Shown here in pieces: positions 1 through 64,000 of a DNA stretch of 64,000 nucleotides. Location of the stretch: assembly GCA_036759025.1 (NCBI GenBank), contig DAIOVL010000001.1, positions 189,807-253,806 on the forward strand. Direction: 5' to 3'. How positions within the stretch are numbered: position 1 is the stretch's first letter; each line of letters starts with the position of its first letter. Source of the stretch: Bacteroidales bacterium. GTDB taxonomy: Bacteria > Bacteroidota > Bacteroidia > Bacteroidales > VadinHA17. The translations under genes and the position numbers were made by a program. Under the pieces are notes generated by a model that saw nothing but the letters and a program-made list of their open reading frames with translations, was not told the origin of the DNA and searched no databases.

Positions 1-80
1 TCTGCAATTTTTCTGATACTACCGGAGGGTAACTGATCTTTGATCTTCCGGAGTTCATTGAAGGTGATGGTTGTGCTCAT
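1..80 (-). CDS. Small conserved Bacteroidota DNA-binding protein, N-terminal part (runs off window start; absent from ORF track)
   Basis: Reverse strand from ATG at 80 reads MSTTITFNELRKIKDQLPSGSIRKIA, matching the recalled TITFNELRKIKD.LP.GS family; TAnnTTTG box upstream at 123-130. Confidence 0.8.
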   Translation of the reverse strand, partial: MSTTITFNELRKIKDQLPSGSIRKIA

Positions 81-122
81 GGCCTTATCGTTTTTAATAT
101 GTGAAACATTACTATATTATTT

Positions 123-130
123 CAAAGATA
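123..130 (-). promoter_or_regulatory. Bacteroidota -7 promoter element (TATCTTTG) for the small DNA-binding gene
   Basis: CAAAGATA on + strand, about 43 bp upstream of ATG at 80. Confidence 0.5.
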
Positions 131-238
131 ATCAATTCCGTTCTCTTTTCCTGAATGCTTATCTTAAAATGGTGTTAAAAAACAGTAAACACGGGATAAC
201 AGTTCTTTCCGGTAATTTAAAAATCTGATCCTTAGTAC

Positions 239-994
239 TTAACCCATTAAAGTAAGGAAGAGGTCTATTGCTTTTCTCTTATCATCATTCAGTTCGAAAT
301 TCATGTTCTTTGTAAGATATTCAAACAGACCGGCTCCTCTTATTACACCACTGCTGCCATATCTTTCAACTACCTCAGCAATATGGTCCACTCCGTATTT
401 TAGTGCAAGGTTGAATTCTTCATGAAAATCCTGACCAAGAGGCTTGTTTGCCGTCCAGCAGGCAAAAGCAAAGGGCAGCCCGGTGAACCTGAACCATTCT
501 TCTGCAAGATCAGTCTTGTAGCTGAATCTGTTCTCATATTCGAAGCACTGATCTCCTATCAGGACTACAGCTTCATTGTCGCCAATGTTTATAAAGTCAA
601 ATCCTTCGCTGGTGTTGTTCCAGATAAAATCCTTCTTCCAGAAGTTGCGGGCCAGTATCCTGGCAAGGTTAACCGAACTTAACGACCTGTAATCCAGATG
701 TATCTTCCTGATACCTGAAAAAGGTGTGTTGCTGAGAAGCATTACCGTGCGGACTTTCCCGTATGCACCCAGGCAGTAATCGGTAATGATACGGTAATCC
801 TTCACACGCGGCAGAGCCGCAACGGGTATCAGACCCACGTCCACAATGCCTTCTGCAAGTTTCTTTGCACATTCGGCAGGATGATCTGTCGTAAGAATGA
901 TCTTCCTGTCGAACCCCGTCATTTTCAACCCATGTATGAAAGGGTAGGTGTTGGCGTATTTTACCGCTGATACTTTAACTTTTGATGAATTCAT
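239..994 (-). CDS. mqnA: Chorismate dehydratase, futalosine menaquinone pathway (MqnA/MqnD/SBP family)
   Basis: VSAVKYANTYPF, VDVGLIP, G.VRTVML, SLSSVNLARIL, LIGD, DLAEEW...TGLPFAFACW motifs. Confidence 0.85.
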   Translation of the reverse strand: MNSSKVKVSAVKYANTYPFIHGLKMTGFDRKIILTTDHPAECAKKLAEGIVDVGLIPVAALPRVKDYRIITDYCLGAYGKVRTVMLLSNTPFSGIRKIHLDYRSLSSVNLARILARNFWKKDFIWNNTSEGFDFINIGDNEAVVLIGDQCFEYENRFSYKTDLAEEWFRFTGLPFAFACWTANKPLGQDFHEEFNLALKYGVDHIAEVVERYGSSGVIRGAGLFEYLTKNMNFELNDDKRKAIDLFLTLMG

Positions 995-1048
995 AAACTG
1001 ATTGGGAAGCTTACCTCTCTTCTGGTTTTTTTTAAACTTCTAAAATAC

Positions 1049-1056
1049 TATTTTTG
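1049..1056 (+). promoter_or_regulatory. -7 promoter element (TATTTTTG) for purB
   Basis: TAnnTTTG match 37 bp upstream of start. Confidence 0.5.
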
Positions 1057-1092
1057 TTGTAACGTTATTATCAAATTATCAAAGGAAAACCG

Positions 1093-2436
1093 ATGGATAT
1101 TAACTCTCTTACAGCCATATCTCCTATAGATGGCCGCTACCGTCAGAAGGTTGATGAGCTGAAGCTCTATTTTTCGGAATACGGGCTTATTAAATACCGG
1201 CTCATGGTTGAGATAGAGTACTTCATTGCACTTTGTGATATACCGCTTCCCCAGCTCTCCGATTTCAGGAAAGAGAATTACAAGGAACTCAGGTCAATTT
1301 ATGATGAACTTCCTTTAAAAGATGCTGAAAGGATCAAGGAAAAAGAGAAGATCACCAATCACGATGTGAAGGCTGTTGAGTATTTTCTGAAAGAGAAGTT
1401 TTTCCATCTTGGATGGGGTAAGTGGAGCGAGTTCATCCATTTCGGACTTACATCCCAGGATATCAACAACACGGCATTTCCTATGATGCTTAAAGATGCC
1501 ATGACCAATCTCTATTTTCCGCTTCTCTTTGAGCTCAGGGAAGTTCTTTCAAACCTTGCCGACGACTGGAAAGAGATACCCATGCTCGCACGCACCCATG
1601 GACAGCCTGCCTCACCGACAAGGCTGGGAAAGGAGATCGCAGTCTTTATAGCACGCCTTGACGAACAGTTCAAATATTTCGGCCAGATACCCTATTCTGC
1701 GAAATTCGGTGGAGCTACCGGCAATATGAATGCACACAGAGTCGGCTACCCTGAGATTGACTGGATCACTTTTGCCAACAATTTCGTGAGTGAAGACCTG
1801 GGTCTGCTGCGGTCGCATCCCACCACCCAGATTGAACACTATGATAACCTGGCAGCCCTGTTCGACAACATGAGGAGAATTAATGTGATATTCATCGACA
1901 TGGCAAGGGATATGTGGACATATATCTCGATGGAATATTTCGGTCAGAAGATCAGGAAAGGGGAGATCGGCTCTTCAGCCATGCCTCATAAAATCAATCC
2001 TATCGATTTTGAGAACGGCGAAGGAAACCTGGGATATGCCAACGCCATTTTTTCACATCTTTCTCAGAAACTTCCCGTTTCAAGGTTACAGCGCGACCTT
2101 ACCGATTCAACGGTAATAAGAAATATTGGGGTTCCGGTAGGACATACCCTCCTGGCTTTCCATTCATTGCTGAAAGGACTTGGAAAAATTGTCATCAACC
2201 CGGATAAGATCAAAAGCGACCTTGATAATAACTGGGCGGTTGTGGCTGAGGCAATTCAGACAATACTGCGAAGGGAAGGATATCCACATCCTTATGAGAC
2301 GCTGCTTGAACTGACACGTACCAGCACAAAAATAACGGCTGAAACGATTCGTTCATTCATCAATGGTCTTGATGTGAGCGAAAACGTCAGGGAAGAACTC
2401 CGATCTGTCACTCCCTTCAATTACACCGGCTATTAA
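1093..2436 (+). CDS. purB: Adenylosuccinate lyase
   Basis: AISPIDGRY, TNHDVKAVEY, HFGLTSQDIN, ARTHGQPASPT, GSSAMPHKINPIDFEN, SRLQRDLTDS. Confidence 0.97.
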   Translation: MDINSLTAISPIDGRYRQKVDELKLYFSEYGLIKYRLMVEIEYFIALCDIPLPQLSDFRKENYKELRSIYDELPLKDAERIKEKEKITNHDVKAVEYFLKEKFFHLGWGKWSEFIHFGLTSQDINNTAFPMMLKDAMTNLYFPLLFELREVLSNLADDWKEIPMLARTHGQPASPTRLGKEIAVFIARLDEQFKYFGQIPYSAKFGGATGNMNAHRVGYPEIDWITFANNFVSEDLGLLRSHPTTQIEHYDNLAALFDNMRRINVIFIDMARDMWTYISMEYFGQKIRKGEIGSSAMPHKINPIDFENGEGNLGYANAIFSHLSQKLPVSRLQRDLTDSTVIRNIGVPVGHTLLAFHSLLKGLGKIVINPDKIKSDLDNNWAVVAEAIQTILRREGYPHPYETLLELTRTSTKITAETIRSFINGLDVSENVREELRSVTPFNYTGY

Positions 2437-2451
2437 ACGTTATTATTCACG

Positions 2452-4272
2452 ATGGGCAAAGTTCGACTGCTTCTTAAGTATATTGCACCATATAAATGGT
2501 CGGCATTAAAAAATATCTTTTACAACATTCTAAGTGCTGTTTTTGCTCTCTTTTCACTTACCCTCATAGTTCCTTTCCTTAATATCCTGTTCAAAACGGC
2601 TGATGTGGTCCAGCCACCCGGCGACTTCAGCTTTACCCTTGAATACCTCAATAATTTTTCAAGGTACTTCTTTTACAGCATCATAGAAAGACGCGGACCT
2701 GCAGGCGCCCTGCTCATGGTCAGTGCAGCCTATCTCATTGCCAGTTTCTTTAAGAACGGATTTATTTTTCTTGCAAATAACAGCATGGCTTTCATCAGAT
2801 CGAGTACCGTACGCGACCTGAGAAAAAAAATGTATGGCAAGGTCCTCAGGCTTCCTCTTTCATATTTCACTGATGCCCGCAAGGGTGATCTCATGACCAG
2901 GGTCTCAAATGACGTCCAGGAAATAGAAGTTTCTGTAATGTCTTCACTTACAATGCTTTTCAGAGACCCGGTCATAATTATCATTTTTGTGGTATACCTC
3001 TTCGTCACAAGCTACCAGCTTACACTTTTTGCTCTTGCCCTGCTGCCTGTGAGCGGATGGCTTATAGGAAGGGTCAGCCGTACACTCAGATCCTCGTCGC
3101 TGGCCGGACAGGAAAGGCTGGGCAGGCTTCTTTCCGTCGTGGAGGAGACACTCACCGGACTGAGGATAATAAAAGGATTCAATGCCGAAAAGAAGATGAA
3201 GGATGAATTCTCAGTCATCAATAATAACTATTCCAAGATACTGAAGCGGGTTTTCAGGAAGGCATACCTGGCTTCACCTTTGAGTGAAGTTCTGTCATCA
3301 ATTGTGGTGATTATGTTGCTTTATGTGGGCGGAATCCTGGCACTCAAGGGCGGCGGAAACATGAGCAGTGACAAGCTGATAGCCTTTGTCCTTGTCTTTT
3401 CACAAATAATTCAGCCGGCCAAAAACATTACAACAGCATGGTTCAGCATCCAGAAAGGCATGGCATCGATCGACAGGGTGGATGAAATACTTGAAGCGGA
3501 AGAAAAGATAAGAGAAAGAGAAAACGCAAGGGAAATAAGGGAATTCAATGATTCGATTGAATTCAGGGGCGTTTGGTACGCATATAATAATGACCCTGTT
3601 CTCAAAGATATAAATCTGACTATCAGAAAGGGACAGACTGTTGCAGTTGTCGGCAAATCAGGAGCGGGAAAATCGACGCTTGCTGACCTGCTTCCACGCT
3701 TCATCGATCCCGGAAAGGGAAATGTCCTGATAGACGGAACCGATGTACGTGACCTGAAGACCACAGGCCTTCGTTATCTGATGGGTATAGTGAGCCAGCA
3801 TCCTATCCTCTTCAATGCAACCTTTGCTGAAAATATTGCCTTCGGCGTTGAAGAACCCGATATGGAAAAGGTCATCAATGCTGCACGTATTGCCAATGCA
3901 CACGAATTCATAATGGAAACGGAAAAGGGTTATCAAACCACCGTAGGGGAAGGTGGCAACAAACTCAGCGGCGGACAGAGGCAGCGAATAAGCATCGCAA
4001 GGGCAATAATGGCCAATCCTCCTGTTCTGATCCTTGACGAGGCTACCTCAGCCCTCGATACAGAATCGGAACGGCTGGTTCAGGATGCAATACTGAAACT
4101 GATGGAAAACAGAACATCCCTGGTAATTGCTCACCGGCTTTCTACAATTCAGAATGCCGATCTGATAGTCGTACTTGATGAAGGCAGGATCGTGGAAACC
4201 GGGACGCATACAGAGCTTATGAACAGGGAAGATGGTTTCTATGCACGGCTGCGGAGCTTCCAGGCTATATGA
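2452..4272 (+). CDS. MsbA-like ABC exporter (TMD+NBD fusion)
   Basis: About 6 TM segments; Walker A GKSGAGKS, LSGGQRQR, ILDEATSALD, AHRLST. Confidence 0.92.
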   Translation: MGKVRLLLKYIAPYKWSALKNIFYNILSAVFALFSLTLIVPFLNILFKTADVVQPPGDFSFTLEYLNNFSRYFFYSIIERRGPAGALLMVSAAYLIASFFKNGFIFLANNSMAFIRSSTVRDLRKKMYGKVLRLPLSYFTDARKGDLMTRVSNDVQEIEVSVMSSLTMLFRDPVIIIIFVVYLFVTSYQLTLFALALLPVSGWLIGRVSRTLRSSSLAGQERLGRLLSVVEETLTGLRIIKGFNAEKKMKDEFSVINNNYSKILKRVFRKAYLASPLSEVLSSIVVIMLLYVGGILALKGGGNMSSDKLIAFVLVFSQIIQPAKNITTAWFSIQKGMASIDRVDEILEAEEKIRERENAREIREFNDSIEFRGVWYAYNNDPVLKDINLTIRKGQTVAVVGKSGAGKSTLADLLPRFIDPGKGNVLIDGTDVRDLKTTGLRYLMGIVSQHPILFNATFAENIAFGVEEPDMEKVINAARIANAHEFIMETEKGYQTTVGEGGNKLSGGQRQRISIARAIMANPPVLILDEATSALDTESERLVQDAILKLMENRTSLVIAHRLSTIQNADLIVVLDEGRIVETGTHTELMNREDGFYARLRSFQAI

Positions 4273-4279
4273 GGAATTT

Positions 4280-4309
4280 AGTGGTGAGTGGTGAGTAGTG
4301 AGTGGTGAG
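4280..4309 (+). repeat. Heptamer tandem repeat (AGTGGTG)x4
   Basis: AGTGGTG AGTGGTG AGTAGTG AGTGGTG AG directly after the ABC exporter stop. Confidence 0.85.
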
Positions 4310-4373
4310 CAGGGATATGAAGAAATTGGAGAAATATAGTACGGGTGATATATTAGAACTTAATAAGAGAATC

Positions 4374-6194
4374 ATGATAAAGAGATTAATACTGTCGTTG
4401 TTTATTTATGTTTCGCTGTTAGCCTTTATGCCGGCGGATGCACAGAAGGCAAAGCACACTTTCCGACTGAGTCCAACAGAATTCCTGCTCGACGATCAGC
4501 CTTTCCAGATCATTAGCGGGGAGCTTCATCCGGCAAGGATACCGCGTGAATACTGGCAGCACAGGATACAGATGGCCAAAGCCATGGGCTGTAACACAAT
4601 ATCCGTATACCTGTTCTGGAATTATCATGAAACATCGGAAGGTGTTTTTGATTTTTCTACCGACAACAGAAATCTGAACGAATTTATAGATCTCGTGCAG
4701 AAGGAAGATATGTGGCTCATTATCAGACCCGGACCTTATGTTTGTGCAGAGTGGGACCTCGGAGGAATCCCGCCATACCTCCTTAAGATCCCCGACATCA
4801 GGTTGCGTTGCATGGATGAAAGATATATGTCTGCTGCCGAACGTTATATTGTCAGACTTGCCGAAGAAATACGGCCATGGCTTATTACCAGGGGAGGTCC
4901 GGTTATAATGCTTCAGATCGAAAATGAATATGGCAGCTATGCAAACGATCGTATATATATGAAGCGGTTAAAGGAGATCTGGACTGCAAACGGGATCGAC
5001 ATTCCTACCTTCACAGGCGACGGGCCCACAACCTATATGCTCGAGGCAGGTACTCTTCCGGAAAGCGCTGTGGGACTCGACTCAGGCAGTTCACCTGAAA
5101 ATTTTGAGCTGGCTTCGAAAATGAATCCCGGAGTACCTGTGTTCAGCAGTGAAACGTACCCCGGATGGTTAACACACTGGGGTGAAGAATGGGCAGGACG
5201 GGATACAGCCTCGCTCCTTAAAGAAGTAAGGTTCCTCATGGATAATAAAAAATCATTCAACTTTTATGTAATCCATGGAGGAACAAATTTCGGATTCACT
5301 GCCGGGGCCAATTCAGGAGGCAAGGGTTATGAACCCGATGTAACCAGTTACGACTACGACGCTCCGATAAATGAACAGGGTGTCCCTACACCTAAATATA
5401 TGGCACTAAGAGAACTCTTTGAGTCTTACCTGCCAAAAGGGAAAAAACTCTCCAAAATACCTGATCCCATCCCTGCAATTGAAATTCCTATGATATTCAT
5501 GTCGAGGTTCACTTCGGTATGGGATAACCTTCCGCAACCGGTGAAATCAGTAACACCCAGAACATTTGAAGCTTACGGCCAGGATCAGGGATTTATCCTT
5601 TACCGTACTGAACTTATTGGTCATAAAAAGGGGAAACTGGTGGTTACAGATGTTCATGACTATGCCACGGTATTTATTGACGGCGAGTATGTCGGACGCC
5701 TCGACAGACGTGAAGGCATTAACTCTGTTGACCTGCCTGCAGGCAAAAAGGAGAATCCTGTTCTCGAAATACTGGTCGAAGCAATGGGGAGGATCAACTA
5801 TGGTCAGTTCATGATCGACCGGAAAGGCATTACCGAAAGGGTGACTCTTAACGGAATGACACTTATGAACTGGGAGGTTTTTCAGCTGCCGATGGACTGG
5901 AAATTTGTTTATGATCTGCGCTCTTCAGGAAGAGTGATGAATAAACCCGGGGTCTTTTATAAGGGTAACTTCTCTCTGATAGAAACGGGAGATACATATA
6001 TCGACGTGTCGAACTATCAGAAAGGTATCGTATGGGTCAACGGTCATAACCTCGGAAGATACTGGAACATCGGTCCGCAAAAACGCCTGTTCTGTCCTGG
6101 TCCATGGCTGAAAAAAGGAATGAATGAGGTGCTCATTTTCGATCTGCATTCACTGGAAGGAAAACCGGTGACCGGGGTTAAAACAATGAAATGA
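4374..6194 (+). CDS. Beta-galactosidase, GH35, secreted (ORF track start 4302 lies in the repeat; ATG 4374 begins a signal peptide)
   Basis: SGELHPARIP, RPGPYVCAEW, catalytic QIENEYG and SETYPGW, GGTNFG, TSYDYDAPI, NLGRYWNIGPQ. Confidence 0.93.
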   Translation: MIKRLILSLFIYVSLLAFMPADAQKAKHTFRLSPTEFLLDDQPFQIISGELHPARIPREYWQHRIQMAKAMGCNTISVYLFWNYHETSEGVFDFSTDNRNLNEFIDLVQKEDMWLIIRPGPYVCAEWDLGGIPPYLLKIPDIRLRCMDERYMSAAERYIVRLAEEIRPWLITRGGPVIMLQIENEYGSYANDRIYMKRLKEIWTANGIDIPTFTGDGPTTYMLEAGTLPESAVGLDSGSSPENFELASKMNPGVPVFSSETYPGWLTHWGEEWAGRDTASLLKEVRFLMDNKKSFNFYVIHGGTNFGFTAGANSGGKGYEPDVTSYDYDAPINEQGVPTPKYMALRELFESYLPKGKKLSKIPDPIPAIEIPMIFMSRFTSVWDNLPQPVKSVTPRTFEAYGQDQGFILYRTELIGHKKGKLVVTDVHDYATVFIDGEYVGRLDRREGINSVDLPAGKKENPVLEILVEAMGRINYGQFMIDRKGITERVTLNGMTLMNWEVFQLPMDWKFVYDLRSSGRVMNKPGVFYKGNFSLIETGDTYIDVSNYQKGIVWVNGHNLGRYWNIGPQKRLFCPGPWLKKGMNEVLIFDLHSLEGKPVTGVKTMK

Positions 6195-6231
6195 GACATT
6201 ACAGATGTCCCGCTAAATAAAACAAAAAACC

Positions 6232-7428
6232 ATGGTAAAGAAGAAATTATTTCCCGTACCGGTTGCTTTGCTGGTACTTGTCATGCTGGCGGTTGCCGCT
6301 TGCAATTCCGGAAAGCCGTCAGCGAAAAAGGCTGAAGAAAAATGGTCGGTCAGAATGGCAAATACAGTGATGGCTCAGGCTGACAGTCTGACAAAATATG
6401 TGGCCGGACCTCCGAAATGGGCTTATGATGTGGCTTTTCTTGGAATGGCAATAGACAGGCTCGGTGATATTGATCCGAAATACTCAGGATACATGGAGAA
6501 CTGGATTGATTATTTTGTCCAACCCGACGGTTCAGTAATAAATTACAGGCTTGATGAATACAACCTCGACAGGATCTACCCGGGACGGAATATACTGACA
6601 ATATATAAAAGAAAGCCTGAAGAGCGATATAAGATTGCGATGGATAATCTGATTGAACAGCTGAAAACCCACCCTAAAACAAATTCGGGAGGCTACTGGC
6701 ATAAGAAGATATATCCGTGGCAGATGTGGCTTGATGGTATCTATATGGCATCTACCTATATGGTGCAATATGCAAAGGAATTCAACGCTCCAGGATGGTA
6801 TGATGTTGCTGCGAACCAGGCAAAGATGGTGTACGGAAAAACACTCGACCCTTCATCAGGCCTGCTGATGCATGCATGGGATGAAAGCCGCGAACAGCGC
6901 TGGTGTAATCCGGAAACAGGTCAGTCGCAATATCCTTGGAGTCGTGCTATGGGTTGGTATGCAATGGCGCTGACTGATATTCTTGACTATCTCCCGCCTG
7001 ACCATTCTGACAGGGATACCCTTATAAATATACTTCAGAATGTGAGCAAAGCACTTCTTGAAGTACGTGACCCTGAATCGGGGATATGGTACCAGGTTCT
7101 GAATCAGGGTGGGAGAGAAGGCAATTACCTCGAAGGATCAGGTTCTGCAATGTATATTTATGTTTTCGCCAAAGCAGCACGTCTGGGCTACCTCGACCAA
7201 AAGTATCGTGACATTGCATCCGATGCTCTCGATGATTTCATTCGTGAGCTGGTGACGGTCGACGAAAAAGGTATGGTGACCATAAGGAATATATGTGGAG
7301 GCTGTGGTCTGGGAGGAAATCCATATCGTGACGGTTCGTACGAATACTATATCAACGAGAAAAGATTTGAAAATGACACCAAAGGTGTCGCACCTTTCAT
7401 ACTGGCTGCTATAGAACTTGACAGATAA
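6232..7428 (+). CDS. Unsaturated rhamnogalacturonyl hydrolase, GH105, lipoprotein
   Basis: Lipobox VAAC; YWHKKIYPWQMWLDGIYM, HAWDES, WSRAMGWY, NYLEGSGSAM. Confidence 0.9.
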   Translation: MVKKKLFPVPVALLVLVMLAVAACNSGKPSAKKAEEKWSVRMANTVMAQADSLTKYVAGPPKWAYDVAFLGMAIDRLGDIDPKYSGYMENWIDYFVQPDGSVINYRLDEYNLDRIYPGRNILTIYKRKPEERYKIAMDNLIEQLKTHPKTNSGGYWHKKIYPWQMWLDGIYMASTYMVQYAKEFNAPGWYDVAANQAKMVYGKTLDPSSGLLMHAWDESREQRWCNPETGQSQYPWSRAMGWYAMALTDILDYLPPDHSDRDTLINILQNVSKALLEVRDPESGIWYQVLNQGGREGNYLEGSGSAMYIYVFAKAARLGYLDQKYRDIASDALDDFIRELVTVDEKGMVTIRNICGGCGLGGNPYRDGSYEYYINEKRFENDTKGVAPFILAAIELDR

Positions 7429-7474
7429 TATTTTACACTGCTTGTTGTTAATTAATTATAAACCCTGTTAACCA

Positions 7475-9514
7475 ATGCAACGTATTGTCCTGCTTTTGCT
7501 TCTGACCGCCTTCCTCTATACGGGATGTAACTATCAGCGATACAACATCGTATTGCTTGAAGATGATTTCTCATCACTCGACACCGGGCTGTTTACAGCT
7601 CCTGTAGGTGCACACACGGAATACCATTTTCTTCCTGAGGCCGGACCTCACGGAAACTGGGCTGTCTCAAGCTTTGCATCAGGAGATATATGGGGAACGG
7701 CATGGCAGGTAAAACAAAGTAATTCAGGGAAGATGCTTTGCCAGACCTATGAGAACAAAAATCAACGCTGGACACATCCAATGATAATTGCCGGAGATTC
7801 GCTGTGGAGAGACTACCGGCTAACAGTCAGCTTTGAACCCGAAGATGATTCCCATTATTCGGGAATAGCATTCAGATACAGGAACGACCGTTGTTTTTAT
7901 TTCTTTGGTGTCAGGGATTCGACAGCATATATATCTGAATTCAGACATTCTGAAAAATTCAATGTACTGAAGGAAACTATTCTTGCTTCTGAACCCTTCG
8001 TATTTACACCTGGAGAGACTCTTACTGCCGTGGTAAAGGTCATTGGCGATCAGATCATTGCATCTCTGAATGAAGATATCAGACTTAGCGTTGCCGACGA
8101 CACCTACAAAACAGGCAAGATCGGCCTCGTATCGAATGTGAAGGCCAAGTACCACCATGTTAAGGTCGAATCATCGAAAAATGAAGAAGAGTATTCCAGG
8201 TTGAAAAATGAGGAATATGACCTTGAATCACAGGAGCTTCAGAAATCAAATCCTGAAATGATAGTATGGAAAAAGCTTAATACGGAAGGTTTCGGGGCAG
8301 GACGTAATGTAAGGTTTGGAGATCTTAACGGCGACGGAAAATCTGATGTGCTGATCGGTCAGGTGATACACCACGGACCTCGGGACCGGCACAGCGAGCT
8401 GAGTTGTATGACTGCCCTTACGTTAGAAGGAGAGCAGCTGTGGCAGATCGGAAAACCTGATCCTGAAAAGTATCATCTTACCAATGACGTTGGATTTCAG
8501 ATCCACGACCTCGACAATGACGGGAAAAATGAGGTGATCTATTGCATGAACTTTGAGATCATCGTTGCCGATGCCGCGACCGGCAGGACAAAATTCAAGA
8601 CCCGGACACCTGTTTCAAAGAATCCTGAATACAGATTTCCCCGCATACTTGGAGATTGCCTCTTTTTCTTCGATGCAGAAGGAAAAGGGTGGGACTCGGA
8701 TATTCTTATCAAAGACAGGTACACTCATTTCTGGGTGCTGAACAACAGACTGGATGTATTATGGGAAGGCAGCTGCAAAACAGGACATTATCCATATGCT
8801 TACGATGTTGACGGTGACGGAAAAGATGAACTGGCAATAGGTTACAGCCTATATGATGATGACGGCACCCTGCTCTGGAGCCTGGATAATGAGATCGGCG
8901 ATCACTGCGACGGTGTGGCCGTAGCGCAATTCATCGAAAACCAGGAGGCAGGGCCTGAAATTATGTATGCAGCCAGCAATGGCGGCTATTTAAGGGTAAG
9001 TACTGATGGGAAGATACTCAGGCATCATCTGAACGGCCATGTTCAGAATCCGGCTGTCGCCAACTTCAGATCTGACCTGCCGGGACTCGAAACTGTAAGC
9101 ATAGACTTCTGGGGAAGTCAGGGAATCATCCATTTATATGATGCTGAAGGAAATATCTATCACGATTTTGAGCCTAACCAGTTCGGAAGCATGTGCCTGC
9201 CTCTAAACTGGACGGGAACAGGAGAGGAGTATTTCGTTCATAATCCTTCAGTCAGGCTTGGTGGTGTCTTTGATGGCCGGGGCAGAAAAGTGCTTCAGTT
9301 TCCCGATGACGGACATCCCGACATGTGCAATGCAACACTCGACCTGACAGGAGATTGCAGAGATGAAATAGTTGTGTGGGATCAGCATCAGATGTGGGTT
9401 TATACCCAGTCCGACAACCCAAAAACGGGCAAGCTCTATAAACCGATCAGAAATCCGTTGTATAACTATTCAAATTACCAGGCAACAGTATCATTGCCCG
9501 GGTGGACAGACTGA
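7475..9514 (+). CDS. Lipoprotein with N-terminal lectin/DUF1080-like beta-sandwich and C-terminal FG-GAP/PL11-like beta-propeller
   Basis: Lipobox YTGC; W.DY...SGIAFRY motif; four Dx(D/N)xDG-type motifs (DLNGDG, DLDNDG, DVDGDG, DLTGDC); HYPYAYDVDGDGKDE...GDHCDG resembles the PL11 C-terminus. Confidence 0.6.
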   Translation: MQRIVLLLLLTAFLYTGCNYQRYNIVLLEDDFSSLDTGLFTAPVGAHTEYHFLPEAGPHGNWAVSSFASGDIWGTAWQVKQSNSGKMLCQTYENKNQRWTHPMIIAGDSLWRDYRLTVSFEPEDDSHYSGIAFRYRNDRCFYFFGVRDSTAYISEFRHSEKFNVLKETILASEPFVFTPGETLTAVVKVIGDQIIASLNEDIRLSVADDTYKTGKIGLVSNVKAKYHHVKVESSKNEEEYSRLKNEEYDLESQELQKSNPEMIVWKKLNTEGFGAGRNVRFGDLNGDGKSDVLIGQVIHHGPRDRHSELSCMTALTLEGEQLWQIGKPDPEKYHLTNDVGFQIHDLDNDGKNEVIYCMNFEIIVADAATGRTKFKTRTPVSKNPEYRFPRILGDCLFFFDAEGKGWDSDILIKDRYTHFWVLNNRLDVLWEGSCKTGHYPYAYDVDGDGKDELAIGYSLYDDDGTLLWSLDNEIGDHCDGVAVAQFIENQEAGPEIMYAASNGGYLRVSTDGKILRHHLNGHVQNPAVANFRSDLPGLETVSIDFWGSQGIIHLYDAEGNIYHDFEPNQFGSMCLPLNWTGTGEEYFVHNPSVRLGGVFDGRGRKVLQFPDDGHPDMCNATLDLTGDCRDEIVVWDQHQMWVYTQSDNPKTGKLYKPIRNPLYNYSNYQATVSLPGWTD

Positions 9515-9518
9515 TCAC

Positions 9519-11363
9519 ATGAAAGGGAGTATTGCATTATCTGCTTTCTTTTTTCTGCTGTTAACGGCGGGGAGACTGAACTCGCAAACTCCGCTAATAC
9601 ATACATACAGGACAATAGTTAATGCCGACTACACCCACGGACAACTGCCAGCCGCATACGGAGTCCATAATATACAGATAATGCGTGCCAACAGGGAGGA
9701 TCCGGAATGGGGCTCAAAACCCGGCTGGACCTATAATCACGGACCCGATATCGCATACTGGAATGGTAAATTCTATGTAGATTATCTGAGTAATCCGGAG
9801 GGAGAACATACAGCCCCGGGACGCTCATGCATACAGACTTCAGATGACGGTTATAACTGGAGTCAGCCAGTGATTGTTTTTCCACAATACAGGATCCCTG
9901 ACGGGACAACCAAGAAAGGTGTTGAAGGGATTGCTAAGGATCTGGATGCAGTAATGCATCATCGTATAGGATTTTATGTTTCAAAGAAAAACAACAGATT
10001 ATATGCTCTCGGATATTACGGCATCTGCTTCAGTCCCCGCGACAAACCTAATGACGGTAAAGGTATAGGCAGGGTAATAAGGGAAATACATGAAGACGGG
10101 TCATTGGGTGAGGTGTATTTCATAAGATATAATCATGGTTGGGTCGAATCAAATACCTCCTTTCCTTTCTATAAAAGCAGTAATGATAAGGCTTTTGTAC
10201 AGGACTGCATTGAAATGCTGGGAAACCCTCTGATAACGCTGCAGTGGCTTGAAGAAAGTGATGTTAATGATCCGGTAATACCTAAGCTTAACGTAAGGGG
10301 ACAAGCCTTCTGCTGGTATACTCTCGACGACGGACGCGTTATCGGAATGTGGAAAAGCAAGTTATCAGGAGTAAGCACCAACGATGGCAATACCTGGTTG
10401 ACAGGAAAAACTCCGGGACTGTACACTGCATCGGCAAAAATGTGGGGTCAGCGTACTTCCGACGGCATGTATGCCCAGGTTTTCAATCCTTCAATTTACA
10501 GATGGCCGATGGCCGTATCCGTAAGTGATGACGGTCTGGAGTATAAGAACCTGCTTCTGGTTCACGGAGAGATATCCCCGATGCGTTATTCCGGTAACGA
10601 AAAATCTTACGGTCCTCAGTACCTGAGAGGCATAATACCTGGAAACGGTACTGTACCCGATGGCAATATGTGGCTTTCATACAGTGTAAATAAGGAAGAT
10701 ATCTGGGTGATGCGGGTGTCGGTACCAGTTATTGGCCTGGCCCCGGAACATATTAATGAAGATCTCTCACTTTATGACGACCTGAGCCAGATGACAAGGT
10801 GGAATATTTATTCTCCACTCTGGGCAAAGGTAAAAATCGGGAACTCTCCGGCCGGAGTAAAAGCGCTTCTTTTAAGTGACCAAGACAGGTATGATTTTGC
10901 TAAGGCCGAACATCTCTTTCCCGAAACCATAAAGCCCGCAGCTGAGTTTGCAATCATTGCCGGTCAGACTGACCATGGACTTCTGAACATTGAATTGCAG
11001 GACGGTTCGGGAAATGCCGGAATTCGGATCTCTTTTGATCCAGATGGTATGATAAAATCAAAAAGATCATATAAATTCAATAACCTCATACCTTATGAGG
11101 CAGGGGAGATATACAGGTTCAGAATAGAAGCTGACGCAGATAACCTAACCTGCAGGATTAAAGTTAACGGCAGGGAGATAGTTCAGGATCTATATGCACC
11201 GGTCAGATCATTCGGCAGAATAGTATTCAGGACCGGAGAGCTCTTCAGGGTGCCGACTCCCGATACTCCTGCATACGGAAACTTTGTCCTGGAAAATGCC
11301 GGTGAGAAAAGCGCCATGGCAAAATTCTACATCCTTGGTGTAAAGACTGAGGATCTGAAATAA
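9519..11363 (+). CDS. GH143-like Dha (3-deoxy-D-lyxo-heptulosaric acid) hydrolase, stand-alone (true start 9519, not 9372)
   Basis: GVHNIQIMRANRE, GWTYNH.P..AYWNG, PNDG.GIGRV.REI, AK.WGQR, RWP.A.S.S.DG, KSYGPQY.RGI, YSVNKED match the recalled N-terminal module of B. thetaiotaomicron BT1020; signal peptide from 9519. Confidence 0.75.
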   Translation: MKGSIALSAFFFLLLTAGRLNSQTPLIHTYRTIVNADYTHGQLPAAYGVHNIQIMRANREDPEWGSKPGWTYNHGPDIAYWNGKFYVDYLSNPEGEHTAPGRSCIQTSDDGYNWSQPVIVFPQYRIPDGTTKKGVEGIAKDLDAVMHHRIGFYVSKKNNRLYALGYYGICFSPRDKPNDGKGIGRVIREIHEDGSLGEVYFIRYNHGWVESNTSFPFYKSSNDKAFVQDCIEMLGNPLITLQWLEESDVNDPVIPKLNVRGQAFCWYTLDDGRVIGMWKSKLSGVSTNDGNTWLTGKTPGLYTASAKMWGQRTSDGMYAQVFNPSIYRWPMAVSVSDDGLEYKNLLLVHGEISPMRYSGNEKSYGPQYLRGIIPGNGTVPDGNMWLSYSVNKEDIWVMRVSVPVIGLAPEHINEDLSLYDDLSQMTRWNIYSPLWAKVKIGNSPAGVKALLLSDQDRYDFAKAEHLFPETIKPAAEFAIIAGQTDHGLLNIELQDGSGNAGIRISFDPDGMIKSKRSYKFNNLIPYEAGEIYRFRIEADADNLTCRIKVNGREIVQDLYAPVRSFGRIVFRTGELFRVPTPDTPAYGNFVLENAGEKSAMAKFYILGVKTEDLK

Positions 11364-11394
11364 AATACGGTATAAAAGACTCAAACCAAAAAAT

Positions 11395-13041
11395 ATGAAG
11401 GCCTCCCGGATTAATTTTGTCACTTTTACTCTGGTCATTTCTTTTTTATTTTGTTCATGCAGCCGGACAGATGAGAAGGTTCAGATGAAAGTTATCCAGT
11501 ACCAGGTGCCGGTTCTGGTCAGTAAACCCGATAACCCCGTATTACAGATAATGCTTATGCCTGCCGGCAGCTCTGAAAGAATGGTAAGAGAGATCTCCGT
11601 TTCTCTTGAAGGAACCTCAGATATGAGTGATATCCGGACATTACGACTTTTCAGTTCCGGAGGTGATATGACTTTTTCGGTTGAAAATCCTTTTGGAAAA
11701 GACATGCCCCCGGCACCTGTTGTGAAATTCGAAGGTAATTTGCCGTTAAGTGACACGCTTAGCTTATGGCTCTCTGCTGAGCTAAAAACATCGGCATCGC
11801 TTCTCAATAAAATACAGGCTAGCTGTATTTCGGTTAAAACATCTGAAGGCAAGGTTCAGCCGGATACTTCTTTCATTCCGTTAAAACTGCGAATCGGTCT
11901 GGCTCTCAGAAAGCACCTCGACGATAATGTCCATACTTACAGGATCCCGGGACTTACTACCACAAAAAATGGGACCCTTCTCGCCATTTATGATATCAGG
12001 AGGAACAGCAGCAGGGATCTGCAGGGGGATATCGACATAGGATTGAGCCGCAGCACAGATGGAGGAAATACCTGGGAGCAGATGAAGGTGGTTCTGGATA
12101 TGAAGGAATGGGGAGGTCTGCCCCAGAAATTCAATGGCGTAAGTGATGCATGTATCCTTGCAGATAATACAACAGGTAAGGTTTTCATTGCAGGTTTATG
12201 GATGCATGGTGTTCTCGACAGAAACGGTAAGTGGATTGAGGGCCTGACCGATGAATCTGATGCATGGGAGCATCAGTGGAGGAATAGTGGATCACAACCG
12301 GGATTTGGAGTAAAGGAGACCTCACAGTTTCTTGTTGTTTCCAGCAGTGATGATGGTGTTACATGGTCGGAACCTGTCAATATCACAAAAATGTGTAAGA
12401 GGAGGGAGTGGTGGCTCTGGGCTCCTGCTCCCGGGCACGGCATCACTCTGAAAGACGGAACACTGGTAATGCCCACCCAGGGAAGAGATGAAGAGGGAAA
12501 ACCTTTTTCAAATATAACATGGAGCAGGGATGGCGGCATAACATGGAAAACAGGCAAACCTGCATATTCAAATACAACAGAATCCATGGCCGCAGAGCTC
12601 TCCGACGGATCAGTGATGCTGAACATGCGTCATAACCAGAACAGGAACAACCCTGGAGTAAATAACGGTAGGGCAGTTGCTGTGACCGGCGACCTTGGAG
12701 AAACCTGGACAGAGCATCCCTCATCCAGAAATGCACTTATTGAGCCTACATGTATGGGAAGTCTGCATCGTCACGATTATACTGAGAACGGCGTGAAGAA
12801 ATCAATCCTTTTATTTTCAAATCCTGATTCAAGGACTGCGCGAACACACATGACAATAAAAGTCAGTTTTGATGACGGGATGACCTGGCCCCTTCAGAAC
12901 CGGCTGCTGCTCGATGAACTAAGGTCGGCCGGATATTCATGCCTCACGTCGATCGATGAAAATACAATAGGTATCCTCTATGAAGGCAGCCAGTCGATGC
13001 TGACCTTCGAGATGATACCTTTGTCTGAACTTATCAGGTGA
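11395..13041 (+). CDS. GH33 sialidase-family lipoprotein (sialidase or Kdo hydrolase)
   Basis: YRIP motif, Asp-boxes SRSTDGGNTW, SSSDDGVTW, SRDGGITW, TGDLGETW, SFDDGMTW; GYSCL, ILYE. Confidence 0.9.
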   Translation: MKASRINFVTFTLVISFLFCSCSRTDEKVQMKVIQYQVPVLVSKPDNPVLQIMLMPAGSSERMVREISVSLEGTSDMSDIRTLRLFSSGGDMTFSVENPFGKDMPPAPVVKFEGNLPLSDTLSLWLSAELKTSASLLNKIQASCISVKTSEGKVQPDTSFIPLKLRIGLALRKHLDDNVHTYRIPGLTTTKNGTLLAIYDIRRNSSRDLQGDIDIGLSRSTDGGNTWEQMKVVLDMKEWGGLPQKFNGVSDACILADNTTGKVFIAGLWMHGVLDRNGKWIEGLTDESDAWEHQWRNSGSQPGFGVKETSQFLVVSSSDDGVTWSEPVNITKMCKRREWWLWAPAPGHGITLKDGTLVMPTQGRDEEGKPFSNITWSRDGGITWKTGKPAYSNTTESMAAELSDGSVMLNMRHNQNRNNPGVNNGRAVAVTGDLGETWTEHPSSRNALIEPTCMGSLHRHDYTENGVKKSILLFSNPDSRTARTHMTIKVSFDDGMTWPLQNRLLLDELRSAGYSCLTSIDENTIGILYEGSQSMLTFEMIPLSELIR

Positions 13042-13065
13042 TTTTTCTGAAATCTGAGACTTAAT

Positions 13066-14313
13066 TTACACGAAGACCCTGCAAATATGTCTCTCGTATA
13101 TATTGTCAAAAACACATTTTGCGACAGTTTCCTCATTCGCCTCAAGCAGTTTGAAATACTCTTCCATCCTGAGGGCAGCCAGTTTGAAAGAAACATGGAC
13201 CAGCTGTCGCATATTTGAATTGTAATCCTTGTTTTCGGGTATATGTCTCAGTGAATCGACGAACTTTTTGCTGTTCCAGCCTTCAACTTCTTCCTTTGAT
13301 GGCAGCAGTGACCTGTTAATGTCAATTACGTCGGCATAGGGTGCACACAGTTCATCAATTTTCTCAAGGGCTTTGAAATATATCTCCTTAACGAATGTGA
13401 GAGCCTCTCCGCCAGCTTCTGCGAGACCGATCACTTCTTCAAGCCATGTCGTTCCGGCGGTTTTCAGGTGAAGCCCCTTGTCGTGTTTTTTAATTATTGA
13501 TTTGATGACAGGATATATTGAGAATTTGTCGGATCCTGAATGGACACTCATTTTGAGACTTGCCGGCAGTCCGAATTCCTTTACGGCATAGTCGATAACC
13601 ATCAGGTCGGCTTCGAATTCTTCTGCAAACTGCTTAATATCTCCAACATAATCTACACCTTTATTAAAGCGTCCGGAAAATTTTGGAGCTATGGTCTGGG
13701 CCGGGATGTTTTTTTCTCCCAGCATCCTGAGGATGAAGAAAAGCTCTACAGGTGTCTGTGGAAGAGGCACTTCGTCCATTGAAACTTCTGAAACGAAATT
13801 TCCCCTGCCTTTTTCTTTTTCAATTTTCGTGTAGATCTCTGATGCTTTAACAGCTGCAAACAGGTAGTTTCCGGCAATATCTCTTATCCTTTGTTCAGTA
13901 ACGTTCAGAGGTTTTTCGATTCCCGGGATATTCAAATCACCCGCGTACTTCAGTGAATCTGATACGAAAGCTTCTATTTCGCTTTCATCGGCACGTTTGC
14001 CAATGTAGGATGCGACATCGATGGTGAAGAAGTCGGAGCTGCTGATAAAGCGATCAACTGTGTCGAGATTAATATGGTCAGCATCAACAAAATAGGCTTT
14101 GCCAAAATCTGCCTGGGCAGTAACATGGTCGGCTTCCTTTCTGACATCAGAAGGTTCCGTCCCTATGATGGTATGCTCCCTGTTGGATTTATTCCATACC
14201 GGAGTTATATCAATCCCCTTTTTTCCTGCTTCGATAACCGCTTTAAGCTGGGCTGCTCCCTGATGTCCGAAACGGTCGCCCATTCCGATTGAGTATTTTC
14301 CAAGTGTTTTCAT
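13066..14313 (-). CDS. uxaE: Tagaturonate/fructuronate epimerase
   Basis: SIGMGDRF, FVDADH, EVSMDE, HSGSDKFSIYP, HLKTAGTTWLEE. Confidence 0.92.
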   Translation of the reverse strand: MKTLGKYSIGMGDRFGHQGAAQLKAVIEAGKKGIDITPVWNKSNREHTIIGTEPSDVRKEADHVTAQADFGKAYFVDADHINLDTVDRFISSSDFFTIDVASYIGKRADESEIEAFVSDSLKYAGDLNIPGIEKPLNVTEQRIRDIAGNYLFAAVKASEIYTKIEKEKGRGNFVSEVSMDEVPLPQTPVELFFILRMLGEKNIPAQTIAPKFSGRFNKGVDYVGDIKQFAEEFEADLMVIDYAVKEFGLPASLKMSVHSGSDKFSIYPVIKSIIKKHDKGLHLKTAGTTWLEEVIGLAEAGGEALTFVKEIYFKALEKIDELCAPYADVIDINRSLLPSKEEVEGWNSKKFVDSLRHIPENKDYNSNMRQLVHVSFKLAALRMEEYFKLLEANEETVAKCVFDNIYERHICRVFV

Positions 14314-14333
14314 ATATATAGTTTTAAAATTAA

Positions 14334-15383
14334 TTAAAGGAAAAACTGAACATTCTCCGAAGTTACAACATCTACAGGGAGATATTCCATTTTCTCAGGT
14401 GTTTTATTCATTGAGATAAAATCGAATAGCTTCCTGACACCCTTGTATGCCTGTTCTTCAGGTCGTTGCCCTATCAGGAATCTTATTTTTCCTGTTTTAA
14501 GATATTTCACATTGTTTTCAAGCAGGTCGTATCCTATGATATTGACAGAATTGATTCCTTCCGACTCGAAATAATCAGCAATTTTGTATGATTTTGATCC
14601 TGTAACAAATATCGATCCCGTATTCTTATGCTGCCGCAGTATTCTTTTCAGTTCACGGTTAATAAAATCAGTCTGAGGATTATAGATTGCATAGCTTGTC
14701 AGCCTGTTCTGCCTGTCTTCCTGAAAGTAGCTTATGAATCCCTGTGTTCTGACATTAAGGTGATGTACATTACTTATGTTTCTGGCTATATTGATGATTA
14801 GTATCTCTTTTTCAGGTGGCGTTACCATATTGACAAGTTGTGCGGCCACTCTGCCGCTCTGGTATATGTTCTCACCGGTATAGCACAGGAAACTTGTTTC
14901 TTCGAGAAAGCCGTCGATGAAGACGAACGGGATATTACTTCGTGTAAGTTTTTCGCATAGTGTCAGTGCTTCATTTTTAAAAATGGGAGCGAGGATTACA
15001 CCATCAGGATTCAGTCTGATCAGTTCTTCCGATTTCGATTGAAAATCTCTTTCATCAAGCATGTCGAATGTCACCTGTTCCAGATTTACAGGAAAGGGAT
15101 CCAGCTCTTTCAGCGCTTTTTGAATTCCTTCCGGATGCTTCATCCAGAACGCACTTTCCTCAACAGGTTCAGGAAGGAGAGAAACCAGCCTGACTCTTTT
15201 TTTTGATTTAAGGGCTCTGGCGATGACGTTGGGAGAGTATTCCAGATCTTTGGCGATCTTTAGAATATTCTCCCTTGTCTTTTCCGCCACTTCACCCCTG
15301 TCATGAAGGACTCTGTCGACTGTCCCGATAGATACTCCGGCAAGTTCGGCAATGTCCTTTATCCTTGCTCTTTTCGGGGACAT
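14334..15383 (-). CDS. LacI-family transcriptional regulator (hexuronate regulator)
   Basis: IKDIAELAGVSIGTVDRVLH HTH, Y.PN..ARAL hinge, periplasmic-binding-like effector domain. Confidence 0.93.
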   Translation of the reverse strand: MSPKRARIKDIAELAGVSIGTVDRVLHDRGEVAEKTRENILKIAKDLEYSPNVIARALKSKKRVRLVSLLPEPVEESAFWMKHPEGIQKALKELDPFPVNLEQVTFDMLDERDFQSKSEELIRLNPDGVILAPIFKNEALTLCEKLTRSNIPFVFIDGFLEETSFLCYTGENIYQSGRVAAQLVNMVTPPEKEILIINIARNISNVHHLNVRTQGFISYFQEDRQNRLTSYAIYNPQTDFINRELKRILRQHKNTGSIFVTGSKSYKIADYFESEGINSVNIIGYDLLENNVKYLKTGKIRFLIGQRPEEQAYKGVRKLFDFISMNKTPEKMEYLPVDVVTSENVQFFL

Positions 15384-15385
15384 AA

Positions 15386-16684
15386 TCAGTCTAATACAAC
15401 CTTTTTCTCTTTAGGTGCAAAAACAGTCATAATTATCCATGCAAGAAGATAGGCACTACCTGCAATTGCAAACATTACAACGTATCCGGTCTCGATATGA
15501 CCAAGATCTTTAAAATGCTGAAGTATAGCACCTGCGATATATGAAATGAAAGCTCCGCCCAGAGCACCTGCCATTCCACCTATTCCGGTTACAGAACTAA
15601 CGGCTTTTTTAGGGAATGCATCAGAGACGGTGGTAAAGATGTTTGCCGACCATGCCTGGTGTGATGATGCTGCAAGGGCTATCAGGCACACAGCTCCCCA
15701 GTTGCCTATTGAAGGAGACTGGGCAAAAATAATAGGTACAACCAGGAGCGCGAAGATGAGCATAGTAACGCTTCTGGCTTTAAAGGGTGACATGCCTTTT
15801 TTGATCATGTAACCTGAGACCCAGCCACCACCGATACTTCCCACCGTGGTCATGGTGTATATGAATGCAAGAGGAAGTCCGAATGATTTTACATCAAGTC
15901 CTGCACCGCGAACCGTCGAAAGCCAGCCGGGTATCCAGAAAAGATAAAACCACCATATAGGATCAGTAAGACCTTTACCTATGAAGAAAAGCCATGTCTG
16001 ACGGTATTTAAGAAGTTTTAACCATGATACTTTTTCTTTTGTCTCTGCCTGCTCGTCAACATCGCTGTTAATATATTCAAGTTCTCCTGCAGATATTTTC
16101 TTGTGTTTTTCAGGTATTTCGTAAAATATAAACCATAGAATTACCCAAATGAATCCAATTGCACCGGTAATAATAAATGCTGCCTGCCATCCCCATGCCA
16201 CAACCATGGCCGGTATAGCCAGAGGAGCCACGATCGCACCAACGTTTGTTCCTGAGTTGAATATCCCGGTCGCCAAAGCTCTTTCTTTCTTCGGGAACCA
16301 TTCTGCTACCGATTTAATGGCTGCAGGGAAGTTTCCAGCCTCACTGACACCAAGAAAGCCTCTCCAGAAACCAAAGCCGAGAGCTCCTTTTGCAAGGGCA
16401 TGTCCCATGGCTGCGATACTCCATAAAATTACCGCAACACCATATCCGATCTTTGTCCCGAACTTATCGATAAGACGACCGGCAATAACCATTCCGATAC
16501 CATACAGGATCTGAAAGGCCATGATAATGTGCGCATACTGCTCTTCTCCTATTCCCAGGTCAGTCTCCAGAAGCGGTTTCAGGATCCCTATAACCTGTCG
16601 GTCGAGATAGTTCACTGTCGTGGCAAAGAAGATCAGAGCGCAGACAGTCCATCTGTAGTTACTGAATTTTTTTGTTTCTGTCAT
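15386..16684 (-). CDS. exuT: Hexuronate MFS transporter
   Basis: RWTVCALIFFATTVNYLDRQ, EAGNFPAAIK.VAEWFP.KERALATGIFNSG, TDPIWWFYLFW. Confidence 0.9.
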   Translation of the reverse strand: MTETKKFSNYRWTVCALIFFATTVNYLDRQVIGILKPLLETDLGIGEEQYAHIIMAFQILYGIGMVIAGRLIDKFGTKIGYGVAVILWSIAAMGHALAKGALGFGFWRGFLGVSEAGNFPAAIKSVAEWFPKKERALATGIFNSGTNVGAIVAPLAIPAMVVAWGWQAAFIITGAIGFIWVILWFIFYEIPEKHKKISAGELEYINSDVDEQAETKEKVSWLKLLKYRQTWLFFIGKGLTDPIWWFYLFWIPGWLSTVRGAGLDVKSFGLPLAFIYTMTTVGSIGGGWVSGYMIKKGMSPFKARSVTMLIFALLVVPIIFAQSPSIGNWGAVCLIALAASSHQAWSANIFTTVSDAFPKKAVSSVTGIGGMAGALGGAFISYIAGAILQHFKDLGHIETGYVVMFAIAGSAYLLAWIIMTVFAPKEKKVVLD

Positions 16685-16704
16685 AGTGTTTGGTTATTAC
16701 TGAA

Positions 16705-18159
16705 TTACACATTATAAGTTGTCGATGCTGTTGTTCCTCCCCTTCCTGTCCAGTTGGTATGGAAGAATTCCCCTCTGGGCCGGTCGATACGCTCATAGGT
16801 GTGGGCACCAAAATAATCCCTTTGTGCCTGGAGAAGGTTAGCGGGAAGCCTTTCACAACGATATCCGTCAAAATATCCCAAAGCCGAGGATATTGCCGGT
16901 ACGGGTATCCCGTTTATCGTTGCGGTTGCAACCACATTTCTCCATCCCTGCTGGGCTTTTTCCACTTTGTCCCTGAAGAAAGGATCGAGAAGCAGGTTCG
17001 TTATTGAAGGGTCGTTGTCGAAGGCTTCTTTTATTTTTCCGAGGAAGGCAGATCTTATTATGCATCCTCCTCTCCACATGAGTGCAATTCCTCCATAGTT
17101 AAGATCCCATTTGTATTCTTCCGCGGCTGCTCTCATGAGAGCATATCCCTGGGCATAAGATACTATTTTGGATGCGTAAAGAGCGTCTCTTAATTCGTCG
17201 ATGAACTTTTTCCGGTCTGAAGAAAATGAAGCAACAGGTCCGTGAAGTACCTGTGATGCTTTTACCCTTTCATCTTTTACCGCCGACAGGCATCTTGAGA
17301 ATACTGCCTCACCAATAAGTGTAAGCGGAATTCCAAGATCCAGAGCTGCAACTCCCGTCCATTTGCCCGTACCTTTCTGACCTGCAGTGTCAAGTATCTT
17401 GTCGACAAGGGGAAGGCCGTCAGTATCCTTATATGCAAGTATATCCCTTGTAATTTCGATTAGATAGCTGTCGAGTTCACCCTCATTCCATTCCCTGAAG
17501 ACCAGATGCATCTCGTCAGCGCTCATGTGAAGAAGATCGCGCATTATCTGGTATGCTTCGCAGATCAGCTGCATATCTCCATATTCAATTCCGTTATGGA
17601 CCATTTTAACAAAGTGACCTGCACCATTTTCCCCAACCCAGTCGCAACAGGGAGAGCCGTCTTCCACTTTCGCCGCAATAGCCTGGAATATGGGTTTCAC
17701 ATGGGGCCATGCAGCTTTTGATCCTCCGGGCATGATCGAAGGCCCCAGCAGCGCTCCTTCCTCACCTCCCGATACTCCTGTTCCGATATACAGAAGTCCT
17801 TTACTCTCAACATAGGCAGTCCTTCTGTTGGTGTCAGGGAAATGAGTGTTTCCCCCGTCAATGATTATATCACCCGGCTCGAGATGAGGGATCAGGGTTT
17901 CAATCATATCGTCAACAGCACGGCCCGCCTTGACCATTATCATGATCTTCCTCGGTCTTTCAAGCGCTTTCACAAGCTCTTCAATTGAATGAGTACCGGT
18001 TATTTTCTTTCCATTTGCCCTCCCGGCAAGGAAATCATCGACTTTTTGTGTCGTACGGTTATAGACAGCTACATGGAATCCCTTGCTCTCCATGTTCAGA
18101 ACAAGATTCTCCCCCATAACTGCCAGACCGATAAGTCCGATGTCAGCTAATTTGCTCAT
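16705..18159 (-). CDS. gnd: 6-phosphogluconate dehydrogenase (decarboxylating, NADP)
   Basis: GLIGLAVMG, GVSGGEEGA, GHFVKMVHNGIEYG, QKGTGKW, WRGGCIIRS, AQRDYFGAH. Confidence 0.97.
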   Translation of the reverse strand: MSKLADIGLIGLAVMGENLVLNMESKGFHVAVYNRTTQKVDDFLAGRANGKKITGTHSIEELVKALERPRKIMIMVKAGRAVDDMIETLIPHLEPGDIIIDGGNTHFPDTNRRTAYVESKGLLYIGTGVSGGEEGALLGPSIMPGGSKAAWPHVKPIFQAIAAKVEDGSPCCDWVGENGAGHFVKMVHNGIEYGDMQLICEAYQIMRDLLHMSADEMHLVFREWNEGELDSYLIEITRDILAYKDTDGLPLVDKILDTAGQKGTGKWTGVAALDLGIPLTLIGEAVFSRCLSAVKDERVKASQVLHGPVASFSSDRKKFIDELRDALYASKIVSYAQGYALMRAAAEEYKWDLNYGGIALMWRGGCIIRSAFLGKIKEAFDNDPSITNLLLDPFFRDKVEKAQQGWRNVVATATINGIPVPAISSALGYFDGYRCERLPANLLQAQRDYFGAHTYERIDRPRGEFFHTNWTGRGGTTASTTYNV

Positions 18160-18186
18160 AATTATAGTTATATTAGTTAATCAATC

Positions 18187-18210
18187 TAAAACCTTAAACC
18201 TTTAAACCTA
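18187..18210 (+). repeat. Octamer tandem repeat TAAACCT(T/A) x3
   Basis: TAAAACCT TAAACCTT TAAACCTA between gnd and the oxidoreductase. Confidence 0.7.
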
Positions 18211-19185
18211 TTTATAATATTCTTTAACCATCTCCTCCAGAACCCGGCTTGTTCTCGCAGCTGTAATGCCGGTACTAACTGCAGGGATCTTTTTAGTCAG
18301 TGCCTCTACCACCTGACCGATAAGACAGATCTGAACATGTTCGGGCCGTTCATTTATGTACTCCTGTTTACCTGCTTCATTCTCAACTATTATCGGATCG
18401 AAACTGAAGCAGGAGAACCTGATGTAACCTTTATCGCCTATTATCTCAATTGAATCCCTTCCGGCTGACTGGTGAGCGTTAAAGCACCAGATTCCGGTTC
18501 CGGTGACATTATTGTCGAACATAAAGCCGGCCGAAACATAATCTTCAGCTTTGTACCAGGCACCCTGGTTAAGAGCATACGATTTAACCTCTTTAACAGG
18601 ACCAAACAAAAAATCCAGATAATCGAGCTGGTGTGAAGCAAGATCAAAAAAATGGCCTCCACCCGCGATTGCCGGGTCAACCCGCCATGAAAGCCTTCCT
18701 GATATTTCATCTGGTGAAGGAGCTTTAAAAAGCTGAAGATGAACCGATCGTACAGATCCGATCTTCCCTGAACTGATCATTTCCCTTACCATAACAAAAC
18801 CTGGCAATGCTCTGCGGTAGTATGCTACAAATACCGGGACCTGTTTTCTTTCGGCTGCTTCATTTATTTCCAGACACTCTTCATAATTCAAAGCCATTGG
18901 CTTCTCAATGTATACAGGTTTGCCTGCATCTATCGACATGAGAGCGTATGTTGCATGACTGGAGGGAGGAGTGGCCACGTATACAGCATTTACTCCGGGA
19001 TCGTTGATGAGCTCTGAAGCATCGGAATAGAACCTTGGCACATTATGTCTTTTCGCATAATCTTCAGCCAGCCCTGCATCTCTTCTCATAACGGCGGTGA
19101 GACGCGAGTCCTTTACTTTGTTAAAAGCAGGTCCGCTCTTGACCTCGGTCACATTGCCACATCCTATGATACCCCAGCTAATCAT
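18208..19185 (-). CDS. Gfo/Idh/MocA-family oxidoreductase, cytoplasmic (start 19185, ATGA overlap with upstream gene)
   Basis: WGIIGCG, YVATPP.SH, EKP, GGG...DLASHQLD; start codon overlaps the TGA of 19182..20456. Confidence 0.88.
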   Translation of the reverse strand: MISWGIIGCGNVTEVKSGPAFNKVKDSRLTAVMRRDAGLAEDYAKRHNVPRFYSDASELINDPGVNAVYVATPPSSHATYALMSIDAGKPVYIEKPMALNYEECLEINEAAERKQVPVFVAYYRRALPGFVMVREMISSGKIGSVRSVHLQLFKAPSPDEISGRLSWRVDPAIAGGGHFFDLASHQLDYLDFLFGPVKEVKSYALNQGAWYKAEDYVSAGFMFDNNVTGTGIWCFNAHQSAGRDSIEIIGDKGYIRFSCFSFDPIIVENEAGKQEYINERPEHVQICLIGQVVEALTKKIPAVSTGITAARTSRVLEEMVKEYYK

Positions 19186-20456
19186 TTTTCCAGACGCTCT
19201 CGTGAACTCCACAATCCTATGGCGGGATTTGAAATATAATAGATATCCTCACCGTCGGGCATGGTGTTGAAGCCATCCCTGAGTTTTTCCGGGTTGTATC
19301 TTGCCGTCATCTCAGATAGGTCTCCGTAGATGAAGTTAACAGATTCTATTTCCTCTCTGGTGAGATGCCCGGGGCAGTAGGTAATTGAAAACCTGCCTTC
19401 AGAACTGCCGTGAATAAGATGGGCTGCAGCGCTAAGGTTCTCCTCCAGTTCTTTATTTCCCCTTAGTGCAGCCATTGTTGCAGGTGTTCCCCTGTATCCG
19501 TATTTCCGTATAAGCCTGTCTATCTCCTTATCTTCTCCAAATTCCTTAAGGCCCGGAGCTATTACTATCAATTCCCCGTTATCAGCCATGGCCATTCTGG
19601 TCCGGTATATACTTTTATTGCCAAGCCAGGTTGACTTGAATTCAGAAGGATCGAGGTAAACGACAGCTTTCTTCAAAGGTTCTTCGAGAACCGTGAAGTT
19701 GACTTTCAGGGAAAGATCGGCAGCCAGGTTGAATACATTTTCATCATCACCGATATAAAGGCCCCTGATCACAAGTTTGCCTGAATTGTCACGGCCTATA
19801 ACCGTGTGGACGTACACTACAGGCAGATGAGGAATAAAATTCTTTGAAGCATAGTTCAGAAGTCTTCTCACAGGTGTGTCTGCCTTGCCCATCATCCTTT
19901 CCATTCCGAAAACAGCACCCACAAAATGACTTTTATTGATACCTTCCGGTCCTCCGGTTCCGACGAAAAGGTTCTTGTTATAATTTGCCATGCCGATAAC
20001 CTCATGAGGCACCACCTGTCCGACTGATAGTATAAGATCATGTCCGCCGTTGATTACCAGTCTGTTCAGCTGCGCAGGCCATGAATAGTCTATGGCTCCT
20101 CCGGTAACTTCATGAACGTATTCTCCTGGTATTGTGCCTACTGTCACAACATCATTCCTCCAGTCATGGACCCTGAACAATTCGGGCGGCACATCCCTGT
20201 ACATCTCACCGATCTCGCCGGCTGTCATTGCCACATGAGTTCCCAATGCAGGAAGTATGTCCTTAAGGCTTTCCCTGTAATATTTGTATATCAGGGTTGT
20301 AATCTCACCCGCCCGTGAATGAAACCTCGTAAAATCAGGGGGCACAACCAGGACATTTTTCCTGGGTCCCAGCTTTTCGAGAGCCGAATAAAGCCCCTGT
20401 TGAAGATCTTCCGGACTTATAACCGTATCTGGTGAACCAGCGGAAAAATATATCAT
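19182..20456 (-). CDS. gntE: LarA (lactate racemase) superfamily protein, probable D-mannonate/D-gluconate 2-epimerase
   Basis: PPDFTR, ALGTH, VVPHEV.G.ANY.K, INKSH LarA-type motifs; sits between uxuB and gnd. Confidence 0.75.
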   Translation of the reverse strand: MIYFSAGSPDTVISPEDLQQGLYSALEKLGPRKNVLVVPPDFTRFHSRAGEITTLIYKYYRESLKDILPALGTHVAMTAGEIGEMYRDVPPELFRVHDWRNDVVTVGTIPGEYVHEVTGGAIDYSWPAQLNRLVINGGHDLILSVGQVVPHEVIGMANYNKNLFVGTGGPEGINKSHFVGAVFGMERMMGKADTPVRRLLNYASKNFIPHLPVVYVHTVIGRDNSGKLVIRGLYIGDDENVFNLAADLSLKVNFTVLEEPLKKAVVYLDPSEFKSTWLGNKSIYRTRMAMADNGELIVIAPGLKEFGEDKEIDRLIRKYGYRGTPATMAALRGNKELEENLSAAAHLIHGSSEGRFSITYCPGHLTREEIESVNFIYGDLSEMTARYNPEKLRDGFNTMPDGEDIYYISNPAIGLWSSRERLEK

Positions 20457-20493
20457 TTCAAATCAGGATTTAATATTGTTTTATTCCATCGTC

Positions 20494-20537
20494 AGGTTGA
20501 GGATTGACTGTCAAAATCAGGTTCAACCTTTCAACCT
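20494..20537. repeat. Inverted repeat AGGTTGA/TCAACCT with tandem TTCAACCT x2 in the uxuB-gntE spacer
   Basis: AGGTTGA at 20494-20500; TTCAACCT TTCAACCT at 20522-20537. Confidence 0.5.
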
Positions 20538-20543
20538 TTCTCC

Positions 20544-21380
20544 CTACACCCCGCTGTAGGCACTGAATCCTCCGTCGACAGGTATTATTACTCCTGTAAC
20601 GGCTTTAGAGAGGTCGGATGCCAGGTAAAGCAACGTTCCGGTCATTTCCTCAGGTATGCAGTAACGTTCCATGGGGGTTCCGTTTATTATTTTCTTACCC
20701 CTGGGCGTCATTTCTCCTGTCTCTTCATTGATAAGGAGGAAACGGTTCTGGTTTGTAAGCAGGAAACCGGGAGCTATGGCATTTACTCTGATACCCACTT
20801 TGGCAAAATGAACTGCAAGCCATTGTGTAAAATTGTTGACAGCAGATTTGGCTGCTGAATAAGCAGGAATCTTGGTAAGGGGCCTGTATGAATTCATAGA
20901 GGAAATGTTGATTATTGCACCTGACTTTTTATCTGTCATATCAGTTGCAAAAACCATTGAAGGAAGAAGAGTCCCTTTGAAATTCAGGTCGAAAACCTTA
21001 TCAAAGCCTTCTATTTTTAGTCCGAAGAAGGTGTCCTCAGGATTTTCGTTCCCCTCCATCTTTTCAACCTTTGTTGTTGCCGCGGGAGAGTTGCCTCCGG
21101 CACCATTGACGAGGATGTCGATCGTGCCAAGCCTTTCATGAATTTGTTTTAAGGCAGATTCAAGAGAGGCCTTATCCAGAACACTGGCGGAAACCCCAAT
21201 GGATTTAGTTTTGAATTCTTCCTCTATCCCGGCAGCTACTTTATCGGCAGCTTCCTGGTTAAGATCCAGAATCACCGTCCTGACTCCGGCAGCCGCCAGC
21301 GATCTGGCCATTGTGGAACATATAACACCAGCTCCTCCGGTCACGACGGCTATTTTGTCCTTAAGATTCAGTTCATTCAT
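20544..21380 (-). CDS. uxuB: SDR D-mannonate oxidoreductase / fructuronate reductase
   Basis: TGGAGVIC, NGAGGNSP.ATT, YSAAK, NFTQWLAVH, NAIAPGF; follows uxaC. Confidence 0.85.
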   Translation of the reverse strand: MNELNLKDKIAVVTGGAGVICSTMARSLAAAGVRTVILDLNQEAADKVAAGIEEEFKTKSIGVSASVLDKASLESALKQIHERLGTIDILVNGAGGNSPAATTKVEKMEGNENPEDTFFGLKIEGFDKVFDLNFKGTLLPSMVFATDMTDKKSGAIINISSMNSYRPLTKIPAYSAAKSAVNNFTQWLAVHFAKVGIRVNAIAPGFLLTNQNRFLLINEETGEMTPRGKKIINGTPMERYCIPEEMTGTLLYLASDLSKAVTGVIIPVDGGFSAYSGV

Positions 21381-21401
21381 AATCTCAGAATTAAATTATA
21401 T

Positions 21402-22799
21402 TTAGAAACCAAATTGTTCTTTCGCATTCTTGTATGATATACCTTCTATTATAGGTCGGAGAAGTTCCTCCTCTTCAGGTATAAGACCTTTTTCGACTTC
21501 GGTACCCACGAAATTGCATACTATCCGCCTGAAATATTCGTGCCGCGGATAGGAGAGGAAGCTTCTAGAGTCGGTTACCATACCGATGAATCTTCTCATC
21601 AGACCGAATGAAGACAGATCGCGGATATGTTTTTCCATACCGGTTTTCTGATCAAGGAACCACCATGCAGCACCATACTGGACTTTAACCGGGATAGTTC
21701 CGTCGTTGAAATTACCTGCCATCGTTAGCATCATTTCATTGTCGGCGGGATTGAGGTTATACAGAATTGTACGTGCAAGCTGGTCTGTTTCATCCAGGCT
21801 GCTGAGAAACCTCGACATTTTAAGAGCATCCTGCGGCACGCCAATGGAGTCCCACCCGGTATCGGGTCCCATTTTTCTGAACATGCGGAGGCTGTTGTTT
21901 CTCATGGCTCCGACATGGAACTGCTGGGTCCACCCTCTCTTGTGGTTCATCCTGCAGAGTTCTGTCATAACTGCTGTCCTGTATTTTTCGGTTTCTTCTT
22001 CCGACAGCGTTTCTCCCTTTAAAAGCTTTATGAATGCATTTTCAGCATCGGCAGTGGTGAACGGAGCGTAATAGAAACGATCAAGACCATGATCGGACGC
22101 TTTTGTCCCCATCCCGTTAAAAAATTCATGCCTGTGGTCGAGCACTTCTATAAGGGTGGAGAAGCTTTTTATTTCTGTACCGGCCGATTCTCCCAGTTTT
22201 TTAATGTAGGCATTGAATTTTGCAGGGTCATCAGTCTTGACAACATTGTCGGGCCTCCAGGTAGGGAGGATAAGAATACTGAAGTTACCCTTTAATTTCT
22301 GGTGGTATTCGAGGGTGTCGGCAGGGTCGTCGGTGGTACAGACCACCTCAACATTCATTCTGCTGAGCAGAGATCTTATTGCAAAATCATCTGTACGCAG
22401 CATTTCACTGGCTTTAGTGTAAATGGCTGAAGCTGTCGATGGTGAAAGAAGCTCGTTAATATTAAAATACCTTGCCAGTTCAAGGTGGGTCCAGTGATAC
22501 AGGGGATTGCCCACAGCAAAAGGAACTGTTTCAGCCCATTTTGCAAACTTCTCAGGGTCGGAGGCGTTGCCCGTGCAGTATTTCTCATCAACACCATTGG
22601 TCCTCATGGCTCTCCATTTGTAGTGATCGCCTTCAAGCCATGCCTGTGTCAGGTTTTCAAACCTGCGGTTTTCATATATCATCGAAGGTGACAGGTGACA
22701 ATGAAAATCAATTATCGGTTGATTTTCTGCATATTGATGATAAAGTCTTTGTGCTGTTTTATTCTCCAGCATAAAATCATCATGAATGAAAGGTTTCAT
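21402..22799 (-). CDS. uxaC: Uronate isomerase
   Basis: PIIDFHCHL, WLEGDHYKWRAMR, GNPLYHWTHLEL, CTTDDP, GAAWWF.DQ, GMVTDSRSFLSYPRHEYFRR. Confidence 0.97.
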   Translation of the reverse strand: MKPFIHDDFMLENKTAQRLYHQYAENQPIIDFHCHLSPSMIYENRRFENLTQAWLEGDHYKWRAMRTNGVDEKYCTGNASDPEKFAKWAETVPFAVGNPLYHWTHLELARYFNINELLSPSTASAIYTKASEMLRTDDFAIRSLLSRMNVEVVCTTDDPADTLEYHQKLKGNFSILILPTWRPDNVVKTDDPAKFNAYIKKLGESAGTEIKSFSTLIEVLDHRHEFFNGMGTKASDHGLDRFYYAPFTTADAENAFIKLLKGETLSEEETEKYRTAVMTELCRMNHKRGWTQQFHVGAMRNNSLRMFRKMGPDTGWDSIGVPQDALKMSRFLSSLDETDQLARTILYNLNPADNEMMLTMAGNFNDGTIPVKVQYGAAWWFLDQKTGMEKHIRDLSSFGLMRRFIGMVTDSRSFLSYPRHEYFRRIVCNFVGTEVEKGLIPEEEELLRPIIEGISYKNAKEQFGF

Positions 22800-22854
22800 A
22801 TAATTAGTTTTAAATTATTGATTCGGTAATAGACTTCTAAAAATAGAAAAAAAA

Positions 22855-22870
22855 TCGTTAACGATAACGA
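22855..22870. promoter_or_regulatory. Candidate LacI-family operator TCGTTAACGATAACGA
   Basis: 16-bp near-perfect palindrome with central CG in the uxaC/kduI divergent region; a LacI gene is in the operon. Confidence 0.6.
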
Positions 22871-22974
22871 AGTGGCCTTCATTTGAAAAAAATATTTCTT
22901 AAATGTTGTTAATTTCCTCCCGCCATTATGGAAGTGATGTATGGTTTTAATATTGCGTTTACACTCAAAAATTG

Positions 22975-22982
22975 TATTTTTG
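22975..22982 (+). promoter_or_regulatory. -7 promoter element (TATTTTTG) for kduI
   Basis: TAnnTTTG with TTG about 19 bp upstream. Confidence 0.5.
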
Positions 22983-23055
22983 TCTGACATCACCCTTAAA
23001 AGTCTGTATCTGAAATCAGGTTGCCCAGGCAATTATTAACATAAACTATTATATC

Positions 23056-23892
23056 ATGAAAATTGAAATAAGGTACGCAGCACATCCGATGGATGTTAAA
23101 AATTATGACACCGGTAAATTAAGAAAAGAGTTTTTAATCGAGAAAATCTTTGAAGAGGACCAGATCCTGCTTGTTTATTCCATGTACGACAGGTACATCG
23201 TAGGCGGGGCCATGCCCGTGAAGCAGACTCTGAAACTTGAGAGTGCTGACGATCTTAAAATGCCTAACTTCCTCGACAGAAGAGAAATGGGGATCATTAA
23301 TGTCGGAGGCCCTGCAATTGTATCCACCAAAGAAAAAACCTTCAATCTTGGCCATAAGGAGGCTCTATATCTTGGAAAGGGAACGACAGATGTTACATTT
23401 AAATCGGAAGACAGCGGAAATCCGGCAAAGTTATATATCAACTCTGCACCCGCCCACCATACATATCCCTCAAAACAAATAACTCTTAAGGATGCAGAAG
23501 TGATCATGCTTGGAAGCCCGGAAACATCAAATCACCGAAGGCTGAATAAACTTCTTGTAAACAGTATAGTCGAAACCTGCCAGCTGCAGATGGGAATGAC
23601 AGAACTACAGACGGGCAGTGTATGGAACACAATGCCGGTACATACGCATAACAGAAGGATGGAAGCATATTTCTATTTCGAGGTGCCTGAAAAACAGGCT
23701 GTATGTCATTTTATGGGTGATCCCGATGAAACACGCCACCTGTGGATGACAAATGAACAGGCTGTTCTTTCTCCTTCCTGGAGCATTCATAGTGCAGCAG
23801 GAACTTCAAACTACACCTTTATCTGGGGTATGGCCGGAGAAAACCTCGACTATGGCGACATGGATGTCAGGCATCCGGATACGCTGAAGTAA
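23056..23892 (+). CDS. kduI: 5-dehydro-4-deoxy-D-glucuronate isomerase
   Basis: LR.EFLI, FLDRREMG..NVGG, CQLQMG.T.L..GSVWNTMP.HTH.RRME.YFYF, SPSWSIH, WGMAGEN. Confidence 0.97.
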   Translation: MKIEIRYAAHPMDVKNYDTGKLRKEFLIEKIFEEDQILLVYSMYDRYIVGGAMPVKQTLKLESADDLKMPNFLDRREMGIINVGGPAIVSTKEKTFNLGHKEALYLGKGTTDVTFKSEDSGNPAKLYINSAPAHHTYPSKQITLKDAEVIMLGSPETSNHRRLNKLLVNSIVETCQLQMGMTELQTGSVWNTMPVHTHNRRMEAYFYFEVPEKQAVCHFMGDPDETRHLWMTNEQAVLSPSWSIHSAAGTSNYTFIWGMAGENLDYGDMDVRHPDTLK

Positions 23893-24083
23893 TAGTGAAA
23901 CAAACATCAGTGCACAGGAAAATTTCAGGAGGAGGCTGTGCAGGAATCAAAAAGACAAACCGCAAAGAATGCAAAGCAGTAAATGCCATGGCCTGTGATC
24001 TTGAGTATCTTCCTCATTATCATTTCATTCAGCGGATATTAAATGACACATCTTCCTGATAATATAAATATAAAATATTTAAT

Positions 24084-24878
24084 ATGAACAATTTATTTGA
24101 TCTTAAAGGGAAAGTAGCACTAGTTACAGGCGGAACACACGGCATCGGACTCGCAATAGGAATCACTCTCGGCAAAGCCGGCGCAAAAGTATGCGTGAAC
24201 GATATCATGGATGAAAAACTTGACATCTGCAGGGAGGAATTCTCAAAGGAAGGCCTTGATGTTTACACTCTAAAATTCAATGTTACTGATGAGGCGGATG
24301 TTGACAAAAGTATAACTGAGATTGAAAGAAATGTAGGCCCCGTAGATATTCTCATCAATAATGCCGGGATAATAAAACGAATCCCCATTCTGAACATGAG
24401 TATTGATGACTACAAACAGGTTATTGATGTTGATCTGGTGGCACCCCTGATCGTATCCAAACGTGTTGCTCCGGGGATGATAGAAAAAAGAAGCGGAAAG
24501 ATTATTAACATGTGTTCCATGATGAGTGTTTACGGACGGAACACTGTCTCGGCTTACGCATCAGCCAAGGGAGGACTGAAGTTACTCACCGCGAATATGA
24601 CATGTGAATGGGCAAAATACAATATTCAGATCAACGGTATCGGTCCGGGATATATAGCCACATCGCAGACTGCCCCTATTCGTGAGAATGGCCATCCTTT
24701 CAACGACCTTGTGATGACCCGCACCCCGGCCGGACGATGGGGCGAACCTCAGGATGTGGCGAATGCTGCACTATTTCTTGCCTCTGAAGCCAGTAACTTC
24801 GTCAACGGACATATCCTTTACGTCGACGGTGGCATTCTTGCCAACTTCGGCTATGTAAAAGGAGAAAATGACTTATAA
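24084..24878 (+). CDS. kduD: SDR 2-dehydro-3-deoxy-D-gluconate 5-dehydrogenase / gluconate 5-dehydrogenase
   Basis: TGGTHGIG, NNAGIIKR, YASAKGG, NGIGPGY; follows kduI. Confidence 0.82.
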   Translation: MNNLFDLKGKVALVTGGTHGIGLAIGITLGKAGAKVCVNDIMDEKLDICREEFSKEGLDVYTLKFNVTDEADVDKSITEIERNVGPVDILINNAGIIKRIPILNMSIDDYKQVIDVDLVAPLIVSKRVAPGMIEKRSGKIINMCSMMSVYGRNTVSAYASAKGGLKLLTANMTCEWAKYNIQINGIGPGYIATSQTAPIRENGHPFNDLVMTRTPAGRWGEPQDVANAALFLASEASNFVNGHILYVDGGILANFGYVKGENDL

Positions 24879-24907
24879 CCCTTAAACCCTTAAACCTTTA
24901 AACCCTC
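24876..24907 (+). repeat. Tandem repeat TAAACC(C/T)T x4
   Basis: TAACCCT TAAACCCT TAAACCTT TAAAACCCT fills the kduD-kdgK spacer. Confidence 0.75.
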
Positions 24908-24912
24908 TTCCA

Positions 24913-25950
24913 ATGTCAAAAAGAATTGTAACCTTCGGCGAGATCATGCTCCGGCTCGCCACACCACTCCATAAGCGTTTTTCACAGGCTGATTCCTTCT
25001 GCGCTTCCTTTGGAGGAGGAGAAGCCAATGTGGCGGTTTCACTGGCAAACTTCGGAATGGAAGCCGATTTTGTGACACGTCTTCCTGACAATGACCTTGG
25101 AAGATCAGTGATCATGGATCTCAGGAAGCATAATGTCGGAACCGGTCACATCCTGAAAGGAGGTGAGCGTCTGGGTATTTATTTTCTGGAAACCGGTTCT
25201 GTATCGCGTCCCAGTAAGGTTGTCTATGACCGGAGTCATTCGTCAATTTCGGAAATTATGCCCGGAATGGTCGACTGGGAGAAGGTTTTCGAAGGAGCCA
25301 CATGGTTTCACTGGACAGGTATTACACCCGCCATTTCAGAGGGTGCAGCCAAAACATGCCTGGAGGCAATACAAATTGCAAAAAAGAAAGGACTTACCGT
25401 TTCATGCGATCTGAATTACAGGAAGAACCTATGGAAGTGGGGAGCTGCTGCCGGAGACGTTATGCCTGAAATGGTTGAATACTGTGATGTGATCCTTGGA
25501 AATGAGGAAGATGCAGAGAAAGTTTTCGGGATAAAACCTGAAAAGGCAGATGTTTCGGCAGGAAAGGTTGAGAGCGCCGAATTTGAATCGGTATGTATAA
25601 AGCTAAAGGAGAGATTTCCTCAGGCAGGTAAGATAATCATTACACTTCGCGGATCGATCAGCGCCGACCACAATACATGGTCGGGGATATTGTATAACGG
25701 GGAAAAATTCTTCCGGGCACCGGTTTACCAGATAACTCACATAGTAGACAGGGTAGGTGGGGGAGATTCCTTTATGGGAGGACTTATCTACGGATTACTG
25801 GAATATGGGGACGATGACAGGAAAGCACTCGATTTTGCCGTCGCTGCATCGTGTCTCAAGCACACTATCCATGGCGACTTTAATCTCGTTAACGTAGCGG
25901 AGGTTGAGCAACTTATGAAGGGAGATGCCTCAGGAAGAGTAATAAGATAG
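24913..25950 (+). CDS. kdgK: 2-dehydro-3-deoxygluconokinase (PfkB family)
   Basis: TFGEIMLRL, GGGEANVA, DLNYRKNLW, DRVGGGDSF. Confidence 0.92.
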   Translation: MSKRIVTFGEIMLRLATPLHKRFSQADSFCASFGGGEANVAVSLANFGMEADFVTRLPDNDLGRSVIMDLRKHNVGTGHILKGGERLGIYFLETGSVSRPSKVVYDRSHSSISEIMPGMVDWEKVFEGATWFHWTGITPAISEGAAKTCLEAIQIAKKKGLTVSCDLNYRKNLWKWGAAAGDVMPEMVEYCDVILGNEEDAEKVFGIKPEKADVSAGKVESAEFESVCIKLKERFPQAGKIIITLRGSISADHNTWSGILYNGEKFFRAPVYQITHIVDRVGGGDSFMGGLIYGLLEYGDDDRKALDFAVAASCLKHTIHGDFNLVNVAEVEQLMKGDASGRVIR

Positions 25951-25972
25951 AAAGAATTTCAACAGCTCTCTG

Positions 25973-26911
25973 TTAATTTGCAGGGTTCTCACGATCGGGG
26001 TTATCAGGATGATCTTCACTGTATGGTCTTGCGTAGAGATCTTCAACCCTTACCTTCCCCTCATCAGCTTCCGGGCTTACCCTACTTAGATCTGCTTCTT
26101 CTTCCCTCGCCCTTGCGTTGAAATAAAGGATAGCTGCAAGTATTGGAGTTAATGGCGTAAAGATCGCATTCGCGAGTGCAGACAGGATTATGAACCACGG
26201 ATTTGAGAGGTAGTTCAATGCCCCGGAGGCTTCAGCCGGATCGGATATGATCTTAAAGAAACTTCCTGAAAAGGGTATCAGTATAAGTGATGAAAGGATT
26301 ATCGATCCGACAAGGATGATAAGCAGGATAATGGCAGTATATCCCAGGTTTGGTCCGAAATGCCTGTGCGATAGCGTGAATGTCCTGGCAATGGCTTTAC
26401 CGGGATCATTTCCTTCCACCATTAGTACCGGAAGGAGAAAAAGACCTATCATATAAACATACAGAGCGGCAAAAAACATCCCTATTACGAACACAAGAAT
26501 ACCTGCGACCATGGCAACAGTGGCAAAAACCAGGAACAATATCATTAGAAGCAGGTAGGGGAGGAGGTGCTTCATGGATTTATAAAAAGCAGTAAATAGA
26601 TTCAAATCACTTCTTACCGGCTTGAAGATGATATAATACTGAAGTATCAGTATCATTATCAGTGAAATGGCAATCACTCCCAGCATTGGAAAGATCCAGT
26701 TTTTCAATTCGGCAAGCATCTCGTACGGATCGGTAAGTGATGTAAGCTTCGACATGTCGAGAGTTGAAGTTATAAACTGAATCAACAGGCTGGCCGCTAA
26801 TGACACCAGGAAGAGGACGGCGAAATTCTTGATATAGAATGACCATAAAGAACTCATTGCACTGTCAAGATCATGCTTTCTGTAAAGAGGATGTCCGTTA
26901 AACTGTTCCAT
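25973..26911 (-). CDS. Conserved multi-pass membrane protein of unknown function
   Basis: About 6 hydrophobic segments; acidic C-terminal tail. Confidence 0.75.
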   Translation of the reverse strand: MEQFNGHPLYRKHDLDSAMSSLWSFYIKNFAVLFLVSLAASLLIQFITSTLDMSKLTSLTDPYEMLAELKNWIFPMLGVIAISLIMILILQYYIIFKPVRSDLNLFTAFYKSMKHLLPYLLLMILFLVFATVAMVAGILVFVIGMFFAALYVYMIGLFLLPVLMVEGNDPGKAIARTFTLSHRHFGPNLGYTAIILLIILVGSIILSSLILIPFSGSFFKIISDPAEASGALNYLSNPWFIILSALANAIFTPLTPILAAILYFNARAREEEADLSRVSPEADEGKVRVEDLYARPYSEDHPDNPDRENPAN

Positions 26912-26957
26912 GATATTTATTTATGTTATTTAGCAAAATTATAAAATCTCCCGCTTC

Positions 26958-27560
26958 TCACTTCCCTTTCCTCCAGTCCCTGATTATTGTTGTAAGGGGA
27001 ATAATTTTATTGCGTTTTTTTGGATGAAAAATACCTTCTTTCACATTGCGGACATCTTCAATGGTGTAAAATGCCTTGGGATTGAACTGATTGATTATGT
27101 CGAGAACTTCGGGTATCTCTGTTCTGTGAATTATTGAATAAATTATAAATACTTTTTCCTTTGCTCCGTAGGCTTCGATGGTTGTTGCACCATAACCTTT
27201 CTGATTCAGGTCTTTTACAAGGTCCGGCCCGTTCTGGTAAGTAAATACTCTTATCATCTGAAAACCCATTGCAAGTTTTTCCTCAAGGAGCATCCCTACA
27301 AAGTTACCTGTGGCGAATCCCAGTGCATAGGCAACATAGTTCACGTAATTATCCAGGTTCTGCATTATCTTACTTATGGCAATTATCCAGATAAACACCT
27401 CAAAGAATCCCAGCACCGGTGCGATATATTTGTTGCCTTTTGAGACGAAAATAATCCGTAGGGTCCCAATAGAAACGTCGCAGATACGGGCAAGAAATAT
27501 CAACAGTGGCAGCACTCCGTAACTGAAAATTTCTGAATTGATGAATATAGGTGTTTCCAT
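26958..27560 (-). CDS. DUF2179/UPF0316 membrane protein
   Basis: IFLARICDVSIGTLR, GFFEVFIW, AYALGFATGNFVG, FNPKAFYTIEDVR. Confidence 0.88.
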   Translation of the reverse strand: METPIFINSEIFSYGVLPLLIFLARICDVSIGTLRIIFVSKGNKYIAPVLGFFEVFIWIIAISKIMQNLDNYVNYVAYALGFATGNFVGMLLEEKLAMGFQMIRVFTYQNGPDLVKDLNQKGYGATTIEAYGAKEKVFIIYSIIHRTEIPEVLDIINQFNPKAFYTIEDVRNVKEGIFHPKKRNKIIPLTTIIRDWRKGK

Positions 27561-27583
27561 TAATACAGTGGTTTGCTACATCA

Positions 27584-27591
27584 CAAATATA
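27584..27591 (-). promoter_or_regulatory. -7 promoter element (TATATTTG) for the DUF2179 gene
   Basis: CAAATATA on + strand, 24 bp upstream of start. Confidence 0.5.
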
Positions 27592-27748
27592 TGAAGAAAG
27601 GCTTTGGTGAACAAAGACAATTTTTAACAGGACAGTTATCTGATATTATAGGATTTAATACTGAATTATCAATTTTAATCCACAATTTGGTATTTTTAAA
27701 TTTTTTCACTATCTTTTAAAGATATACATCCTTTAAAATACTTTAGTC

Positions 27749-28708
27749 ATGAAAAGAAGAAATTTCATTAGGAAAACAGCTCTTTCTGTCCCTCTGATAG
27801 CTCTTTTCCCTGCCGGACTCACAGGTCTTGAAAGGCAGCGCAGGACAAAAAAAATTGAAAAACGGGCCCTGGGCAAAACCGGAGAGATGCTTTCAATGAT
27901 AGGTTTTGGAGGTATAGTTGTTCGTGATACAAGTGAGGAGGAAGCTTCATTCCTGGTAAGAAAGGCCATCGATGCCGGGGTGAACTATTTTGATGTGGCA
28001 CCCTCATACGGGAATGCCGAGATTATGCTCGGACCTGCACTTGAGCCTTACCGGAAAGATGTTTTCCTGGCTTGTAAAACGCAGAAAAGAGACCGTGACG
28101 GAGCCAGAGCCGAGCTTGAAAAATCACTTTTCAACATGCGGACCTCAAAGTTTGACCTGTATCAGTTTCATGCTGTAACCACAATGAAGGATGTTGAAGC
28201 GATATTCAGCCAGGGCGGCGCGATGGAGACATTTCTTGAGGCCAGGAAAGAGGGCAGGATCCGTTATATCGGTTTTTCCGCTCATTCAGTGGAAGCAGCT
28301 ATGGCGATGATGGACAGATTTGACTTCGATACAATCCTTTTTCCTGTCAATTTTGCAACATGGCATGCCGGCAATTTCGGACCACAGGTGCTTGCCAGAG
28401 CCCAGGAGAAGAAAATGGGTATCCTTGCACTCAAGGCCATGGCAAGAGGCCCCTGGCCTAAAGGAGCCGAACGCTCAAAATATCCAAAATGCTGGTACGA
28501 ACCAATGATCACTCCTGACGATATTGTGATGGGACTCCGTTTCACATTGTCACATCCCGTAACAGCTGCTGTTCCTCCCGGCGATCAGAATTTATTCATG
28601 AAAGCCCTCGAACTTGCATCAGATGTTAAACCTCTCAGAAAGGCAGAAGTATTAAAGATAAAGGAAGAAGGGCTTAAAGGAAATCCTCTGTTTACATTCA
28701 GCGGCTAA
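27749..28708 (+). CDS. Aldo/keto reductase with twin-arginine-like leader
   Basis: MKRRNFI leader; GVNYFDVAPSYG, DLYQFH, IRYIGFSAH. Confidence 0.88.
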   Translation: MKRRNFIRKTALSVPLIALFPAGLTGLERQRRTKKIEKRALGKTGEMLSMIGFGGIVVRDTSEEEASFLVRKAIDAGVNYFDVAPSYGNAEIMLGPALEPYRKDVFLACKTQKRDRDGARAELEKSLFNMRTSKFDLYQFHAVTTMKDVEAIFSQGGAMETFLEARKEGRIRYIGFSAHSVEAAMAMMDRFDFDTILFPVNFATWHAGNFGPQVLARAQEKKMGILALKAMARGPWPKGAERSKYPKCWYEPMITPDDIVMGLRFTLSHPVTAAVPPGDQNLFMKALELASDVKPLRKAEVLKIKEEGLKGNPLFTFSG

Positions 28709-28724
28709 TACAGCTTCTCGTGAA

Positions 28725-29150
28725 TTAATCTCTCCTGAGCTTCAGATTGACTTTCCTGTCATATACATAATAGCAGGGTGTGGAGCATTTTTCTTTTTCA
28801 TAAACGAGACGGGGCGTGATGGATTCAACCACGTAGTATTTCTTGTCATTAAGAATATACATGGCAGTAAAGGAATATGTTTTGTTCATGGGTGCTTTGT
28901 AATAGGCTTCCTCTGAGTAGCTTTTAAATCTGTGAAAGAGAATGCTGTCTTCAACATAACCTTCATAGATACTTACTTCCACACCAAGTTGATTCTCATC
29001 GAGGCTCATAATTAGAAATACTTCAACAGGCTCATTTTCCGTACATTCCTCGCAATCCACTATTATAAATTTCTCGCAGGAAAAGAAGGCTGTCAGTATT
29101 GAAAACAATATCAGACCTCCAATTGTCCTTTTTATGCCTTTTAATACCAT
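28725..29150 (-). CDS. Hypothetical lipoprotein
   Basis: Lipobox FFSC; CEEC and CSTPC Cys pairs; overlaps the ankyrin gene by 10 bp. Confidence 0.7.
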   Translation of the reverse strand: MVLKGIKRTIGGLILFSILTAFFSCEKFIIVDCEECTENEPVEVFLIMSLDENQLGVEVSIYEGYVEDSILFHRFKSYSEEAYYKAPMNKTYSFTAMYILNDKKYYVVESITPRLVYEKEKCSTPCYYVYDRKVNLKLRRD

Positions 29151-30637
29151 CTTATAACTTTAACGGGTGTCCTGCCATACAGAAAATCAAAATTATAGGA
29201 AATGCCAATCCTTAACCAGAAGGGGCCGGTTTTGTAAAAACCGGTCCGGGTGTATTCCAAACTTCCGAAAATACTCACATTTTCTTTCTGCCATTTAAGC
29301 GAAACGGCAGGTAATATGAGTAACCTTTCTTCAGGACCTTTTTGTGTTCCTTCAAAACGGTTGCCGAAGAAATATCCGCATGAAAGGGAACCTGATAAAA
29401 ACCAGTTGCTTTTTAAAGGATTCTCTGTCAGGGTAATATCTTTGAAAAGACCGGCATATATTATCGAGCTTTTATCGGGATACTGGTAGTAGAGAGTTTT
29501 TGATTCCTTTACGAGTACCCGGGTTTGCCATAACTTTGTATCGAAACCTCCCATGAAGCCTATTCTGTTGCGTGGTTCTGTGAAGTGGAAGCTCATCCCG
29601 GAATAAATGTCGCGTGTGGTTAATTTTGATGAAATCGTAATATTCATCTGGTTGATCCTGGGCGAATATTTACCCGGGAAATCCTTGTCGCGCAGAATTT
29701 CAAGTATTTCTTCTCGTCCGAATTTCACTGCCACATTGTAATAGTTCAGCCACTGCCTTTCCGGGCTTGTCCATTTGTCGCCTGCCTCAACAAGGAGTCT
29801 GACTGCATCCATGTGGTTATGTTTTATCGAAAGACTTAATGCATCCCATCCGTTATAGTCGGTTTCATATATGTCGACACCTTTTTTCAAAAGGTAGTTT
29901 ATGAGAAGTGTGTCGCCGTTCTGGGCAGCGGTCAGAAATGGGGTGAATCCGATGTCGTCTCTTGCTTCCAGGTTTGCTCCGTTCTGAACAAGCAGGTCGG
30001 CAATGTTTGCATGTCCTCCCCATATTGCAGCCATCAGTGGTGTTGTTCCGTCATTTGCCTTCTTATCTATGTCGGCCATATAATATAACAGCAGGTCAGC
30101 AAAACGGAAGTTTCCGTATACAGACGCGTAGTTTAGTGCTGTAACACCATAATTATCCTGAAAATCGATATCGGCACCGTACCTGATAAGCGACTCGGCA
30201 ATCTCTAGACATTGTGCAATCAGGAATTCGGTCATTACATTTGGTTCCCTGGCTTCAACAGTAACCAGCCTTCTGAGGATTATCAGAAGCGGTGTTTCAT
30301 GATTTGCGGTTTCCTTGTTGGGATCGGAGTTATACATCAAAAGGGTGTTGACCGCAAAGGGTTTAATGTTTGCAACGGCAATAGTCAGTGCCGTGGCCCC
30401 GTCTTCAGTTTCAGCCTCAACATCGGCGCCCCGGAGGATAAGTCTTTCAATTTCTGTGTCAAGTCCTTTGGAGGCAGCGATCATCAGATTATAATCAATA
30501 GCCCCGTCATAAAATTCGGGGAGATAGTCGATTGTATCCTTACTGCTTACCTGGGAAAAGGAATTTAAAACAATAAAAAGGAATCCAATTGAAGTTAGAA
30601 TCTTTTTTAGTGCCACACCTCCATTTATCATAATCAC
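29141..30637 (-). CDS. Exported ankyrin-repeat protein with beta-strand-rich C-terminal domain
   Basis: Signal peptide; repeated G.TAL/TPL..A...G...GA motifs (about 8); C-terminal 170 aa with alternating hydrophobic pattern ending WLRIGISYNFDF. Confidence 0.8.
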   Translation of the reverse strand: MIMINGGVALKKILTSIGFLFIVLNSFSQVSSKDTIDYLPEFYDGAIDYNLMIAASKGLDTEIERLILRGADVEAETEDGATALTIAVANIKPFAVNTLLMYNSDPNKETANHETPLLIILRRLVTVEAREPNVMTEFLIAQCLEIAESLIRYGADIDFQDNYGVTALNYASVYGNFRFADLLLYYMADIDKKANDGTTPLMAAIWGGHANIADLLVQNGANLEARDDIGFTPFLTAAQNGDTLLINYLLKKGVDIYETDYNGWDALSLSIKHNHMDAVRLLVEAGDKWTSPERQWLNYYNVAVKFGREEILEILRDKDFPGKYSPRINQMNITISSKLTTRDIYSGMSFHFTEPRNRIGFMGGFDTKLWQTRVLVKESKTLYYQYPDKSSIIYAGLFKDITLTENPLKSNWFLSGSLSCGYFFGNRFEGTQKGPEERLLILPAVSLKWQKENVSIFGSLEYTRTGFYKTGPFWLRIGISYNFDFLYGRTPVKVIRWY

Positions 30638-30776
30638 AAATTTAATTTTTAATTGTTTATTCCTGATACAGCTACCTTATTTTTCTTACAGGCAGGCATG
30701 TGTTTCGGATAAAACTCACATTTTTTTTTAACCTTAATGAATACTTTTTATTTTTGCAACCAGGCGAATAATTCTG

Positions 30777-32099
30777 ATGTTGGCAGGTAAACGGAAAATA
30801 TTTTTTGCGGCGTTGCTGGTGTCTCTGGTAAGTTATAATCCGGGGGCTGAAAAAAGGACCAGTTTTGTCACAGATAAACTTATGCCTGAGAATATAAGGC
30901 TTTCGAACATCCACTCGTCAGGTCCGGAGTACGCAGCAGCAGAAAAAAGTGTCAACTCCTTCATGCGTAAATGGTCAATTGCCGGCGCATCCGTAGCTGT
31001 ATCCGTCGACGGGAGGCTTGTATATGCAAGAGGTTTCGGCTATACCGATACTGCTTCGCGGGAACCGGTTCAGCCATATCACAGATTCAGGATAGCAAGT
31101 ATTTCAAAGCTGATAACTGCGGTAGCCGTCATGAAACTTGCCGAGGAGGGAAAACTGTCCCTTGACGCCAGGGTATTTGGCCCCGGAGGTATTCTTGATG
31201 ATCCGTATTTCGACAATCCGCGTGATCAGAGAGCATATAAAATTACCGTATCCCATTTGCTCAGTCATGAAGGAGGATGGACTACCCGCTGGGGCGATCA
31301 GATGTTCATGCCGGTTTATATTGCTGAGGAGATGGGAGTGAAACCACCCGCCGACACACGGACAATAGTAAGGTTCGCCCTTAACAGGCGGCTTCATTTT
31401 ACGCCGGGAACAGGTAAAGCTTATTCAAACCTGGGTTATGCCATTCTCGGACTGGTAATAGAAAAAGTCTCAGGGATGCCATATGAAGCATATTGCAGGC
31501 TTAACATCCTGGAGCCAGTCGGAGTATTTGATATGCAGCTGGCAAATAACCTGCCTGAAATGAAGGCTCCGTTCGAAGTCTCGTATCATACTCCTTCCGA
31601 TGTTCCGGCAAAGCCGTCTGTCTATGGCACCGGAGAGATGCTTCCTCCAAATTACGGCGGTAACGATATAGAGGCCCTCGGCGGAGCCGGCGCATGGATT
31701 GCCACAGCTCCCGACCTGATACGTTTTATGCTCGCAATAGACGGATTTCCTTCCCATCCGGACATTCTTTCCAGGGAGAGTATCAATTTTATGACAGATA
31801 ACGGAAACGGATATGCCCCGGTGGGCTGGAAAACAACGGTATACAACGGCACCTGGTGGAGGACCGGTTCCTTCCCCGGAACGGCAGCGGTGATGAAACG
31901 CCTGCCCGATGCCACCTGCTGGGTTGTTCTCTTCAATTCCAGCGCCTGGAACGGCCCGGAGATATACACTTCTATAAATAACATGATGTACAAGGTGTTA
32001 CATCAGATTAAACGATGGCCGGCAGAAGACCTTTTCGACTATTCGCTCCCTCTTCCGCTTAAACCTTCACTCATCGATTCGCTAACCTCTTCTTCATAA
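30777..32099 (+). CDS. Serine hydrolase, beta-lactamase class C/PBP-like family
   Basis: SxxK in RIASISK, YxN in AYSNLGY, GAGAW, WWRTGSFPG. Confidence 0.88.
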   Translation: MLAGKRKIFFAALLVSLVSYNPGAEKRTSFVTDKLMPENIRLSNIHSSGPEYAAAEKSVNSFMRKWSIAGASVAVSVDGRLVYARGFGYTDTASREPVQPYHRFRIASISKLITAVAVMKLAEEGKLSLDARVFGPGGILDDPYFDNPRDQRAYKITVSHLLSHEGGWTTRWGDQMFMPVYIAEEMGVKPPADTRTIVRFALNRRLHFTPGTGKAYSNLGYAILGLVIEKVSGMPYEAYCRLNILEPVGVFDMQLANNLPEMKAPFEVSYHTPSDVPAKPSVYGTGEMLPPNYGGNDIEALGGAGAWIATAPDLIRFMLAIDGFPSHPDILSRESINFMTDNGNGYAPVGWKTTVYNGTWWRTGSFPGTAAVMKRLPDATCWVVLFNSSAWNGPEIYTSINNMMYKVLHQIKRWPAEDLFDYSLPLPLKPSLIDSLTSSS

Positions 32100-32836
32100 T
32101 GTGTTTTACTGTCAATGTAAACCTCGTCAAGGACGAAATAGAGGAAAGGTACGGGATCAGTTTTCCTTCTGAATACCGTTATGAGCCAAGCTATTATTAT
32201 CATGCTTTCAATCTTCCTGAATTGCCTGCGATATGCTCAGGTAAAGATGAATACATTGATATCCTGCGATGGGGGCTGATACCTTCATGGGTAAAATCGG
32301 CATCTGATGCCGATGAAATAAGGATGAAAACATTCAATGCCCGTTCAGAGACAATCAGTACCAAAGCATCCTTCGCCGAGTCATTCCGCAGTATGAGATG
32401 CGTGATTCCTGTTTCGGGCTTCTACGAGTGGCAGCACAGGGGGAATGTAAAGGTGCCCTGGTACATCTTTCCTGCAGATGAAAAAATCCTGTCGCTTGCA
32501 GGTCTGTACAGCAAATGGATTCATGCCGACACAGGAGAGAATGTGTATACCTTCTCAATTGTAACGACAGAAGCGAATGAACTGATGTCTGAAATTCATA
32601 ATTCCGGTAAAAGGATGCCTGCAATCCTGGAGCGAAATGTTGAGAAAAAGTGGCTGGATGTCTCCCTGCCTATAAATGAAATATCAAACCTTCTCAAGCC
32701 GGCAGAAAAAGGAGTTCTGAAAGCTCACACCATAGGGCCTCTGATAAGGGACCGGTATGCAGACAGGAACACCCCTGCCCTGATCGAACCATATAACTAT
32801 AATGCAAATACCCTTTTTCCTGATTTTAATACCTGA
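32099..32836 (+). CDS. SRAP (SOS response-associated peptidase, YedK/HMCES) abasic-site protein
   Basis: Met-Cys2 start, RWGLIPSW, FNARSET, GFYEW, IH...RMP.IL. Confidence 0.93.
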   Translation: MCFTVNVNLVKDEIEERYGISFPSEYRYEPSYYYHAFNLPELPAICSGKDEYIDILRWGLIPSWVKSASDADEIRMKTFNARSETISTKASFAESFRSMRCVIPVSGFYEWQHRGNVKVPWYIFPADEKILSLAGLYSKWIHADTGENVYTFSIVTTEANELMSEIHNSGKRMPAILERNVEKKWLDVSLPINEISNLLKPAEKGVLKAHTIGPLIRDRYADRNTPALIEPYNYNANTLFPDFNT

Positions 32837-32895
32837 ATATTCTGACGGAATGCTTTCTGTTAAATACCAGGCAAAAAAATCCTTTTATCAGTATA

Positions 32896-33708
32896 TTATT
32901 GAGCTACAAAATGATAGGTTAAGGTGCCTGTCTGCCTGGCAGCTGCATTGTCATCAGCATTAAACCTCGAAATAAGTGCAGTTTTTACAGCGGTCTCAAT
33001 AAGGCATATATCGTCAGTGGTGCTTTCATCTTTTATGATCTGGGCCGATTCTACTATCCCATTCCGGCTGACCTCTATTCGCATGACAACTTTCCCTGCG
33101 CCACGGCATTTATATATCGGCAAAGGCAGATAGGTATGTATCCTTCCTTCAAGATCGTAATATATCCGGGTAGGTCCCTGATAGTCTGCAGCCATCTTCT
33201 GGGATTCGGCCGGTTCATCCGGTTTTTCATCTTCCCCGCCGGCCTCATCTATCGACAGGTTATCGTCACCGTTTGTCTCATTAAGCCTCTTCTGCTCATC
33301 TATATAATTGTTCTCATCAAGTTTGCCGTCTTTGATCAGCTCATTCTTGACCATGTCAATATAATCTTCAGGATCAATATTTACTTCAGGCCTGTTTGCA
33401 AGGTTACGGGCAATATTGAGCATTTCTGCATCTCCCTGCAGTATCTTCTCTACCGTCGATACAGGCAATTCAATTAGTTGATCCTCAACCATGTCCTCCT
33501 CAATTTCGATAAATTCAACTGTGAAATCATCCTTTTTATCAACAGTTACAGACCTGAGTTTAAAAGACATGAATATTATAGCTGCGATCAGATGAAAGAT
33601 CACCGTTCCCAGAATACCTACCAGTCTGCCCTCATTTTTTTTCATACTCTGCAAAGGTATAAAAACAGGGCCTTCAGTTTCTTTTCGGTTTCTTTCTTTT
33701 TTTGGCAA
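32896..33708 (-). CDS. TonB-like energy transducer / TonB C-terminal domain protein (alternative start 33645)
   Basis: N-terminal TM with GTVIFHL, acidic linker, P.YKC.G.G.VV..I.V...G.V C-terminal domain. Confidence 0.72.
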   Translation of the reverse strand: MPKKERNRKETEGPVFIPLQSMKKNEGRLVGILGTVIFHLIAAIIFMSFKLRSVTVDKKDDFTVEFIEIEEDMVEDQLIELPVSTVEKILQGDAEMLNIARNLANRPEVNIDPEDYIDMVKNELIKDGKLDENNYIDEQKRLNETNGDDNLSIDEAGGEDEKPDEPAESQKMAADYQGPTRIYYDLEGRIHTYLPLPIYKCRGAGKVVMRIEVSRNGIVESAQIIKDESTTDDICLIETAVKTALISRFNADDNAAARQTGTLTYHFVAQ

Positions 33709-34366
33709 CTTTTGCAGGTTCAGGTTTATTGTATGATTTGTTCCTAAGCAGGCCGTTCTTTATTTCGCTTACAAATTTTGCCCATGCAAATGGATTCAGC
33801 AGGTTATTTACAGGAAACATGTTCCTTGTTGACATGGCAGAGAAATTTTGTTCCATGGCATACTTGTATCCGGCTTCGGGAGAGATTCCTGTAGCTGCAT
33901 CATTTGCTATCGCTACATAGATGGAAGCAAGGTTCTCATTCATGTATTCCACGACAGGATCCTTTGGCCTTTCTTTAGTAACGTCGGCAAGGAATTCGCT
34001 GTAGGTTCTCCATGGAAGTATGGTCACCTCTTCAATTGATATAGTATCAATTTCTAATCTTATATCTGCTTTACAGTGTCTCTCATCATACGATTCAGGT
34101 ATTACGGTATGATACCTTTTGTACCCGATGGCTCTGAAGAATACTGTGTCACCTGGAGTTGTGGTAATAGAGTATATGCCTGTCCTTTCACTGATGGAGG
34201 CTCTTTGAAGTTTCTTAGATACCACTGCCACTCCCTGAACAGGCTGAGACAGATAGTCTGTTATTATCCCGCTGAGCTGCACAAATCTTTCATTTCCGGT
34301 GATCTGTGATCTTACAGGCAGGATAAGGACTACGAGGAGAAAGGCTGTATATGTATATTTCTTCAA
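33674..34366 (-). CDS. Carboxypeptidase regulatory-like domain protein
   Basis: Signal peptide; LSG.ITD..., GDTVFFRAIGYK, IEEVTILPW. Confidence 0.78.
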   Translation of the reverse strand: MKKYTYTAFLLVVLILPVRSQITGNERFVQLSGIITDYLSQPVQGVAVVSKKLQRASISERTGIYSITTTPGDTVFFRAIGYKRYHTVIPESYDERHCKADIRLEIDTISIEEVTILPWRTYSEFLADVTKERPKDPVVEYMNENLASIYVAIANDAATGISPEAGYKYAMEQNFSAMSTRNMFPVNNLLNPFAWAKFVSEIKNGLLRNKSYNKPEPAKVAKKRKKPKRN

Positions 34367-34486
34367 GAATCGGCAAATAGCGGATTTTAAAACTAAATGT
34401 CCACAAAGTAAACATTATTGTATATAACGTTAAAACATTTAACCAAATTTTAATATTTTTAAAAAGGTTTAAAAAGAGAACTTGAT

Positions 34487-36091
34487 ATGAAAAGGATACT
34501 GCTGTTGGGTGACGAAGCAATTGCGCAGGCGGGAATTGATTCAGGAATTAGCGGGATGTACGCTTATCCGGGCACTCCGTCGACAGAAATAATGGAATAT
34601 GTACAGTCTTCACCGGTTGCAGCTGAACGCAATATTCACAGGGAATGGTCGGCTAATGAGAAGACTGCGATGGAAGCGGCTCTGGGCATGTCGTATACCG
34701 GCAGAAGAGCAATGGTGGCCATGAAGCATGTGGGTCTCAATGTTGCCGCCGACGGTTTTATTAACTCTGCGTTGACAGGTGTTAACGGGGGGCTTATCGT
34801 TGTATCGGCTGATGACCCTTCAATGCATTCTTCACAAAATGAACAGGATTCGAGATTCTATGCAAAGTTCGCCTTTGTTCCATGCTTTGAGCCAACCAAC
34901 CAGCAGGAAGCTTACGATATGGTTTTTGACGCATTTGAACTTTCAGAGAAATACAAAACTCCGGTTCTTTTAAGGATAACCACCAGACTCGCACATTCAC
35001 GATCATCTGTCGAACTCAGACGTGACCGGGTACCCCTGAAACCACTGACACTTCCGGCCGATCCTCTGCAGTTTGTCCTTCTGCCATCACTGGCCAGAAA
35101 AAAATACCGGACACTCCTGGATTCATACGAGACATTAAAATATGATGCACGCATGGCAAAGTATAATGTCTTCCGGGATGGAAGAAAAAGAGAACTGGGA
35201 ATAATAGCATGCGGAATAGCATATAACTATCTTCTTGAAAATGCCGGAGAAAATGAAATAGATTATCCTGTCCTGCATATAGCTGCCTATCCTTTTCCCG
35301 GTGATCTTGTGAAGGATATTGCCTCACGGTGCAGGGAGATACTCGTTCTGGAAGAGGGGTATCCGGTTATTGAAGAACTGCTTAGAGGATTCCTCGACAG
35401 CGGCAGAAAAATTATGGGTAAACTCGACGGTGCAATTCCCCGCGACGGAGAAATGACTCCTGCAGTTGTTGCAAAAGCACTGGGTTTGCCTGTAGCTGAG
35501 GGCAAAGTTGTTCCGCCAGCTGTCAGATCCCGGCCACCATCCTTCTGCAAGGGCTGTGGGCATGCCGATATGTTCAATGCACTTATTGAAGCTGTAAAAC
35601 CATTCGGTCCCGGACGGGTATTTTCCGACATCGGATGCTATACACTGGGAGCCCTGCCTCCATACAATGCGATAAATTCATGTGTCGATATGGGAGCCTC
35701 GGTTACAATGGCTGTGGGCGCAGCTGATGCCGGACTATTTCCTTCTGTTGCTGTCATAGGCGATTCAACCTTTACTCACTCAGGAATGACAGGACTCCTG
35801 GATGCAGTCAACAAAAATTCTCCTGTTACAATTATCATCAGTGATAACTCCACAACCGGCATGACAGGCGGACAAAAATCACAGGCAACAGGACATCTTG
35901 AACAGATTGTTTCAGGTATTGGTGTCCCATCAGAACATATAAGGGTGATTGTACCTCTGCGGAAGAATCACGAAGAGAATATCAGTGTGTTGAAAGAGGA
36001 ATTTGAATACAGGGGGGTGTCGGTGATAATAGCTTCGAGGGAGTGTATTCAGACAGCTTCAAAAAGGAAGAGAACAGCAAATGCAGAATAA
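34487..36091 (+). CDS. iorA: Indolepyruvate:ferredoxin oxidoreductase alpha subunit
   Basis: LLGDEAIA, YPGTPSTEI, NEKTAME.A.G, MKHVGLNVAAD, DDP.MHSSQNEQD, RPPSFC.GC.H, SDIGCY, GDSTF.HSG. Confidence 0.93.
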   Translation: MKRILLLGDEAIAQAGIDSGISGMYAYPGTPSTEIMEYVQSSPVAAERNIHREWSANEKTAMEAALGMSYTGRRAMVAMKHVGLNVAADGFINSALTGVNGGLIVVSADDPSMHSSQNEQDSRFYAKFAFVPCFEPTNQQEAYDMVFDAFELSEKYKTPVLLRITTRLAHSRSSVELRRDRVPLKPLTLPADPLQFVLLPSLARKKYRTLLDSYETLKYDARMAKYNVFRDGRKRELGIIACGIAYNYLLENAGENEIDYPVLHIAAYPFPGDLVKDIASRCREILVLEEGYPVIEELLRGFLDSGRKIMGKLDGAIPRDGEMTPAVVAKALGLPVAEGKVVPPAVRSRPPSFCKGCGHADMFNALIEAVKPFGPGRVFSDIGCYTLGALPPYNAINSCVDMGASVTMAVGAADAGLFPSVAVIGDSTFTHSGMTGLLDAVNKNSPVTIIISDNSTTGMTGGQKSQATGHLEQIVSGIGVPSEHIRVIVPLRKNHEENISVLKEEFEYRGVSVIIASRECIQTASKRKRTANAE

Positions 36092-36108
36092 CGTAACCAT
36101 ATAACAGA

Positions 36109-36687
36109 ATGAAGAATGATATAATTTTATCGGGAGTGGGAGGCCAGGGGATCTTATCCATTGCTGCTGCAATTGGTCTTGCTGCTGTTGAGAATAAATT
36201 ACATCTTAAACAATCGGAGGTCCATGGTATGAGCCAGAGAGGTGGTGATGTACAATCACATTTCAGGCTCTCCGACAAACCGGTAGCTTCCGATCTGATA
36301 CCACTTGGCAAAGCCCATCTGATAATTTCAGTTGAACCAATGGAAGCCCTTCGGTATCTTCCCTGGCTTTCTGATCAGGGCTGGATCGTGACCAATTCCA
36401 CGCCTTTTATAAATATACCCGACTATCCTCCGGTTGAAGAGTTATTGTCCGGGATACGGAAAATTCAAAACCATATTATTATCGACGCTGAAACGATCGC
36501 CAGGGAAGCAGGGTCGGTACGAGCCGGAAACATAGTTGTACTGGGGGCTGCCTCACCCTTCATCCAGATTCCTTTCAATAGTCTTGAAAATTCCGTGAGG
36601 CAACTTTTTATGCGTAAAGGTGAGGAAATTGTCGAAATAAATATAAAAGCCCTCAGGGCTGGCAGAAAATTTACAGAATCGAATTGA
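36109..36687 (+). CDS. iorB: Indolepyruvate oxidoreductase beta subunit
   Basis: GVGGQGIL, QSEVHGMSQRGGDV, N.VVLGA. Confidence 0.93.
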   Translation: MKNDIILSGVGGQGILSIAAAIGLAAVENKLHLKQSEVHGMSQRGGDVQSHFRLSDKPVASDLIPLGKAHLIISVEPMEALRYLPWLSDQGWIVTNSTPFINIPDYPPVEELLSGIRKIQNHIIIDAETIAREAGSVRAGNIVVLGAASPFIQIPFNSLENSVRQLFMRKGEEIVEINIKALRAGRKFTESN

Positions 36688-36733
36688 AAAATATTTCTAT
36701 ATTTCGCCCTGAATATTTAAACCCGGAAAGTTT

Positions 36734-37225
36734 ATGAATAAAATGATACTATCGGTCCTGTTGATAACATTCACAGGACATACCACGGGATTATTCAGCC
36801 AGCAGGCCGTTAAGCTGTATGATCCCTCTCTCGACGGAATGAAACAGATAAGTGAGGCAGTATCTGCTGCAAAGAGTTCCGGCAAACATGTTTTGATTCA
36901 ATTTGGAGGCAACTGGTGCTCATGGTGTATCAAATTTGATGGTTTCAGCAAAGCCGATCCTGAAATATCAAAGCTGATGAACGATAATTTTATCCAGGTC
37001 AAGCTAAACTACAGTCCAGAAAACAGGAATGATGCTTCCAATATATATCTTGGAAATCCGAAGCGTTTTGGTTTTCCGGTATTTATAGTTCTTGATGCAA
37101 CTGGTAAAGTGCTTCATATTCAGGATAGTGCATTGCTGGAGGAAGGTGCCGGATATAATCAGAAAAAAGTTGTGGGTTTTCTGAGGAACTGGACAGCTTC
37201 AGCATTAAAGCCAACGGTTCCATAG
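36734..37225 (+). CDS. Exported thioredoxin-family protein
   Basis: Signal peptide; FGGNWCSWC; RFGFPVFIVLD. Confidence 0.88.
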   Translation: MNKMILSVLLITFTGHTTGLFSQQAVKLYDPSLDGMKQISEAVSAAKSSGKHVLIQFGGNWCSWCIKFDGFSKADPEISKLMNDNFIQVKLNYSPENRNDASNIYLGNPKRFGFPVFIVLDATGKVLHIQDSALLEEGAGYNQKKVVGFLRNWTASALKPTVP

Positions 37226-37231
37226 TGGCAG

Positions 37232-37262
37232 ATAATAAAAGGCTGCCTTTCAGGGGCAGCCT
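37232..37262 (-). terminator. Intrinsic terminator between convergent thioredoxin and ssb
   Basis: AGGCTGCC-N7-GGCAGCCT stem with TTTTATTAT tail on the minus strand. Confidence 0.75.
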
Positions 37263-37295
37263 CTCACGGGAAACGCAGCTGAAGTGATCTGACAG

Positions 37296-37652
37296 TTATT
37301 CTTCCTTCCCGTTTCCTTTACCCGACCTGAGCATCAGAAGGTTGGTCAGAACAATGTCGGTCACATTCTTTGTTACACCATTCTTGTCTTCGTAGGACCT
37401 GTAAACTATTCTCCCCTCTACGGCAACCTCATGTCCTTTTTTGAGGTATTTTGAGACCCTGTCTGCAAGGCCGTTCCATGCAACAATGTTATGCCATGTG
37501 GTTTCTTCAACCTTCTGGCCATCACCATTTTTAAAAGTGTCATTGGTTGCCATGGTGAATTTTGCAACTTTTTTCCCGCTGTCAAGAGTTTTTACTTCCG
37601 GATCCAGCCCGAGGTTCCCGATCAGCATTACCCTGTTTCTCATTGTCGTCAT
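37296..37652 (-). CDS. ssb: Short single-stranded DNA-binding protein (OB fold only, about 118 aa)
   Basis: NRVMLIGNLG.DPE, WHNIVAW, LKKG..V.VEG; no acidic DDDIPF-type tail. Confidence 0.9.
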   Translation of the reverse strand: MTTMRNRVMLIGNLGLDPEVKTLDSGKKVAKFTMATNDTFKNGDGQKVEETTWHNIVAWNGLADRVSKYLKKGHEVAVEGRIVYRSYEDKNGVTKNVTDIVLTNLLMLRSGKGNGKEE

Positions 37653-37807
37653 AATTTTATTTATTAAGTGAGACATAAATTATTATTCATCACAAACTTA
37701 AACAAGGGTAATATACTGTCTCGGTTATTAAGCATTTATATACGGACAGCAATCATTTATAGTCGTTTGAAAACGTTTTTTTGTATCTTTATCAAAACTT
37801 TAGTGCT

Positions 37808-38185
37808 GTGGAAAGGAAATGTCTCGACTGTGGAGCAAAGATCCATGGCCGCACCGACAAAAAATTTTGTTCCGACCAATGCAGGAACAATTACAACAAC
37901 AGAATTAACCGTGACAGTAATAATTTTGTCAGGAATGTTCATGGTTTGTTAAGGAAAAACAGACGCATACTTGGTGACCTCTATGCTGAAGGAAAAACGA
38001 AATTCCACAAGGACGCGCTGTATGCCCTTGGATATAACTTCAACTTCTTTACCCATATAATTGAGACATCAAAAGGGGAGAAGTTCCTTTATTGTTTTGA
38101 ATATGGCTATACCGAAACGGGGAATGATTTTATTGAGCTAAGAAAAAACAGCCGCTATCTGGAATATCAAAATGATACCCATTGA
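37808..38185 (+). CDS. Zn-ribbon (DUF2116-like) hypothetical protein (GTG start; ORF track 37781)
   Basis: CLDCG..I.GR.DKKFCSDQCR..YNN; C-terminal YCFEYGY. Confidence 0.8.
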   Translation: MERKCLDCGAKIHGRTDKKFCSDQCRNNYNNRINRDSNNFVRNVHGLLRKNRRILGDLYAEGKTKFHKDALYALGYNFNFFTHIIETSKGEKFLYCFEYGYTETGNDFIELRKNSRYLEYQNDTH

Positions 38186-38218
38186 CAACGGCCGTTCTGC
38201 CTTCAGATTTTTACCTGA

Positions 38219-39868
38219 TCATTCTATCTCGCCGTTGGCAGCTTCCCACATCTGGAGATATGCAAGTTTTATAATATCCGTCATTTTTGTCCAGTTAACA
38301 AGACTTACCTCATCTGAGGGCTGATGATATTCAGGATGCATAGCTGCCATCCATGCTATTATGGGGATCTTGTTATTTGTGAACGCCGTATAGTCGCTGC
38401 CTCCCGTAGGAGCTTCATTACTCCTTATGTTGAGGTTAAGATTGAGTTTGTACTGTTCCAGGGCATTTTTTGTTATCTCTTCGAGCTTTGGATAGGCTTT
38501 TGTATAAGTAATTCCGGCCATGTTCTTTTCCGTGTCGTTGACTGCATCCCTGGAGATCATATCAAAATTCATGTAGAATTTGTAATCACTGATCTTTCCG
38601 AGGGATGGGTAAAGAGTGAAATATTCCGATCCGAGAAGGCCTTTTTCTTCTCCGGTCCATGCACAGAAAACGATGTTTCTCCTGGGTTTTTGACCGCTCA
38701 TGGCAAAAGCTCTTGCAAGGGTTAAAACACCAACAGTCCCGGAAGCATTGTCGTCGGCTCCGTTCCAGATTTTTCCTCTGTCCATTCCCATATGATCCAT
38801 GTGCGCGCCAACAACAACATACTCATCAGTTATTTCCCCCTCTATAACAGCAATTACATTGCTTACGTTAATTCTTTTGGTACTGACTGAAACATTGAGC
38901 TCTGATGTAAGCCCCGGAAGGATCACCGGCTTGAATTTCACCCGGCCCTGGGCAGCATCATTTTCATATTTTTCAATATCGAGGCCACCTTCCTTTATGA
39001 GCAGGTCAGACACTCTCTCAGTAACGGTTATCGTTGTCGGGTTGGAGCTTATCTCTCTGCCGTCGAGGCGCATGGGGAACCAGTTTGTACGCTGGCTGCT
39101 CTCGGCATATGCCGGATTGTTATCAAATTTATATACACCCCAGTTCTTTGCTATATCCCTGTTTACTGTCAGATCGATGATCCCGAGTACTCCGAGACGT
39201 CCCGCCAGTTCTGTTTTATTACGCTGAATTTCGTACTGGGCACGTGTGTTTTCGCCGACAAGCTTTTTGTACATGGTTGAATTTGGGTCATTATATCCGG
39301 GAAAGCCGTTAAGCCTTACTATCACTTTCCCTTTTACATCAACACCTTCAAAGTCATCTATGCCGTTTGCCTTGTCCTGCATTCCGTAACCTACAAAAAC
39401 AACCGGTGCATCGAATTTTATATCCATTGTAGCCCTCGAGATCGAAAAATCTATATTCTCCCTGAAAACATATTCCCTTCCTCCTTTTTTGATTATGAAT
39501 GTAGATTCTCCGGTAGGCTGGGTCTCAAGAAGAGTGAAATTCTGTAAATAACTTTTTTCGGATTGGGGAGGTCTCTGTCCCTGTGGACTTCTAATCATCA
39601 TGGTCCTTCCCCTGCCTCTCATCTGATAATCACCGGCAGGAGATGCACCGAAAACCCTGAACATGCTTGCAACATAGTCAGCTGCTATAAAAGAGCCCCT
39701 TTCTCCGGTTCCCCTGCCTTCCATCCAGTCGGATGCAAGGAATTCCAGCTGCCCTTTTACAACGTCGACGGTGATGGTCTGAAGCCCTTGTTCTTTAGGG
39801 GTAGTCTGCCCCCAGATATTACAGGTCAGAAAAAATGCACCTGCCAGAATTGAAATAGTCTTTTTCAT
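38219..39868 (-). CDS. M28 family metallopeptidase with PA domain
   Basis: FLASD..EGR..G, GAHMDH, NGADDNASG, GEEKGLLGS, NFDMI, SDY, YHQPSDE. Confidence 0.9.
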   Translation of the reverse strand: MKKTISILAGAFFLTCNIWGQTTPKEQGLQTITVDVVKGQLEFLASDWMEGRGTGERGSFIAADYVASMFRVFGASPAGDYQMRGRGRTMMIRSPQGQRPPQSEKSYLQNFTLLETQPTGESTFIIKKGGREYVFRENIDFSISRATMDIKFDAPVVFVGYGMQDKANGIDDFEGVDVKGKVIVRLNGFPGYNDPNSTMYKKLVGENTRAQYEIQRNKTELAGRLGVLGIIDLTVNRDIAKNWGVYKFDNNPAYAESSQRTNWFPMRLDGREISSNPTTITVTERVSDLLIKEGGLDIEKYENDAAQGRVKFKPVILPGLTSELNVSVSTKRINVSNVIAVIEGEITDEYVVVGAHMDHMGMDRGKIWNGADDNASGTVGVLTLARAFAMSGQKPRRNIVFCAWTGEEKGLLGSEYFTLYPSLGKISDYKFYMNFDMISRDAVNDTEKNMAGITYTKAYPKLEEITKNALEQYKLNLNLNIRSNEAPTGGSDYTAFTNNKIPIIAWMAAMHPEYHQPSDEVSLVNWTKMTDIIKLAYLQMWEAANGEIE

Positions 39869-39936
39869 GATTTGAGATTTGTTTGTTTAATTTGGTTTTC
39901 AATATTATCAAATATTATTTACCGTAAATGAACAGC

Positions 39937-39944
39937 CAAATATA
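39937..39944 (-). promoter_or_regulatory. -7 promoter element (TATATTTG) for the M28 peptidase
   Basis: CAAATATA on + strand. Confidence 0.45.
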
Positions 39945-40148
39945 CTTAACAACTTTTAACAATAGTATGTGCAAATACTACTTATGGTATGAAAAATATA
40001 TACTCTGAAAAAAGAGTCAGTGGAATTCTTACGATAAAATAAATGATGACTCCCTGCAACCTTTTTATAATTTTTTTCGTTATATGTATGTTTATTAACG
40101 TCAATGTTCTTTTAACTAACACATCTTTTGAAACTTAAAAACTGGATT

Positions 40149-40775
40149 ATGAAAAAACTACTTGTTCTTCCAATGGCATTGCTTTTTGCCTTTCCTCTCT
40201 TTTCGCAGGTTGATTTCGGCCTGAAAATAGGAGCCAGCACCAACTCCATCACAATGGAGGATGCCAAGCAGATCACCACTTCAGGCGGTGCCGAGTACCT
40301 GCTGGATAAGGCAGAAGGAGCATCATACGGACTACACGGAGGGCTTTTTTTAAGAGCTACCTTTAATAAATTCTTTATCCAGCCGGAAGTGCTGTTCTCC
40401 ACACGTTCGAACGAATACACTCTTTCAGGAGTCAACTCAATTACCGATTCGCTGACGGTGAAACAGGCTTTTAACCGGCTCGATATCCCCGTTTTACTTG
40501 GACTGAAATTCGGTCCGGTAAGAATAAATGCAGGTCCCGTAGGTTCAGTAAGGATCGGTTCCCCCAAGGAGCTTATTGAAGATCCTGATGTGAAAGCAGT
40601 TTATGCATCTATGACATTCGGATATCAGGCAGGTCTTGGACTGGATCTTTTTGAAAAGCTTACCATCGACCTCAGATATGAGGGAGGACTTTCGAAATAT
40701 CAAAATAAAATTCAGGATGTCACTCTCGATGACAGACCTAATGCATTCCTTCTGAGTATAGGATATATGTTCTGA
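40149..40775 (+). CDS. Outer-membrane beta-barrel protein (PorT/porin family)
   Basis: Signal peptide, FGLKIG, FIQPEV, LDIPVLLG, terminal SIGYMF. Confidence 0.85.
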   Translation: MKKLLVLPMALLFAFPLFSQVDFGLKIGASTNSITMEDAKQITTSGGAEYLLDKAEGASYGLHGGLFLRATFNKFFIQPEVLFSTRSNEYTLSGVNSITDSLTVKQAFNRLDIPVLLGLKFGPVRINAGPVGSVRIGSPKELIEDPDVKAVYASMTFGYQAGLGLDLFEKLTIDLRYEGGLSKYQNKIQDVTLDDRPNAFLLSIGYMF

Positions 40776-40802
40776 GAAGCTGAAAGCCAAAAATATCAGG
40801 TT

Positions 40803-40830
40803 GGGACGTCCGTGGGACGTCCCTTTTTTT
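40803..40830 (+). terminator. Intrinsic terminator after the beta-barrel gene
   Basis: GGGACGTCC-GTG-GGACGTCCC perfect 9-bp stem followed by T7. Confidence 0.9.
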
Positions 40831-40851
40831 CACGTTGCCGAACAAAGTGAT

Positions 40852-41226
40852 TTACTTCCAGATGAGCATCCGAAGTGCAACCATTAAAAGTACCAGTCCG
40901 AAAATCTTCTTTAATAAATGCTGGGGGATATTGATTGCAAATCTGGATCCAAAATAGGATCCAATAATAAAGGTAAGAGCCAGAATCAGAGCTATCCTAA
41001 GGTCAACATGACCCGCTTTCCAGTAATTATATGCTGCCACAATCCCTATTGGCGGCAGCATAACCGCCAGACTGGTGCCCTGAGCCATGTGCTGACTGAA
41101 TCCAAGAAAAAAAATAAGCGCCGGAACCATTATTATGGCTCCTCCCACTCCAAGCATTCCGGCCGTTATTCCGGTTATGATCCCGATAATGATGACAATG
41201 ATTAACATCGATACTGACATATTCAT
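40852..41226 (-). CDS. Half-size TauE/SafE sulfite-exporter family protein
   Basis: G...GMLGVGG.II.VPAL, QH.AQGTSL, GS.FGS; only about 124 aa. Confidence 0.85.
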   Translation of the reverse strand: MNMSVSMLIIVIIIGIITGITAGMLGVGGAIIMVPALIFFLGFSQHMAQGTSLAVMLPPIGIVAAYNYWKAGHVDLRIALILALTFIIGSYFGSRFAINIPQHLLKKIFGLVLLMVALRMLIWK

Positions 41227-41276
41227 GATTTTAATTTGTTTTATCACTGAAAGCAGTAAAAATAGGAACAATTAAG

Positions 41277-41284
41277 TAATTTTG
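41277..41284 (+). promoter_or_regulatory. -7 promoter element (TAATTTTG) for mltG
   Basis: TAnnTTTG 18 bp upstream of start. Confidence 0.5.
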
Positions 41285-41301
41285 CACCTCTTGGCGATGG
41301 G

Positions 41302-42333
41302 ATGAAAAAAAAGAACTTTTTAGCTTTTGCATATCTGTTACTCTTAGCTGCAGTATTATGCTCCTCACTCGTACTATGGCTTCTGTTTGCTAAAAATATA
41401 AAGACCGATGGTGAAAAAATCACCCTATATATTCCGGAAGATTCTGCATTTTCACAGGTGCTTGATACCATCGAAGTCAATTTTACTATAAAACATCCCG
41501 TTATACTCCGGTGGATAGCCGCCAGGAAACAATATCCCTCCCTGATAAAACCTGGAAGGTTCGTTATAGATCAGGATATCAGCTATATTGGGCTGATCAA
41601 CCTCCTCCGCTCAGGAAACCAGGTGCCTGTGAATCTGACATTCAATAATATCAGGACCATCAGCGACCTTGCCGGAAAAGTGGGCGGACAAATTTCATCT
41701 GATTCCTCGGAAATAGCCGGATTCCTTTTAAACTCTGATAATTATGCAGGAGACGGGTTTTCGAAGGAAACTATCTTAGCTGCATTCATCCCGAATACAT
41801 ACCAGTTTTTCTGGAACACCGGTGCGAAGGAATTCTATAAAAGGATGCTCAGGGAGTACAATGACTTCTGGAATGAAGACAGAAGGGCGAAGGCGAAAGC
41901 CATTGGATTGACTCCTCTAGAAGTTTCAACACTCGCGTCGATTGTCGATGAAGAAGCTGCCAAAACAGATGAGAAGCCCCGTATCGCAGGTGTTTACCTT
42001 AACAGGCTGAGAAGGGGCATACCGCTTCAGGCCGATCCGACCATAATATTCGCCCTCGGCGATTTCAGTATCACCAGGGTCCTGAAGATCCATCTGGAAA
42101 CAGACTCTCCATATAACACTTACAAATACAGGGGCCTTCCTCCGGGACCGATAAACTCTCCTTCAATCTCTGCAATCGATGCTGTGCTGAACGCTGAAAA
42201 GCATGATTATCTGTATTTCTCCGCGAAACCTGATTTCTCCGGATATCACAATTTCTCCCGTACTCTTTCGGAACATAACCGCTTTGCGGCAGAATATCAC
42301 AGGGAGCTCAACCGGAGACGAATATTCAGGTGA
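41302..42333 (+). CDS. mltG: Endolytic transglycosylase
   Basis: FIPNTY.F, LASIVDEE, IAGVYLNRL..G..LQADPT, SPYNTY...GLPPGPI, YLYF. Confidence 0.95.
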   Translation: MKKKNFLAFAYLLLLAAVLCSSLVLWLLFAKNIKTDGEKITLYIPEDSAFSQVLDTIEVNFTIKHPVILRWIAARKQYPSLIKPGRFVIDQDISYIGLINLLRSGNQVPVNLTFNNIRTISDLAGKVGGQISSDSSEIAGFLLNSDNYAGDGFSKETILAAFIPNTYQFFWNTGAKEFYKRMLREYNDFWNEDRRAKAKAIGLTPLEVSTLASIVDEEAAKTDEKPRIAGVYLNRLRRGIPLQADPTIIFALGDFSITRVLKIHLETDSPYNTYKYRGLPPGPINSPSISAIDAVLNAEKHDYLYFSAKPDFSGYHNFSRTLSEHNRFAAEYHRELNRRRIFR

Positions 42334-43345
42334 TGCCTGTAACCTCGACTTCTCTTTCAAGAACGATCCCGAATCTCTCAGTAACGCTCCTCCTTATCAT
42401 TTCAGATAGTTCGAAGATGTCCCTGCCTGTCGCTCCGCCGTGGTTTACCAGCACAAGGGCCTGTTTGTCATGGACCCCGGCATCCCCGATCCTTTTTCCC
42501 TTCCAGCCGCACTGTTCTATCAGCCATCCTGCTGCCAGTTTCTTATTCCCGTCTTCTTCATTATAGACGGGGATTCCTGGGAAATCCTTTATCATTCGAA
42601 GAGCTGTCATGTTATCGACAACAGGATTTTTGAAAAAACTGCCGGCATTTCCTGTTAAACAAGGATCCGGAAGCTTGCTTTGCCTTATTCTCAGAACCGC
42701 TTGTCTGACTCTTTTCAAGGTAGCTCTGCCTTTCTTTTCAACCTCTTCTCTCAGAGATCCGTAGTCCAGTACCGGATTGAAAACAAGTCCCAGTATGAAA
42801 TAGACTCTGGTAATAAGATATTGGCCTTTTACTGTTGTTTTGAAGATGCTGGAACGGTATCCGAATCCGCATTCATTATTCTGGAAAATCCTTACTTTGC
42901 CTCCGTGGACCGATACACACCTTACTTTATGAATGTAATCTCTGGCTTCAACACCATAAGCACCGATATTCTGGACAGGCACTGCTCCCACTGTGCCGGG
43001 GATCCCCGAAAGGTTCTCGATCCCGCTGAAGCCTGTTTCAACGCACCATTCAACAAATGAATCCCATTCCGTGCCAGCTCCGGCGGAAACTATCACATGG
43101 TCCTTCTCAAGTTTATCCACTCTGATGCTCCGGAAGTAAGGACAGACGATTGTGCCCCTGAAATCATCAGTGAAAAGGAGGTTGCTTCCTCCTCCGAGTA
43201 TCAGCAGGGGCTTACCCGGATGCAGCTCATTCCCGAACAGATGTTTTGCATCCTTCTCCTTGTCGATACTGATCAATGTACCCGCTTTATAATCAAGACC
43301 GAAGGTATTGAAAGGCTTAAGCGATATGTTTTTCCGGATTATCAT
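42326..43345 (-). CDS. murB: UDP-N-acetylenolpyruvoylglucosamine reductase
   Basis: FNTFG, LGGGSNLLF, ENLSGIPGTVGA.PVQNIGAYG, GYRSSIFK, NAGSFFKNP, QALVLVN.G, LE.EV. Confidence 0.96.
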   Translation of the reverse strand: MIIRKNISLKPFNTFGLDYKAGTLISIDKEKDAKHLFGNELHPGKPLLILGGGSNLLFTDDFRGTIVCPYFRSIRVDKLEKDHVIVSAGAGTEWDSFVEWCVETGFSGIENLSGIPGTVGAVPVQNIGAYGVEARDYIHKVRCVSVHGGKVRIFQNNECGFGYRSSIFKTTVKGQYLITRVYFILGLVFNPVLDYGSLREEVEKKGRATLKRVRQAVLRIRQSKLPDPCLTGNAGSFFKNPVVDNMTALRMIKDFPGIPVYNEEDGNKKLAAGWLIEQCGWKGKRIGDAGVHDKQALVLVNHGGATGRDIFELSEMIRRSVTERFGIVLEREVEVTGIT

Positions 43346-43417
43346 AGGTTTACAGGATAAAAGTATACTTTTTATTTATAAATAATTCCGCTCATGGGAC
43401 AGGCTCTGAAGGGGGGC

Positions 43418-43454
43418 TAAAACCCTTAAAATTTAAACTTTAAACTTTAAACGA
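43418..43454 (+). repeat. Heptamer tandem repeat TAAACTT-type x4-5
   Basis: TAAAACCCT TAAAATT TAAACTT TAAACTT TAAACGA. Confidence 0.7.
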
Positions 43455-43564
43455 AAGCTGGCGGTCAGAAGTTGCAGTTGGAAATAATAAGAAGTAACGC
43501 CAGCTTATAATTCATTTCTGATCTCCGGCTTCTGATTTTATATATGATAATCAGTATATTATAG

Positions 43565-43981
43565 TCACTTAAAATATTTCCTGAGAAATTGCCCGCAATT
43601 GAGGATCTCAATCTCAGAAAAATGGAAGTCGCCTGTATCTTCAGTGATAATGATATTACAGCCGGCATTCACTGCTGAATAGTATTCAAGGCCATCTTCG
43701 AAATCAGATATCTGCCTTGCCGCGATGGTCTGATTAACTTCATTAGTACCTGTCGGAGCAATACTTATATGTGAGGCAAGCAATGATATCTTTTTCCGGG
43801 CCGATGCCGTGCCGCTTTTCTTTTCGGCAAAATAGAAAGCTATTGCAAGGCATATCGGTGAAGTATAAATGCTGAACCGCTTGCCATCCTGAAGGCTCAG
43901 GATCCTGGCGGCCAGGCTGAAGAGCGGATATTCTCTGTTCAGGACGGCTATCAGTACATTTGCATCCAGAAAGATCTTCAT
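43565..43981 (-). CDS. PIN-domain (VapC-like) toxin
   Basis: IFLDANVL, DFEDG..Y.SA, IITED acidic tetrad pattern. Confidence 0.88.
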   Translation of the reverse strand: MKIFLDANVLIAVLNREYPLFSLAARILSLQDGKRFSIYTSPICLAIAFYFAEKKSGTASARKKISLLASHISIAPTGTNEVNQTIAARQISDFEDGLEYYSAVNAGCNIIITEDTGDFHFSEIEILNCGQFLRKYFK

Positions 43982-44235
43982 TTCCGGGAGTTCAGGAATT
44001 CGTTCTTCATATCCCTGCTCGTCCGTCTGCGGATCTGATATTCAGTACTTCCTTCCGATAGTTCCATCACCCAGTCAGATATCTGAAGATCTTCGAGCGA
44101 ACTGTAGCTGCCACTGGTTATTCGCCTGAGCAGGAATTCCATAAGCCGGGAGAGACTTATGTTCTGAGATTCTGCATATTTTTTGGCCTTTTCAATCACC
44201 TCCCTGTCGAATGATAATGTGATCTTTGCATTCAT
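43978..44235 (-). CDS. DUF6364-family antitoxin (RHH-like)
   Basis: KITLSFDREVIEKAKKYA...NISLSRL.E; ATGA overlap with PIN gene. Confidence 0.85.
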   Translation of the reverse strand: MNAKITLSFDREVIEKAKKYAESQNISLSRLMEFLLRRITSGSYSSLEDLQISDWVMELSEGSTEYQIRRRTSRDMKNEFLNSRK

Positions 44236-44252
44236 ATTGCTGAATTATACGA

Positions 44253-44260
44253 CAAAGATA
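44253..44260 (-). promoter_or_regulatory. -7 promoter element (TATCTTTG) for the TA operon
   Basis: CAAAGATA 18 bp upstream of the antitoxin start. Confidence 0.55.
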
Positions 44261-44392
44261 TAATATTATTACGTATTAAAAACGATTCATTATTATTACA
44301 GTGTTTTTGCCAACAGTCATTTGCCAACTGCCAACTTCTTTAAAGACTTCCAACTTATTTTTTCCTACTTTTATCCCATGCATCACGACGAA

Positions 44393-45544
44393 ATGAAATT
44401 GAAGATTGCTTTCAGCGTAACCAACTGCATCTGCTTCGACCAGCGGGTGCTGAAAATAGCTGAAGTCGTCAGCAGTCAGGGTTGCGAAGTTACAATCATC
44501 GGCCGGCACCTCGCTTTGCCAACCGTAGCCATGCGGAGGTTGGGAGAATGCTGCGAGGAGGATTCGATTCCCTTCAGGACAAAGAGATTCAGGATGATCT
44601 TCAAACGGGGATTCCTCTTCTATAAATTCATCAATATCCGTATCTTCTTCTACCTGCTCTTTCACCGCTTCGACACCCTCGTAGCCAATGACCTCGACAC
44701 CCTTCTTCCCAATTTTCTGGTCTCGAAGCTAAAACGCATTCCACTGGTTTACGATTCCCACGAATATTTCACAGGTGTTCCTGAGATACAGAAAAGGCCC
44801 CTTGTAAAATGGGTGTGGCAAATGATCGAAAAAGCAATTTTTCCTCATCTGAAGAATGTCATGACCGTAAGTGATTCTATAGCAAACGAATATGAAAAAC
44901 AATATGGTGTCAGACCGGCGGTAATTTGTAACTGCGCACGGGCATCGGACCATATCAGTCCATATTCGAAGAGTGAGCTCGGAATAAACGAAGATCACCT
45001 TCTTCTGATCCTCCAGGGCGGCGGGATAAACATCGACAGGGGAGGAGAAGAGCTTGTTGAGGCAGTAAGCAGGCTGGAGAATGTGACCCTCCTCATTGCC
45101 GGATCCGGCGACATTGTTGAACAGCTCAGGGAAAAGACTATCGCCCTGAATTCTTTCGACAGGATAAGATTCCTCCCTCCAGTGCCCTGGGCGGAGATGA
45201 TGCGGTATACAAAAATGGCGGATGCAGGACTGACACTCGATAAGGATACGAACCTGAACTATCACTTCAGCCTGCCCAATAAGCTGTTCGATTATATTTC
45301 TGCAGGGATACCGGTCATTGCAGGCGACCTTCCGGAAGTCAGGAAAATCGTCAGTGACTGCAACTGCGGAATCATAATACCCTCGGTAACAGCCGAAGAG
45401 ATTGCGGCAGCGATAATCAAGCTGAGAGACAACAGGGAACTTCTGAACAAATTACGGCAGAACGCTGTTAATGCTTTCAACAATCTTAACTGGAAAACGG
45501 AATCGGACAAGATTGTTAAATTTTACTCAACAGTATTAAAATAA
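44393..45544 (+). CDS. Glycosyltransferase family 4 (start 44393 or 44378; ORF track 44321 probably too long)
   Basis: SVTN....DQRV, NDLDTL, VYDSHE, SLPNKLFDY..AGIPV. Confidence 0.9.
   Translation: MKLKIAFSVTNCICFDQRVLKIAEVVSSQGCEVTIIGRHLALPTVAMRRLGECCEEDSIPFRTKRFRMIFKRGFLFYKFINIRIFFYLLFHRFDTLVANDLDTLLPNFLVSKLKRIPLVYDSHEYFTGVPEIQKRPLVKWVWQMIEKAIFPHLKNVMTVSDSIANEYEKQYGVRPAVICNCARASDHISPYSKSELGINEDHLLLILQGGGINIDRGGEELVEAVSRLENVTLLIAGSGDIVEQLREKTIALNSFDRIRFLPPVPWAEMMRYTKMADAGLTLDKDTNLNYHFSLPNKLFDYISAGIPVIAGDLPEVRKIVSDCNCGIIIPSVTAEEIAAAIIKLRDNRELLNKLRQNAVNAFNNLNWKTESDKIVKFYSTVLK
44507..44543 (-). repeat. Small palindromic repeat element inside the GT4 coding frame
   Basis: CCAACC-N13-GGTTGG inverted repeat; reverse strand CCTCCGC..GCTACGGTTGGCAAAGC resembles the element at 45661-45700. 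Confidence 0.6.
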
Positions 45545-45641
45545 TAAAATGACTATCAGGAATCAATAATAAAGAGTTAATATTAAAATGTTTCTATTAT
45601 TATAATGCTAATAATCAATTATTTTCATTTTGCTCTAAATG

Positions 45642-45756
45642 ACCCCCTTTCCCGTTTCCCCCTGCGCCTTCGCGTAGCCGCTACGGCGGAGCAAGGCAGG
45701 GGGGAAATGCTTTACTCTCAGCTCCTTCCCCCGTGGGGGAAGGTTGGGAAGGGGGT
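45642..45756. repeat. Composite REP/MITE-like multi-hairpin element
   Basis: Outer ACCCCCTT/AAGGGGGT; hairpin TTTCCCCC...GGGGGAAA; hairpin CCTTCCCCC-GT-GGGGGAAGG; nested CGTAGC-C-GCTACG core. Confidence 0.8.
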
Positions 45757-45841
45757 TTAGGTGATAAAAATTTAATGCTATATTCATGATTCCCGATACT
45801 CATAAATAATAATTCATTGCAAGACCGTAAGACTTTTTATT

Positions 45842-46066
45842 ATGGAATTGATTAAGAAATACAGGTTACTGATATTCTTCACCCTCGCCGGAGGCCTGGG
45901 AGGCTTCCTCTACTGGAAATATGTCGGCTGCCTCACAGGTTCATGTCCGATAAAATCAGTATGGTACTGGAGCACCCTCTACGGAGCCCTGCTCGGGCTT
46001 CTCGCAGGAAGCATAATTAATGATTTTATCGGTAAATACAGGAAGAGGAGAGACAGGGATCATTAG
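45842..46066 (+). CDS. DUF6132-family small membrane protein
   Basis: GGLGGFLYW..VGC.TGSCPI.S....STLYGALLG. Confidence 0.85.
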   Translation: MELIKKYRLLIFFTLAGGLGGFLYWKYVGCLTGSCPIKSVWYWSTLYGALLGLLAGSIINDFIGKYRKRRDRDH

Positions 46067-46080
46067 TCTGATTGAAATAA

Positions 46081-46110
46081 CCCACCCCTGGCCCCTCCCA
46101 GGAGGGGAAT
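46081..46110. repeat. REP-like hairpin CCCACCCCTGGCCCCTCCCAGGAGGGGAAT
   Basis: CCCCTCC-CA-GGAGGGG 7-bp stem. Confidence 0.7.
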
Positions 46111-46124
46111 CAACAGGAAACCCA

Positions 46125-46173
46125 CTCTTCCGTCTCCCGTCTTCGGTCTTCCGTCTTCCATCTTCTGTCTTTT
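46125..46173 (+). repeat. Heptamer tandem repeat GTCTTCC x7 (degenerate)
   Basis: CTCTTCC GTCTCCC GTCTTCG GTCTTCC GTCTTCC ATCTTCT GTCTTTT. Confidence 0.85.
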
Positions 46174-46248
46174 TAAAGTACCAGCAATCAAAATATTTAT
46201 TACTTTGCAGGTGACTTAACCTGTTATTGATTCATTAAATATTTTAAG

Positions 46249-47736
46249 ATGAAAAGCAACCGTCGTAATTTCCTTAAAACAGCAGCTTTTGCAGGTGCAG
46301 GAGCCGTTGCAGGCAGTATGATGCAGGGATGTGCACCCAAAGAGCCTGAATCCAACATGGCTGAGGTCCTTGCAGCAGTTAAAAAAACACATTCTCAAAA
46401 ATTCAATATGTCGGGTTATTCTGCACCTCCGCTACCGGTGGTGAGAGTAGGTCTGATAGGCCTTGGCGACAGGGGCAGCGGAGCTGTCCAGCGCCTGTCA
46501 CGGATAGAAGGAGTGGAGATAACCGCACTGGCCGACAAGCGGGAGGTTGCGGTAAAGGGATCGCAGAGATACCTTGAAAGCATAGGTAGACCTGCCGCCA
46601 GGGAATTCTTCGGATCGGAGGATGAATGGAAGAAAATGGCAGAACTTCCCGATCTTGACCTTATCTATATCTGTACACCATGGGTTCTTCATACGCCCAA
46701 CGCAGTGTATGCAATGGAACATGGAAAACATGCGGTGTGTGAAGTTCCTATAGCCAGAACAATCGATGAATGCTGGCAGCTTGTCGAGACATCTGAAAAG
46801 ACAAAGAAGCATTGCATGATGCTTGAAAACTGCTGCTACGATTTCTTTGAATTACTTACCCTCAATATGGCAAGGCAAGGTATGTTTGGTGATCTTATCC
46901 ATGGTGAAGGGGCATATATTCATAATCTTCTGGAAGGAAATTTCCTGAAGGTGGACGAAACAACGCCAACCAGCCGGGGATATACCGATATGTGGAGGCT
47001 GAGAGAAAATGCCACCAGGAACGGGAACCTCTACCCGACACACGGGCTGGGACCTATCTGCCAGATACTCAATATAAACCGTGGCGACAGGATGGATTAC
47101 CTGTCATCTGTTTCCACAGACGATTTTTCGATGGGCCCGAAGGAAAAAGAGAAAGTTGCGGCCGATCCTTTCTATGAGGAGTGGAGAAATGCTGAATTCA
47201 GAGGTAATATAAATACTACAATAATCAGAACGGCTCTTGGTAAAACAATGATGGTGCAACACGATGTGTCGTCGGAACAACCCTACTCCAGGATTCACCT
47301 TGTAAAGGGCACAAAGGGTATGGCTGTCAAATACCCCCGCCAGCTTATAGCCCTTGGAGAAAGATGGCTTAATGAAGAGGAAATGGCAAATATTTCAGCT
47401 GAACATACACCTGAGATAATCAAAAGGGTGGGAGAGATGGCCAGACAGGTTGGTGGTCATGGTGGTATGGACTTCATCATGGACTGGAGGATGATAGATT
47501 GCCTCAGGAACGGACTGCCTCTTGATCAGGATGTTTATGACGGAGCTGCATGGAGCGCTGTCGGACCGCTCAGTGAATGGTCTGTGGCTAACAGGTCTCA
47601 GTCGATAGAAGTACCTGATTTCACCGGAGGTTCGTGGAAAACCAATAAACCTCACGGTATAAACCTTGAAACAGGAGGAACGACAGGAATTATAGAGGCA
47701 AAAAGGAAAGCAGAAAGCCTGCAGATGAATGTCTGA
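46249..47736 (+). CDS. GH109-like NAD+-dependent glycosidase (alpha-N-acetylgalactosaminidase type), Tat signal
   Basis: SNRRNFLK; VGLIGLG.RG; ICTPW..H; EVP; MMLENCCYD; GNLYPTHGLGP; GGHGGMD; DVYD.A.WS. Confidence 0.88.
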   Translation: MKSNRRNFLKTAAFAGAGAVAGSMMQGCAPKEPESNMAEVLAAVKKTHSQKFNMSGYSAPPLPVVRVGLIGLGDRGSGAVQRLSRIEGVEITALADKREVAVKGSQRYLESIGRPAAREFFGSEDEWKKMAELPDLDLIYICTPWVLHTPNAVYAMEHGKHAVCEVPIARTIDECWQLVETSEKTKKHCMMLENCCYDFFELLTLNMARQGMFGDLIHGEGAYIHNLLEGNFLKVDETTPTSRGYTDMWRLRENATRNGNLYPTHGLGPICQILNINRGDRMDYLSSVSTDDFSMGPKEKEKVAADPFYEEWRNAEFRGNINTTIIRTALGKTMMVQHDVSSEQPYSRIHLVKGTKGMAVKYPRQLIALGERWLNEEEMANISAEHTPEIIKRVGEMARQVGGHGGMDFIMDWRMIDCLRNGLPLDQDVYDGAAWSAVGPLSEWSVANRSQSIEVPDFTGGSWKTNKPHGINLETGGTTGIIEAKRKAESLQMNV

Positions 47737-47749
47737 TAATGAAGCGTGG

Positions 47750-49102
47750 CTAATGAGACACCAATATTTCCGTTCCCTCGATTCTCAATACCCATACATA
47801 TTTTCCCGGTACTGATGTACTGTCGGGCAGTTCAATTGTCAGACCCTCACCGTCTTCCCATTTCCAGGTGAGGTCGCCGTCGTGACCATACATACTTATT
47901 ACTGATCCTTCAGCAGGTCTAACCTGTCTGATAACCAGACCGGTGTCGGGAAGGCTGAAGAGGAATACGTTAATATGATTTCCGTCGGATGACCGTGTAT
48001 ATCTGATGTTATCTCCTTCGCTGTACTGCCGGAGAGGTCTGGTATTGTATATTGCTTCACCGTTAATTCTGAGCCATTCGCCGGTTTCCCTTAGCCTTGA
48101 AATACTGGCATCAGGGATATCCCCTTCAGCTGTCGGTCCAACATTGAGAAGGAAATTTCCTCCTTTGGAAACTATTTCAACAAGATTCTTAATTAGAGTT
48201 CCAGAGGATTTCCAGTTCGTGTCATTTGTCTTAAATCCCCATGTATCATTCATTGTCATGCACGATTCCCAGGGAAAATCGGATTTTGTGGACAGTATCT
48301 CCTGCTCCGGTGTTCCAAAGTCACCGGTAGCAGTACTGTCCTTGTTCATACCCTGCATTCCCAGCCTGCCTTTACCAACTCTGTTGTTGATGATGATATC
48401 TGGCTGAATATTCCTGACGTAATTGTAGAGATCTCTGCCCTGTTCTTCAGTCCAGTCGTTTATCCACTCCCCGTCGAACCAGAGAACGCCAATTTTACCA
48501 TAGCCCGTCAATAATTCCTTTAACTGGGGTTTGAGATATTCTTCCCGGTATTTTTCCCATTTGCCGGAATTGGCATCAGGGTGGTGCCAGTCCATTATGG
48601 AGTGATAAAAACCAAGTTTTATGCCTTGTCGCCTGCATTCATAGGAGAGAGCTTTCAGTACATCCTCCCCGTAGGGAGAAAAGTCGGCGATATCATATTT
48701 TGACACTTCGGAATCCCACATGGAAAACCCGTCATGATGCTTTGAAGTGATTATTATATATTTCATGCCGGCATCTGCGGCGATTTTCACCCATTCACGT
48801 GCATTGAACTTTTCAGGATTGAACACTTTTCCGAATTTCTCATATTCCTCAACGGGTATTTTTGCTGTGCTCATAATCCATTCACCAATTCCCGGTATCT
48901 CTTCTTCGTTATATACACCTGCAGGCACAGAATAGATGCCCCAGTGGATGAACATCCCGAATTTTGCATCGTGCCACCATTCCATTCTTTCAGCCTTTGC
49001 CTCAGGTTTTTCATTAAGGTAATCAACAGGTTCTTTGGGTTTGCATGAGAATGCAGTGAACAGCATACTGATAATTGCCGTTATTAACAGAGATTTTTTC
49101 AT
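47750..49102 (-). CDS. Alpha-L-fucosidase, GH29, lipoprotein
   Basis: WWHDAKFGMFIHWG.YS, TSKHHDGF, LWFDGEW, WESCMTMN..WG, GNFLLNVGP. Confidence 0.93.
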   Translation of the reverse strand: MKKSLLITAIISMLFTAFSCKPKEPVDYLNEKPEAKAERMEWWHDAKFGMFIHWGIYSVPAGVYNEEEIPGIGEWIMSTAKIPVEEYEKFGKVFNPEKFNAREWVKIAADAGMKYIIITSKHHDGFSMWDSEVSKYDIADFSPYGEDVLKALSYECRRQGIKLGFYHSIMDWHHPDANSGKWEKYREEYLKPQLKELLTGYGKIGVLWFDGEWINDWTEEQGRDLYNYVRNIQPDIIINNRVGKGRLGMQGMNKDSTATGDFGTPEQEILSTKSDFPWESCMTMNDTWGFKTNDTNWKSSGTLIKNLVEIVSKGGNFLLNVGPTAEGDIPDASISRLRETGEWLRINGEAIYNTRPLRQYSEGDNIRYTRSSDGNHINVFLFSLPDTGLVIRQVRPAEGSVISMYGHDGDLTWKWEDGEGLTIELPDSTSVPGKYVWVLRIEGTEILVSH

Positions 49103-49183
49103 TTACAGGTTGTTATAATTATACATACCAGCAGATTTTCTGCTGATGCTATTGTGAATATCGGGTTGCATTTATTGTAAAGT

Positions 49184-50869
49184 TCAGTATCCGGCTGCCT
49201 GTCCGTCCTTTCTCGATTCTGAAGCTCCAAACCAGACTTTGTTAACATCATCCCACATTATAGCCTGATAACCTCCGTAACCTCCCAGGTCCCATTGGAT
49301 TGTATGACCCATCGACAGGAGCTTCCGGATTATGTCGGTACTGAAACCGCTTTCCAGGTTGAGAATTCCCCCTGTTGTCATTTCAAGTCCTGTTGGTTCT
49401 GATGATCCTGTATGGTAGATCCTGGGTGCATCACCGGCTTCCTGAAGGTTCATTCCGAAATCGATCAGGTTGACGATAATCTGGACATGACCCTGTGGCT
49501 GCATGTCTCCTCCCATCACTCCAAAACTTATCCATGGCTTGTTATTCCTTGTTATGAAAGCCGGTATAATCGTATGAAAAGGACGCTTGCCCGGAGCGTA
49601 CACATTGGCATGTCCCGATGCCAGGCTGAACATCTCCCCTCTGTCCTGAAGAACGAATCCGAGTCCTGTGGGACACATTCCGGATCCCATACCCCGGTAA
49701 TTGCTTTGGATCAGTGACACCATATTCCCATGTTGGTCGGCTACCGTAAGGTAGATGGTATTGCCGGCTTCAATATTTCCTGCGCTGTACACCCTTGAAG
49801 CCTTTTCGGGATTGATAAGTTTTCTTCTTTCCGCTGCGTAGGTCTTTGACAGCAGCGTGGAAACGGGGACTTTCGTGAACCTGGGATCTGCATAGTATTT
49901 TGCCCTGTCCTCGAAGGCAAGCTTTTTTGCTTCGGTCAGTGCATGGATATATTCGGCTGATCCAAAACCCATGGTGGCTATGTCGAAACCCTCCAGAATA
50001 TTCAATATTTGCAAGGCTGCAATACCTTGTCCGTTGGGAGGAAGTTCCCATACCTGGACACCACGGTATGTTGTGCTTACCGGTTCAACCCATTCGGAGT
50101 TATGTCTGGCCATGTCGTTATATGTAAGGAAACCTCCCTGTTTTTTCATGAATTCATCAATGCTTCTTGCTATCGATCCCCTGTAGAATTCGTTGCGGCC
50201 TCCTTTGGCTATTCTTTCAAGTGTAGCTGCGAGCTGCGGATTTTTAAATATCTCACCCTTTGAAGGAGACCTGCCTCCAGGCATATATACTTCCCTGATG
50301 TTTGGAAATTCCATAAGCCGCTCTGTCCCCAGCTCAAGATAATATGCAATCACTTCAGTAACAGGGAATCCTTCCCTTGCATAATTTATGGCTGGTTGCA
50401 GAATGTCTCTCATGGGAATCCTTCCGAACATATCATGCATTTCGAACCAGCCGTCGACACATCCGGGTACTGTGACAGGAAGAGGTCCCAGGGCAGGGAT
50501 GAACTCATAACCATTTTCACTGAAATATTCAAGCCGCAGTGACCGTGGCGACCTGCCGCTGCCATTCAGACCATAGAGTTTTTTCTTTTCAGAACTCCAT
50601 ATCAGGGCAAAAATATCACCTCCGATACCGCAACCGGTAGGCTCAACCACTCCAAGGACCGCATTTGCAGCAATCGCCGCATCGATAGCGTTTCCTCCTT
50701 TTTTCAATATGTCTATGGCAACCTGAGTTGCCAGAGGATGGCTTGTGGCGGCCATCCCGTTGCGTGCAATAACTTCTGAACGAGTTGCAAAACTGTAGCC
50801 TGTAATCCTGTCCTGAGCCGACAGAATTACTGGAAACAAAAGGAGCAAAAGAGATATTTTTTCCCTCAT
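49184..50869 (-). CDS. ggt: Gamma-glutamyltransferase
   Basis: GGNAIDAAIA, GIGGD, VTVPG, WELPPNGQG, nucleophile Thr in NTIYL, PGKRP.HTI.P, GVMGG.MQPQGH. Confidence 0.95.
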   Translation of the reverse strand: MREKISLLLLLFPVILSAQDRITGYSFATRSEVIARNGMAATSHPLATQVAIDILKKGGNAIDAAIAANAVLGVVEPTGCGIGGDIFALIWSSEKKKLYGLNGSGRSPRSLRLEYFSENGYEFIPALGPLPVTVPGCVDGWFEMHDMFGRIPMRDILQPAINYAREGFPVTEVIAYYLELGTERLMEFPNIREVYMPGGRSPSKGEIFKNPQLAATLERIAKGGRNEFYRGSIARSIDEFMKKQGGFLTYNDMARHNSEWVEPVSTTYRGVQVWELPPNGQGIAALQILNILEGFDIATMGFGSAEYIHALTEAKKLAFEDRAKYYADPRFTKVPVSTLLSKTYAAERRKLINPEKASRVYSAGNIEAGNTIYLTVADQHGNMVSLIQSNYRGMGSGMCPTGLGFVLQDRGEMFSLASGHANVYAPGKRPFHTIIPAFITRNNKPWISFGVMGGDMQPQGHVQIIVNLIDFGMNLQEAGDAPRIYHTGSSEPTGLEMTTGGILNLESGFSTDIIRKLLSMGHTIQWDLGGYGGYQAIMWDDVNKVWFGASESRKDGQAAGY

Positions 50870-50888
50870 GATTTTAATACATGTTTTG

Positions 50889-50896
50889 CAAAATTA
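50889..50896 (-). promoter_or_regulatory. -7 promoter element (TAATTTTG) for ggt
   Basis: CAAAATTA on + strand, 20 bp upstream of start. Confidence 0.5.
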
Positions 50897-50907
50897 GCAA
50901 ATCCATG

Positions 50908-51618
50908 CTACTGTTTTGCCATTGCCAGCGATTTTAATTCAGCAGGCAGCTTCTCGATAGCATACCTTAATGCAGTTCTTGGCATGGTTTTTTTCCTTTG
51001 CATAACATAGCTGAAGACTTCCATCTGATGAGCCTGACTTGCCGCCTTTAGCATCCAGCCATATCCTTTCTGAACCATGTCGTCGGTATCTGAGTGAAGT
51101 ATATCAGCTATTTCAAAGATGTCATCCAGGAACAAGCCTTTTCGGGCAGGAACGATCAGAGAAACTGCTGAAGCGCGTTTCATCCACCGGCCAGGCGCCA
51201 GCGCCCACTTTTTCAAATCTTTAAGACTAGAAGGATACATCATCAGAAATGTCCCTACATTATGGTTACAGAGTGTGTCGCATGTTGCCCAGTTTGTTAC
51301 ATATCTGGCAACCCAGTTTTCAAAAACCTCAAAATCACCCGGCATATACTGGTTTCTGATATTATATGACCACATACAAGCTATCCCCGCCTCTTCCAGA
51401 TATCCCGATTTAAATAATTCTTCACATAGAATGAAAATCTCAGACTTATTCTTATCAGGCAATTTCCGGAAATATTCCCTGCTTATTTTTTCAACCTGTG
51501 CCGATTTTAATCCATGGATCTTTACTTCTTCCTTAAAATAGTACTCTCCCTGCTTCCTGGTCTTTTCATCGGAAAACCTTACAAGTTCTGCTCTTATTTT
51601 TTTTACAATTTCGCTCAT
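50908..51618 (-). CDS. AlkD-like DNA alkylation repair protein (HEAT repeat)
   Basis: NWATCD, W.KRA..VS, DMVQKGYGWMLK, MPRTALRYAIEK. Confidence 0.88.
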   Translation of the reverse strand: MSEIVKKIRAELVRFSDEKTRKQGEYYFKEEVKIHGLKSAQVEKISREYFRKLPDKNKSEIFILCEELFKSGYLEEAGIACMWSYNIRNQYMPGDFEVFENWVARYVTNWATCDTLCNHNVGTFLMMYPSSLKDLKKWALAPGRWMKRASAVSLIVPARKGLFLDDIFEIADILHSDTDDMVQKGYGWMLKAASQAHQMEVFSYVMQRKKTMPRTALRYAIEKLPAELKSLAMAKQ

Positions 51619-51788
51619 AGTATGATATTTAAATTCAAAATTTAAAAACACTGATATGATATTCAGGAAAAATACCGTATCAGTTTTATGATTTTAAGAT
51701 GAGACTGATATCACGAATTTCGTAAAATTACCTGAGATTAGTTCGCTTTTTAATAAATTAGCAGCATATGTAAACCAAAATCTGTTTT

Positions 51789-53471
51789 ATGAAAAAGATC
51801 TCTTTTCTATTGCTTATGGTTTCGTTATCATTTACCATGATAATTGCGCAGACTCCGGATGCGATAATGTGGCAAAAGTATGAAATTGAATTCACAAGTT
51901 CTGTCGAATATGAGAATCCGGTTCAGCAGGTAAGGTCTTTTGAAATCACTTTTACTTCGCCCGGGGGTTCGGTAAAGACCATCAACGGATTCTGGGACGG
52001 AGGGTTGACATGGCGGGCAAGGTTTATGCCAGATGAAACAGGGAAGTGGTTTTTTGAAACAAAGTGTTCTGATGCAAAAAACCAGGGACTGAACGAACGG
52101 AAGGGCTACTTCAACTGTATTCAGAACAGCAGGCAGGAAGCAATCTATATGCATGGTCCGGTAATAAATCCAAATGGCACATACCATCTTACACATGCAG
52201 ATGGCACACCTTTTTTCTGGCTAGCATGCACAGCATGGAACGGAGCTCTTAAATCGACAGAGGAAGAATGGGATCACTACCTGAAGCAACGGGTTGACAA
52301 CAGTTACAGTGTAATTCAGCTTGTTACCACCCAGTGGCGGGGTTGTGACAGGAGCAGCGATGGATTGATCGCTTTTACAGGCTGTGGACGTATAAGCGTT
52401 AATCCTGAATTTTTCAGGCTTATAGACCGCAAGATAGACAGGGTTAATGATATGGGTCTTGTGGCTGCTCCGGTTGTTTTGTGGGCACTTCAGTCCGGTT
52501 CAGGAAGGGAACTTAGCCCTGGCTATTATCTTCCTGATGATCAGGCTGTTCTTCTGGCTAAATATATCGTTGCCAGGTACGGAGGCAACCATGTTGTTTG
52601 GTTTCTGGGAGGTGACGGGAACTATACCGGGAATTATGAGCAGAGATGGAAAACAATTGGAAGAGCAGTCTTTGACGGGAAGCATCAGGGGCTTGTGGCC
52701 CAGCACCCCCAGGGAAGATCGTGGATAGGGGAAATTTACAAAGATGAACCATGGCTTGATATAATTGGCTACCAGAGCAGTCACAGTAACGCAGAAGCTA
52801 CTGTTAACTGGATAACAAAAGGACCTATGAGCAGGATGTGGGACAAATTGCCTGCACGTCCTCTGATAAACCTGGAACCAAACTATGAACAGATAGGGTT
52901 CAGGATCACTGAGAAGGATGTTAGAAACGCAGCCTGGTGGAGTCTTTTTGCCACACCAATATCCGGAATAAGCTATGGCGCCAACGGTATATGGCCATGG
53001 CTCAGGGAAGGAGAGAAGATACTTAATCATAACGATGCTCCGGGGACATCCCTGTGGAATGTAAGCATAGAATTTCCTGGTTCAGTCCAGATGGGCTATC
53101 TCGCTCAGTTTATTAAGAAATTTATGTGGTGGAATTTCTATCCGTCACAGGAGATCCTAATCGAACAGCCCGGAGATATAAAATACAATAATTTTGTGTC
53201 GGTCGTGAAGAGCACAGATAACAGATTCATCCTTGCCTATTTGCCGGAAAAGAATACAATAAGACTCAGAAAACCCCATGGTCATAATTATTCTGTCAGA
53301 TGGTTTGATCCGGCAAATAACACTTATACATCAGGAACTTCTGAAGTGGAAGGGTCTGTAATAACGGTTACTTCCCCCTCCGACGGGGATCTGGTATTGA
53401 TACTTGAGGAACAGAGTGACGTAAATCTCAAACCCAGGGACAGGCGGATTGTTACCAGGGGAAGAAACTGA
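51789..53471 (+). CDS. DUF5060 + DUF4038 (GH140 apiosidase-like) + collagen-binding-like domain protein, secreted
   Basis: GFWDGG..W.ARF.P...G.W; DGTPFFWL..TAW; VVWFLGGDG; NLEPNYE; G.SYGA.GIW; WFDP. Confidence 0.78.
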   Translation: MKKISFLLLMVSLSFTMIIAQTPDAIMWQKYEIEFTSSVEYENPVQQVRSFEITFTSPGGSVKTINGFWDGGLTWRARFMPDETGKWFFETKCSDAKNQGLNERKGYFNCIQNSRQEAIYMHGPVINPNGTYHLTHADGTPFFWLACTAWNGALKSTEEEWDHYLKQRVDNSYSVIQLVTTQWRGCDRSSDGLIAFTGCGRISVNPEFFRLIDRKIDRVNDMGLVAAPVVLWALQSGSGRELSPGYYLPDDQAVLLAKYIVARYGGNHVVWFLGGDGNYTGNYEQRWKTIGRAVFDGKHQGLVAQHPQGRSWIGEIYKDEPWLDIIGYQSSHSNAEATVNWITKGPMSRMWDKLPARPLINLEPNYEQIGFRITEKDVRNAAWWSLFATPISGISYGANGIWPWLREGEKILNHNDAPGTSLWNVSIEFPGSVQMGYLAQFIKKFMWWNFYPSQEILIEQPGDIKYNNFVSVVKSTDNRFILAYLPEKNTIRLRKPHGHNYSVRWFDPANNTYTSGTSEVEGSVITVTSPSDGDLVLILEEQSDVNLKPRDRRIVTRGRN

Positions 53472-53480
53472 CAGTTGTAA

Positions 53481-54716
53481 TTATTTCATGTTTTTCCAGA
53501 ATTTTTCCTCAGAGGCCTTCAGTTCCTTATCTCTCTTTTTCTGAAGCAGCAAAACATATATGCCTGCTATTACGCTGATGGAAAGTATTATCAGAAAGAT
53601 GTATCTGATCATCTCTGAAGTCTCCGGATCGGGAACCATCGTGGCAGAAGAGCTGTCAGAGAGGCCTTCCTCAATCCTGTGACCGACGTCGATCATGAAC
53701 AGGTTCTTCATGAAGAATAATGAGAAATATGTAAACAGCCCGGATAGTACAGGAGTGGCAACCCATCCTGCAGCTATTTGACCCAGCAGTCTGAAATTTA
53801 TATTCCTAACTCCCTTGTACAGACCTATTCCAATGACGCTTCCGACAATAACCTGTGAACTTGAAACAGGCACCAGCGGTATGGCAGGCAGACCGACACC
53901 TGCGAGAAGTTCTGACAGCCACGAAGAGCTGAAGATGAATAAAACGATTGATTGTGACAGCACGACAACCATTGCTGCTTCGGATGAAAGTTCCACAATG
54001 TTGGCACCAACCGTCTGCATTACTTTTTTTGAGTAGGTAATAATACCGGTTGCGATTGCAAGACCTCCAAGTAAAAATAGCTGCTGTGCCGACGAAAGTG
54101 AAAAAGGACCGATAATAAGCGGCTCAAGTGCAACAGCCGGAACAAAAACTCCCATCACATTGGCTATATTGTTGGCACCCAGGCTATATGCTCCCAGCGC
54201 GCCAGCCAGAAGAAGTCCGGTTTTTATATAGGATTCAAATCTGATAATATGGATCCTTGAAACTTTTTTGATGGCGGTAATGGAAGTGAAGAGTAATACC
54301 CCGAAGATGGCTCCAAGGACAGGCCCAGATATCCATGTGGCAACAATTTTGGAAAGAGTTCCGGCATCAGTGCGGTTTCCTGTAAAGAGATTCCATCCTA
54401 TAATGGCTCCCACAATTGCCTGCGTTGTGGAAACAGGCAGGGAGAATTTTGTCATAAGATATACAGTGACAGCAGCAGCCAGTGAAAGGGTAAATGATCC
54501 TCCGATTGCATTTACGGCACCGAGTTTACCAAGTGTCTGTGCTCCGCCGGCTCCCTGCAGAACAGCTCCCACAATCACGAAAACAGACGCAATAATGGCC
54601 GCTCTCCTGAAAGTGACCATCTTTGATCCGACAGCTGATCCAAAGATGTTTGATGCATCGTTGGCGCCGAGTGACCACCCCAGAAAAAGTCCGCTTGTCA
54701 GGAAAAACAGGATCAT
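53481..54716 (-). CDS. PiT-family inorganic phosphate transporter
   Basis: GWSLGANDASN, PVSTTQA.VG, GANNIAN, PVSSSQ..VG. Confidence 0.92.
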   Translation of the reverse strand: MILFFLTSGLFLGWSLGANDASNIFGSAVGSKMVTFRRAAIIASVFVIVGAVLQGAGGAQTLGKLGAVNAIGGSFTLSLAAAVTVYLMTKFSLPVSTTQAIVGAIIGWNLFTGNRTDAGTLSKIVATWISGPVLGAIFGVLLFTSITAIKKVSRIHIIRFESYIKTGLLLAGALGAYSLGANNIANVMGVFVPAVALEPLIIGPFSLSSAQQLFLLGGLAIATGIITYSKKVMQTVGANIVELSSEAAMVVVLSQSIVLFIFSSSWLSELLAGVGLPAIPLVPVSSSQVIVGSVIGIGLYKGVRNINFRLLGQIAAGWVATPVLSGLFTYFSLFFMKNLFMIDVGHRIEEGLSDSSSATMVPDPETSEMIRYIFLIILSISVIAGIYVLLLQKKRDKELKASEEKFWKNMK

Positions 54717-54759
54717 AGCAAAAAAAATAATTCTATCGGGAAATGGAAAAGGATCTTTA

Positions 54760-55410
54760 CTACATAACTATTTTAATAGCCATAACGGAAAGCAGGTCTG
54801 CTGCTTTCTGTGCAAGGTCGGAAATATTCTCTATATGATGTACAATGTATCTCAGGTGTGATTTCTGTGCAAGGTCGATATCTTTAAGCTCCCGGAAAAC
54901 GCGTTTTTTGATCCTGATGGACAATTTATCAGTTTCGCTTTCAAAGTAATATACTTTAAGGAGTTTCTCTCTTACGGTATAGGGTGCCTTGAAATATGCA
55001 CGGGCGGCAGGTACAAGCTCTTCCGCCGCATTTGCCGATGATTCGGCCAGTGTGATGAAATCCTTATCGAGTTCGGAGGGGATTACCGGCATTTCTGTTA
55101 TTATTTCATTCATCGACTTTTTGATGGTGTCGATAATCTCATCAATCTTGTCGATCAGCATAGCCACTTCAGCCCTGTGCTGGGGAAGAATGGAGTGGGT
55201 GATCATGTCATTTTCAATGATCCTCTGAAGCTTGTCTGCATTTCCTTCCAGTGACTCAACCTTGTGAAGATGCCTTTCATAGGCTTCATAATCTTTATGT
55301 ATGTAACTTTTTATCCCTTCCCGGAATACGAGAACACCAAGTTCAATATTGTCAAAGAATTCGTCAATCCTGAGGATTACCTTCTTTGTCGTTCTTTCAA
55401 ATACTGCCAT
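54760..55410 (-). CDS. DUF47 / PhoU-like phosphate transport regulator
   Basis: LE..AD.L, ESETD, ENISD.A..AAD; adjacent to PiT. Confidence 0.88.
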   Translation of the reverse strand: MAVFERTTKKVILRIDEFFDNIELGVLVFREGIKSYIHKDYEAYERHLHKVESLEGNADKLQRIIENDMITHSILPQHRAEVAMLIDKIDEIIDTIKKSMNEIITEMPVIPSELDKDFITLAESSANAAEELVPAARAYFKAPYTVREKLLKVYYFESETDKLSIRIKKRVFRELKDIDLAQKSHLRYIVHHIENISDLAQKAADLLSVMAIKIVM

Positions 55411-55477
55411 TGATAAGATTATGATTGCTAAAAACCGTCATTGTCCGTTTAACTCAAAGATAATAAAAAAGTGAAAC

Positions 55478-56848
55478 TCAGAAATCTATTATTTTCCCGA
55501 CCTTGTTTGATCTGAGATACTGCTTGATTATAACCTGGATATCGCGATTATCTGGGGATGGCACAATGCAGTCGTGCAGAGCTGAAAGTCCGAATCCCAT
55601 GTCGCCGATATTGAAATATCCGTATCCTGCGTATTTCCCGTTAACAATCTTAATTGCGGATCTTTCTTCTTCATTCCTGCCGCTGTCGATAATAAAAAAA
55701 TTCCTTCGGGAAAAAACAAACTCCCCAGCAGCCTGGGATGCTCTCTCATTATATTTTCCGGGAGCCTCCAGTCCGCAGCAAGCTCCCCTGCACAGGCCTA
55801 CATGATGATGGAAGCAGGCACCGTCAGTTTCATATAGGCCGGAAAGCTTCTGGCAGAGCTGATAATACTCCACAAGAGAAGCCAGTTTAGACCTTGCTTT
55901 TTCACGGGTGGAAAAAACGGAGAGAGGAACATCTTCATTATCAATGTGTTTATATGTGAAGTTCAGGTAGCCCTTTTCGTCGGTATAACTATAAATTCCC
56001 CACTGGAACAAAGCTCTTCTCTGAGCCCTGTTGAAAAGGGGTTTGCAGGCTTTAATTTCCGACGATTCCCTCAGAAGTGCAACCAGCTCGCTTCCTGTTA
56101 CTTCATAATCGATAGCAGCGATCATATCGCGCATTTCCATGGCTCTGCCTGTGGTGTTATTAGACAGGTGGGTGTAGATCCTCTGCTTCAGATCGCGGCT
56201 TTTGCCGATATAAATGAGATCGCCCCTGTCATTGTAAAAATAGTAGATACCGGGTTCTTCAGGTATGTTCTCAATCGTGGAAAGATCCAGCTGGGGATGA
56301 AGCTTCGATATCCTGGTGTTCCTTATCAGGTCCGATCTGGCACCATTTATTTCATTGTCCCGGCTGAGAAGTATCTCAAATAGTTTTACCGTGGCAAGGG
56401 CGTCGCCGGCAGCCCTGTGACGGTCATTGATCTTTATGTTAAGGTCTCTGCAAATGTTACCCAGGCTGTATGACCGGTGACCCGGGAACAGCTTCCTGCT
56501 GAGTGCAACGGTATCGAGTACATTCCTTCTGAAGTTGTAGCCGAGTGATTTGAATTCCTGCCTGATGAAAGAATAATCAAACCTCGCATTATGTGCAACG
56601 AATGTCCTTCCTTCAGTCAGTTCAACGATTGTACGTGCCACTTCGTAGAACCTGGGGGCATTTTCAACCATTTCATTGGTTATCCCCGTAAGGTTGGTAA
56701 TGTAATATGGGATGTTTCTTTCAGGATTGACCAGGGTGGAATATTCTCCCGTGATTTTTTCGCCGTCATGAAGAAAAACAGCCACCTCAGTGATCTTCTC
56801 AAGCTTCGCGCTGCCTCCTGTGGTTTCAATGTCAACTATCGCGTACAT
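55478..56848 (-). CDS. DEDDh (DnaQ-like) exonuclease fused to GIY-YIG/UvrC-like domain
   Basis: VDIETTG, FVAHNARFD, HRA.GDA; PGIYYFY....DLIYIGKS. Confidence 0.9.
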   Translation of the reverse strand: MYAIVDIETTGGSAKLEKITEVAVFLHDGEKITGEYSTLVNPERNIPYYITNLTGITNEMVENAPRFYEVARTIVELTEGRTFVAHNARFDYSFIRQEFKSLGYNFRRNVLDTVALSRKLFPGHRSYSLGNICRDLNIKINDRHRAAGDALATVKLFEILLSRDNEINGARSDLIRNTRISKLHPQLDLSTIENIPEEPGIYYFYNDRGDLIYIGKSRDLKQRIYTHLSNNTTGRAMEMRDMIAAIDYEVTGSELVALLRESSEIKACKPLFNRAQRRALFQWGIYSYTDEKGYLNFTYKHIDNEDVPLSVFSTREKARSKLASLVEYYQLCQKLSGLYETDGACFHHHVGLCRGACCGLEAPGKYNERASQAAGEFVFSRRNFFIIDSGRNEEERSAIKIVNGKYAGYGYFNIGDMGFGLSALHDCIVPSPDNRDIQVIIKQYLRSNKVGKIIDF

Positions 56849-56907
56849 GCTCCTATAAGCAGCTGTGAATATAGTAACAAATGAGGGTAATGAGAATAAA
56901 TGTTTAG

Positions 56908-56915
56908 TATTTTTG
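56908..56915 (+). promoter_or_regulatory. -7 promoter element (TATTTTTG) for the class IV aminotransferase
   Basis: TAnnTTTG 20 bp upstream of start. Confidence 0.5.
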
Positions 56916-56934
56916 TGGGAAAATCCCTCTATTT

Positions 56935-57774
56935 ATGAACGAATGCTACGGAAAGAAATTCATCCTGAACGGCGACCTGATACCGGAATATCAGTTCGAC
57001 AATTCTCTGGTCTATTCAGGGCAGTCTGTTTATGAAGTAATCAGAATGGTGAAAGGAAGTCCTGTCTTCTTCCATGATCATATGGAAAGACTGGCCATAA
57101 GCACACGTCTAATAAGGAAGAAAATGATAACAGACGAGGAAACACTCAGACGTGATATTATCAGGCTTTCGAAAACAGAAAGGAGGAAAGAGGTAAATCT
57201 CAAAATTGTCTTTAATTACAACAGGGATTCACTGAATTACCTCGTTTATTTCATCGAACCGATCTATCCAGATGATGAACAATACAGGAATGGAGTCAAA
57301 GGTATTTTATATTATGCCGAACGGGATGATCCCTCATCAAAGGTAATTAATCACATGCTCAGATCGTCAATATGGCAGAAGCTTATTCTTGAAGGTGCCT
57401 ACGAGGCACTGCTTGTAAATTCAGAGGGACAGGTTACTGAAGGAAGCCGCTCTAACATATTCTTTCTGAAGGGAAAAGAACTGACTACAGCACCCGGCGA
57501 GATCATTTTAAACGGTATAACCAGAAAACATATTCTGGAAATATGCAGGGAAAACGGAATAACCGTCTTTCAGGAATGTGTGGCAGCTGATAAAATTGCC
57601 GGTTATGATGCGGTGTTTATGACCGGCACATCTCCAGTGGTACTGCCGTTTTGCTGCATTGATGACATTACCTTCAGAGTCGATTTTCCAATTATCAGAC
57701 AACTCCGTAACCTTTATATCAGGAGAGCAGAAGAAAGTATAGACCTCTTCAGGAACATCAAAGGTAAAAGATGA
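56935..57774 (+). CDS. PLP-dependent aminotransferase class IV (ADC lyase/BCAT/DAAT-like)
   Basis: VYEVIR, H..RL, catalytic Lys in DPSSK, EGSRSNIF, LNGITR, FMTGTS. Confidence 0.85.
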   Translation: MNECYGKKFILNGDLIPEYQFDNSLVYSGQSVYEVIRMVKGSPVFFHDHMERLAISTRLIRKKMITDEETLRRDIIRLSKTERRKEVNLKIVFNYNRDSLNYLVYFIEPIYPDDEQYRNGVKGILYYAERDDPSSKVINHMLRSSIWQKLILEGAYEALLVNSEGQVTEGSRSNIFFLKGKELTTAPGEIILNGITRKHILEICRENGITVFQECVAADKIAGYDAVFMTGTSPVVLPFCCIDDITFRVDFPIIRQLRNLYIRRAEESIDLFRNIKGKR

Positions 57775-58794
57775 TCAGTTTTTAATAGAGGAAGAGAAAG
57801 AGGTAAAATGTCTGAATATCTGTTTTCCGCATGAAAGGCATTTTCCCTCCTGATCGAGATTTTGAATTTTGATTGAATATCCCGTTCTTTTTACTACCGT
57901 GGCACCGCAACCAGGACAAATAGTGTCCCGCCCTTTTTCTGACGACATATTTCCGATATAAACATGATCGAGATACCGCGAAGCTGTTTCATATAATCTC
58001 AAAACAGTTCCTGCGGGAGTAGGAGGGTCCTCTCTTCTGAACATGGGGAAGTACCTGCTGATGTGAAGCGGAACATCTTTGCCAAGCTCTCCGGCAATCC
58101 ATTCAGCTTCGGAGGCCATTTCTTTATCATCATCATTACGTCCCGGTATTATGAGTGTTGTAACTTCCAGATGTCTGCCTGACCGGGCAATCTGCTTCAA
58201 TGTCTCCCTGACCGGCTCAATTCCGGCTCCGGTAAGTTTCCTGTAGAAATCCGCGTTAAAGGCTTTCAGATCTATGTTGAAGGCATCGATGAAAGAAATA
58301 TATTCTTTCAGCGGCTCTTTATTTACATACCCGTTGCTTACCATTACAGTATGAAGATTTTTCTCCTTTGCCATGATGGCAACATCCCTGACATATTCGA
58401 ACCAGATAACCGGCTCATTATATGTGAATGCCACACCAATGTTATTTACCGTGGCAAGGGCATCATCGATTATTTTTCCGGGTTTTGTTATTTGGGGATA
58501 ACCTTCAAGGATATGCTGGGAGATGTTGTAGTTCTGGCAAAAATCACATCTCATATTACACCCGTACGAGCCGATTGAAAGTATGTTCGTGCCCGGAAAG
58601 AAATGATAAAGGGGCTTCTTTTCCACAGGGTCATATGCATATCCTGAAACAACTCCGTATGTGATAAGGTCAATAGTGTCGCCGATATTCTTCCTGACCC
58701 TGCATACTCCTGTACGGCCTGGTGGGATCTTACACAAATGAGGGCACAGAAGGCAGGTAAGACTATCTTTATTTTTACGGAAAAGAGTGATCAT
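57775..58794 (-). CDS. amrS: AmmeMemoRadiSam-system radical SAM enzyme
   Basis: CLLCPHLC, DPVEKKPLYHF.PG, GCNMRCDFCQN, FTYNEP, NIDLKAF, LH.SRYFP, C-terminal CPGC. Confidence 0.9.
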   Translation of the reverse strand: MITLFRKNKDSLTCLLCPHLCKIPPGRTGVCRVRKNIGDTIDLITYGVVSGYAYDPVEKKPLYHFFPGTNILSIGSYGCNMRCDFCQNYNISQHILEGYPQITKPGKIIDDALATVNNIGVAFTYNEPVIWFEYVRDVAIMAKEKNLHTVMVSNGYVNKEPLKEYISFIDAFNIDLKAFNADFYRKLTGAGIEPVRETLKQIARSGRHLEVTTLIIPGRNDDDKEMASEAEWIAGELGKDVPLHISRYFPMFRREDPPTPAGTVLRLYETASRYLDHVYIGNMSSEKGRDTICPGCGATVVKRTGYSIKIQNLDQEGKCLSCGKQIFRHFTSFSSSIKN

Positions 58795-58921
58795 ACTAAA
58801 CCTGACGGAATGTGTAAAGATACGAAATATCCGGGTCCCGATGTTTCATATTTTTGATACATTTGTACTATAGCTGTAAGGTGCAGTAAGGCCATTGTGT
58901 TGATAATTAAATATATATAAT

Positions 58922-60202
58922 ATGATAAAGCATCTTTACAAGTACATTAATCCCATGTTGCCAGATTGGTTCAGTTCTGTTGCACTGGCTTGTATGATGA
59001 TCCTTATGACTGAATCTGTTACTGCTCAGGGATGGGTGGCAAATCCTGCCGTTGTTGAAAAGCTTTCAAAAGCCCGTCCACAGTTCAACTATTATGAGGA
59101 AAAGGTTCCTGAATACACCCTGCCGGATGTTCTTGCAAATTCTCAGGGAGGAACTTTCTCAAAAGCCCGTGAGTGGAAGAGATCAGGACGGGAAGAAGTC
59201 CTGGAGCTCTTCAGGGAAAATGTCTATGGAAGGATTCCTTCGACACCTTACTTACAGACTTCTAAGATTGTGAATGAGGATCGCGGGGCAATGGGAGGTG
59301 CTGCCACCCTTAAGGAAGTGGATATAATAATTGATTCTGACGGCAGGTCGCTCAGCATAAGACTTACTATGTTCGTCCCCAATAATGTTGGTAAACCGGC
59401 ACCTCTTTTTCTTCTGATAGACAACAGGGGCCCGGTAAATACGGACCCGACCAGAAAAACCCGCAGTGAATTCTGGCCCGCTGAAGATGTAATTGAAAGA
59501 GGTTATGGAATAGCTGTATTTTATAACCGTGATGTTGACCCTGATAATTTCGATAACTTTCAGGATGGCATTCATGGTGTCCTCGACCGCGGTATACGTC
59601 AGGATGATTCATGGGGTACTTTGGCGGCGTGGGCATGGGGTGCGAGCAGGTGCATGGATTATTTCGAAACAGACAAAGATGTTGACGACAGAAAAGTAGC
59701 TGTGCTTGGCCATTCCAGGGGTGGCAAAACTGCATTGTGGGCTGGAGCCACCGACCAGCGTTTTTCAATTGTCATTAGCAATGAATCAGGCTGTGGAGGT
59801 GCTGCACTGGCAAGGAGAAGACTGGGGGAAACCGTGGAAAGAATTAACAGTTCATTTCCACACTGGTTCTGCCTGAACTACCGCAGATTCAACAATAACG
59901 AAGACGCCATGCCTGTTGACATGCACATGCTTCTTGCACTCATGGCACCACGTGCTCTTTACGTCGCATGTGCCGATGAAGATCTGTGGGGAGATCCTAA
60001 AGGATCATACCTTGCTCTTTATCATTCGCTTCCGGTATTCAGGCTTCTGAAAACCAAATCGGATCTTCCGCCTGAGATGCCCCCTCTCGATCAGCCGGTT
60101 ACATCGGGTAAGGTGGGTTTTCACATTCGTACAGGTGGACATAACCTCATTCTGAAAGACTGGAACTGGTTCATGGATTTTGCAGGTCAGATCTGGGAAT
60201 AA
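58922..60202 (+). CDS. Glucuronoyl esterase, CE15 family
   Basis: Y.E.KVP.YTLPD.L, WG.LAAWAWG, GHSRGGK, SGCGG, HWF, APRALYV, R.GGH. Confidence 0.88.
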   Translation: MIKHLYKYINPMLPDWFSSVALACMMILMTESVTAQGWVANPAVVEKLSKARPQFNYYEEKVPEYTLPDVLANSQGGTFSKAREWKRSGREEVLELFRENVYGRIPSTPYLQTSKIVNEDRGAMGGAATLKEVDIIIDSDGRSLSIRLTMFVPNNVGKPAPLFLLIDNRGPVNTDPTRKTRSEFWPAEDVIERGYGIAVFYNRDVDPDNFDNFQDGIHGVLDRGIRQDDSWGTLAAWAWGASRCMDYFETDKDVDDRKVAVLGHSRGGKTALWAGATDQRFSIVISNESGCGGAALARRRLGETVERINSSFPHWFCLNYRRFNNNEDAMPVDMHMLLALMAPRALYVACADEDLWGDPKGSYLALYHSLPVFRLLKTKSDLPPEMPPLDQPVTSGKVGFHIRTGGHNLILKDWNWFMDFAGQIWE

Positions 60203-60259
60203 TCCAGGATGCTGAGATCGATATACTAACCTTTATTACATTTTAATATTTAATCATTT

Positions 60260-61261
60260 ATGATAAAAGTAGATGCAGAAGAGATGAGATCGGTATTCTT
60301 CACGATCCTCCTCAAAACAGGTTACAAAAAAGAAAAAGCCCGTGAGATTGCAGAAATATTTACTACAAACAGCCTCGAGGGAATCTATACGCACGGGGTG
60401 AACAGGTTTCCTCGTTTTATTCACAACACAAGAGACGGATATATAAAGCCTGATGAGGAACCAGTGCTTGTTCATTCGGCCGGATCGCTGGAGCAATGGA
60501 ACGGAAACCTGGGACCCGGGCCGCTTAATGCCCGTTTTGCAACTGACAGGGCTACAAAGCTGGCCGACAATCATGGTATGGGTCTTGTTGCTCTGGCTCA
60601 GACAAATCACTGGATGCGCGGAGGGCTGTATGGCTGGCAGGCGGCATCAAAAGGATATGTCTTTATCGGCTGGACAAATACTATTGCAAATATGCCAGCC
60701 TGGGGAGCAAAGGATCCGCATCTGGGAAATAATCCTTTTGTACTTGCAGTGCCATGGGGGAATGATGCCGTAGTGCTCGATTTTGCGATGTCATTATATT
60801 CGTACGGTAAAATGGAAGCTTACGTCAATGCACAAAACAAGCTTCCGTTACCCGGAGGCTTCAATAATAAAGGAGAACTTACTGATGATCCTGCTGAAAT
60901 ACTTGAATCCTGGAGAACACTGCCGGTTGGTTACTGGAAAGGTGCCGGACTGTCATTGCTGCTGGATATTATCGCCACAATTCTTTCGGGAGGATCATCA
61001 GTATGCTCAATTACCGCACGGAAGGTTGAATATGCCCTGTCGCAGGTATTTATTGCAATAAATATTTCAAAACTTCATAACTTTCCTTCAATTGAAGGTG
61101 TTGTGGGTGAAATTATTGCAGATCTTCACTCATCTGTTCCTGCAACAGATGGAAGCACAATTCGCTATCCGGGAGAAAACGTGAAAAAGATAAGGAAAGA
61201 GTCTGTTGAAAATGGTATTCCTGTTGCGGAAAACATATGGCAGGAAATTCTTGATCTTTGA
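60260..61261 (+). CDS. yiaK: 3-dehydro-L-gulonate 2-dehydrogenase (2,3-diketo-L-gulonate reductase; Ldh_2 family)
   Basis: G...HGVNRFPRF, TNHWMRGG.YGWQAA, WTNT.A.MP.WG, GNNP, GYWKG.GLS. Confidence 0.88.
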   Translation: MIKVDAEEMRSVFFTILLKTGYKKEKAREIAEIFTTNSLEGIYTHGVNRFPRFIHNTRDGYIKPDEEPVLVHSAGSLEQWNGNLGPGPLNARFATDRATKLADNHGMGLVALAQTNHWMRGGLYGWQAASKGYVFIGWTNTIANMPAWGAKDPHLGNNPFVLAVPWGNDAVVLDFAMSLYSYGKMEAYVNAQNKLPLPGGFNNKGELTDDPAEILESWRTLPVGYWKGAGLSLLLDIIATILSGGSSVCSITARKVEYALSQVFIAINISKLHNFPSIEGVVGEIIADLHSSVPATDGSTIRYPGENVKKIRKESVENGIPVAENIWQEILDL

Positions 61262-61290
61262 ATAACAGTTTACCCACGAACGCTTACCGG

Positions 61291-61764
61291 TCAGATCTCT
61301 TCAGACATTTCTTCTGTTATTATATGGTTTATCGCCGCGAACTCAGCAATTGCATTTTTTACCGGTTCGATCAGGTCTGTATAGCTGAGACCAAACCTTA
61401 GTATGGTTCTCTTTTTATGTTCCATAATGAACCTGATGCTCATTGGGTAAAAGTCTATTTTTTTAATTGCTGAAGCCTTGAGAACGACCCTGGGCAGTAC
61501 TGAATTTTGTTTCAATATCACCTCATCGGATCCGATTTCAAGGTATCTCGTTATCCTTCCAAAACCGGCCGCAATCTGATAGGAGCCGAAACCAGCGAGA
61601 AAGACTATGGTAATCCAGAGTGTTGAGTCGTTTTTTATTGATCCGTACTGAAAAATAATCCAGTAAAAGGCGATGATAATGCAAAGAATGCCGAAAACTA
61701 CCTGTGCCGTTCTTACAAACCGGGAACTTTCCCTGGTCTCAAGCAGAAAATATTTTTTTTCCAT
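61291..61764 (-). CDS. Hypothetical membrane protein (2 TM + soluble domain)
   Basis: Two hydrophobic helices followed by a beta-rich region. Confidence 0.65.
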   Translation of the reverse strand: MEKKYFLLETRESSRFVRTAQVVFGILCIIIAFYWIIFQYGSIKNDSTLWITIVFLAGFGSYQIAAGFGRITRYLEIGSDEVILKQNSVLPRVVLKASAIKKIDFYPMSIRFIMEHKKRTILRFGLSYTDLIEPVKNAIAEFAAINHIITEEMSEEI

Positions 61765-61821
61765 TCCTGTAAATCTATTTTTGTGTATATCATGAAACTG
61801 TTCAGAAAGATAGAAAATTTA

Positions 61822-61837
61822 AGTTATCGAAATAACT
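61822..61837. promoter_or_regulatory. Candidate repressor site AGTTATCGAAATAACT
   Basis: 6-bp arms AGTTAT/ATAACT, lying 6-21 bp upstream of a TATGTTTG -7 box (61843-61850). Confidence 0.4.
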
Positions 61838-61895
61838 GCTATTATGTTTGATTTTATTATTTTTATCGGATCAATAAAACTAAATCTACCTGAAA

Positions 61896-63380
61896 ATGAA
61901 AGAAGATTCAAAAAACATTACGCGCCGGTCGTTTATCGGGACAACCGGAGCGGTGGCTGCAGGTTTGACCATACTACCCAGCTCTGTCATAAGCGGACTT
62001 GGCAAGAGAGCCCCGAGCGACAAGCTGAACATAGCAGTTGTTGGTATCGGAGGAATGGGGAATTCAAACTTAAAGGCAGTAAGAGCTACTGAGAACATTG
62101 TTGCCCTCTGTGACGTCGACTGGGGTTATTCAAAGAAAGTCTTTGAAGAAAATCCCAATGCAAAACGTTACTGGGACTGGCGAAAGATGTACGACGAGAT
62201 GGCGAATTCAATTGATGCCGTAATTGTCGCCACAGCTGACCATACGCATGCCATTGTTGCTGCCAATGCCATGGTTCTGGGTAAACATGTATATGTACAA
62301 AAGCCTCTTACACACACTGTATATGAATCTCGACTGCTGACCAAGCTGGCTGCAAAACATAAGGTCGCAACCCAGATGGGCAACCAGGGAGCTTCGGGTG
62401 AAGGTATTAACCTCATAATGGAATGGCTTAATAACGGAGAGATCGGTGATGTGAGCCGGGTGGAAGCATTTACCGACAGGCCTATATGGCCGCAGGGACT
62501 TAATGTTCCCAAGGGAGAGTGGGTGCCTGAAACACTTAACTGGGATCTCTTCATCGGTCCCACAAAGATGAGACCTTACAACAGCCTGTATACACCCTGG
62601 AACTGGAGAGGCTGGTGGGATTTTGGCACAGGAGCACTTGGCGACATGGCATGTCATATCCTTCACCCTGTCTTTAAAGGACTTCAGCTGCAGTATCCGG
62701 TAAGGGCACAGGGCAGCTCGACACTCCTTCTTACAGATTGTGCACCAAATGCACAGATGGTTAACCTGGTATATCCGGAACGGCCTGCTGCAAAGAGAGC
62801 CAAAATGAAACTGCCTCAGGTTGAGGTTATATGGTACGACGGAGGTCTTCAGCCACCGAAACCGACAGGATGGCCTGCAGGAAAGAATATGAATGACGGC
62901 GGTGGAGGAGTTATCTTCCACGGAACAAAAGATAAACTTATCTGCGGATGCTACGGAAGAAACCCATGGCTGCTCTCGGGACGCAAACCTGAACTACCCA
63001 AAACAGAACGCAGGGTTGAGGGAGGAAAACACGAAATGGACTGGGTACGCGCTTGCAAGGAAAGCCCTGAAAACAGAGTGAAGACAAAATCAGACTTCTC
63101 CGAAGCCGGACCATTTAACGAAATGGTGGTTATGGGAGTGCTGGCTGTAAGACTTCAGGGACTCAATAAGGAACTCGAATGGAACGGCGAGAAAATGGAG
63201 TTTACAAACATAAGCGATACCGACAAGGTCAGGCTTACCATCTCCGACAACTTTACAATAATCGACGGTGATCCAAAATTCGACAGACCCAACATAACAA
63301 TCGACGCCAAGGCATTTGCTTCAGAAATGATCAGACATACTTATCGTGACGGATGGTCATTGCCCGATATGCCGGCATAA
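61896..63380 (+). CDS. Tat-exported Gfo/Idh/MocA glycoside 3-dehydrogenase-like oxidoreductase
   Basis: TRRSFIG; PSDKLNIA.VGIGGMG; ATADHTHA; YVQKPL; NWRGWWDFGTGALGDMACH. Confidence 0.88.
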   Translation: MKEDSKNITRRSFIGTTGAVAAGLTILPSSVISGLGKRAPSDKLNIAVVGIGGMGNSNLKAVRATENIVALCDVDWGYSKKVFEENPNAKRYWDWRKMYDEMANSIDAVIVATADHTHAIVAANAMVLGKHVYVQKPLTHTVYESRLLTKLAAKHKVATQMGNQGASGEGINLIMEWLNNGEIGDVSRVEAFTDRPIWPQGLNVPKGEWVPETLNWDLFIGPTKMRPYNSLYTPWNWRGWWDFGTGALGDMACHILHPVFKGLQLQYPVRAQGSSTLLLTDCAPNAQMVNLVYPERPAAKRAKMKLPQVEVIWYDGGLQPPKPTGWPAGKNMNDGGGGVIFHGTKDKLICGCYGRNPWLLSGRKPELPKTERRVEGGKHEMDWVRACKESPENRVKTKSDFSEAGPFNEMVVMGVLAVRLQGLNKELEWNGEKMEFTNISDTDKVRLTISDNFTIIDGDPKFDRPNITIDAKAFASEMIRHTYRDGWSLPDMPA

Positions 63381-63390
63381 CAAATTTCAA

Positions 63391-63430
63391 TGTCGTGGTG
63401 GCTTTCCCGGTCACCACGATACTTTTATTT
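63391..63430 (+). terminator. Intergenic hairpin with U-rich tail (terminator or stabilising stem)
   Basis: TGTCGTGGTGGC-TTTCCCG-GTCACCACGATA 12-bp stem (2 G-U pairs) then CTTTTATTT. Confidence 0.6.
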
Positions 63431-63448
63431 AACAAAAAAGCAATCATT

Positions 63449-64000
63449 ATGAGACTGATAAACATTTTCTTATCATTTGTAATACTAATGGCGATAACTT
63501 CTTGTGCATCTTCAGGTAAGAAAAAGACCGGAGCAGATGATAACTGGATCCCTATCTTTGACGGAAAAACAACGACAGGATGGCGTGGCTATAACAAGAC
63601 AGCATTTCCTGAAAAAGGATGGGAAGTAGTTGACGGAACCCTTCGTTGCATAGGCTCCGGTGCCGGAGAAGCCGGCGGTGGCGGCGGAGATATCATATAT
63701 GACAAAAAACTGGGGAATTTTGAGCTGTCACTGGAATGGAAAATCTCTGAAGGCGGAAACAGCGGGATCTTTATTCTGGCACAGGAAATCCCCAATGAAC
63801 CTATCTATAAGTCATCTCCCGAAATGCAGGTGCTGGACAATGACAGGCATCCTGATGCACGTCTGGGCGTCAACGGAAACCGTATGGCCGGATCACTGTA
63901 TGACCTTATACCCGCAGTTCCTCAGAACACCTTACCAGCAGGACAATGGAATAAAGTTTCCATACTTGTATATCAGGGAACTGTGGTATTCAATCAGAAC
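63449..64000 (+). CDS. DUF1080 (3-keto-disaccharide hydrolase/eliminase family) lipoprotein, truncated by window end; absent from ORF track
   Basis: ATG 63449: MRLINIFLSFVILMAITSC..W..IFDGKT..GWRGY...W.VVDG.L...DII.D....NFELSLEWKIS.GGNSGIF...EMQVLDN..HPD...GSLYD. Confidence 0.9.
   Translation, partial: MRLINIFLSFVILMAITSCASSGKKKTGADDNWIPIFDGKTTTGWRGYNKTAFPEKGWEVVDGTLRCIGSGAGEAGGGGGDIIYDKKLGNFELSLEWKISEGGNSGIFILAQEIPNEPIYKSSPEMQVLDNDRHPDARLGVNGNRMAGSLYDLIPAVPQNTLPAGQWNKVSILVYQGTVVFNQN

Follow-up and report, generated by a model that had tools for sequence, protein, structure and literature searches.

A Bacteroidales operon with a LarA-family epimerase as a probable entry of hexuronates into the pentose-phosphate pathway

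An eight-gene uronate operon and its divergent neighbours

Eight tightly spaced ORFs occupy the minus strand from position 13066 to 22799 of the window, by which we mean the whole stretch of 64,000 nucleotides that was analysed. Three further genes adjoin uxaC on the opposite strand, and a short palindrome lies between the two sets. The features are listed below, the operon being given from its first gene.

21402-22799, minus strand: uxaC, glucuronate/galacturonate isomerase, operon gene 1 (PF02614, 667 bits; NF002794 equivalog, 617 bits)
20544-21380, minus strand: SDR-type fructuronate reductase/D-mannonate oxidoreductase of the UxuB type (NF006132, 389 bits, cut-off 281)
19182-20456, minus strand: LarA-superfamily group 18 protein, putative D-mannonate/D-gluconate 2-epimerase dependent on the nickel-pincer nucleotide cofactor (NPN) (NF052594, 658 bits, cut-off 500)
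18208-19185, minus strand: Gfo/Idh/MocA NAD(P) oxidoreductase (PF01408, PF22725, PF02894; no NCBIfam equivalog)
16705-18159, minus strand: gnd, decarboxylating NADP-dependent 6-phosphogluconate dehydrogenase (TIGR00873, 788 bits)
15386-16684, minus strand: ExuT-like MFS transporter of the anion:cation symporter family, for hexuronate or hexonate uptake (PF07690)
14334-15383, minus strand: LacI-family transcriptional regulator (PF00356, PF13407)
13066-14313, minus strand: UxaE-like tagaturonate/fructuronate epimerase (PF16257, 188 bits, profile positions 80-471 of 475)
22854-22865, no strand: candidate LacI operator, the perfect palindrome ATCGTTAACGAT between the divergent genes uxaC and kduI
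23056-23892, plus strand: kduI, 5-dehydro-4-deoxy-D-glucuronate isomerase, divergent from uxaC (NF002091, 431 bits; PF04962)
24084-24878, plus strand: KduD-type SDR, scored by NCBIfam as gluconate 5-dehydrogenase (NF005488, 431 bits, cut-off 369)
24913-25950, plus strand: PfkB-family 2-keto-3-deoxygluconate kinase of the KdgK clade (NF041633, a KDPG-aldolase/kinase fusion model, 512 bits on its kinase half)

The coordinates, strand and identities that the initial annotation had given to the run from uxaC to uxaE were all borne out by the ORF, Pfam and NCBIfam checks. Distances of 21, 87, -4, 48, 20, 2 and 20 nt between successive genes are consistent with a single transcription unit. UxaC, which shares 50% identity with its E. 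coli counterpart, stands in this operon together with the UxaE-like protein and the SDR-type fructuronate reductase. The UxaE-like protein is a divergent short form that misses about 80 residues at the N-terminal end of the Pfam model, and its best solved structure is the Cohnella UxaE (PDB 6IL9, E 7.6e-26). The transporter scores below every NCBIfam cut-off, including that of TIGR00893 (235 bits), and is 32% identical over 391 residues to E. coli ExuT, a protein of equal length. The cluster of the LacI regulator was found in 32 of 81 related loci. The Gfo/Idh/MocA gene (325 amino acids in public gene calls) starts 4 nt before the epimerase gene ends, and the two genes are translationally coupled; in 26 of the 81 loci a Gfo gene directly follows the epimerase on its 3' side. 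The PDB relatives of this protein are generic sugar oxidoreductases.

The initial annotation had left out the divergent genes kduI, kduD and kdgK. Their position next to uxaC means that the KDG/KDPG (Entner-Doudoroff) branch is represented in the window, and the retention of kdgK leads us to expect eda elsewhere in the genome. In a neighbour-joining tree the KdgK of the window groups with Eda-adjacent kinases and outside the clade of kinases associated with the epimerase, sharing just 28% identity with a clade A kinase of that type. GH88 and lyase genes also neighbour the operon. The exact 12-mer ATCGTTAACGAT occurs once in the window and is found again, with at most one mismatch, upstream of uxaC in four related loci (L001, L007, L010 and L020); for the CGTTAACG core, 15 of 28 matches fall in the intergenic 9% of the loci, mostly upstream of uxaC or lacI. 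This distribution makes the palindrome a candidate LacI operator. The kduI-kduD-kdgK path and the operon probably share one LacI-controlled divergent promoter region, through which they would be co-regulated.

As the initial annotation had claimed, the window contains no uxuA, uxaA, uxaB or eda. Every plausible ORF of 150 amino acids or more was scanned against Pfam, and neither these genes nor gntK were detected; tblastn of the window with UxuA, Eda, UxaA and UxaB gave no match. No GntK of either the P-loop or the FGGY type is encoded in the window, where the sole kinase is of the KdgK type, and no kinase able to make 6-phosphogluconate was found there or up to 10 kb past either end. The window and the 10 kb beyond each end also contain no larB, larC or larE.

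The LarA-family protein

The LarA-family protein clearly belongs to LarAH group 18 (Desguin 2020), the family that NF052594 models under the name 'nickel-dependent putative hexonate epimerase'. Its score is 658 bits on this model and 24 bits on the next best, a malate racemase; its match to Pfam Lar_N is weak (29.5 bits), and its only PDB match is T. maritima GntE2 (4NAR, E 5e-34). A lactate or malate racemase identity was rejected on these scores and on the GntE2 match, and the proposal of the initial annotation, a candidate GntE-type hexonate epimerase, stands. The protein is 52-67% identical to the listed group 18 members, Tannerella forsythia BFO_3309 among them, 54% identical to a eukaryotic member from a diatom, and 27-29% identical to GntE2 and GntE1. 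When aligned with GntE1, GntE2 and group 18, the catalytic residues D41, H74, H151 and K281 (D72, H108, H174 and K298 in LarA) are invariant, as are the NPN-binding residues R44, K161 and H177 (R75, K184 and H200 in LarA). The specificity signature of GntE consists of E-V/S after the catalytic histidine, a tryptophan in helix 11, and an alanine and a histidine in helix 14; the window protein keeps it as E152-V153, W277 and the segment SAAAHLIHGSS.

T. maritima GntE2 and C. glutamicum GntE1 turn mannonate into gluconate (Desguin 2020). LarAH15 from Phytophthora nicotianae behaved in assays as a GntE of narrow spectrum, active on the pair mannonate/gluconate alone (Urdiain-Arraiza 2024), and its cloning primer encodes the start of a group 18 protein from P. 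infestans. An oomycete group 18 orthologue thus appears to have been assayed in 2024 as a mannonate/gluconate 2-epimerase, its group being assigned here from the primer sequence. The only group 18 relative with an assay is this eukaryotic one.

Gene neighbourhoods and the proposed hexuronate route

A relative is encoded by at least 588 stretches in a one-genome-per-species collection. The initial annotation had called for a survey of gene co-occurrence across Bacteroidota, and we carried it out on 30 Bacteroidota loci in which 6 kb or more of sequence flanks the epimerase on either side. The epimerase is accompanied by UxuB in 29 of these 30 loci, by Gnd in 28, by UxaC in 25 and by UxaE in 23, whereas UxuA is present in three. 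UxaA and UxaB are found in none of 80 related loci, and no related locus carries the G6PD signature motif of Zwf. The module recurs in dozens of species, and this arrangement of genes is far beyond chance. Taken together, the synteny with UxuB, Gnd, UxaC and UxaE, the rarity of UxuA and the lack of UxaA, UxaB and Zwf strongly favour a conversion of mannonate into 6-phosphogluconate.

In our view the operon probably serves to shunt hexuronates into the pentose-phosphate pathway. From gene content, alignments and synteny we infer the catalytic steps in this organism, the direction of the flux and the place of the kinase as follows. The ExuT-like transporter would import glucuronate or galacturonate, which UxaC would isomerize to fructuronate and tagaturonate, respectively, and the UxaE-like enzyme would epimerize tagaturonate to fructuronate. 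The SDR-type UxuB would then reduce fructuronate to D-mannonate, and the group 18 enzyme, with its NPN cofactor, would invert C2 to give D-gluconate. A kinase encoded outside the window would form 6-phosphogluconate, which Gnd, whose gene lies in the epimerase's own tight run, would decarboxylate to ribulose-5-phosphate, regaining the reducing equivalent used by UxuB. Unsaturated uronates released through the GH88 and lyase genes would follow a separate path via KduI, KduD and KdgK to KDPG. The initial annotation had proposed the same sequence from uronates through mannonate and gluconate to Gnd; synteny and the epimerase family support it, and the lack of a gene for a 6-phosphogluconate-forming kinase in the window weighs against it. 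The conserved Gfo protein, which has no role in the proposed shunt, also counts against this reading, as do the lack of larB, larC and larE in this stretch and the related loci with UxuA in the epimerase operon.

The kinases of the related loci bear on the order of the two central steps. In most lineages a kinase adjoins the epimerase, and the epimerase-linked kinases are PfkB proteins of clade A or B, or GntK. Those adjacent to the epimerase in Bacteroidota and Verrucomicrobiota form a KdgK-like clade separate from KdgK and without an equivalog model, and many Bacteroidota show the gene order UxuB, clade A PfkB kinase, epimerase, Gnd. The kinase could accordingly act first, on mannonate, with group 18 as a 6-phosphomannonate/6-phosphogluconate 2-epimerase and the end points unchanged. 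The same direction is indicated by Lactobacillus suebicus extracts, which interconverted the 6-phosphates and not free mannonate, through activities not assigned to genes, and by the high Km for free mannonate of every assayed GntE (9.4, 17 and 120 mM), which counts against a shunt on the free acid. Yet the assayed enzymes do turn over free mannonate, with kcat values of 59-197 per second, and Valk et al. preferred GntK homologues as mannonate kinase. Furthermore, four Acidobacteriaceae loci combine the group 18 epimerase with a GntK/IdnK-type gluconokinase, which indicates free gluconate as the product. On balance we regard the reversed order as unlikely. With the same reserve, the KdgK-like clade between UxuB and the epimerase might be the missing mannonate kinase and LarAH group 18 the missing 6-phosphomannonate 2-epimerase. 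If that were true, they would supply the genes for the two orphan L. suebicus activities of 2020; a nickel-dependent, redox-neutral route from uronates to pentoses would be widespread in environmental Bacteroidota, Verrucomicrobiota and other phyla; and further steps on 2-hydroxy or 2-keto phospho-hexonates would fall to the conserved Gfo and PdxB-like dehydrogenases. With regard to the cofactor, larB, larC, larE and nikR adjoin the cluster in Saccharicrinis sp. FJH62, an isolate of the Bacteroidota, and larB, larC and larE lie beside it in two Acidobacteriaceae loci.

Another possibility is that classical UxuA, KdgK and Eda, encoded elsewhere in the genome, carry most of the hexuronate flux, the epimerase, Gfo and Gnd forming a side branch. 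Such a branch could yield pentose phosphates and NADPH or act on another hexonate, for example from glucuronate to L-gulonate, by C2 epimerization to L-idonate, and via 5-ketogluconate to gluconate; by our reckoning the Gfo oxidoreductase would find a role in this idonate-type route, and so would the SDR that scored as a gluconate 5-dehydrogenase. The adjoining kdgK, kduI and kduD genes are consistent with classical flux, as are the roughly 8-11 of 30 related loci in which Eda and KdgK share the cluster and the three with UxuA, and Desguin et al. suspected other native substrates for some GntE groups. UxuA stands in the epimerase's own operon in five loci (L011, L032, L049, L056 and L058), so the two branches can coexist. 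However, 27 of the 30 Bacteroidota loci lack UxuA while UxuB adjoins the epimerase in 29, and the module is accompanied by UxaE and UxaC. A side branch also requires more unassigned enzymes and fits poorly with the narrow spectrum of the oomycete group 18 enzyme. We therefore find this explanation quite doubtful.

Since mannonate/gluconate epimerization is freely reversible, and a few clusters do contain UxuA, the epimerase could in principle run backwards, from gluconate through mannonate to KDG, as a gluconate catabolism for organisms devoid of Edd. Its constant partners are instead Gnd, UxaC, UxaE and the ExuT-like transporter, UxuA being rare, and Gnd already offers a direct exit for gluconate-6-P, which makes this direction very improbable. 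The flow from hexuronates towards Gnd remains the reading that we prefer.

Comparison with known systems

The closest parallel to the proposed shunt is the UxaR-regulated galacturonate route of Thermotoga maritima (Rodionova 2012, Rodionov 2013; GntE2: Desguin 2020), whose operon, gnd-uxaR-uxaE-uxaD-gntE-gntK, had been correctly described in the initial annotation. In both systems UxaE takes the place of the altronate branch, fructuronate yields mannonate by reduction, C2 is inverted by a member of the LarA superfamily, and the operon includes gnd. The components are nevertheless different: the window has a LarAH group 18 epimerase (group 20 in Thermotoga, 27% identity), an SDR-type UxuB instead of UxaD, and a LacI regulator instead of the GntR-type UxaR. 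Its operon lacks the gntK of the Thermotoga operon, includes uxaC and carries the additional Gfo/Idh/MocA gene coupled to the epimerase, and its relatives, unlike Thermotoga, have a PfkB-type kinase. Hence, of the Thermotoga-like route first proposed for this locus, the shared logic holds, while the epimerase belongs to another LarAH group and works among other partners.

The classical Ashwell isomerase pathway of E. coli and Bacteroides (UxaC, UxaB/UxaA, UxuB/UxuA, KdgK, Eda) has UxaC, a fructuronate reductase, KdgK and the KduI/KduD feeder in common with the window. It differs by UxuA, UxaA, UxaB and Eda, which the window lacks; here Gnd and the LarA-family epimerase replace the dehydratase. 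The hybrid isomerase-phosphoketolase pathway of L. suebicus (Valk 2020) resembles the shunt in proceeding through UxaC, UxaE and UxuB to mannonate and then through 6-phosphogluconate and Gnd, and in being redox-neutral overall from galacturonate to ribulose-5-P. It differs in that the kinase acts before a 6-phosphomannonate epimerase, an order described from cell extracts only, and in its downstream phosphoketolase pathway.

The initial annotation had described the route as one not known to be characterised in Bacteroidota. Its novelty is smaller than claimed, since the family has already been named by NCBI and the group 18 context table of Desguin 2020 lists an SDR, 6-phosphogluconate dehydrogenase, a ribokinase-family kinase, an MFS transporter, glucuronate isomerase and KduI, with a Bacteroidales member, Tannerella forsythia, included. 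The published work on group 18 contains no pathway reconstruction, does not separate the epimerase-linked kinase clade from KdgK and does not name UxaE, Gfo or PdxB as partners. The operon probably routes pectin-derived uronates into the pentose-phosphate pathway, as predicted in Thermotoga, and is a candidate for such a route in Bacteroidota.

The uronate operon and its neighbourhood

The minus-strand run of eight genes at 13066-22799 described in the initial annotation was confirmed, both the ORFs and their identities being supported by Pfam and NCBIfam searches:

21402-22799, minus: UxaC (equivalog, 617 bits; 50% identity to E. coli UxaC)
20544-21380, minus: SDR-type D-mannonate oxidoreductase, UxuB type (NF006132, 389 bits, cut-off 281)
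19182-20456, minus: LarA-family protein (NF052594, 658 bits)
18208-19185, minus: Gfo/Idh/MocA oxidoreductase, without an NCBIfam equivalog
16705-18159, minus: Gnd (TIGR00873, 788 bits)
15386-16684, minus: MFS permease (32% identity to E. coli ExuT)
14334-15383, minus: LacI-family regulator (PF00356, PF13407)
13066-14313, minus: short UxaE-family protein (PF16257, 188 bits; best solved relative Cohnella UxaE)

The successive intergenic gaps are 21, 87, -4, 48, 20, 2 and 20 nt, and in the public gene calls for identical contigs the start of the fourth gene (Gfo/Idh/MocA) and the stop of the third (LarA family) overlap by 4 nt. A promoter and terminator scan of 12800-26200 gave the same counts as shuffled sequence, using a consensus unsuited to Bacteroidota promoters, and is thus uninformative on operon structure; Rfam and tRNA scans of the whole window returned no match. 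The absence of uxuA, uxaA, uxaB and eda from the window also holds: Pfam scans of the remaining ORFs of the 64 kb revealed no UxuA, UxaA, UxaB, Eda or gluconokinase, and tblastn of the window with UxuA, Eda, UxaA and UxaB gave no match. The initial inventory was right on the eight genes but omitted those adjoining them. A 256-bp spacer separates uxaC from kduI (431 bits), which is followed by a KduD-type SDR and a PfkB kinase. Against the kinase half of a KDPG-aldolase/kinase fusion model this kinase reaches 512 bits, indicating that it is a KDG kinase, and the presence of the three genes beside the operon indicates that the KDG to KDPG branch is retained, at least for unsaturated uronates.

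The uxaC/kduI spacer contains a perfect palindrome, ATCGTTAACGAT (22854-22865), whose exact match occurs once in the window. It was spotted by eye and tested afterwards, and an inverted-repeat tool run on this spacer gave none. With at most one mismatch, it is found upstream of uxaC in four related loci (L001, L007, L010 and L020), and 15 of the 28 matches to its core, CGTTAACG, are intergenic, where intergenic DNA makes up 9% of the locus sequence; these intergenic matches lie mostly just upstream of uxaC or lacI. We infer from these positions that ATCGTTAACGAT is a candidate LacI operator common to both divergent units.

Convergent with the operon, a plus-strand run at 4302-13041 encodes pectin-side-chain enzymes, namely a GH35 beta-galactosidase, a GH88 unsaturated glucuronyl hydrolase, an RGL11-like lyase, a BT_1020-type beta-propeller that carries a sialidase-like CBM, and a BNR sialidase-like protein. 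Its ORF at 9372-11363 shares 143 nt with a neighbour, and its product is shortened to 614 aa in the public gene calls. No SusC/SusD pair was found among the scanned ORFs of the window. A GH109-like oxidoreductase, a GH29 alpha-L-fucosidase and an apiosidase-like (GH140-type) protein, interspersed with housekeeping genes at 46249-53471, fit rhamnogalacturonan-II use. A glucuronyl-esterase-like protein, a 3-dehydro-L-gulonate 2-dehydrogenase (NF009750, 409 bits) and a BT_2158-type glycoside 3-dehydrogenase (852 bits) lie at 58922-63380, and a 3-keto-disaccharide hydrolase follows immediately past the window end (L090:11458-12279); these genes form a second, distinct sugar-acid and 3-keto-glycoside module. 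Finally, a minus-strand gene at 29141-30637 encodes a 498-aa protein made mostly of ankyrin repeats, unusual in free-living Bacteroidales and kept in five related loci (cluster c16).

Identity of the LarA-family protein and its cofactor

The LarA-family protein scores 658 bits on NF052594, "nickel-dependent putative hexonate epimerase" (cut-off 500), compared with 24 bits for the malate-racemase model, and the one solved structure that it matches is T. maritima TM0442 (4NAR), which Desguin et al. call GntE2. The catalytic and cofactor-binding residues named by Desguin (2020) are all kept (D41, H74, H151, K281; R44, K161, H177). The GntE signature is likewise present, with E-V following the catalytic His, W on helix 11, and A plus H on helix 14. 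A check against lactate and malate racemases had been proposed initially; profile scores, the 4NAR match and the alignment favour the hexonate epimerase family, and a racemase identity was rejected. The protein shares 62%, 67% and 63% identity with T. forsythia BFO_3309 and its counterparts in Melioribacter roseus and Acidobacterium capsulatum, respectively, all three belonging to LarAH group 18 (Desguin 2020). A group 18 sequence from a eukaryote, a diatom, is 54% identical to it, GntE2 27% and GntE1 29%.

Group 18 was without an assay in 2020 and only "hypothesised to epimerise a hexonate"; the gene context tabulated for it included an SDR (36%), 6-phosphogluconate dehydrogenase (32%), a kinase of the ribokinase family (16%) and, at 12% each, MFS, glucuronate isomerase and KduI (Desguin 2020). 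In 2024, the same laboratory showed LarAH15 of Phytophthora nicotianae to be a narrow-spectrum mannonate/gluconate 2-epimerase (Km 9.4 mM, kcat 111 per second). The LarAH15 cloning primer encodes M-A-T-L-L-F-A-E, the LarA-domain start of the P. infestans group 18 protein. From this primer-encoded N-terminus we infer that LarAH15 falls in group 18, in which case a group 18 orthologue has been assayed.

The cofactor required by LarA enzymes, the nickel-pincer nucleotide, is synthesised by LarB, LarE and LarC, none of which is encoded in the window. In the Bacteroidota isolate Saccharicrinis sp. FJH62 (locus L024), a cluster UxuB-PfkB-epimerase-Gnd is directly adjoined by genes for a TonB-dependent receptor, NikR, a 244-aa protein, LarB, LarC and LarE (L024:12819-18599), the receptor, NikR and the three Lar proteins each scoring above their equivalog cut-off. 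Nickel uptake, regulation and cofactor synthesis are thus physically joined to uronate catabolism in this strain. LarB, LarC and LarE are also found near the epimerase in two Acidobacteriaceae loci, and these linkages make a functional nickel enzyme in Bacteroidota credible. At most 10 kb past the left end of the window, L089:13419-20756 encodes a three-subunit NADH-dependent-type [FeFe]-hydrogenase cluster with the nickel-handling proteins HypA, HypB-like and HypE; by its predicted gene content, the window organism is an anaerobe that metabolises H2 and possesses nickel trafficking proteins.

The proposed shunt and its conservation

The best reading of the operon remains the one first proposed, a predicted uronate shunt into the pentose phosphate pathway. 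UxaC, with UxaE for galacturonate, would convert uronates to fructuronate, UxuB would reduce this to D-mannonate, the group 18 epimerase would yield D-gluconate, a kinase would give 6-phosphogluconate, and Gnd would release ribulose-5-P and CO2. KduI, KduD and KdgK would take unsaturated uronates to KDPG. Synteny and the epimerase family support this route from uronates to Gnd, but the window encodes no kinase making 6-phosphogluconate and does carry the KDG branch, so the proposal stands in part.

The module has a very wide distribution. Scanning a single genome for each species gave at least 588 stretches encoding a relative of the epimerase, spread over hundreds of species-representative genomes. 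More than 8000 clusters of such relatives at 90% identity stand in the protein database, one of which, from a Bacteroidetes MAG, is named "D-mannonate epimerase". The best 80 stretches were taken with 10-kb flanks, their ORFs were called and clustered, and cluster representatives were annotated.

Partners of the epimerase in loci where it is flanked by 6 kb or more on each side (30 from Bacteroidota, 14 from other phyla; clades A and B are epimerase-associated PfkB kinases)
UxuB: 29/30 Bacteroidota; 4/14 other phyla
Gnd: 28/30 Bacteroidota; 3/14 other phyla
UxaC: 25/30 Bacteroidota
UxaE: 23/30 Bacteroidota; 4/14 other phyla
LacI: 20/30 Bacteroidota
KdgK-like kinase clade A: 15/30 Bacteroidota
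KdgK-like kinase clade B: 9/14 other phyla
Gfo: 14/30 Bacteroidota
MFS: 14/30 Bacteroidota; 2/14 other phyla
KdgK: 11/30 Bacteroidota
PdxB: 11/30 Bacteroidota; 1/14 other phyla
KduI/KduD: 9/30 Bacteroidota; 1/14 other phyla
Eda: 8/30 Bacteroidota
UxuA: 3/30 Bacteroidota

In this co-occurrence survey, of a kind that the initial annotation had suggested, the epimerase is accompanied by UxuB, Gnd, UxaC and UxaE in 29, 28, 25 and 23 of the 30 Bacteroidota loci. Two layouts dominate. The window type, from Rikenellaceae-like MAGs, has KduD and KduI divergent from UxaC-UxuB-epimerase-Gfo-Gnd-MFS-(LacI)-UxaE; the other, from Prolixibacteraceae, Paludibacter and Draconibacterium, has MFS-Eda-KdgK-UxaC-UxaE divergent from LacI-UxuB-PfkB-epimerase-(Gfo)-PdxB-Gnd. 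No UxaA or UxaB homologue and no G6PD signature occurs in any of these loci, the best 80 of at least 588. UxuA (TIGR00695, 543 bits) shares an operon with the epimerase in five loci, lying between UxuB and the kinase/epimerase in four (L011, L032, L056, L058), while L049 starts at UxuA; some species thus encode both fates of mannonate together. A second rival to the shunt is that the module is a side branch to an unseen UxuA/Eda route, or acts on another hexonate such as L-gulonate or L-idonate. The Gfo protein, found in 26 of 81 loci and translationally coupled to the epimerase, has generic sugar oxidoreductases as its nearest solved relatives and suits neither the shunt, nor a side branch, nor a phosphorylation-first order cleanly.

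Other genes accompany the module. A PdxB-type gene is conserved between epimerase/Gfo and Gnd in numerous Bacteroidota loci (25 loci carry it, including L031, L034, L038, L040, L041, L043 and L046), for example the 4-phosphoerythronate dehydrogenase at L041:6126-7265 (NF001309, 443 bits, cut-off 434); the window is without one. This linkage could be the chance placing of a vitamin B6 gene or reflect a 2-hydroxy-acid dehydrogenase for a phospho-hexonate. Small proteins of 119-137 aa interrupt the operon, some between kinase and epimerase and others downstream of the epimerase (cluster c20 in L046, L058, L059, L064 and L071; c37 in L048 and L060; c38 in L053, L056 and L072). We take them, judging from their sequences, to be of four-helix-bundle or GxxExxY type, and they resemble selfish or insertion-prone elements.

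Across phyla, no feature is more conserved than the epimerase-kinase pairing. A neighbour-joining tree divided 55 PfkB kinases into three clades: a KdgK clade adjoining Eda, UxaC or KduD, clade A adjoining the epimerase in Bacteroidota, and clade B adjoining it in Verrucomicrobiota, Acidobacteriota and Ignavibacteria. On the KDG-kinase-type model, members of clades A and B reach no more than 157-244 bits, versus about 500 for true KdgK, and both clades are without an equivalog model. The window kinase groups with the Eda-adjacent KdgK proteins, and this placement, with its 512-bit score, led us to reject it as the default gluconate/mannonate kinase. Neither a clade A/B kinase nor GntK was found in the window or in the 10 kb past either end. 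In the window-type relatives L007 and L010, a clade A kinase lies a few genes downstream of the operon, and a homologue search with the L010 kinase gave at least 120 matches, those listed all being 78-90% identical. The kinase of the window organism is presumably encoded elsewhere in its genome. In four Acidobacteriaceae loci, a GntK/IdnK-type gluconokinase (TIGR01313, above cut-off) replaces PfkB 0-3 kb from the epimerase. These kinases bear on the main rival, in which the same end points are reached with phosphorylation before epimerisation, the sequence of steps found in extracts of L. suebicus. It is hinted at by gene order and by the high Km values for free mannonate, but the gluconokinase pairing in Acidobacteria and the activity measured on free mannonate argue against it. 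In L003, L008, L036 and L080, a PPi-phosphofructokinase-family protein (NF010675, 379 bits) and a HAD-like protein are encoded upstream of the epimerase, as at L008:7722-9008 and the next ORF, where there is no PfkB kinase; the kinase step may have been taken over by this non-orthologous pair.

Significance and known systems

Uronates from pectin and hemicellulose are major carbon sources of anaerobic Bacteroidota, and textbook reconstructions assume the KDG/Entner-Doudoroff route. If the shunt operates, carbon and redox balances shift, with one CO2 lost and a redox-neutral conversion to pentose phosphate; uronate use becomes nickel-dependent, and isotope tracing and metabolic models for digesters, sediments and the gut need revising. 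The module also points to genes that may account for orphan kinase and epimerase activities, and one cultured strain of Bacteroidota carries it. The group 18 gene context, tabulated in 2020, and the family, named by NCBI, are already known. Full-text literature searches found no paper reconstructing or testing the route in Bacteroidota, in agreement with the initial statement that no such characterisation was known.

The Thermotoga route was predicted in 2012 and its epimerase proven in 2020; a variant was demonstrated in a Lactobacillus (L. suebicus) in 2020, and its redox-neutral logic is common to the proposed shunt. The window operon matches the logic of the Thermotoga operon, gnd-uxaR-uxaE-uxaD-gntE-gntK. 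In contrast to Thermotoga, the Bacteroidales epimerase belongs to a different LarAH group, the reductase is of SDR type, the operon is under putative LacI control and includes a Gfo partner, to which relatives add PdxB, GntK gives way in relatives to a dedicated KdgK-like kinase clade, and the window operon is physically linked to kduI-kduD-kdgK.

Follow-up and report, generated by a model that had tools for sequence, protein, structure and literature searches.

How is 6-phosphogluconate supplied in an operon that encodes a sugar-acid epimerase and a 6-phosphogluconate dehydrogenase (Gnd) but no gluconokinase, and what does the Gfo/Idh/MocA-family oxidoreductase encoded between the two contribute? 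These questions are raised by a locus in a window of 64,000 nucleotides (the whole stretch of DNA analysed) from a Bacteroidales bacterium, whose genome assembly is 95% complete and comprises 73 contigs. The operon appears to be a variant of the published Thermotoga-type hexuronate route. Our complete reading, to which we give about an even chance, is that the locus is a GntE-type hexuronate-to-pentose-phosphate operon of the Thermotoga kind, built on the nickel-pincer epimerase LarAH18, with the kinase KinB encoded elsewhere and the oxidoreductase as an accessory. The features of the locus are the following.

21402..22799, minus strand: uxaC, glucuronate/galacturonate isomerase, the operon's first gene (Pfam UxaC, 667 bits; NCBIfam NF002794, 617 bits)
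20544..21380, minus strand: uxuB, SDR-type fructuronate reductase (D-mannonate oxidoreductase; NCBIfam NF006132, 389 bits against a cut-off of 281)
19182..20456, minus strand: LarAH18 (LarA homologue group 18), putative hexonate 2-epimerase with nickel-pincer cofactor, 424 aa (NCBIfam NF052594)
18208..19185, minus strand: Gfo/Idh/MocA oxidoreductase, 325 aa (Pfam PF01408, PF22725, PF02894)
16705..18159, minus strand: gnd, decarboxylating NADP-dependent 6-phosphogluconate dehydrogenase (TIGR00873, 788 bits)
15386..16684, minus strand: MFS transporter of the hexuronate/aldonate (ExuT/DgoT-like) type (MFS_1; TIGR00893, 235 bits, under its cut-off)
14334..15383, minus strand: LacI-family regulator, embedded in the operon (Pfam LacI and Peripla_BP_4)
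13066..14313, minus strand: uxaE, tagaturonate/fructuronate epimerase (Pfam PF16257, 188 bits)
22854..22865, strand not applicable: perfect palindrome ATCGTTAACGAT, candidate LacI operator, in the divergent uxaC/kduI intergenic region
23056-23892, plus strand: kduI (NF002091, 431 bits)
24084-24878, plus strand: kduD (SDR match)
24913-25950, plus strand: kdgK, PfkB family (PfkB match)

The oxidoreductase gene is tightly joined to its neighbours. The plus-strand TCAT at 19182-19185 gives ATGA on the minus strand, where the oxidoreductase ATG (19185-19183) overlaps the LarAH18 TGA (19184-19182); gnd, which has one tblastn match and is thus single-copy in the genome, follows after a spacer of 48 nt. 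Both the overlap and the position of gnd had been described in a sequence-only reading of this DNA, and both are confirmed. In the ORF prediction the frame of the oxidoreductase reaches back to a GTG (19212), but the true start is 19185, since the orthologues and the database copy have 325-329 aa and begin with MI(S/N)WGIIGCG. On the other strand, kduI-kduD-kdgK (23056..25950) form a separate branch leading from unsaturated uronate to KDG; in relatives, KdgK orthologues 84-92% identical are found in the same place. The palindrome between the two divergent units is the only exact copy of ATCGTTAACGAT in the genome, and a copy with one mismatch lies about 1 kb from eda. A promoter and terminator scan, which does not cover Bacteroidetes promoters, gave nothing above chance.

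The product of 19182..20456 had been recognised as an epimerase in the sequence-only reading, and this stands; what had escaped notice is its membership of the nickel-pincer LarA superfamily, as it matches NF052594 ("nickel-dependent putative hexonate epimerase") with 658 bits against a cut-off of 500. It aligns without gaps, at 63% identity, to the group-18 member ACP_2683 (Desguin et al. 2020), and in this alignment the motifs PPDFTR, GTH, PHEV, NYNK and KSH are all kept; they cover the Asp and Arg of PPDxTR, the His of GTH, the His-Glu-Val loop, the tethering Lys and the nickel-ligand His. LarAH18 is single-copy in the genome. The cofactor genes larC-larE-larB are on another contig (C2:25916-28635), with LarC at C2:25925-27052 (PF01969, 493 bits) followed by two ORFs (267 and 249 aa) that are LarE- and LarB-like as judged from their N-terminal sequences. 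For LarA group 18, hexonate epimerisation has been only hypothesised, and the gene neighbours of the group include 6PGDH and ribokinase-family kinases (PMC7583248). LarAH18 is distinct from UxaE, and both are present here.

UxaC, UxaE, a fructuronate reductase, a LarA-type epimerase and Gnd are all clustered here, as in the Thermotoga-type route. In the pathway that we propose, UxaC, together with UxaE for galacturonate, would convert pectin-derived uronic acids to fructuronate, which the SDR UxuB would reduce to D-mannonate; LarAH18 and a kinase, acting in either order, would convert mannonate to 6-phosphogluconate, and Gnd would carry this on to ribulose-5-phosphate. The kinase step would be performed by KinB, from a pgi-adjacent locus (C4:18587-19666), and the Gfo/Idh/MocA enzyme would be a lineage-specific accessory of the module with no obligatory step. 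Searches of the genome gave no match for UxuA or Zwf, with either E. coli queries or HMMs, nor for UxaA or UxaB with E. coli queries. Because of these absences, the LarAH18-kinase-Gnd route is the sole visible exit for mannonate and the sole visible source of substrate for Gnd. Some of them may be assembly gaps, given the completeness of the assembly and the lack of a Zwf that is present in 30 of the 33 close relatives, the genomes with an embedded oxidoreductase.

What, then, is the oxidoreductase? It has both domains of its family, an N-terminal Rossmann domain and a C-terminal alpha/beta domain (PF01408, 93 bits; PF22725, 92 bits; PF02894, 66 bits). The best structural matches of its AlphaFold2 model (pLDDT 95.6) in Foldseek are 1,5-anhydro-D-fructose reductase (2glx and 4koa) and the Zymomonas GFOR (1ofg and 1evj), with TM scores of 0.85-0.87 (0.87 for 2glx), and these are NADP(H) enzymes. 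Like them, it has the EKP lysine and an Asp...His catalytic pair: Lys95, Asp181 and His185 are invariant among 30 orthologues and match catalytic residues of 4koa in the alignment. The AVMRRD motif after beta-2 also aligns with 4koa; M33-R34-R35 are invariant and no acidic residue is found, the basic character here being that expected for NADP. Judged by fold and motifs, the enzyme is related to 1,5-anhydrofructose reductase and of the NADP type, with NADP as its predicted cofactor. It is also cytoplasmic and of about 330 aa, as in the comparison set, whereas GFOR itself is periplasmic with a tightly bound cofactor; furthermore, its identity to 2glx, 4koa and GFOR is 21-23% and its genomic context differs from theirs. 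The idea that it is the orthologue of E. coli YgjR, encoded a few genes from uxaCA, was abandoned, as the two are only 23% identical.

The sequence-only reading had proposed looking for the epimerase-oxidoreductase-gnd triad in other genomes, and it is indeed conserved. LarAH18 and the oxidoreductase are adjacent in all 30 species-level Bacteroidales relatives found, with a junction that is a 4-nt overlap in 11 species, a 1-nt overlap in 2, a gap of 6-24 nt in 11 and a gap of 39-188 nt in 6; the 4-nt overlap also occurs on five metagenomic contigs. Since the order LarA homologue, oxidoreductase, gnd is kept in these 30 Bacteroidales species and in 7 Prolixibacteraceae genomes, we consider the linkage real. 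In a sample of 401 genomes of the phylum, 78 (about a fifth) have an orthologue of the oxidoreductase, and it is found more often in those with LarAH18 (10/25) than in the others (68/376; p = 0.012), which is a modest association. Beyond the phylum, the family is found in Bacillus, Spirochaetota and Chloroflexota. Its members are almost always single-copy and free-standing, and the neighbourhoods of 28 free-standing orthologues revealed no recurring partner. One Spirochaetales locus has the order DUF362-oxidoreductase-Ldh_2. A tree of the copies implies at least four changes between the embedded and free-standing states, yet its well-supported branches permit a single origin. In total 72 near-invariant residues are common to embedded and free-standing copies, and no clade-specific substitutions were seen. 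Of the 24 other genomes that carry the LarAH18-gnd module, 15 lack an orthologue; the enzyme is therefore unlikely to be obligatory, which agrees with the accessory role proposed above.

Which accessory reaction it might perform is a matter of conjecture. The most plausible idea, which we put forward tentatively, is that it is an NADPH-consuming reductase of a keto sugar acid, for instance fructuronate or another keto-hexonate. It would then re-oxidise the NADPH formed by Gnd and render uronate fermentation cofactor-neutral; this is proposed because the operon's own UxuB looks NADH-specific, the Asp after its beta-2 (VILDLN) suggesting that it probably uses NAD(H). Against such NADPH balancing, the operon already has a fructuronate reductase. 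Against a role specific to the module, the oxidoreductase family is found in many genomes devoid of any LarA homologue.

This breadth is what favors the rather unlikely view that the enzyme is a passenger, a general housekeeping protein taking no part in uronate catabolism: the family is widespread, without conserved neighbours, and its invariant residues are identical in all contexts. However, a passenger would not be expected to keep its position down to 62% identity in the 30 species and at 52-55% in a second family, nor to be enriched threefold in LarAH18 genomes. Moreover, an orthologue heads a hexuronate cluster of Caldilineaceae (Chloroflexota) that is independently arranged and contains another LarA-homologue group.

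A more specific scheme starts from the galacturonate pathway of Lactobacillus suebicus, where a mannonate kinase is followed by a 6-phosphomannonate 2-epimerase and 6PGDH (Valk et al. 2020, PMC6978723). This study was the only one found when we searched the literature for characterised members of the oxidoreductase family and for more recent work on mannonate kinase. KinB would here be a D-mannonate 6-kinase, LarAH18 a 6-phospho-D-mannonate 2-epimerase and the oxidoreductase an NADPH-dependent keto-hexonate or keto-uronate reductase. This combination, which would assign the orphan route, seems improbable to us as a whole. If it were true, LarAH18 would be the first nickel-pincer enzyme with a phosphorylated substrate, and the fermentation of uronic acids would be fully cofactor-neutral.

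It is also improbable, and slightly more so, that the oxidoreductase is an NADP+-dependent aldose 1-dehydrogenase, which would oxidise D-mannose or D-glucose to the aldonolactone and hence give mannonate or gluconate, joining the kinase/epimerase/Gnd trunk. Oxidation of pyranoses at C1 is the commonest reaction among its closest structural relatives (GFOR, aldose-aldose oxidoreductase and L-glucose dehydrogenase), the cofactor motif is of the NADP type, and LarAH18, KinB and Gnd could take up the product. On the other hand, the operon has neither lactonase nor hexose transporter, Bacteroidales normally phosphorylate hexoses directly, and a second NADPH-producing step would worsen the cofactor imbalance.

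The sequence-only reading had considered that the oxidoreductase performs a required and undescribed step, such as gluconate to keto-gluconate, and this now appears quite doubtful. In one version, gluconate or mannonate would be oxidised to keto-gluconate, phosphorylated by a KdgK-like kinase and reduced to 6-phosphogluconate, comparable to KguK and KguD of Pseudomonas. Such a step would explain why at least 37 genomes keep the gene tightly placed between LarAH18 and gnd, often with stop and start overlapping, and a 2-keto acid would suit KinB and KinA, which are KDG-kinase-like. The recruitment of an orthologue to the Caldilineaceae cluster also speaks for it, as does the PdxB-type 2-hydroxyacid dehydrogenase gene that adjoins the oxidoreductase gene in Prolixibacteraceae. 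However, in the 15 LarAH18-kinase-gnd genomes mentioned above no orthologue exists anywhere, in most clusters devoid of the oxidoreductase LarAH18 directly adjoins gnd, and the embedded copies show no active-site change relative to the broad and usually free-standing family. To our knowledge, the Gfo/Idh/MocA family is not known for oxidising open-chain 2-hydroxy acids, and the detour is needless when an epimerase is present. In other genomes a PdxB-like gene found between LarAH18 and gnd, considered as a candidate specialised paralogue, passes the PdxB equivalog cut-off; the PdxB-like copy of the present genome is unlinked to the operon.

Two further candidate roles were rejected. A substitute for Zwf, suggested by the proximity to gnd, the NADP-type motif and the lack of Zwf in this genome, fails because 30 of 33 genomes with an embedded oxidoreductase have a normal Zwf and no anticorrelation with Zwf exists among LarAH18 genomes; a UxaB analogue feeding altronate dehydratase fails because the genome has no UxaA.

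The kinase is the gap in the route. A gene scan of the neighbourhood bore out that the cluster has no gluconokinase and that the sole kinase near it is the PfkB protein KdgK (24913-25950). The wider search proposed in the sequence-only reading, for GntK, IdnK and FGGY kinases, returned no canonical gluconokinase in this genome or in the 57 others with the LarA-homologue/gnd module. SKI-type GntK (GntK-IdnK, TIGR01313) was found in neither the whole genome nor any of these 58 genomes, by a search that detected the family in the controls (E. coli, B. subtilis and others). The present genome encodes six FGGY kinases (two GlpK, FucK, an XylB-like protein, AraB and one other), of which the best gntK_FGGY match (TIGR01314) has 159 bits against a cut-off of 648, and FGGY GntK is above cut-off in 0/58. 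A canonical kinase sharing the operator was thus not found, and within the lineage the oxidoreductase stays linked to the epimerase.

Co-occurrence (phyletic pattern) and synteny suggest that the gap is probably filled by KinB, encoded outside the operon, so that among the possibilities raised earlier an unlinked kinase supplying 6-phosphogluconate fits best. KinB (359 aa, C4:18587-19666) lies directly downstream of pgi, a pairing kept in 12 of 15 relatives examined. In other genomes, its orthologues adjoin a LarA homologue (75-77% identity), and it is 76% identical to the kinase encoded directly upstream of LarAH18 in L044, L050 and L060. The cultivable Prolixibacter bellariivorans ATCC BAA-1284 (locus L100), for instance, has the cluster uxuB-KinB-LarAH18-oxidoreductase-pdxB-gnd. 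Among the 401 genomes of the phylum, 7 have a KinB orthologue and all 7 have LarAH18, against a background of 25/401 (Fisher p = 1.5e-9); in the 6 KinB genomes other than the present one, the two genes always adjoin. Of 33 genomes of the type that carries the oxidoreductase, 27 also have KinB (73-96% identity), and 5 of the 6 without it have a PPi-PFK-like gene and a HAD gene in the cluster. Indeed, genome-wide, none of the 34 genomes with KinB has the PFK-like gene, which occurs in 9 others (p = 1.2e-4). By family assignment, the "kinase slot" of the route is taken by at least three putative, non-orthologous kinases, two of them from different PfkB subfamilies and one PPi-PFK-like.

KinB and KdgK (2afb, 1v19) are both of the PfkB fold, and each would transfer a phosphate to the terminal CH2OH of a C6 sugar acid. 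In a sequence comparison with the PDB, KinB matches KdgK structures best (E = 1e-33), but it is only about 26-30% identical to the genome's own KdgK, stays below every curated NCBIfam cut-off for KDG kinase (best scores 164 bits for a cut-off of 700 and 104 bits for one of 440) and, unlike KdgK, co-occurs with LarAH18 and not with kduI/kduD. As classified from these comparisons, KinB is a KdgK-derived protein of a separate and unnamed PfkB subfamily. From the phyletic pattern and synteny we infer that it was relocated downstream of pgi in the present lineage, outside the LacI operator. No ATCGTTAACGAT operator was found near pgi-KinB; KinB is outside the regulon in this respect and could have another, pgi-linked purpose.

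This last point bears on the reading, very unlikely in our view, that gluconate or mannonate is a further substrate of KdgK itself while the function of KinB lies elsewhere, in connection with pgi. The C4-C6 configuration of KDG is that of the hexonates, and kdgK and the operon have the divergent operator region in common, whereas KinB lacks an operator and forms a pair with pgi. However, the phyletic profile of KinB is exclusively tied to LarAH18, which it adjoins in other lineages; genomes such as L045 have a true KdgK orthologue with kduID in addition to a separate kinase beside LarAH18; and KinB and the in-cluster PFK-like kinase exclude each other. That a canonical gluconokinase is hidden in the unassembled part of the genome (roughly 5%) is barely credible: the 73 contigs and the missing Zwf would allow it, but none of the 58 module genomes, complete single-contig ones included, has an SKI or FGGY GntK above cut-off.

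If KinB is the kinase of this route, its routine mis-annotation as KDG kinase would be set right. More generally, the breakdown of pectin and glucuronan by uncultured Bacteroidales of sediments, peat and digesters may largely take this route and not the textbook KDG pathway, as suggested by the lack of UxuA, UxaA and UxaB in the genome. The route has parts that are new to biochemistry, namely a group-18 nickel-pincer epimerase, the kinase slot and a very conserved Gfo/Idh/MocA family, and it would provide parts for the redox-neutral conversion of pectin-rich waste.

The closest known system is the hexuronate route of Thermotoga maritima (UxaC, UxaE, fructuronate reductase, GntE, GntK and Gnd), put forward by Rodionova et al. 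2012 (cited in PMC7583248 and PMC6978723); the activity of GntE was demonstrated by Desguin et al. 2020. Both routes would lead from uronate through fructuronate to D-mannonate, then through a nickel-pincer C2 epimerisation to 6-phosphogluconate and Gnd, and UxaE and the nickel-pincer cofactor genes are likewise present here. However, the T. maritima epimerase belongs to group 20 (LarAH20) whereas the putative epimerase here is of group 18. T. maritima has a GntK, while here neither the cluster nor the genome has a canonical one and the candidate kinase is a KdgK-derived PfkB protein encoded elsewhere. The Gfo/Idh/MocA gene inserted between the epimerase gene and gnd is a further difference.

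The L. suebicus pathway has not been linked to a Gfo/Idh/MocA enzyme, its kinases are suspected to be GntK homologues, of which there are none here, and its kinase precedes the epimerase, whereas the sequence here is compatible with either order. Nevertheless, the two pathways have the same start and end points, and in both the cofactors of UxuB and 6PGDH have to be matched. As the kinase and epimerase activities of L. suebicus have no assigned genes, KinB and LarAH18 are candidates for activities of this type.

The minus-strand operon that runs from uxaC to uxaE, from which kduI, kduD and kdgK diverge, is laid out as follows:

21402-22799, minus strand, uxaC
20544-21380, minus strand, uxuB, SDR-type
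19182-20456, minus strand, LarA homologue, 424 aa
18208-19185, minus strand, Gfo/Idh/MocA gene, 325 aa
16705-18159, minus strand, gnd
between gnd and uxaE, minus strand, MFS transporter, then LacI regulator
13066-14313, minus strand, uxaE

The start of the Gfo/Idh/MocA gene (hereafter the oxidoreductase) indeed overlaps the stop of the upstream LarA-homologue gene, as the sequence-only reading had noted, since minus-strand bases 19182-19185 read ATGA. An alternative GTG at 19212 would lengthen the oxidoreductase frame; the orthologues and the database copy start at the ATG. The 48-nt spacer between oxidoreductase and gnd (18160-18207) is full of TAAACC(T/C)T-like repeats.

The same reading had noted that the cluster holds no gluconokinase, and a search of the whole genome (3.69 Mb, 95% complete) extends this absence to all canonical types. 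No SKI-type gluconokinase was found in it, and none of its six FGGY kinases (two GlpK, FucK, XylB-like, AraB and one without assignment) approached the cut-off for an FGGY gluconokinase. The pathway hole is therefore real. The E. coli Zwf, UxuA, UxaA and UxaB queries found no match in this genome either, nor did HMM searches of it for Zwf and UxuA, and gnd is present in one copy. In the present assembly no dehydratase exit is left for mannonate, and the uxaC-uxaE operon is the only source of 6-phosphogluconate for Gnd. We extended the search to 58 genomes carrying the LarA-homologue/gnd module, 25 from a 401-genome phylum sample and 33 recovered through oxidoreductase orthologues: all 58 lack an SKI-type gluconokinase as well as an FGGY one above cut-off. 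Zwf is absent from 12 of the 25 sampled module genomes, including this one, so that Gnd there must draw on the LarA-homologue route. Zwf is found in 30 of 33 close relatives, and the lack of a match here reflects either an assembly gap or a true loss of the oxidative pentose-phosphate entry.

The 424-aa protein matches the NCBIfam model NF052594, 'nickel-dependent putative hexonate epimerase', with 658 bits (cut-off 500). It aligns without gaps, at 63% identity, to a group-18 member listed by Desguin et al. 2020 (PMC7583248), with all cofactor and catalytic motifs retained; we call it LarAH18. A hexonate substrate for group 18 was put forward as a hypothesis in that work, whose Supplementary Table S1 lists 6PGDH and ribokinase-family kinases as group-18 neighbours, the Gfo/Idh/MocA gene not being among them. 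The genome's larC, larE and larB, the latter two assigned from their N-terminal sequence, form a compact operon on another contig (C2:25916-28635), distant from its sole LarA homologue.

How, then, is 6-phosphogluconate supplied? The conserved core of the 24 other LarAH18 loci is uxuB, a kinase, LarAH18 and gnd. The PfkB kinases extracted from this slot, a typed subset of the slot kinases, belong to two unrelated subfamilies, KinA and KinB. This genome carries a KinB orthologue outside the window (C4:18587-19666), 76% identical to the copies found beside LarAH18. KinB orthologues occur in seven of the 401 phylum-sample genomes, all seven with LarAH18 (Fisher p = 1.5e-9), and KinB adjoins LarAH18 in the six carriers other than this genome. 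Among the 33 genomes in which the oxidoreductase is embedded in the module, 27 have KinB, at 73-96% identity, and five of the remaining six have a PPi-phosphofructokinase-like (PFK-like) gene. The two never occur together (0/58 genomes; p = 1.2e-4, genome-wide), which is the typical pattern of non-orthologous displacement. This PFK-like gene (426 aa; NF010675, 383 bits), together with a 296-aa HAD protein of no NCBIfam family, takes the place of the PfkB kinase next to the LarA homologue at L057, L058, L061, L073, L076, L078, L091, L102 and L113; by analogy with fructose-6-phosphate, it might phosphorylate fructuronate at C1.

The sequence-only reading had offered KdgK or an unlinked kinase as supplier of 6-phosphogluconate, next to an undescribed step of the oxidoreductase, and the co-occurrence of KinB with LarAH18 favours an unlinked kinase. 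KinB scores under the cut-off of every curated KDG-kinase model and shares only about 26-30% identity with the genome's true KdgK. In this lineage pgi lies directly upstream of KinB in 12 of 15 relatives examined, the gap being 20-160 nt in this genome (C4:17184-19666) and its relatives (L172-L184). Given that 6-phosphogluconate inhibits Pgi, this pairing may not be accidental. No operator-like palindrome was found upstream of KinB. Its phyletic distribution, its adjacency to LarAH18 in other genomes, the displacement pattern and the model scores point to KinB as the candidate; the hole is most probably closed by a non-canonical kinase encoded apart from the operon. Epimerisation could come first, as in Thermotoga, and KinB would then act on gluconate; or KinB would first phosphorylate mannonate, with epimerisation following, as in L. 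suebicus extracts. Both orders fit the sequence. Kinase before epimerase was shown in those extracts without known genes (Valk et al. 2020, PMC6978723), the one report of mannonate kinase or 6-phosphomannonate in the literature searched.

The linkage of the oxidoreductase to the module is real, and probably functional. In 30 species-level Bacteroidales genomes its close homologue (62-84% identity) stands, without exception, between LarAH18 and gnd, and the junction with LarAH18 is a 4-nt overlap in 11, a 1-nt overlap in two, a 6-24 nt gap in 11 and a longer gap in six; the arrangement recurs on five metagenomic contigs. Prolixibacteraceae, among them Prolixibacter bellariivorans, have the gene order uxuB, KinB, LarAH18, oxidoreductase (52-55% identity), pdxB, gnd. 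In a Caldilineaceae genome the orthologue heads a differently arranged cluster of uxaC, uxaE, uxuB, HAD, LarA-homologue, gnd and PFK-like genes, whose LarA homologue is of another group (174 bits on NF052594).

The idea that the oxidoreductase itself performs an obligatory step fares poorly. Of the other 24 genomes with LarAH18, 15 have no orthologue of it, and in seven of the nine that carry one it is unlinked. The enrichment is modest (10/25 LarAH18 genomes against 68/376 others, p = 0.012). The family occurs in 78 of the 401 phylum genomes, once per genome, and further in Flavobacterium, the Bacillus group, Spirochaetota and Chloroflexota, mostly standing alone and without a neighbour that recurs. 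Embedded copies have 72 near-invariant positions in common with free-standing ones and are distinguished from them by a clade-specific substitution at one C-terminal position only; the same chemistry is therefore expected throughout the family. These data speak for a conserved accessory role of the coupled oxidoreductase and against its being the missing step. Just one further informative context came to light, in a Spirochaetales MAG (L132:3813-7074), where an orthologue (51% identity) sits in a tight operon between DUF362 and Ldh_2 (malate/L-lactate dehydrogenase family 2) genes; nearby are a URO-D-like gene, an SDR and a regulator apparently of the IclR type.

What could this accessory do? 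Both Gfo/Idh/MocA family domains are present, and K95 of the EKP motif and the D181/H185 pair align to catalytic residues of 1,5-anhydrofructose reductase. An invariant Met-Arg-Arg follows beta-2, where NAD-dependent members have an acidic residue. The AlphaFold2 model (pLDDT 95.6) is nearest to 1,5-anhydrofructose reductase and glucose-fructose oxidoreductase (TM 0.85-0.87, 21-23% identity), both of them NADP(H) enzymes whose target is the carbonyl at C1 or C2 of a ring. UxuB has an Asp after beta-2 (VILDLN), which in classical SDRs marks NAD(H) use and indicates an NAD(H)-type enzyme, and Gnd is, by family match, of the NADP type; the route would therefore use up NADH and yield NADPH, a UxuB/6PGDH mismatch likewise raised by Valk et al. 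(PMC6978723). Our preferred reading, tentatively held, is an NADPH-dependent keto-sugar-acid reductase. Its substrate might be fructuronate or some similar keto-hexonate, and the reaction would offset Gnd. The alternatives are three: an aldose 1-dehydrogenase that supplies the same trunk, a salvage enzyme for a 2-keto intermediate, and a passenger gene. A Zwf substitute was rejected because of the Zwf of the close relatives, a UxaB analogue because no UxaA match turned up in the genome, and YgjR orthology because identity to E. coli YgjR is only 23%.

In several lineages (L044, L045, L049, L060, L061, L100, L102, L104, L106 and L111) a PdxB-type 4-phosphoerythronate dehydrogenase gene (NF001309, 455 bits, cut-off 434) separates gnd from the LarA homologue or from the oxidoreductase. 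Given that 4-phosphoerythronate inhibits 6PGDH, this gene may protect Gnd and not be a pathway step. The genome's own pdxB (C2, about 199.5-200.5 kb) contains a stretch of N, masked or withheld. Also on C2, a 438-aa ORF, glycerate 2-kinase-like by sequence only, lies between two GntP-family permease genes (167142-175470). Near them is an Eda (KDPG aldolase) homologue, 31% identical to E. coli Eda, and some 1 kb from eda there is a copy, with one mismatch, of the candidate operator palindrome of the uxaC/kduI region (ATCGTTAACCAT). The regulon may extend to this locus.

In conclusion, the sequence observation stands and its interpretation does so in part, for the unlinked kinase and not for the oxidoreductase as missing step. 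The study yields a kinase candidate with strong comparative support and evidence for the coupled oxidoreductase as a conserved accessory. In its working the locus resembles the Thermotoga GntE route and that of L. suebicus; it differs in its LarA group, in the lack of a canonical kinase and in the extra accessory oxidoreductase.
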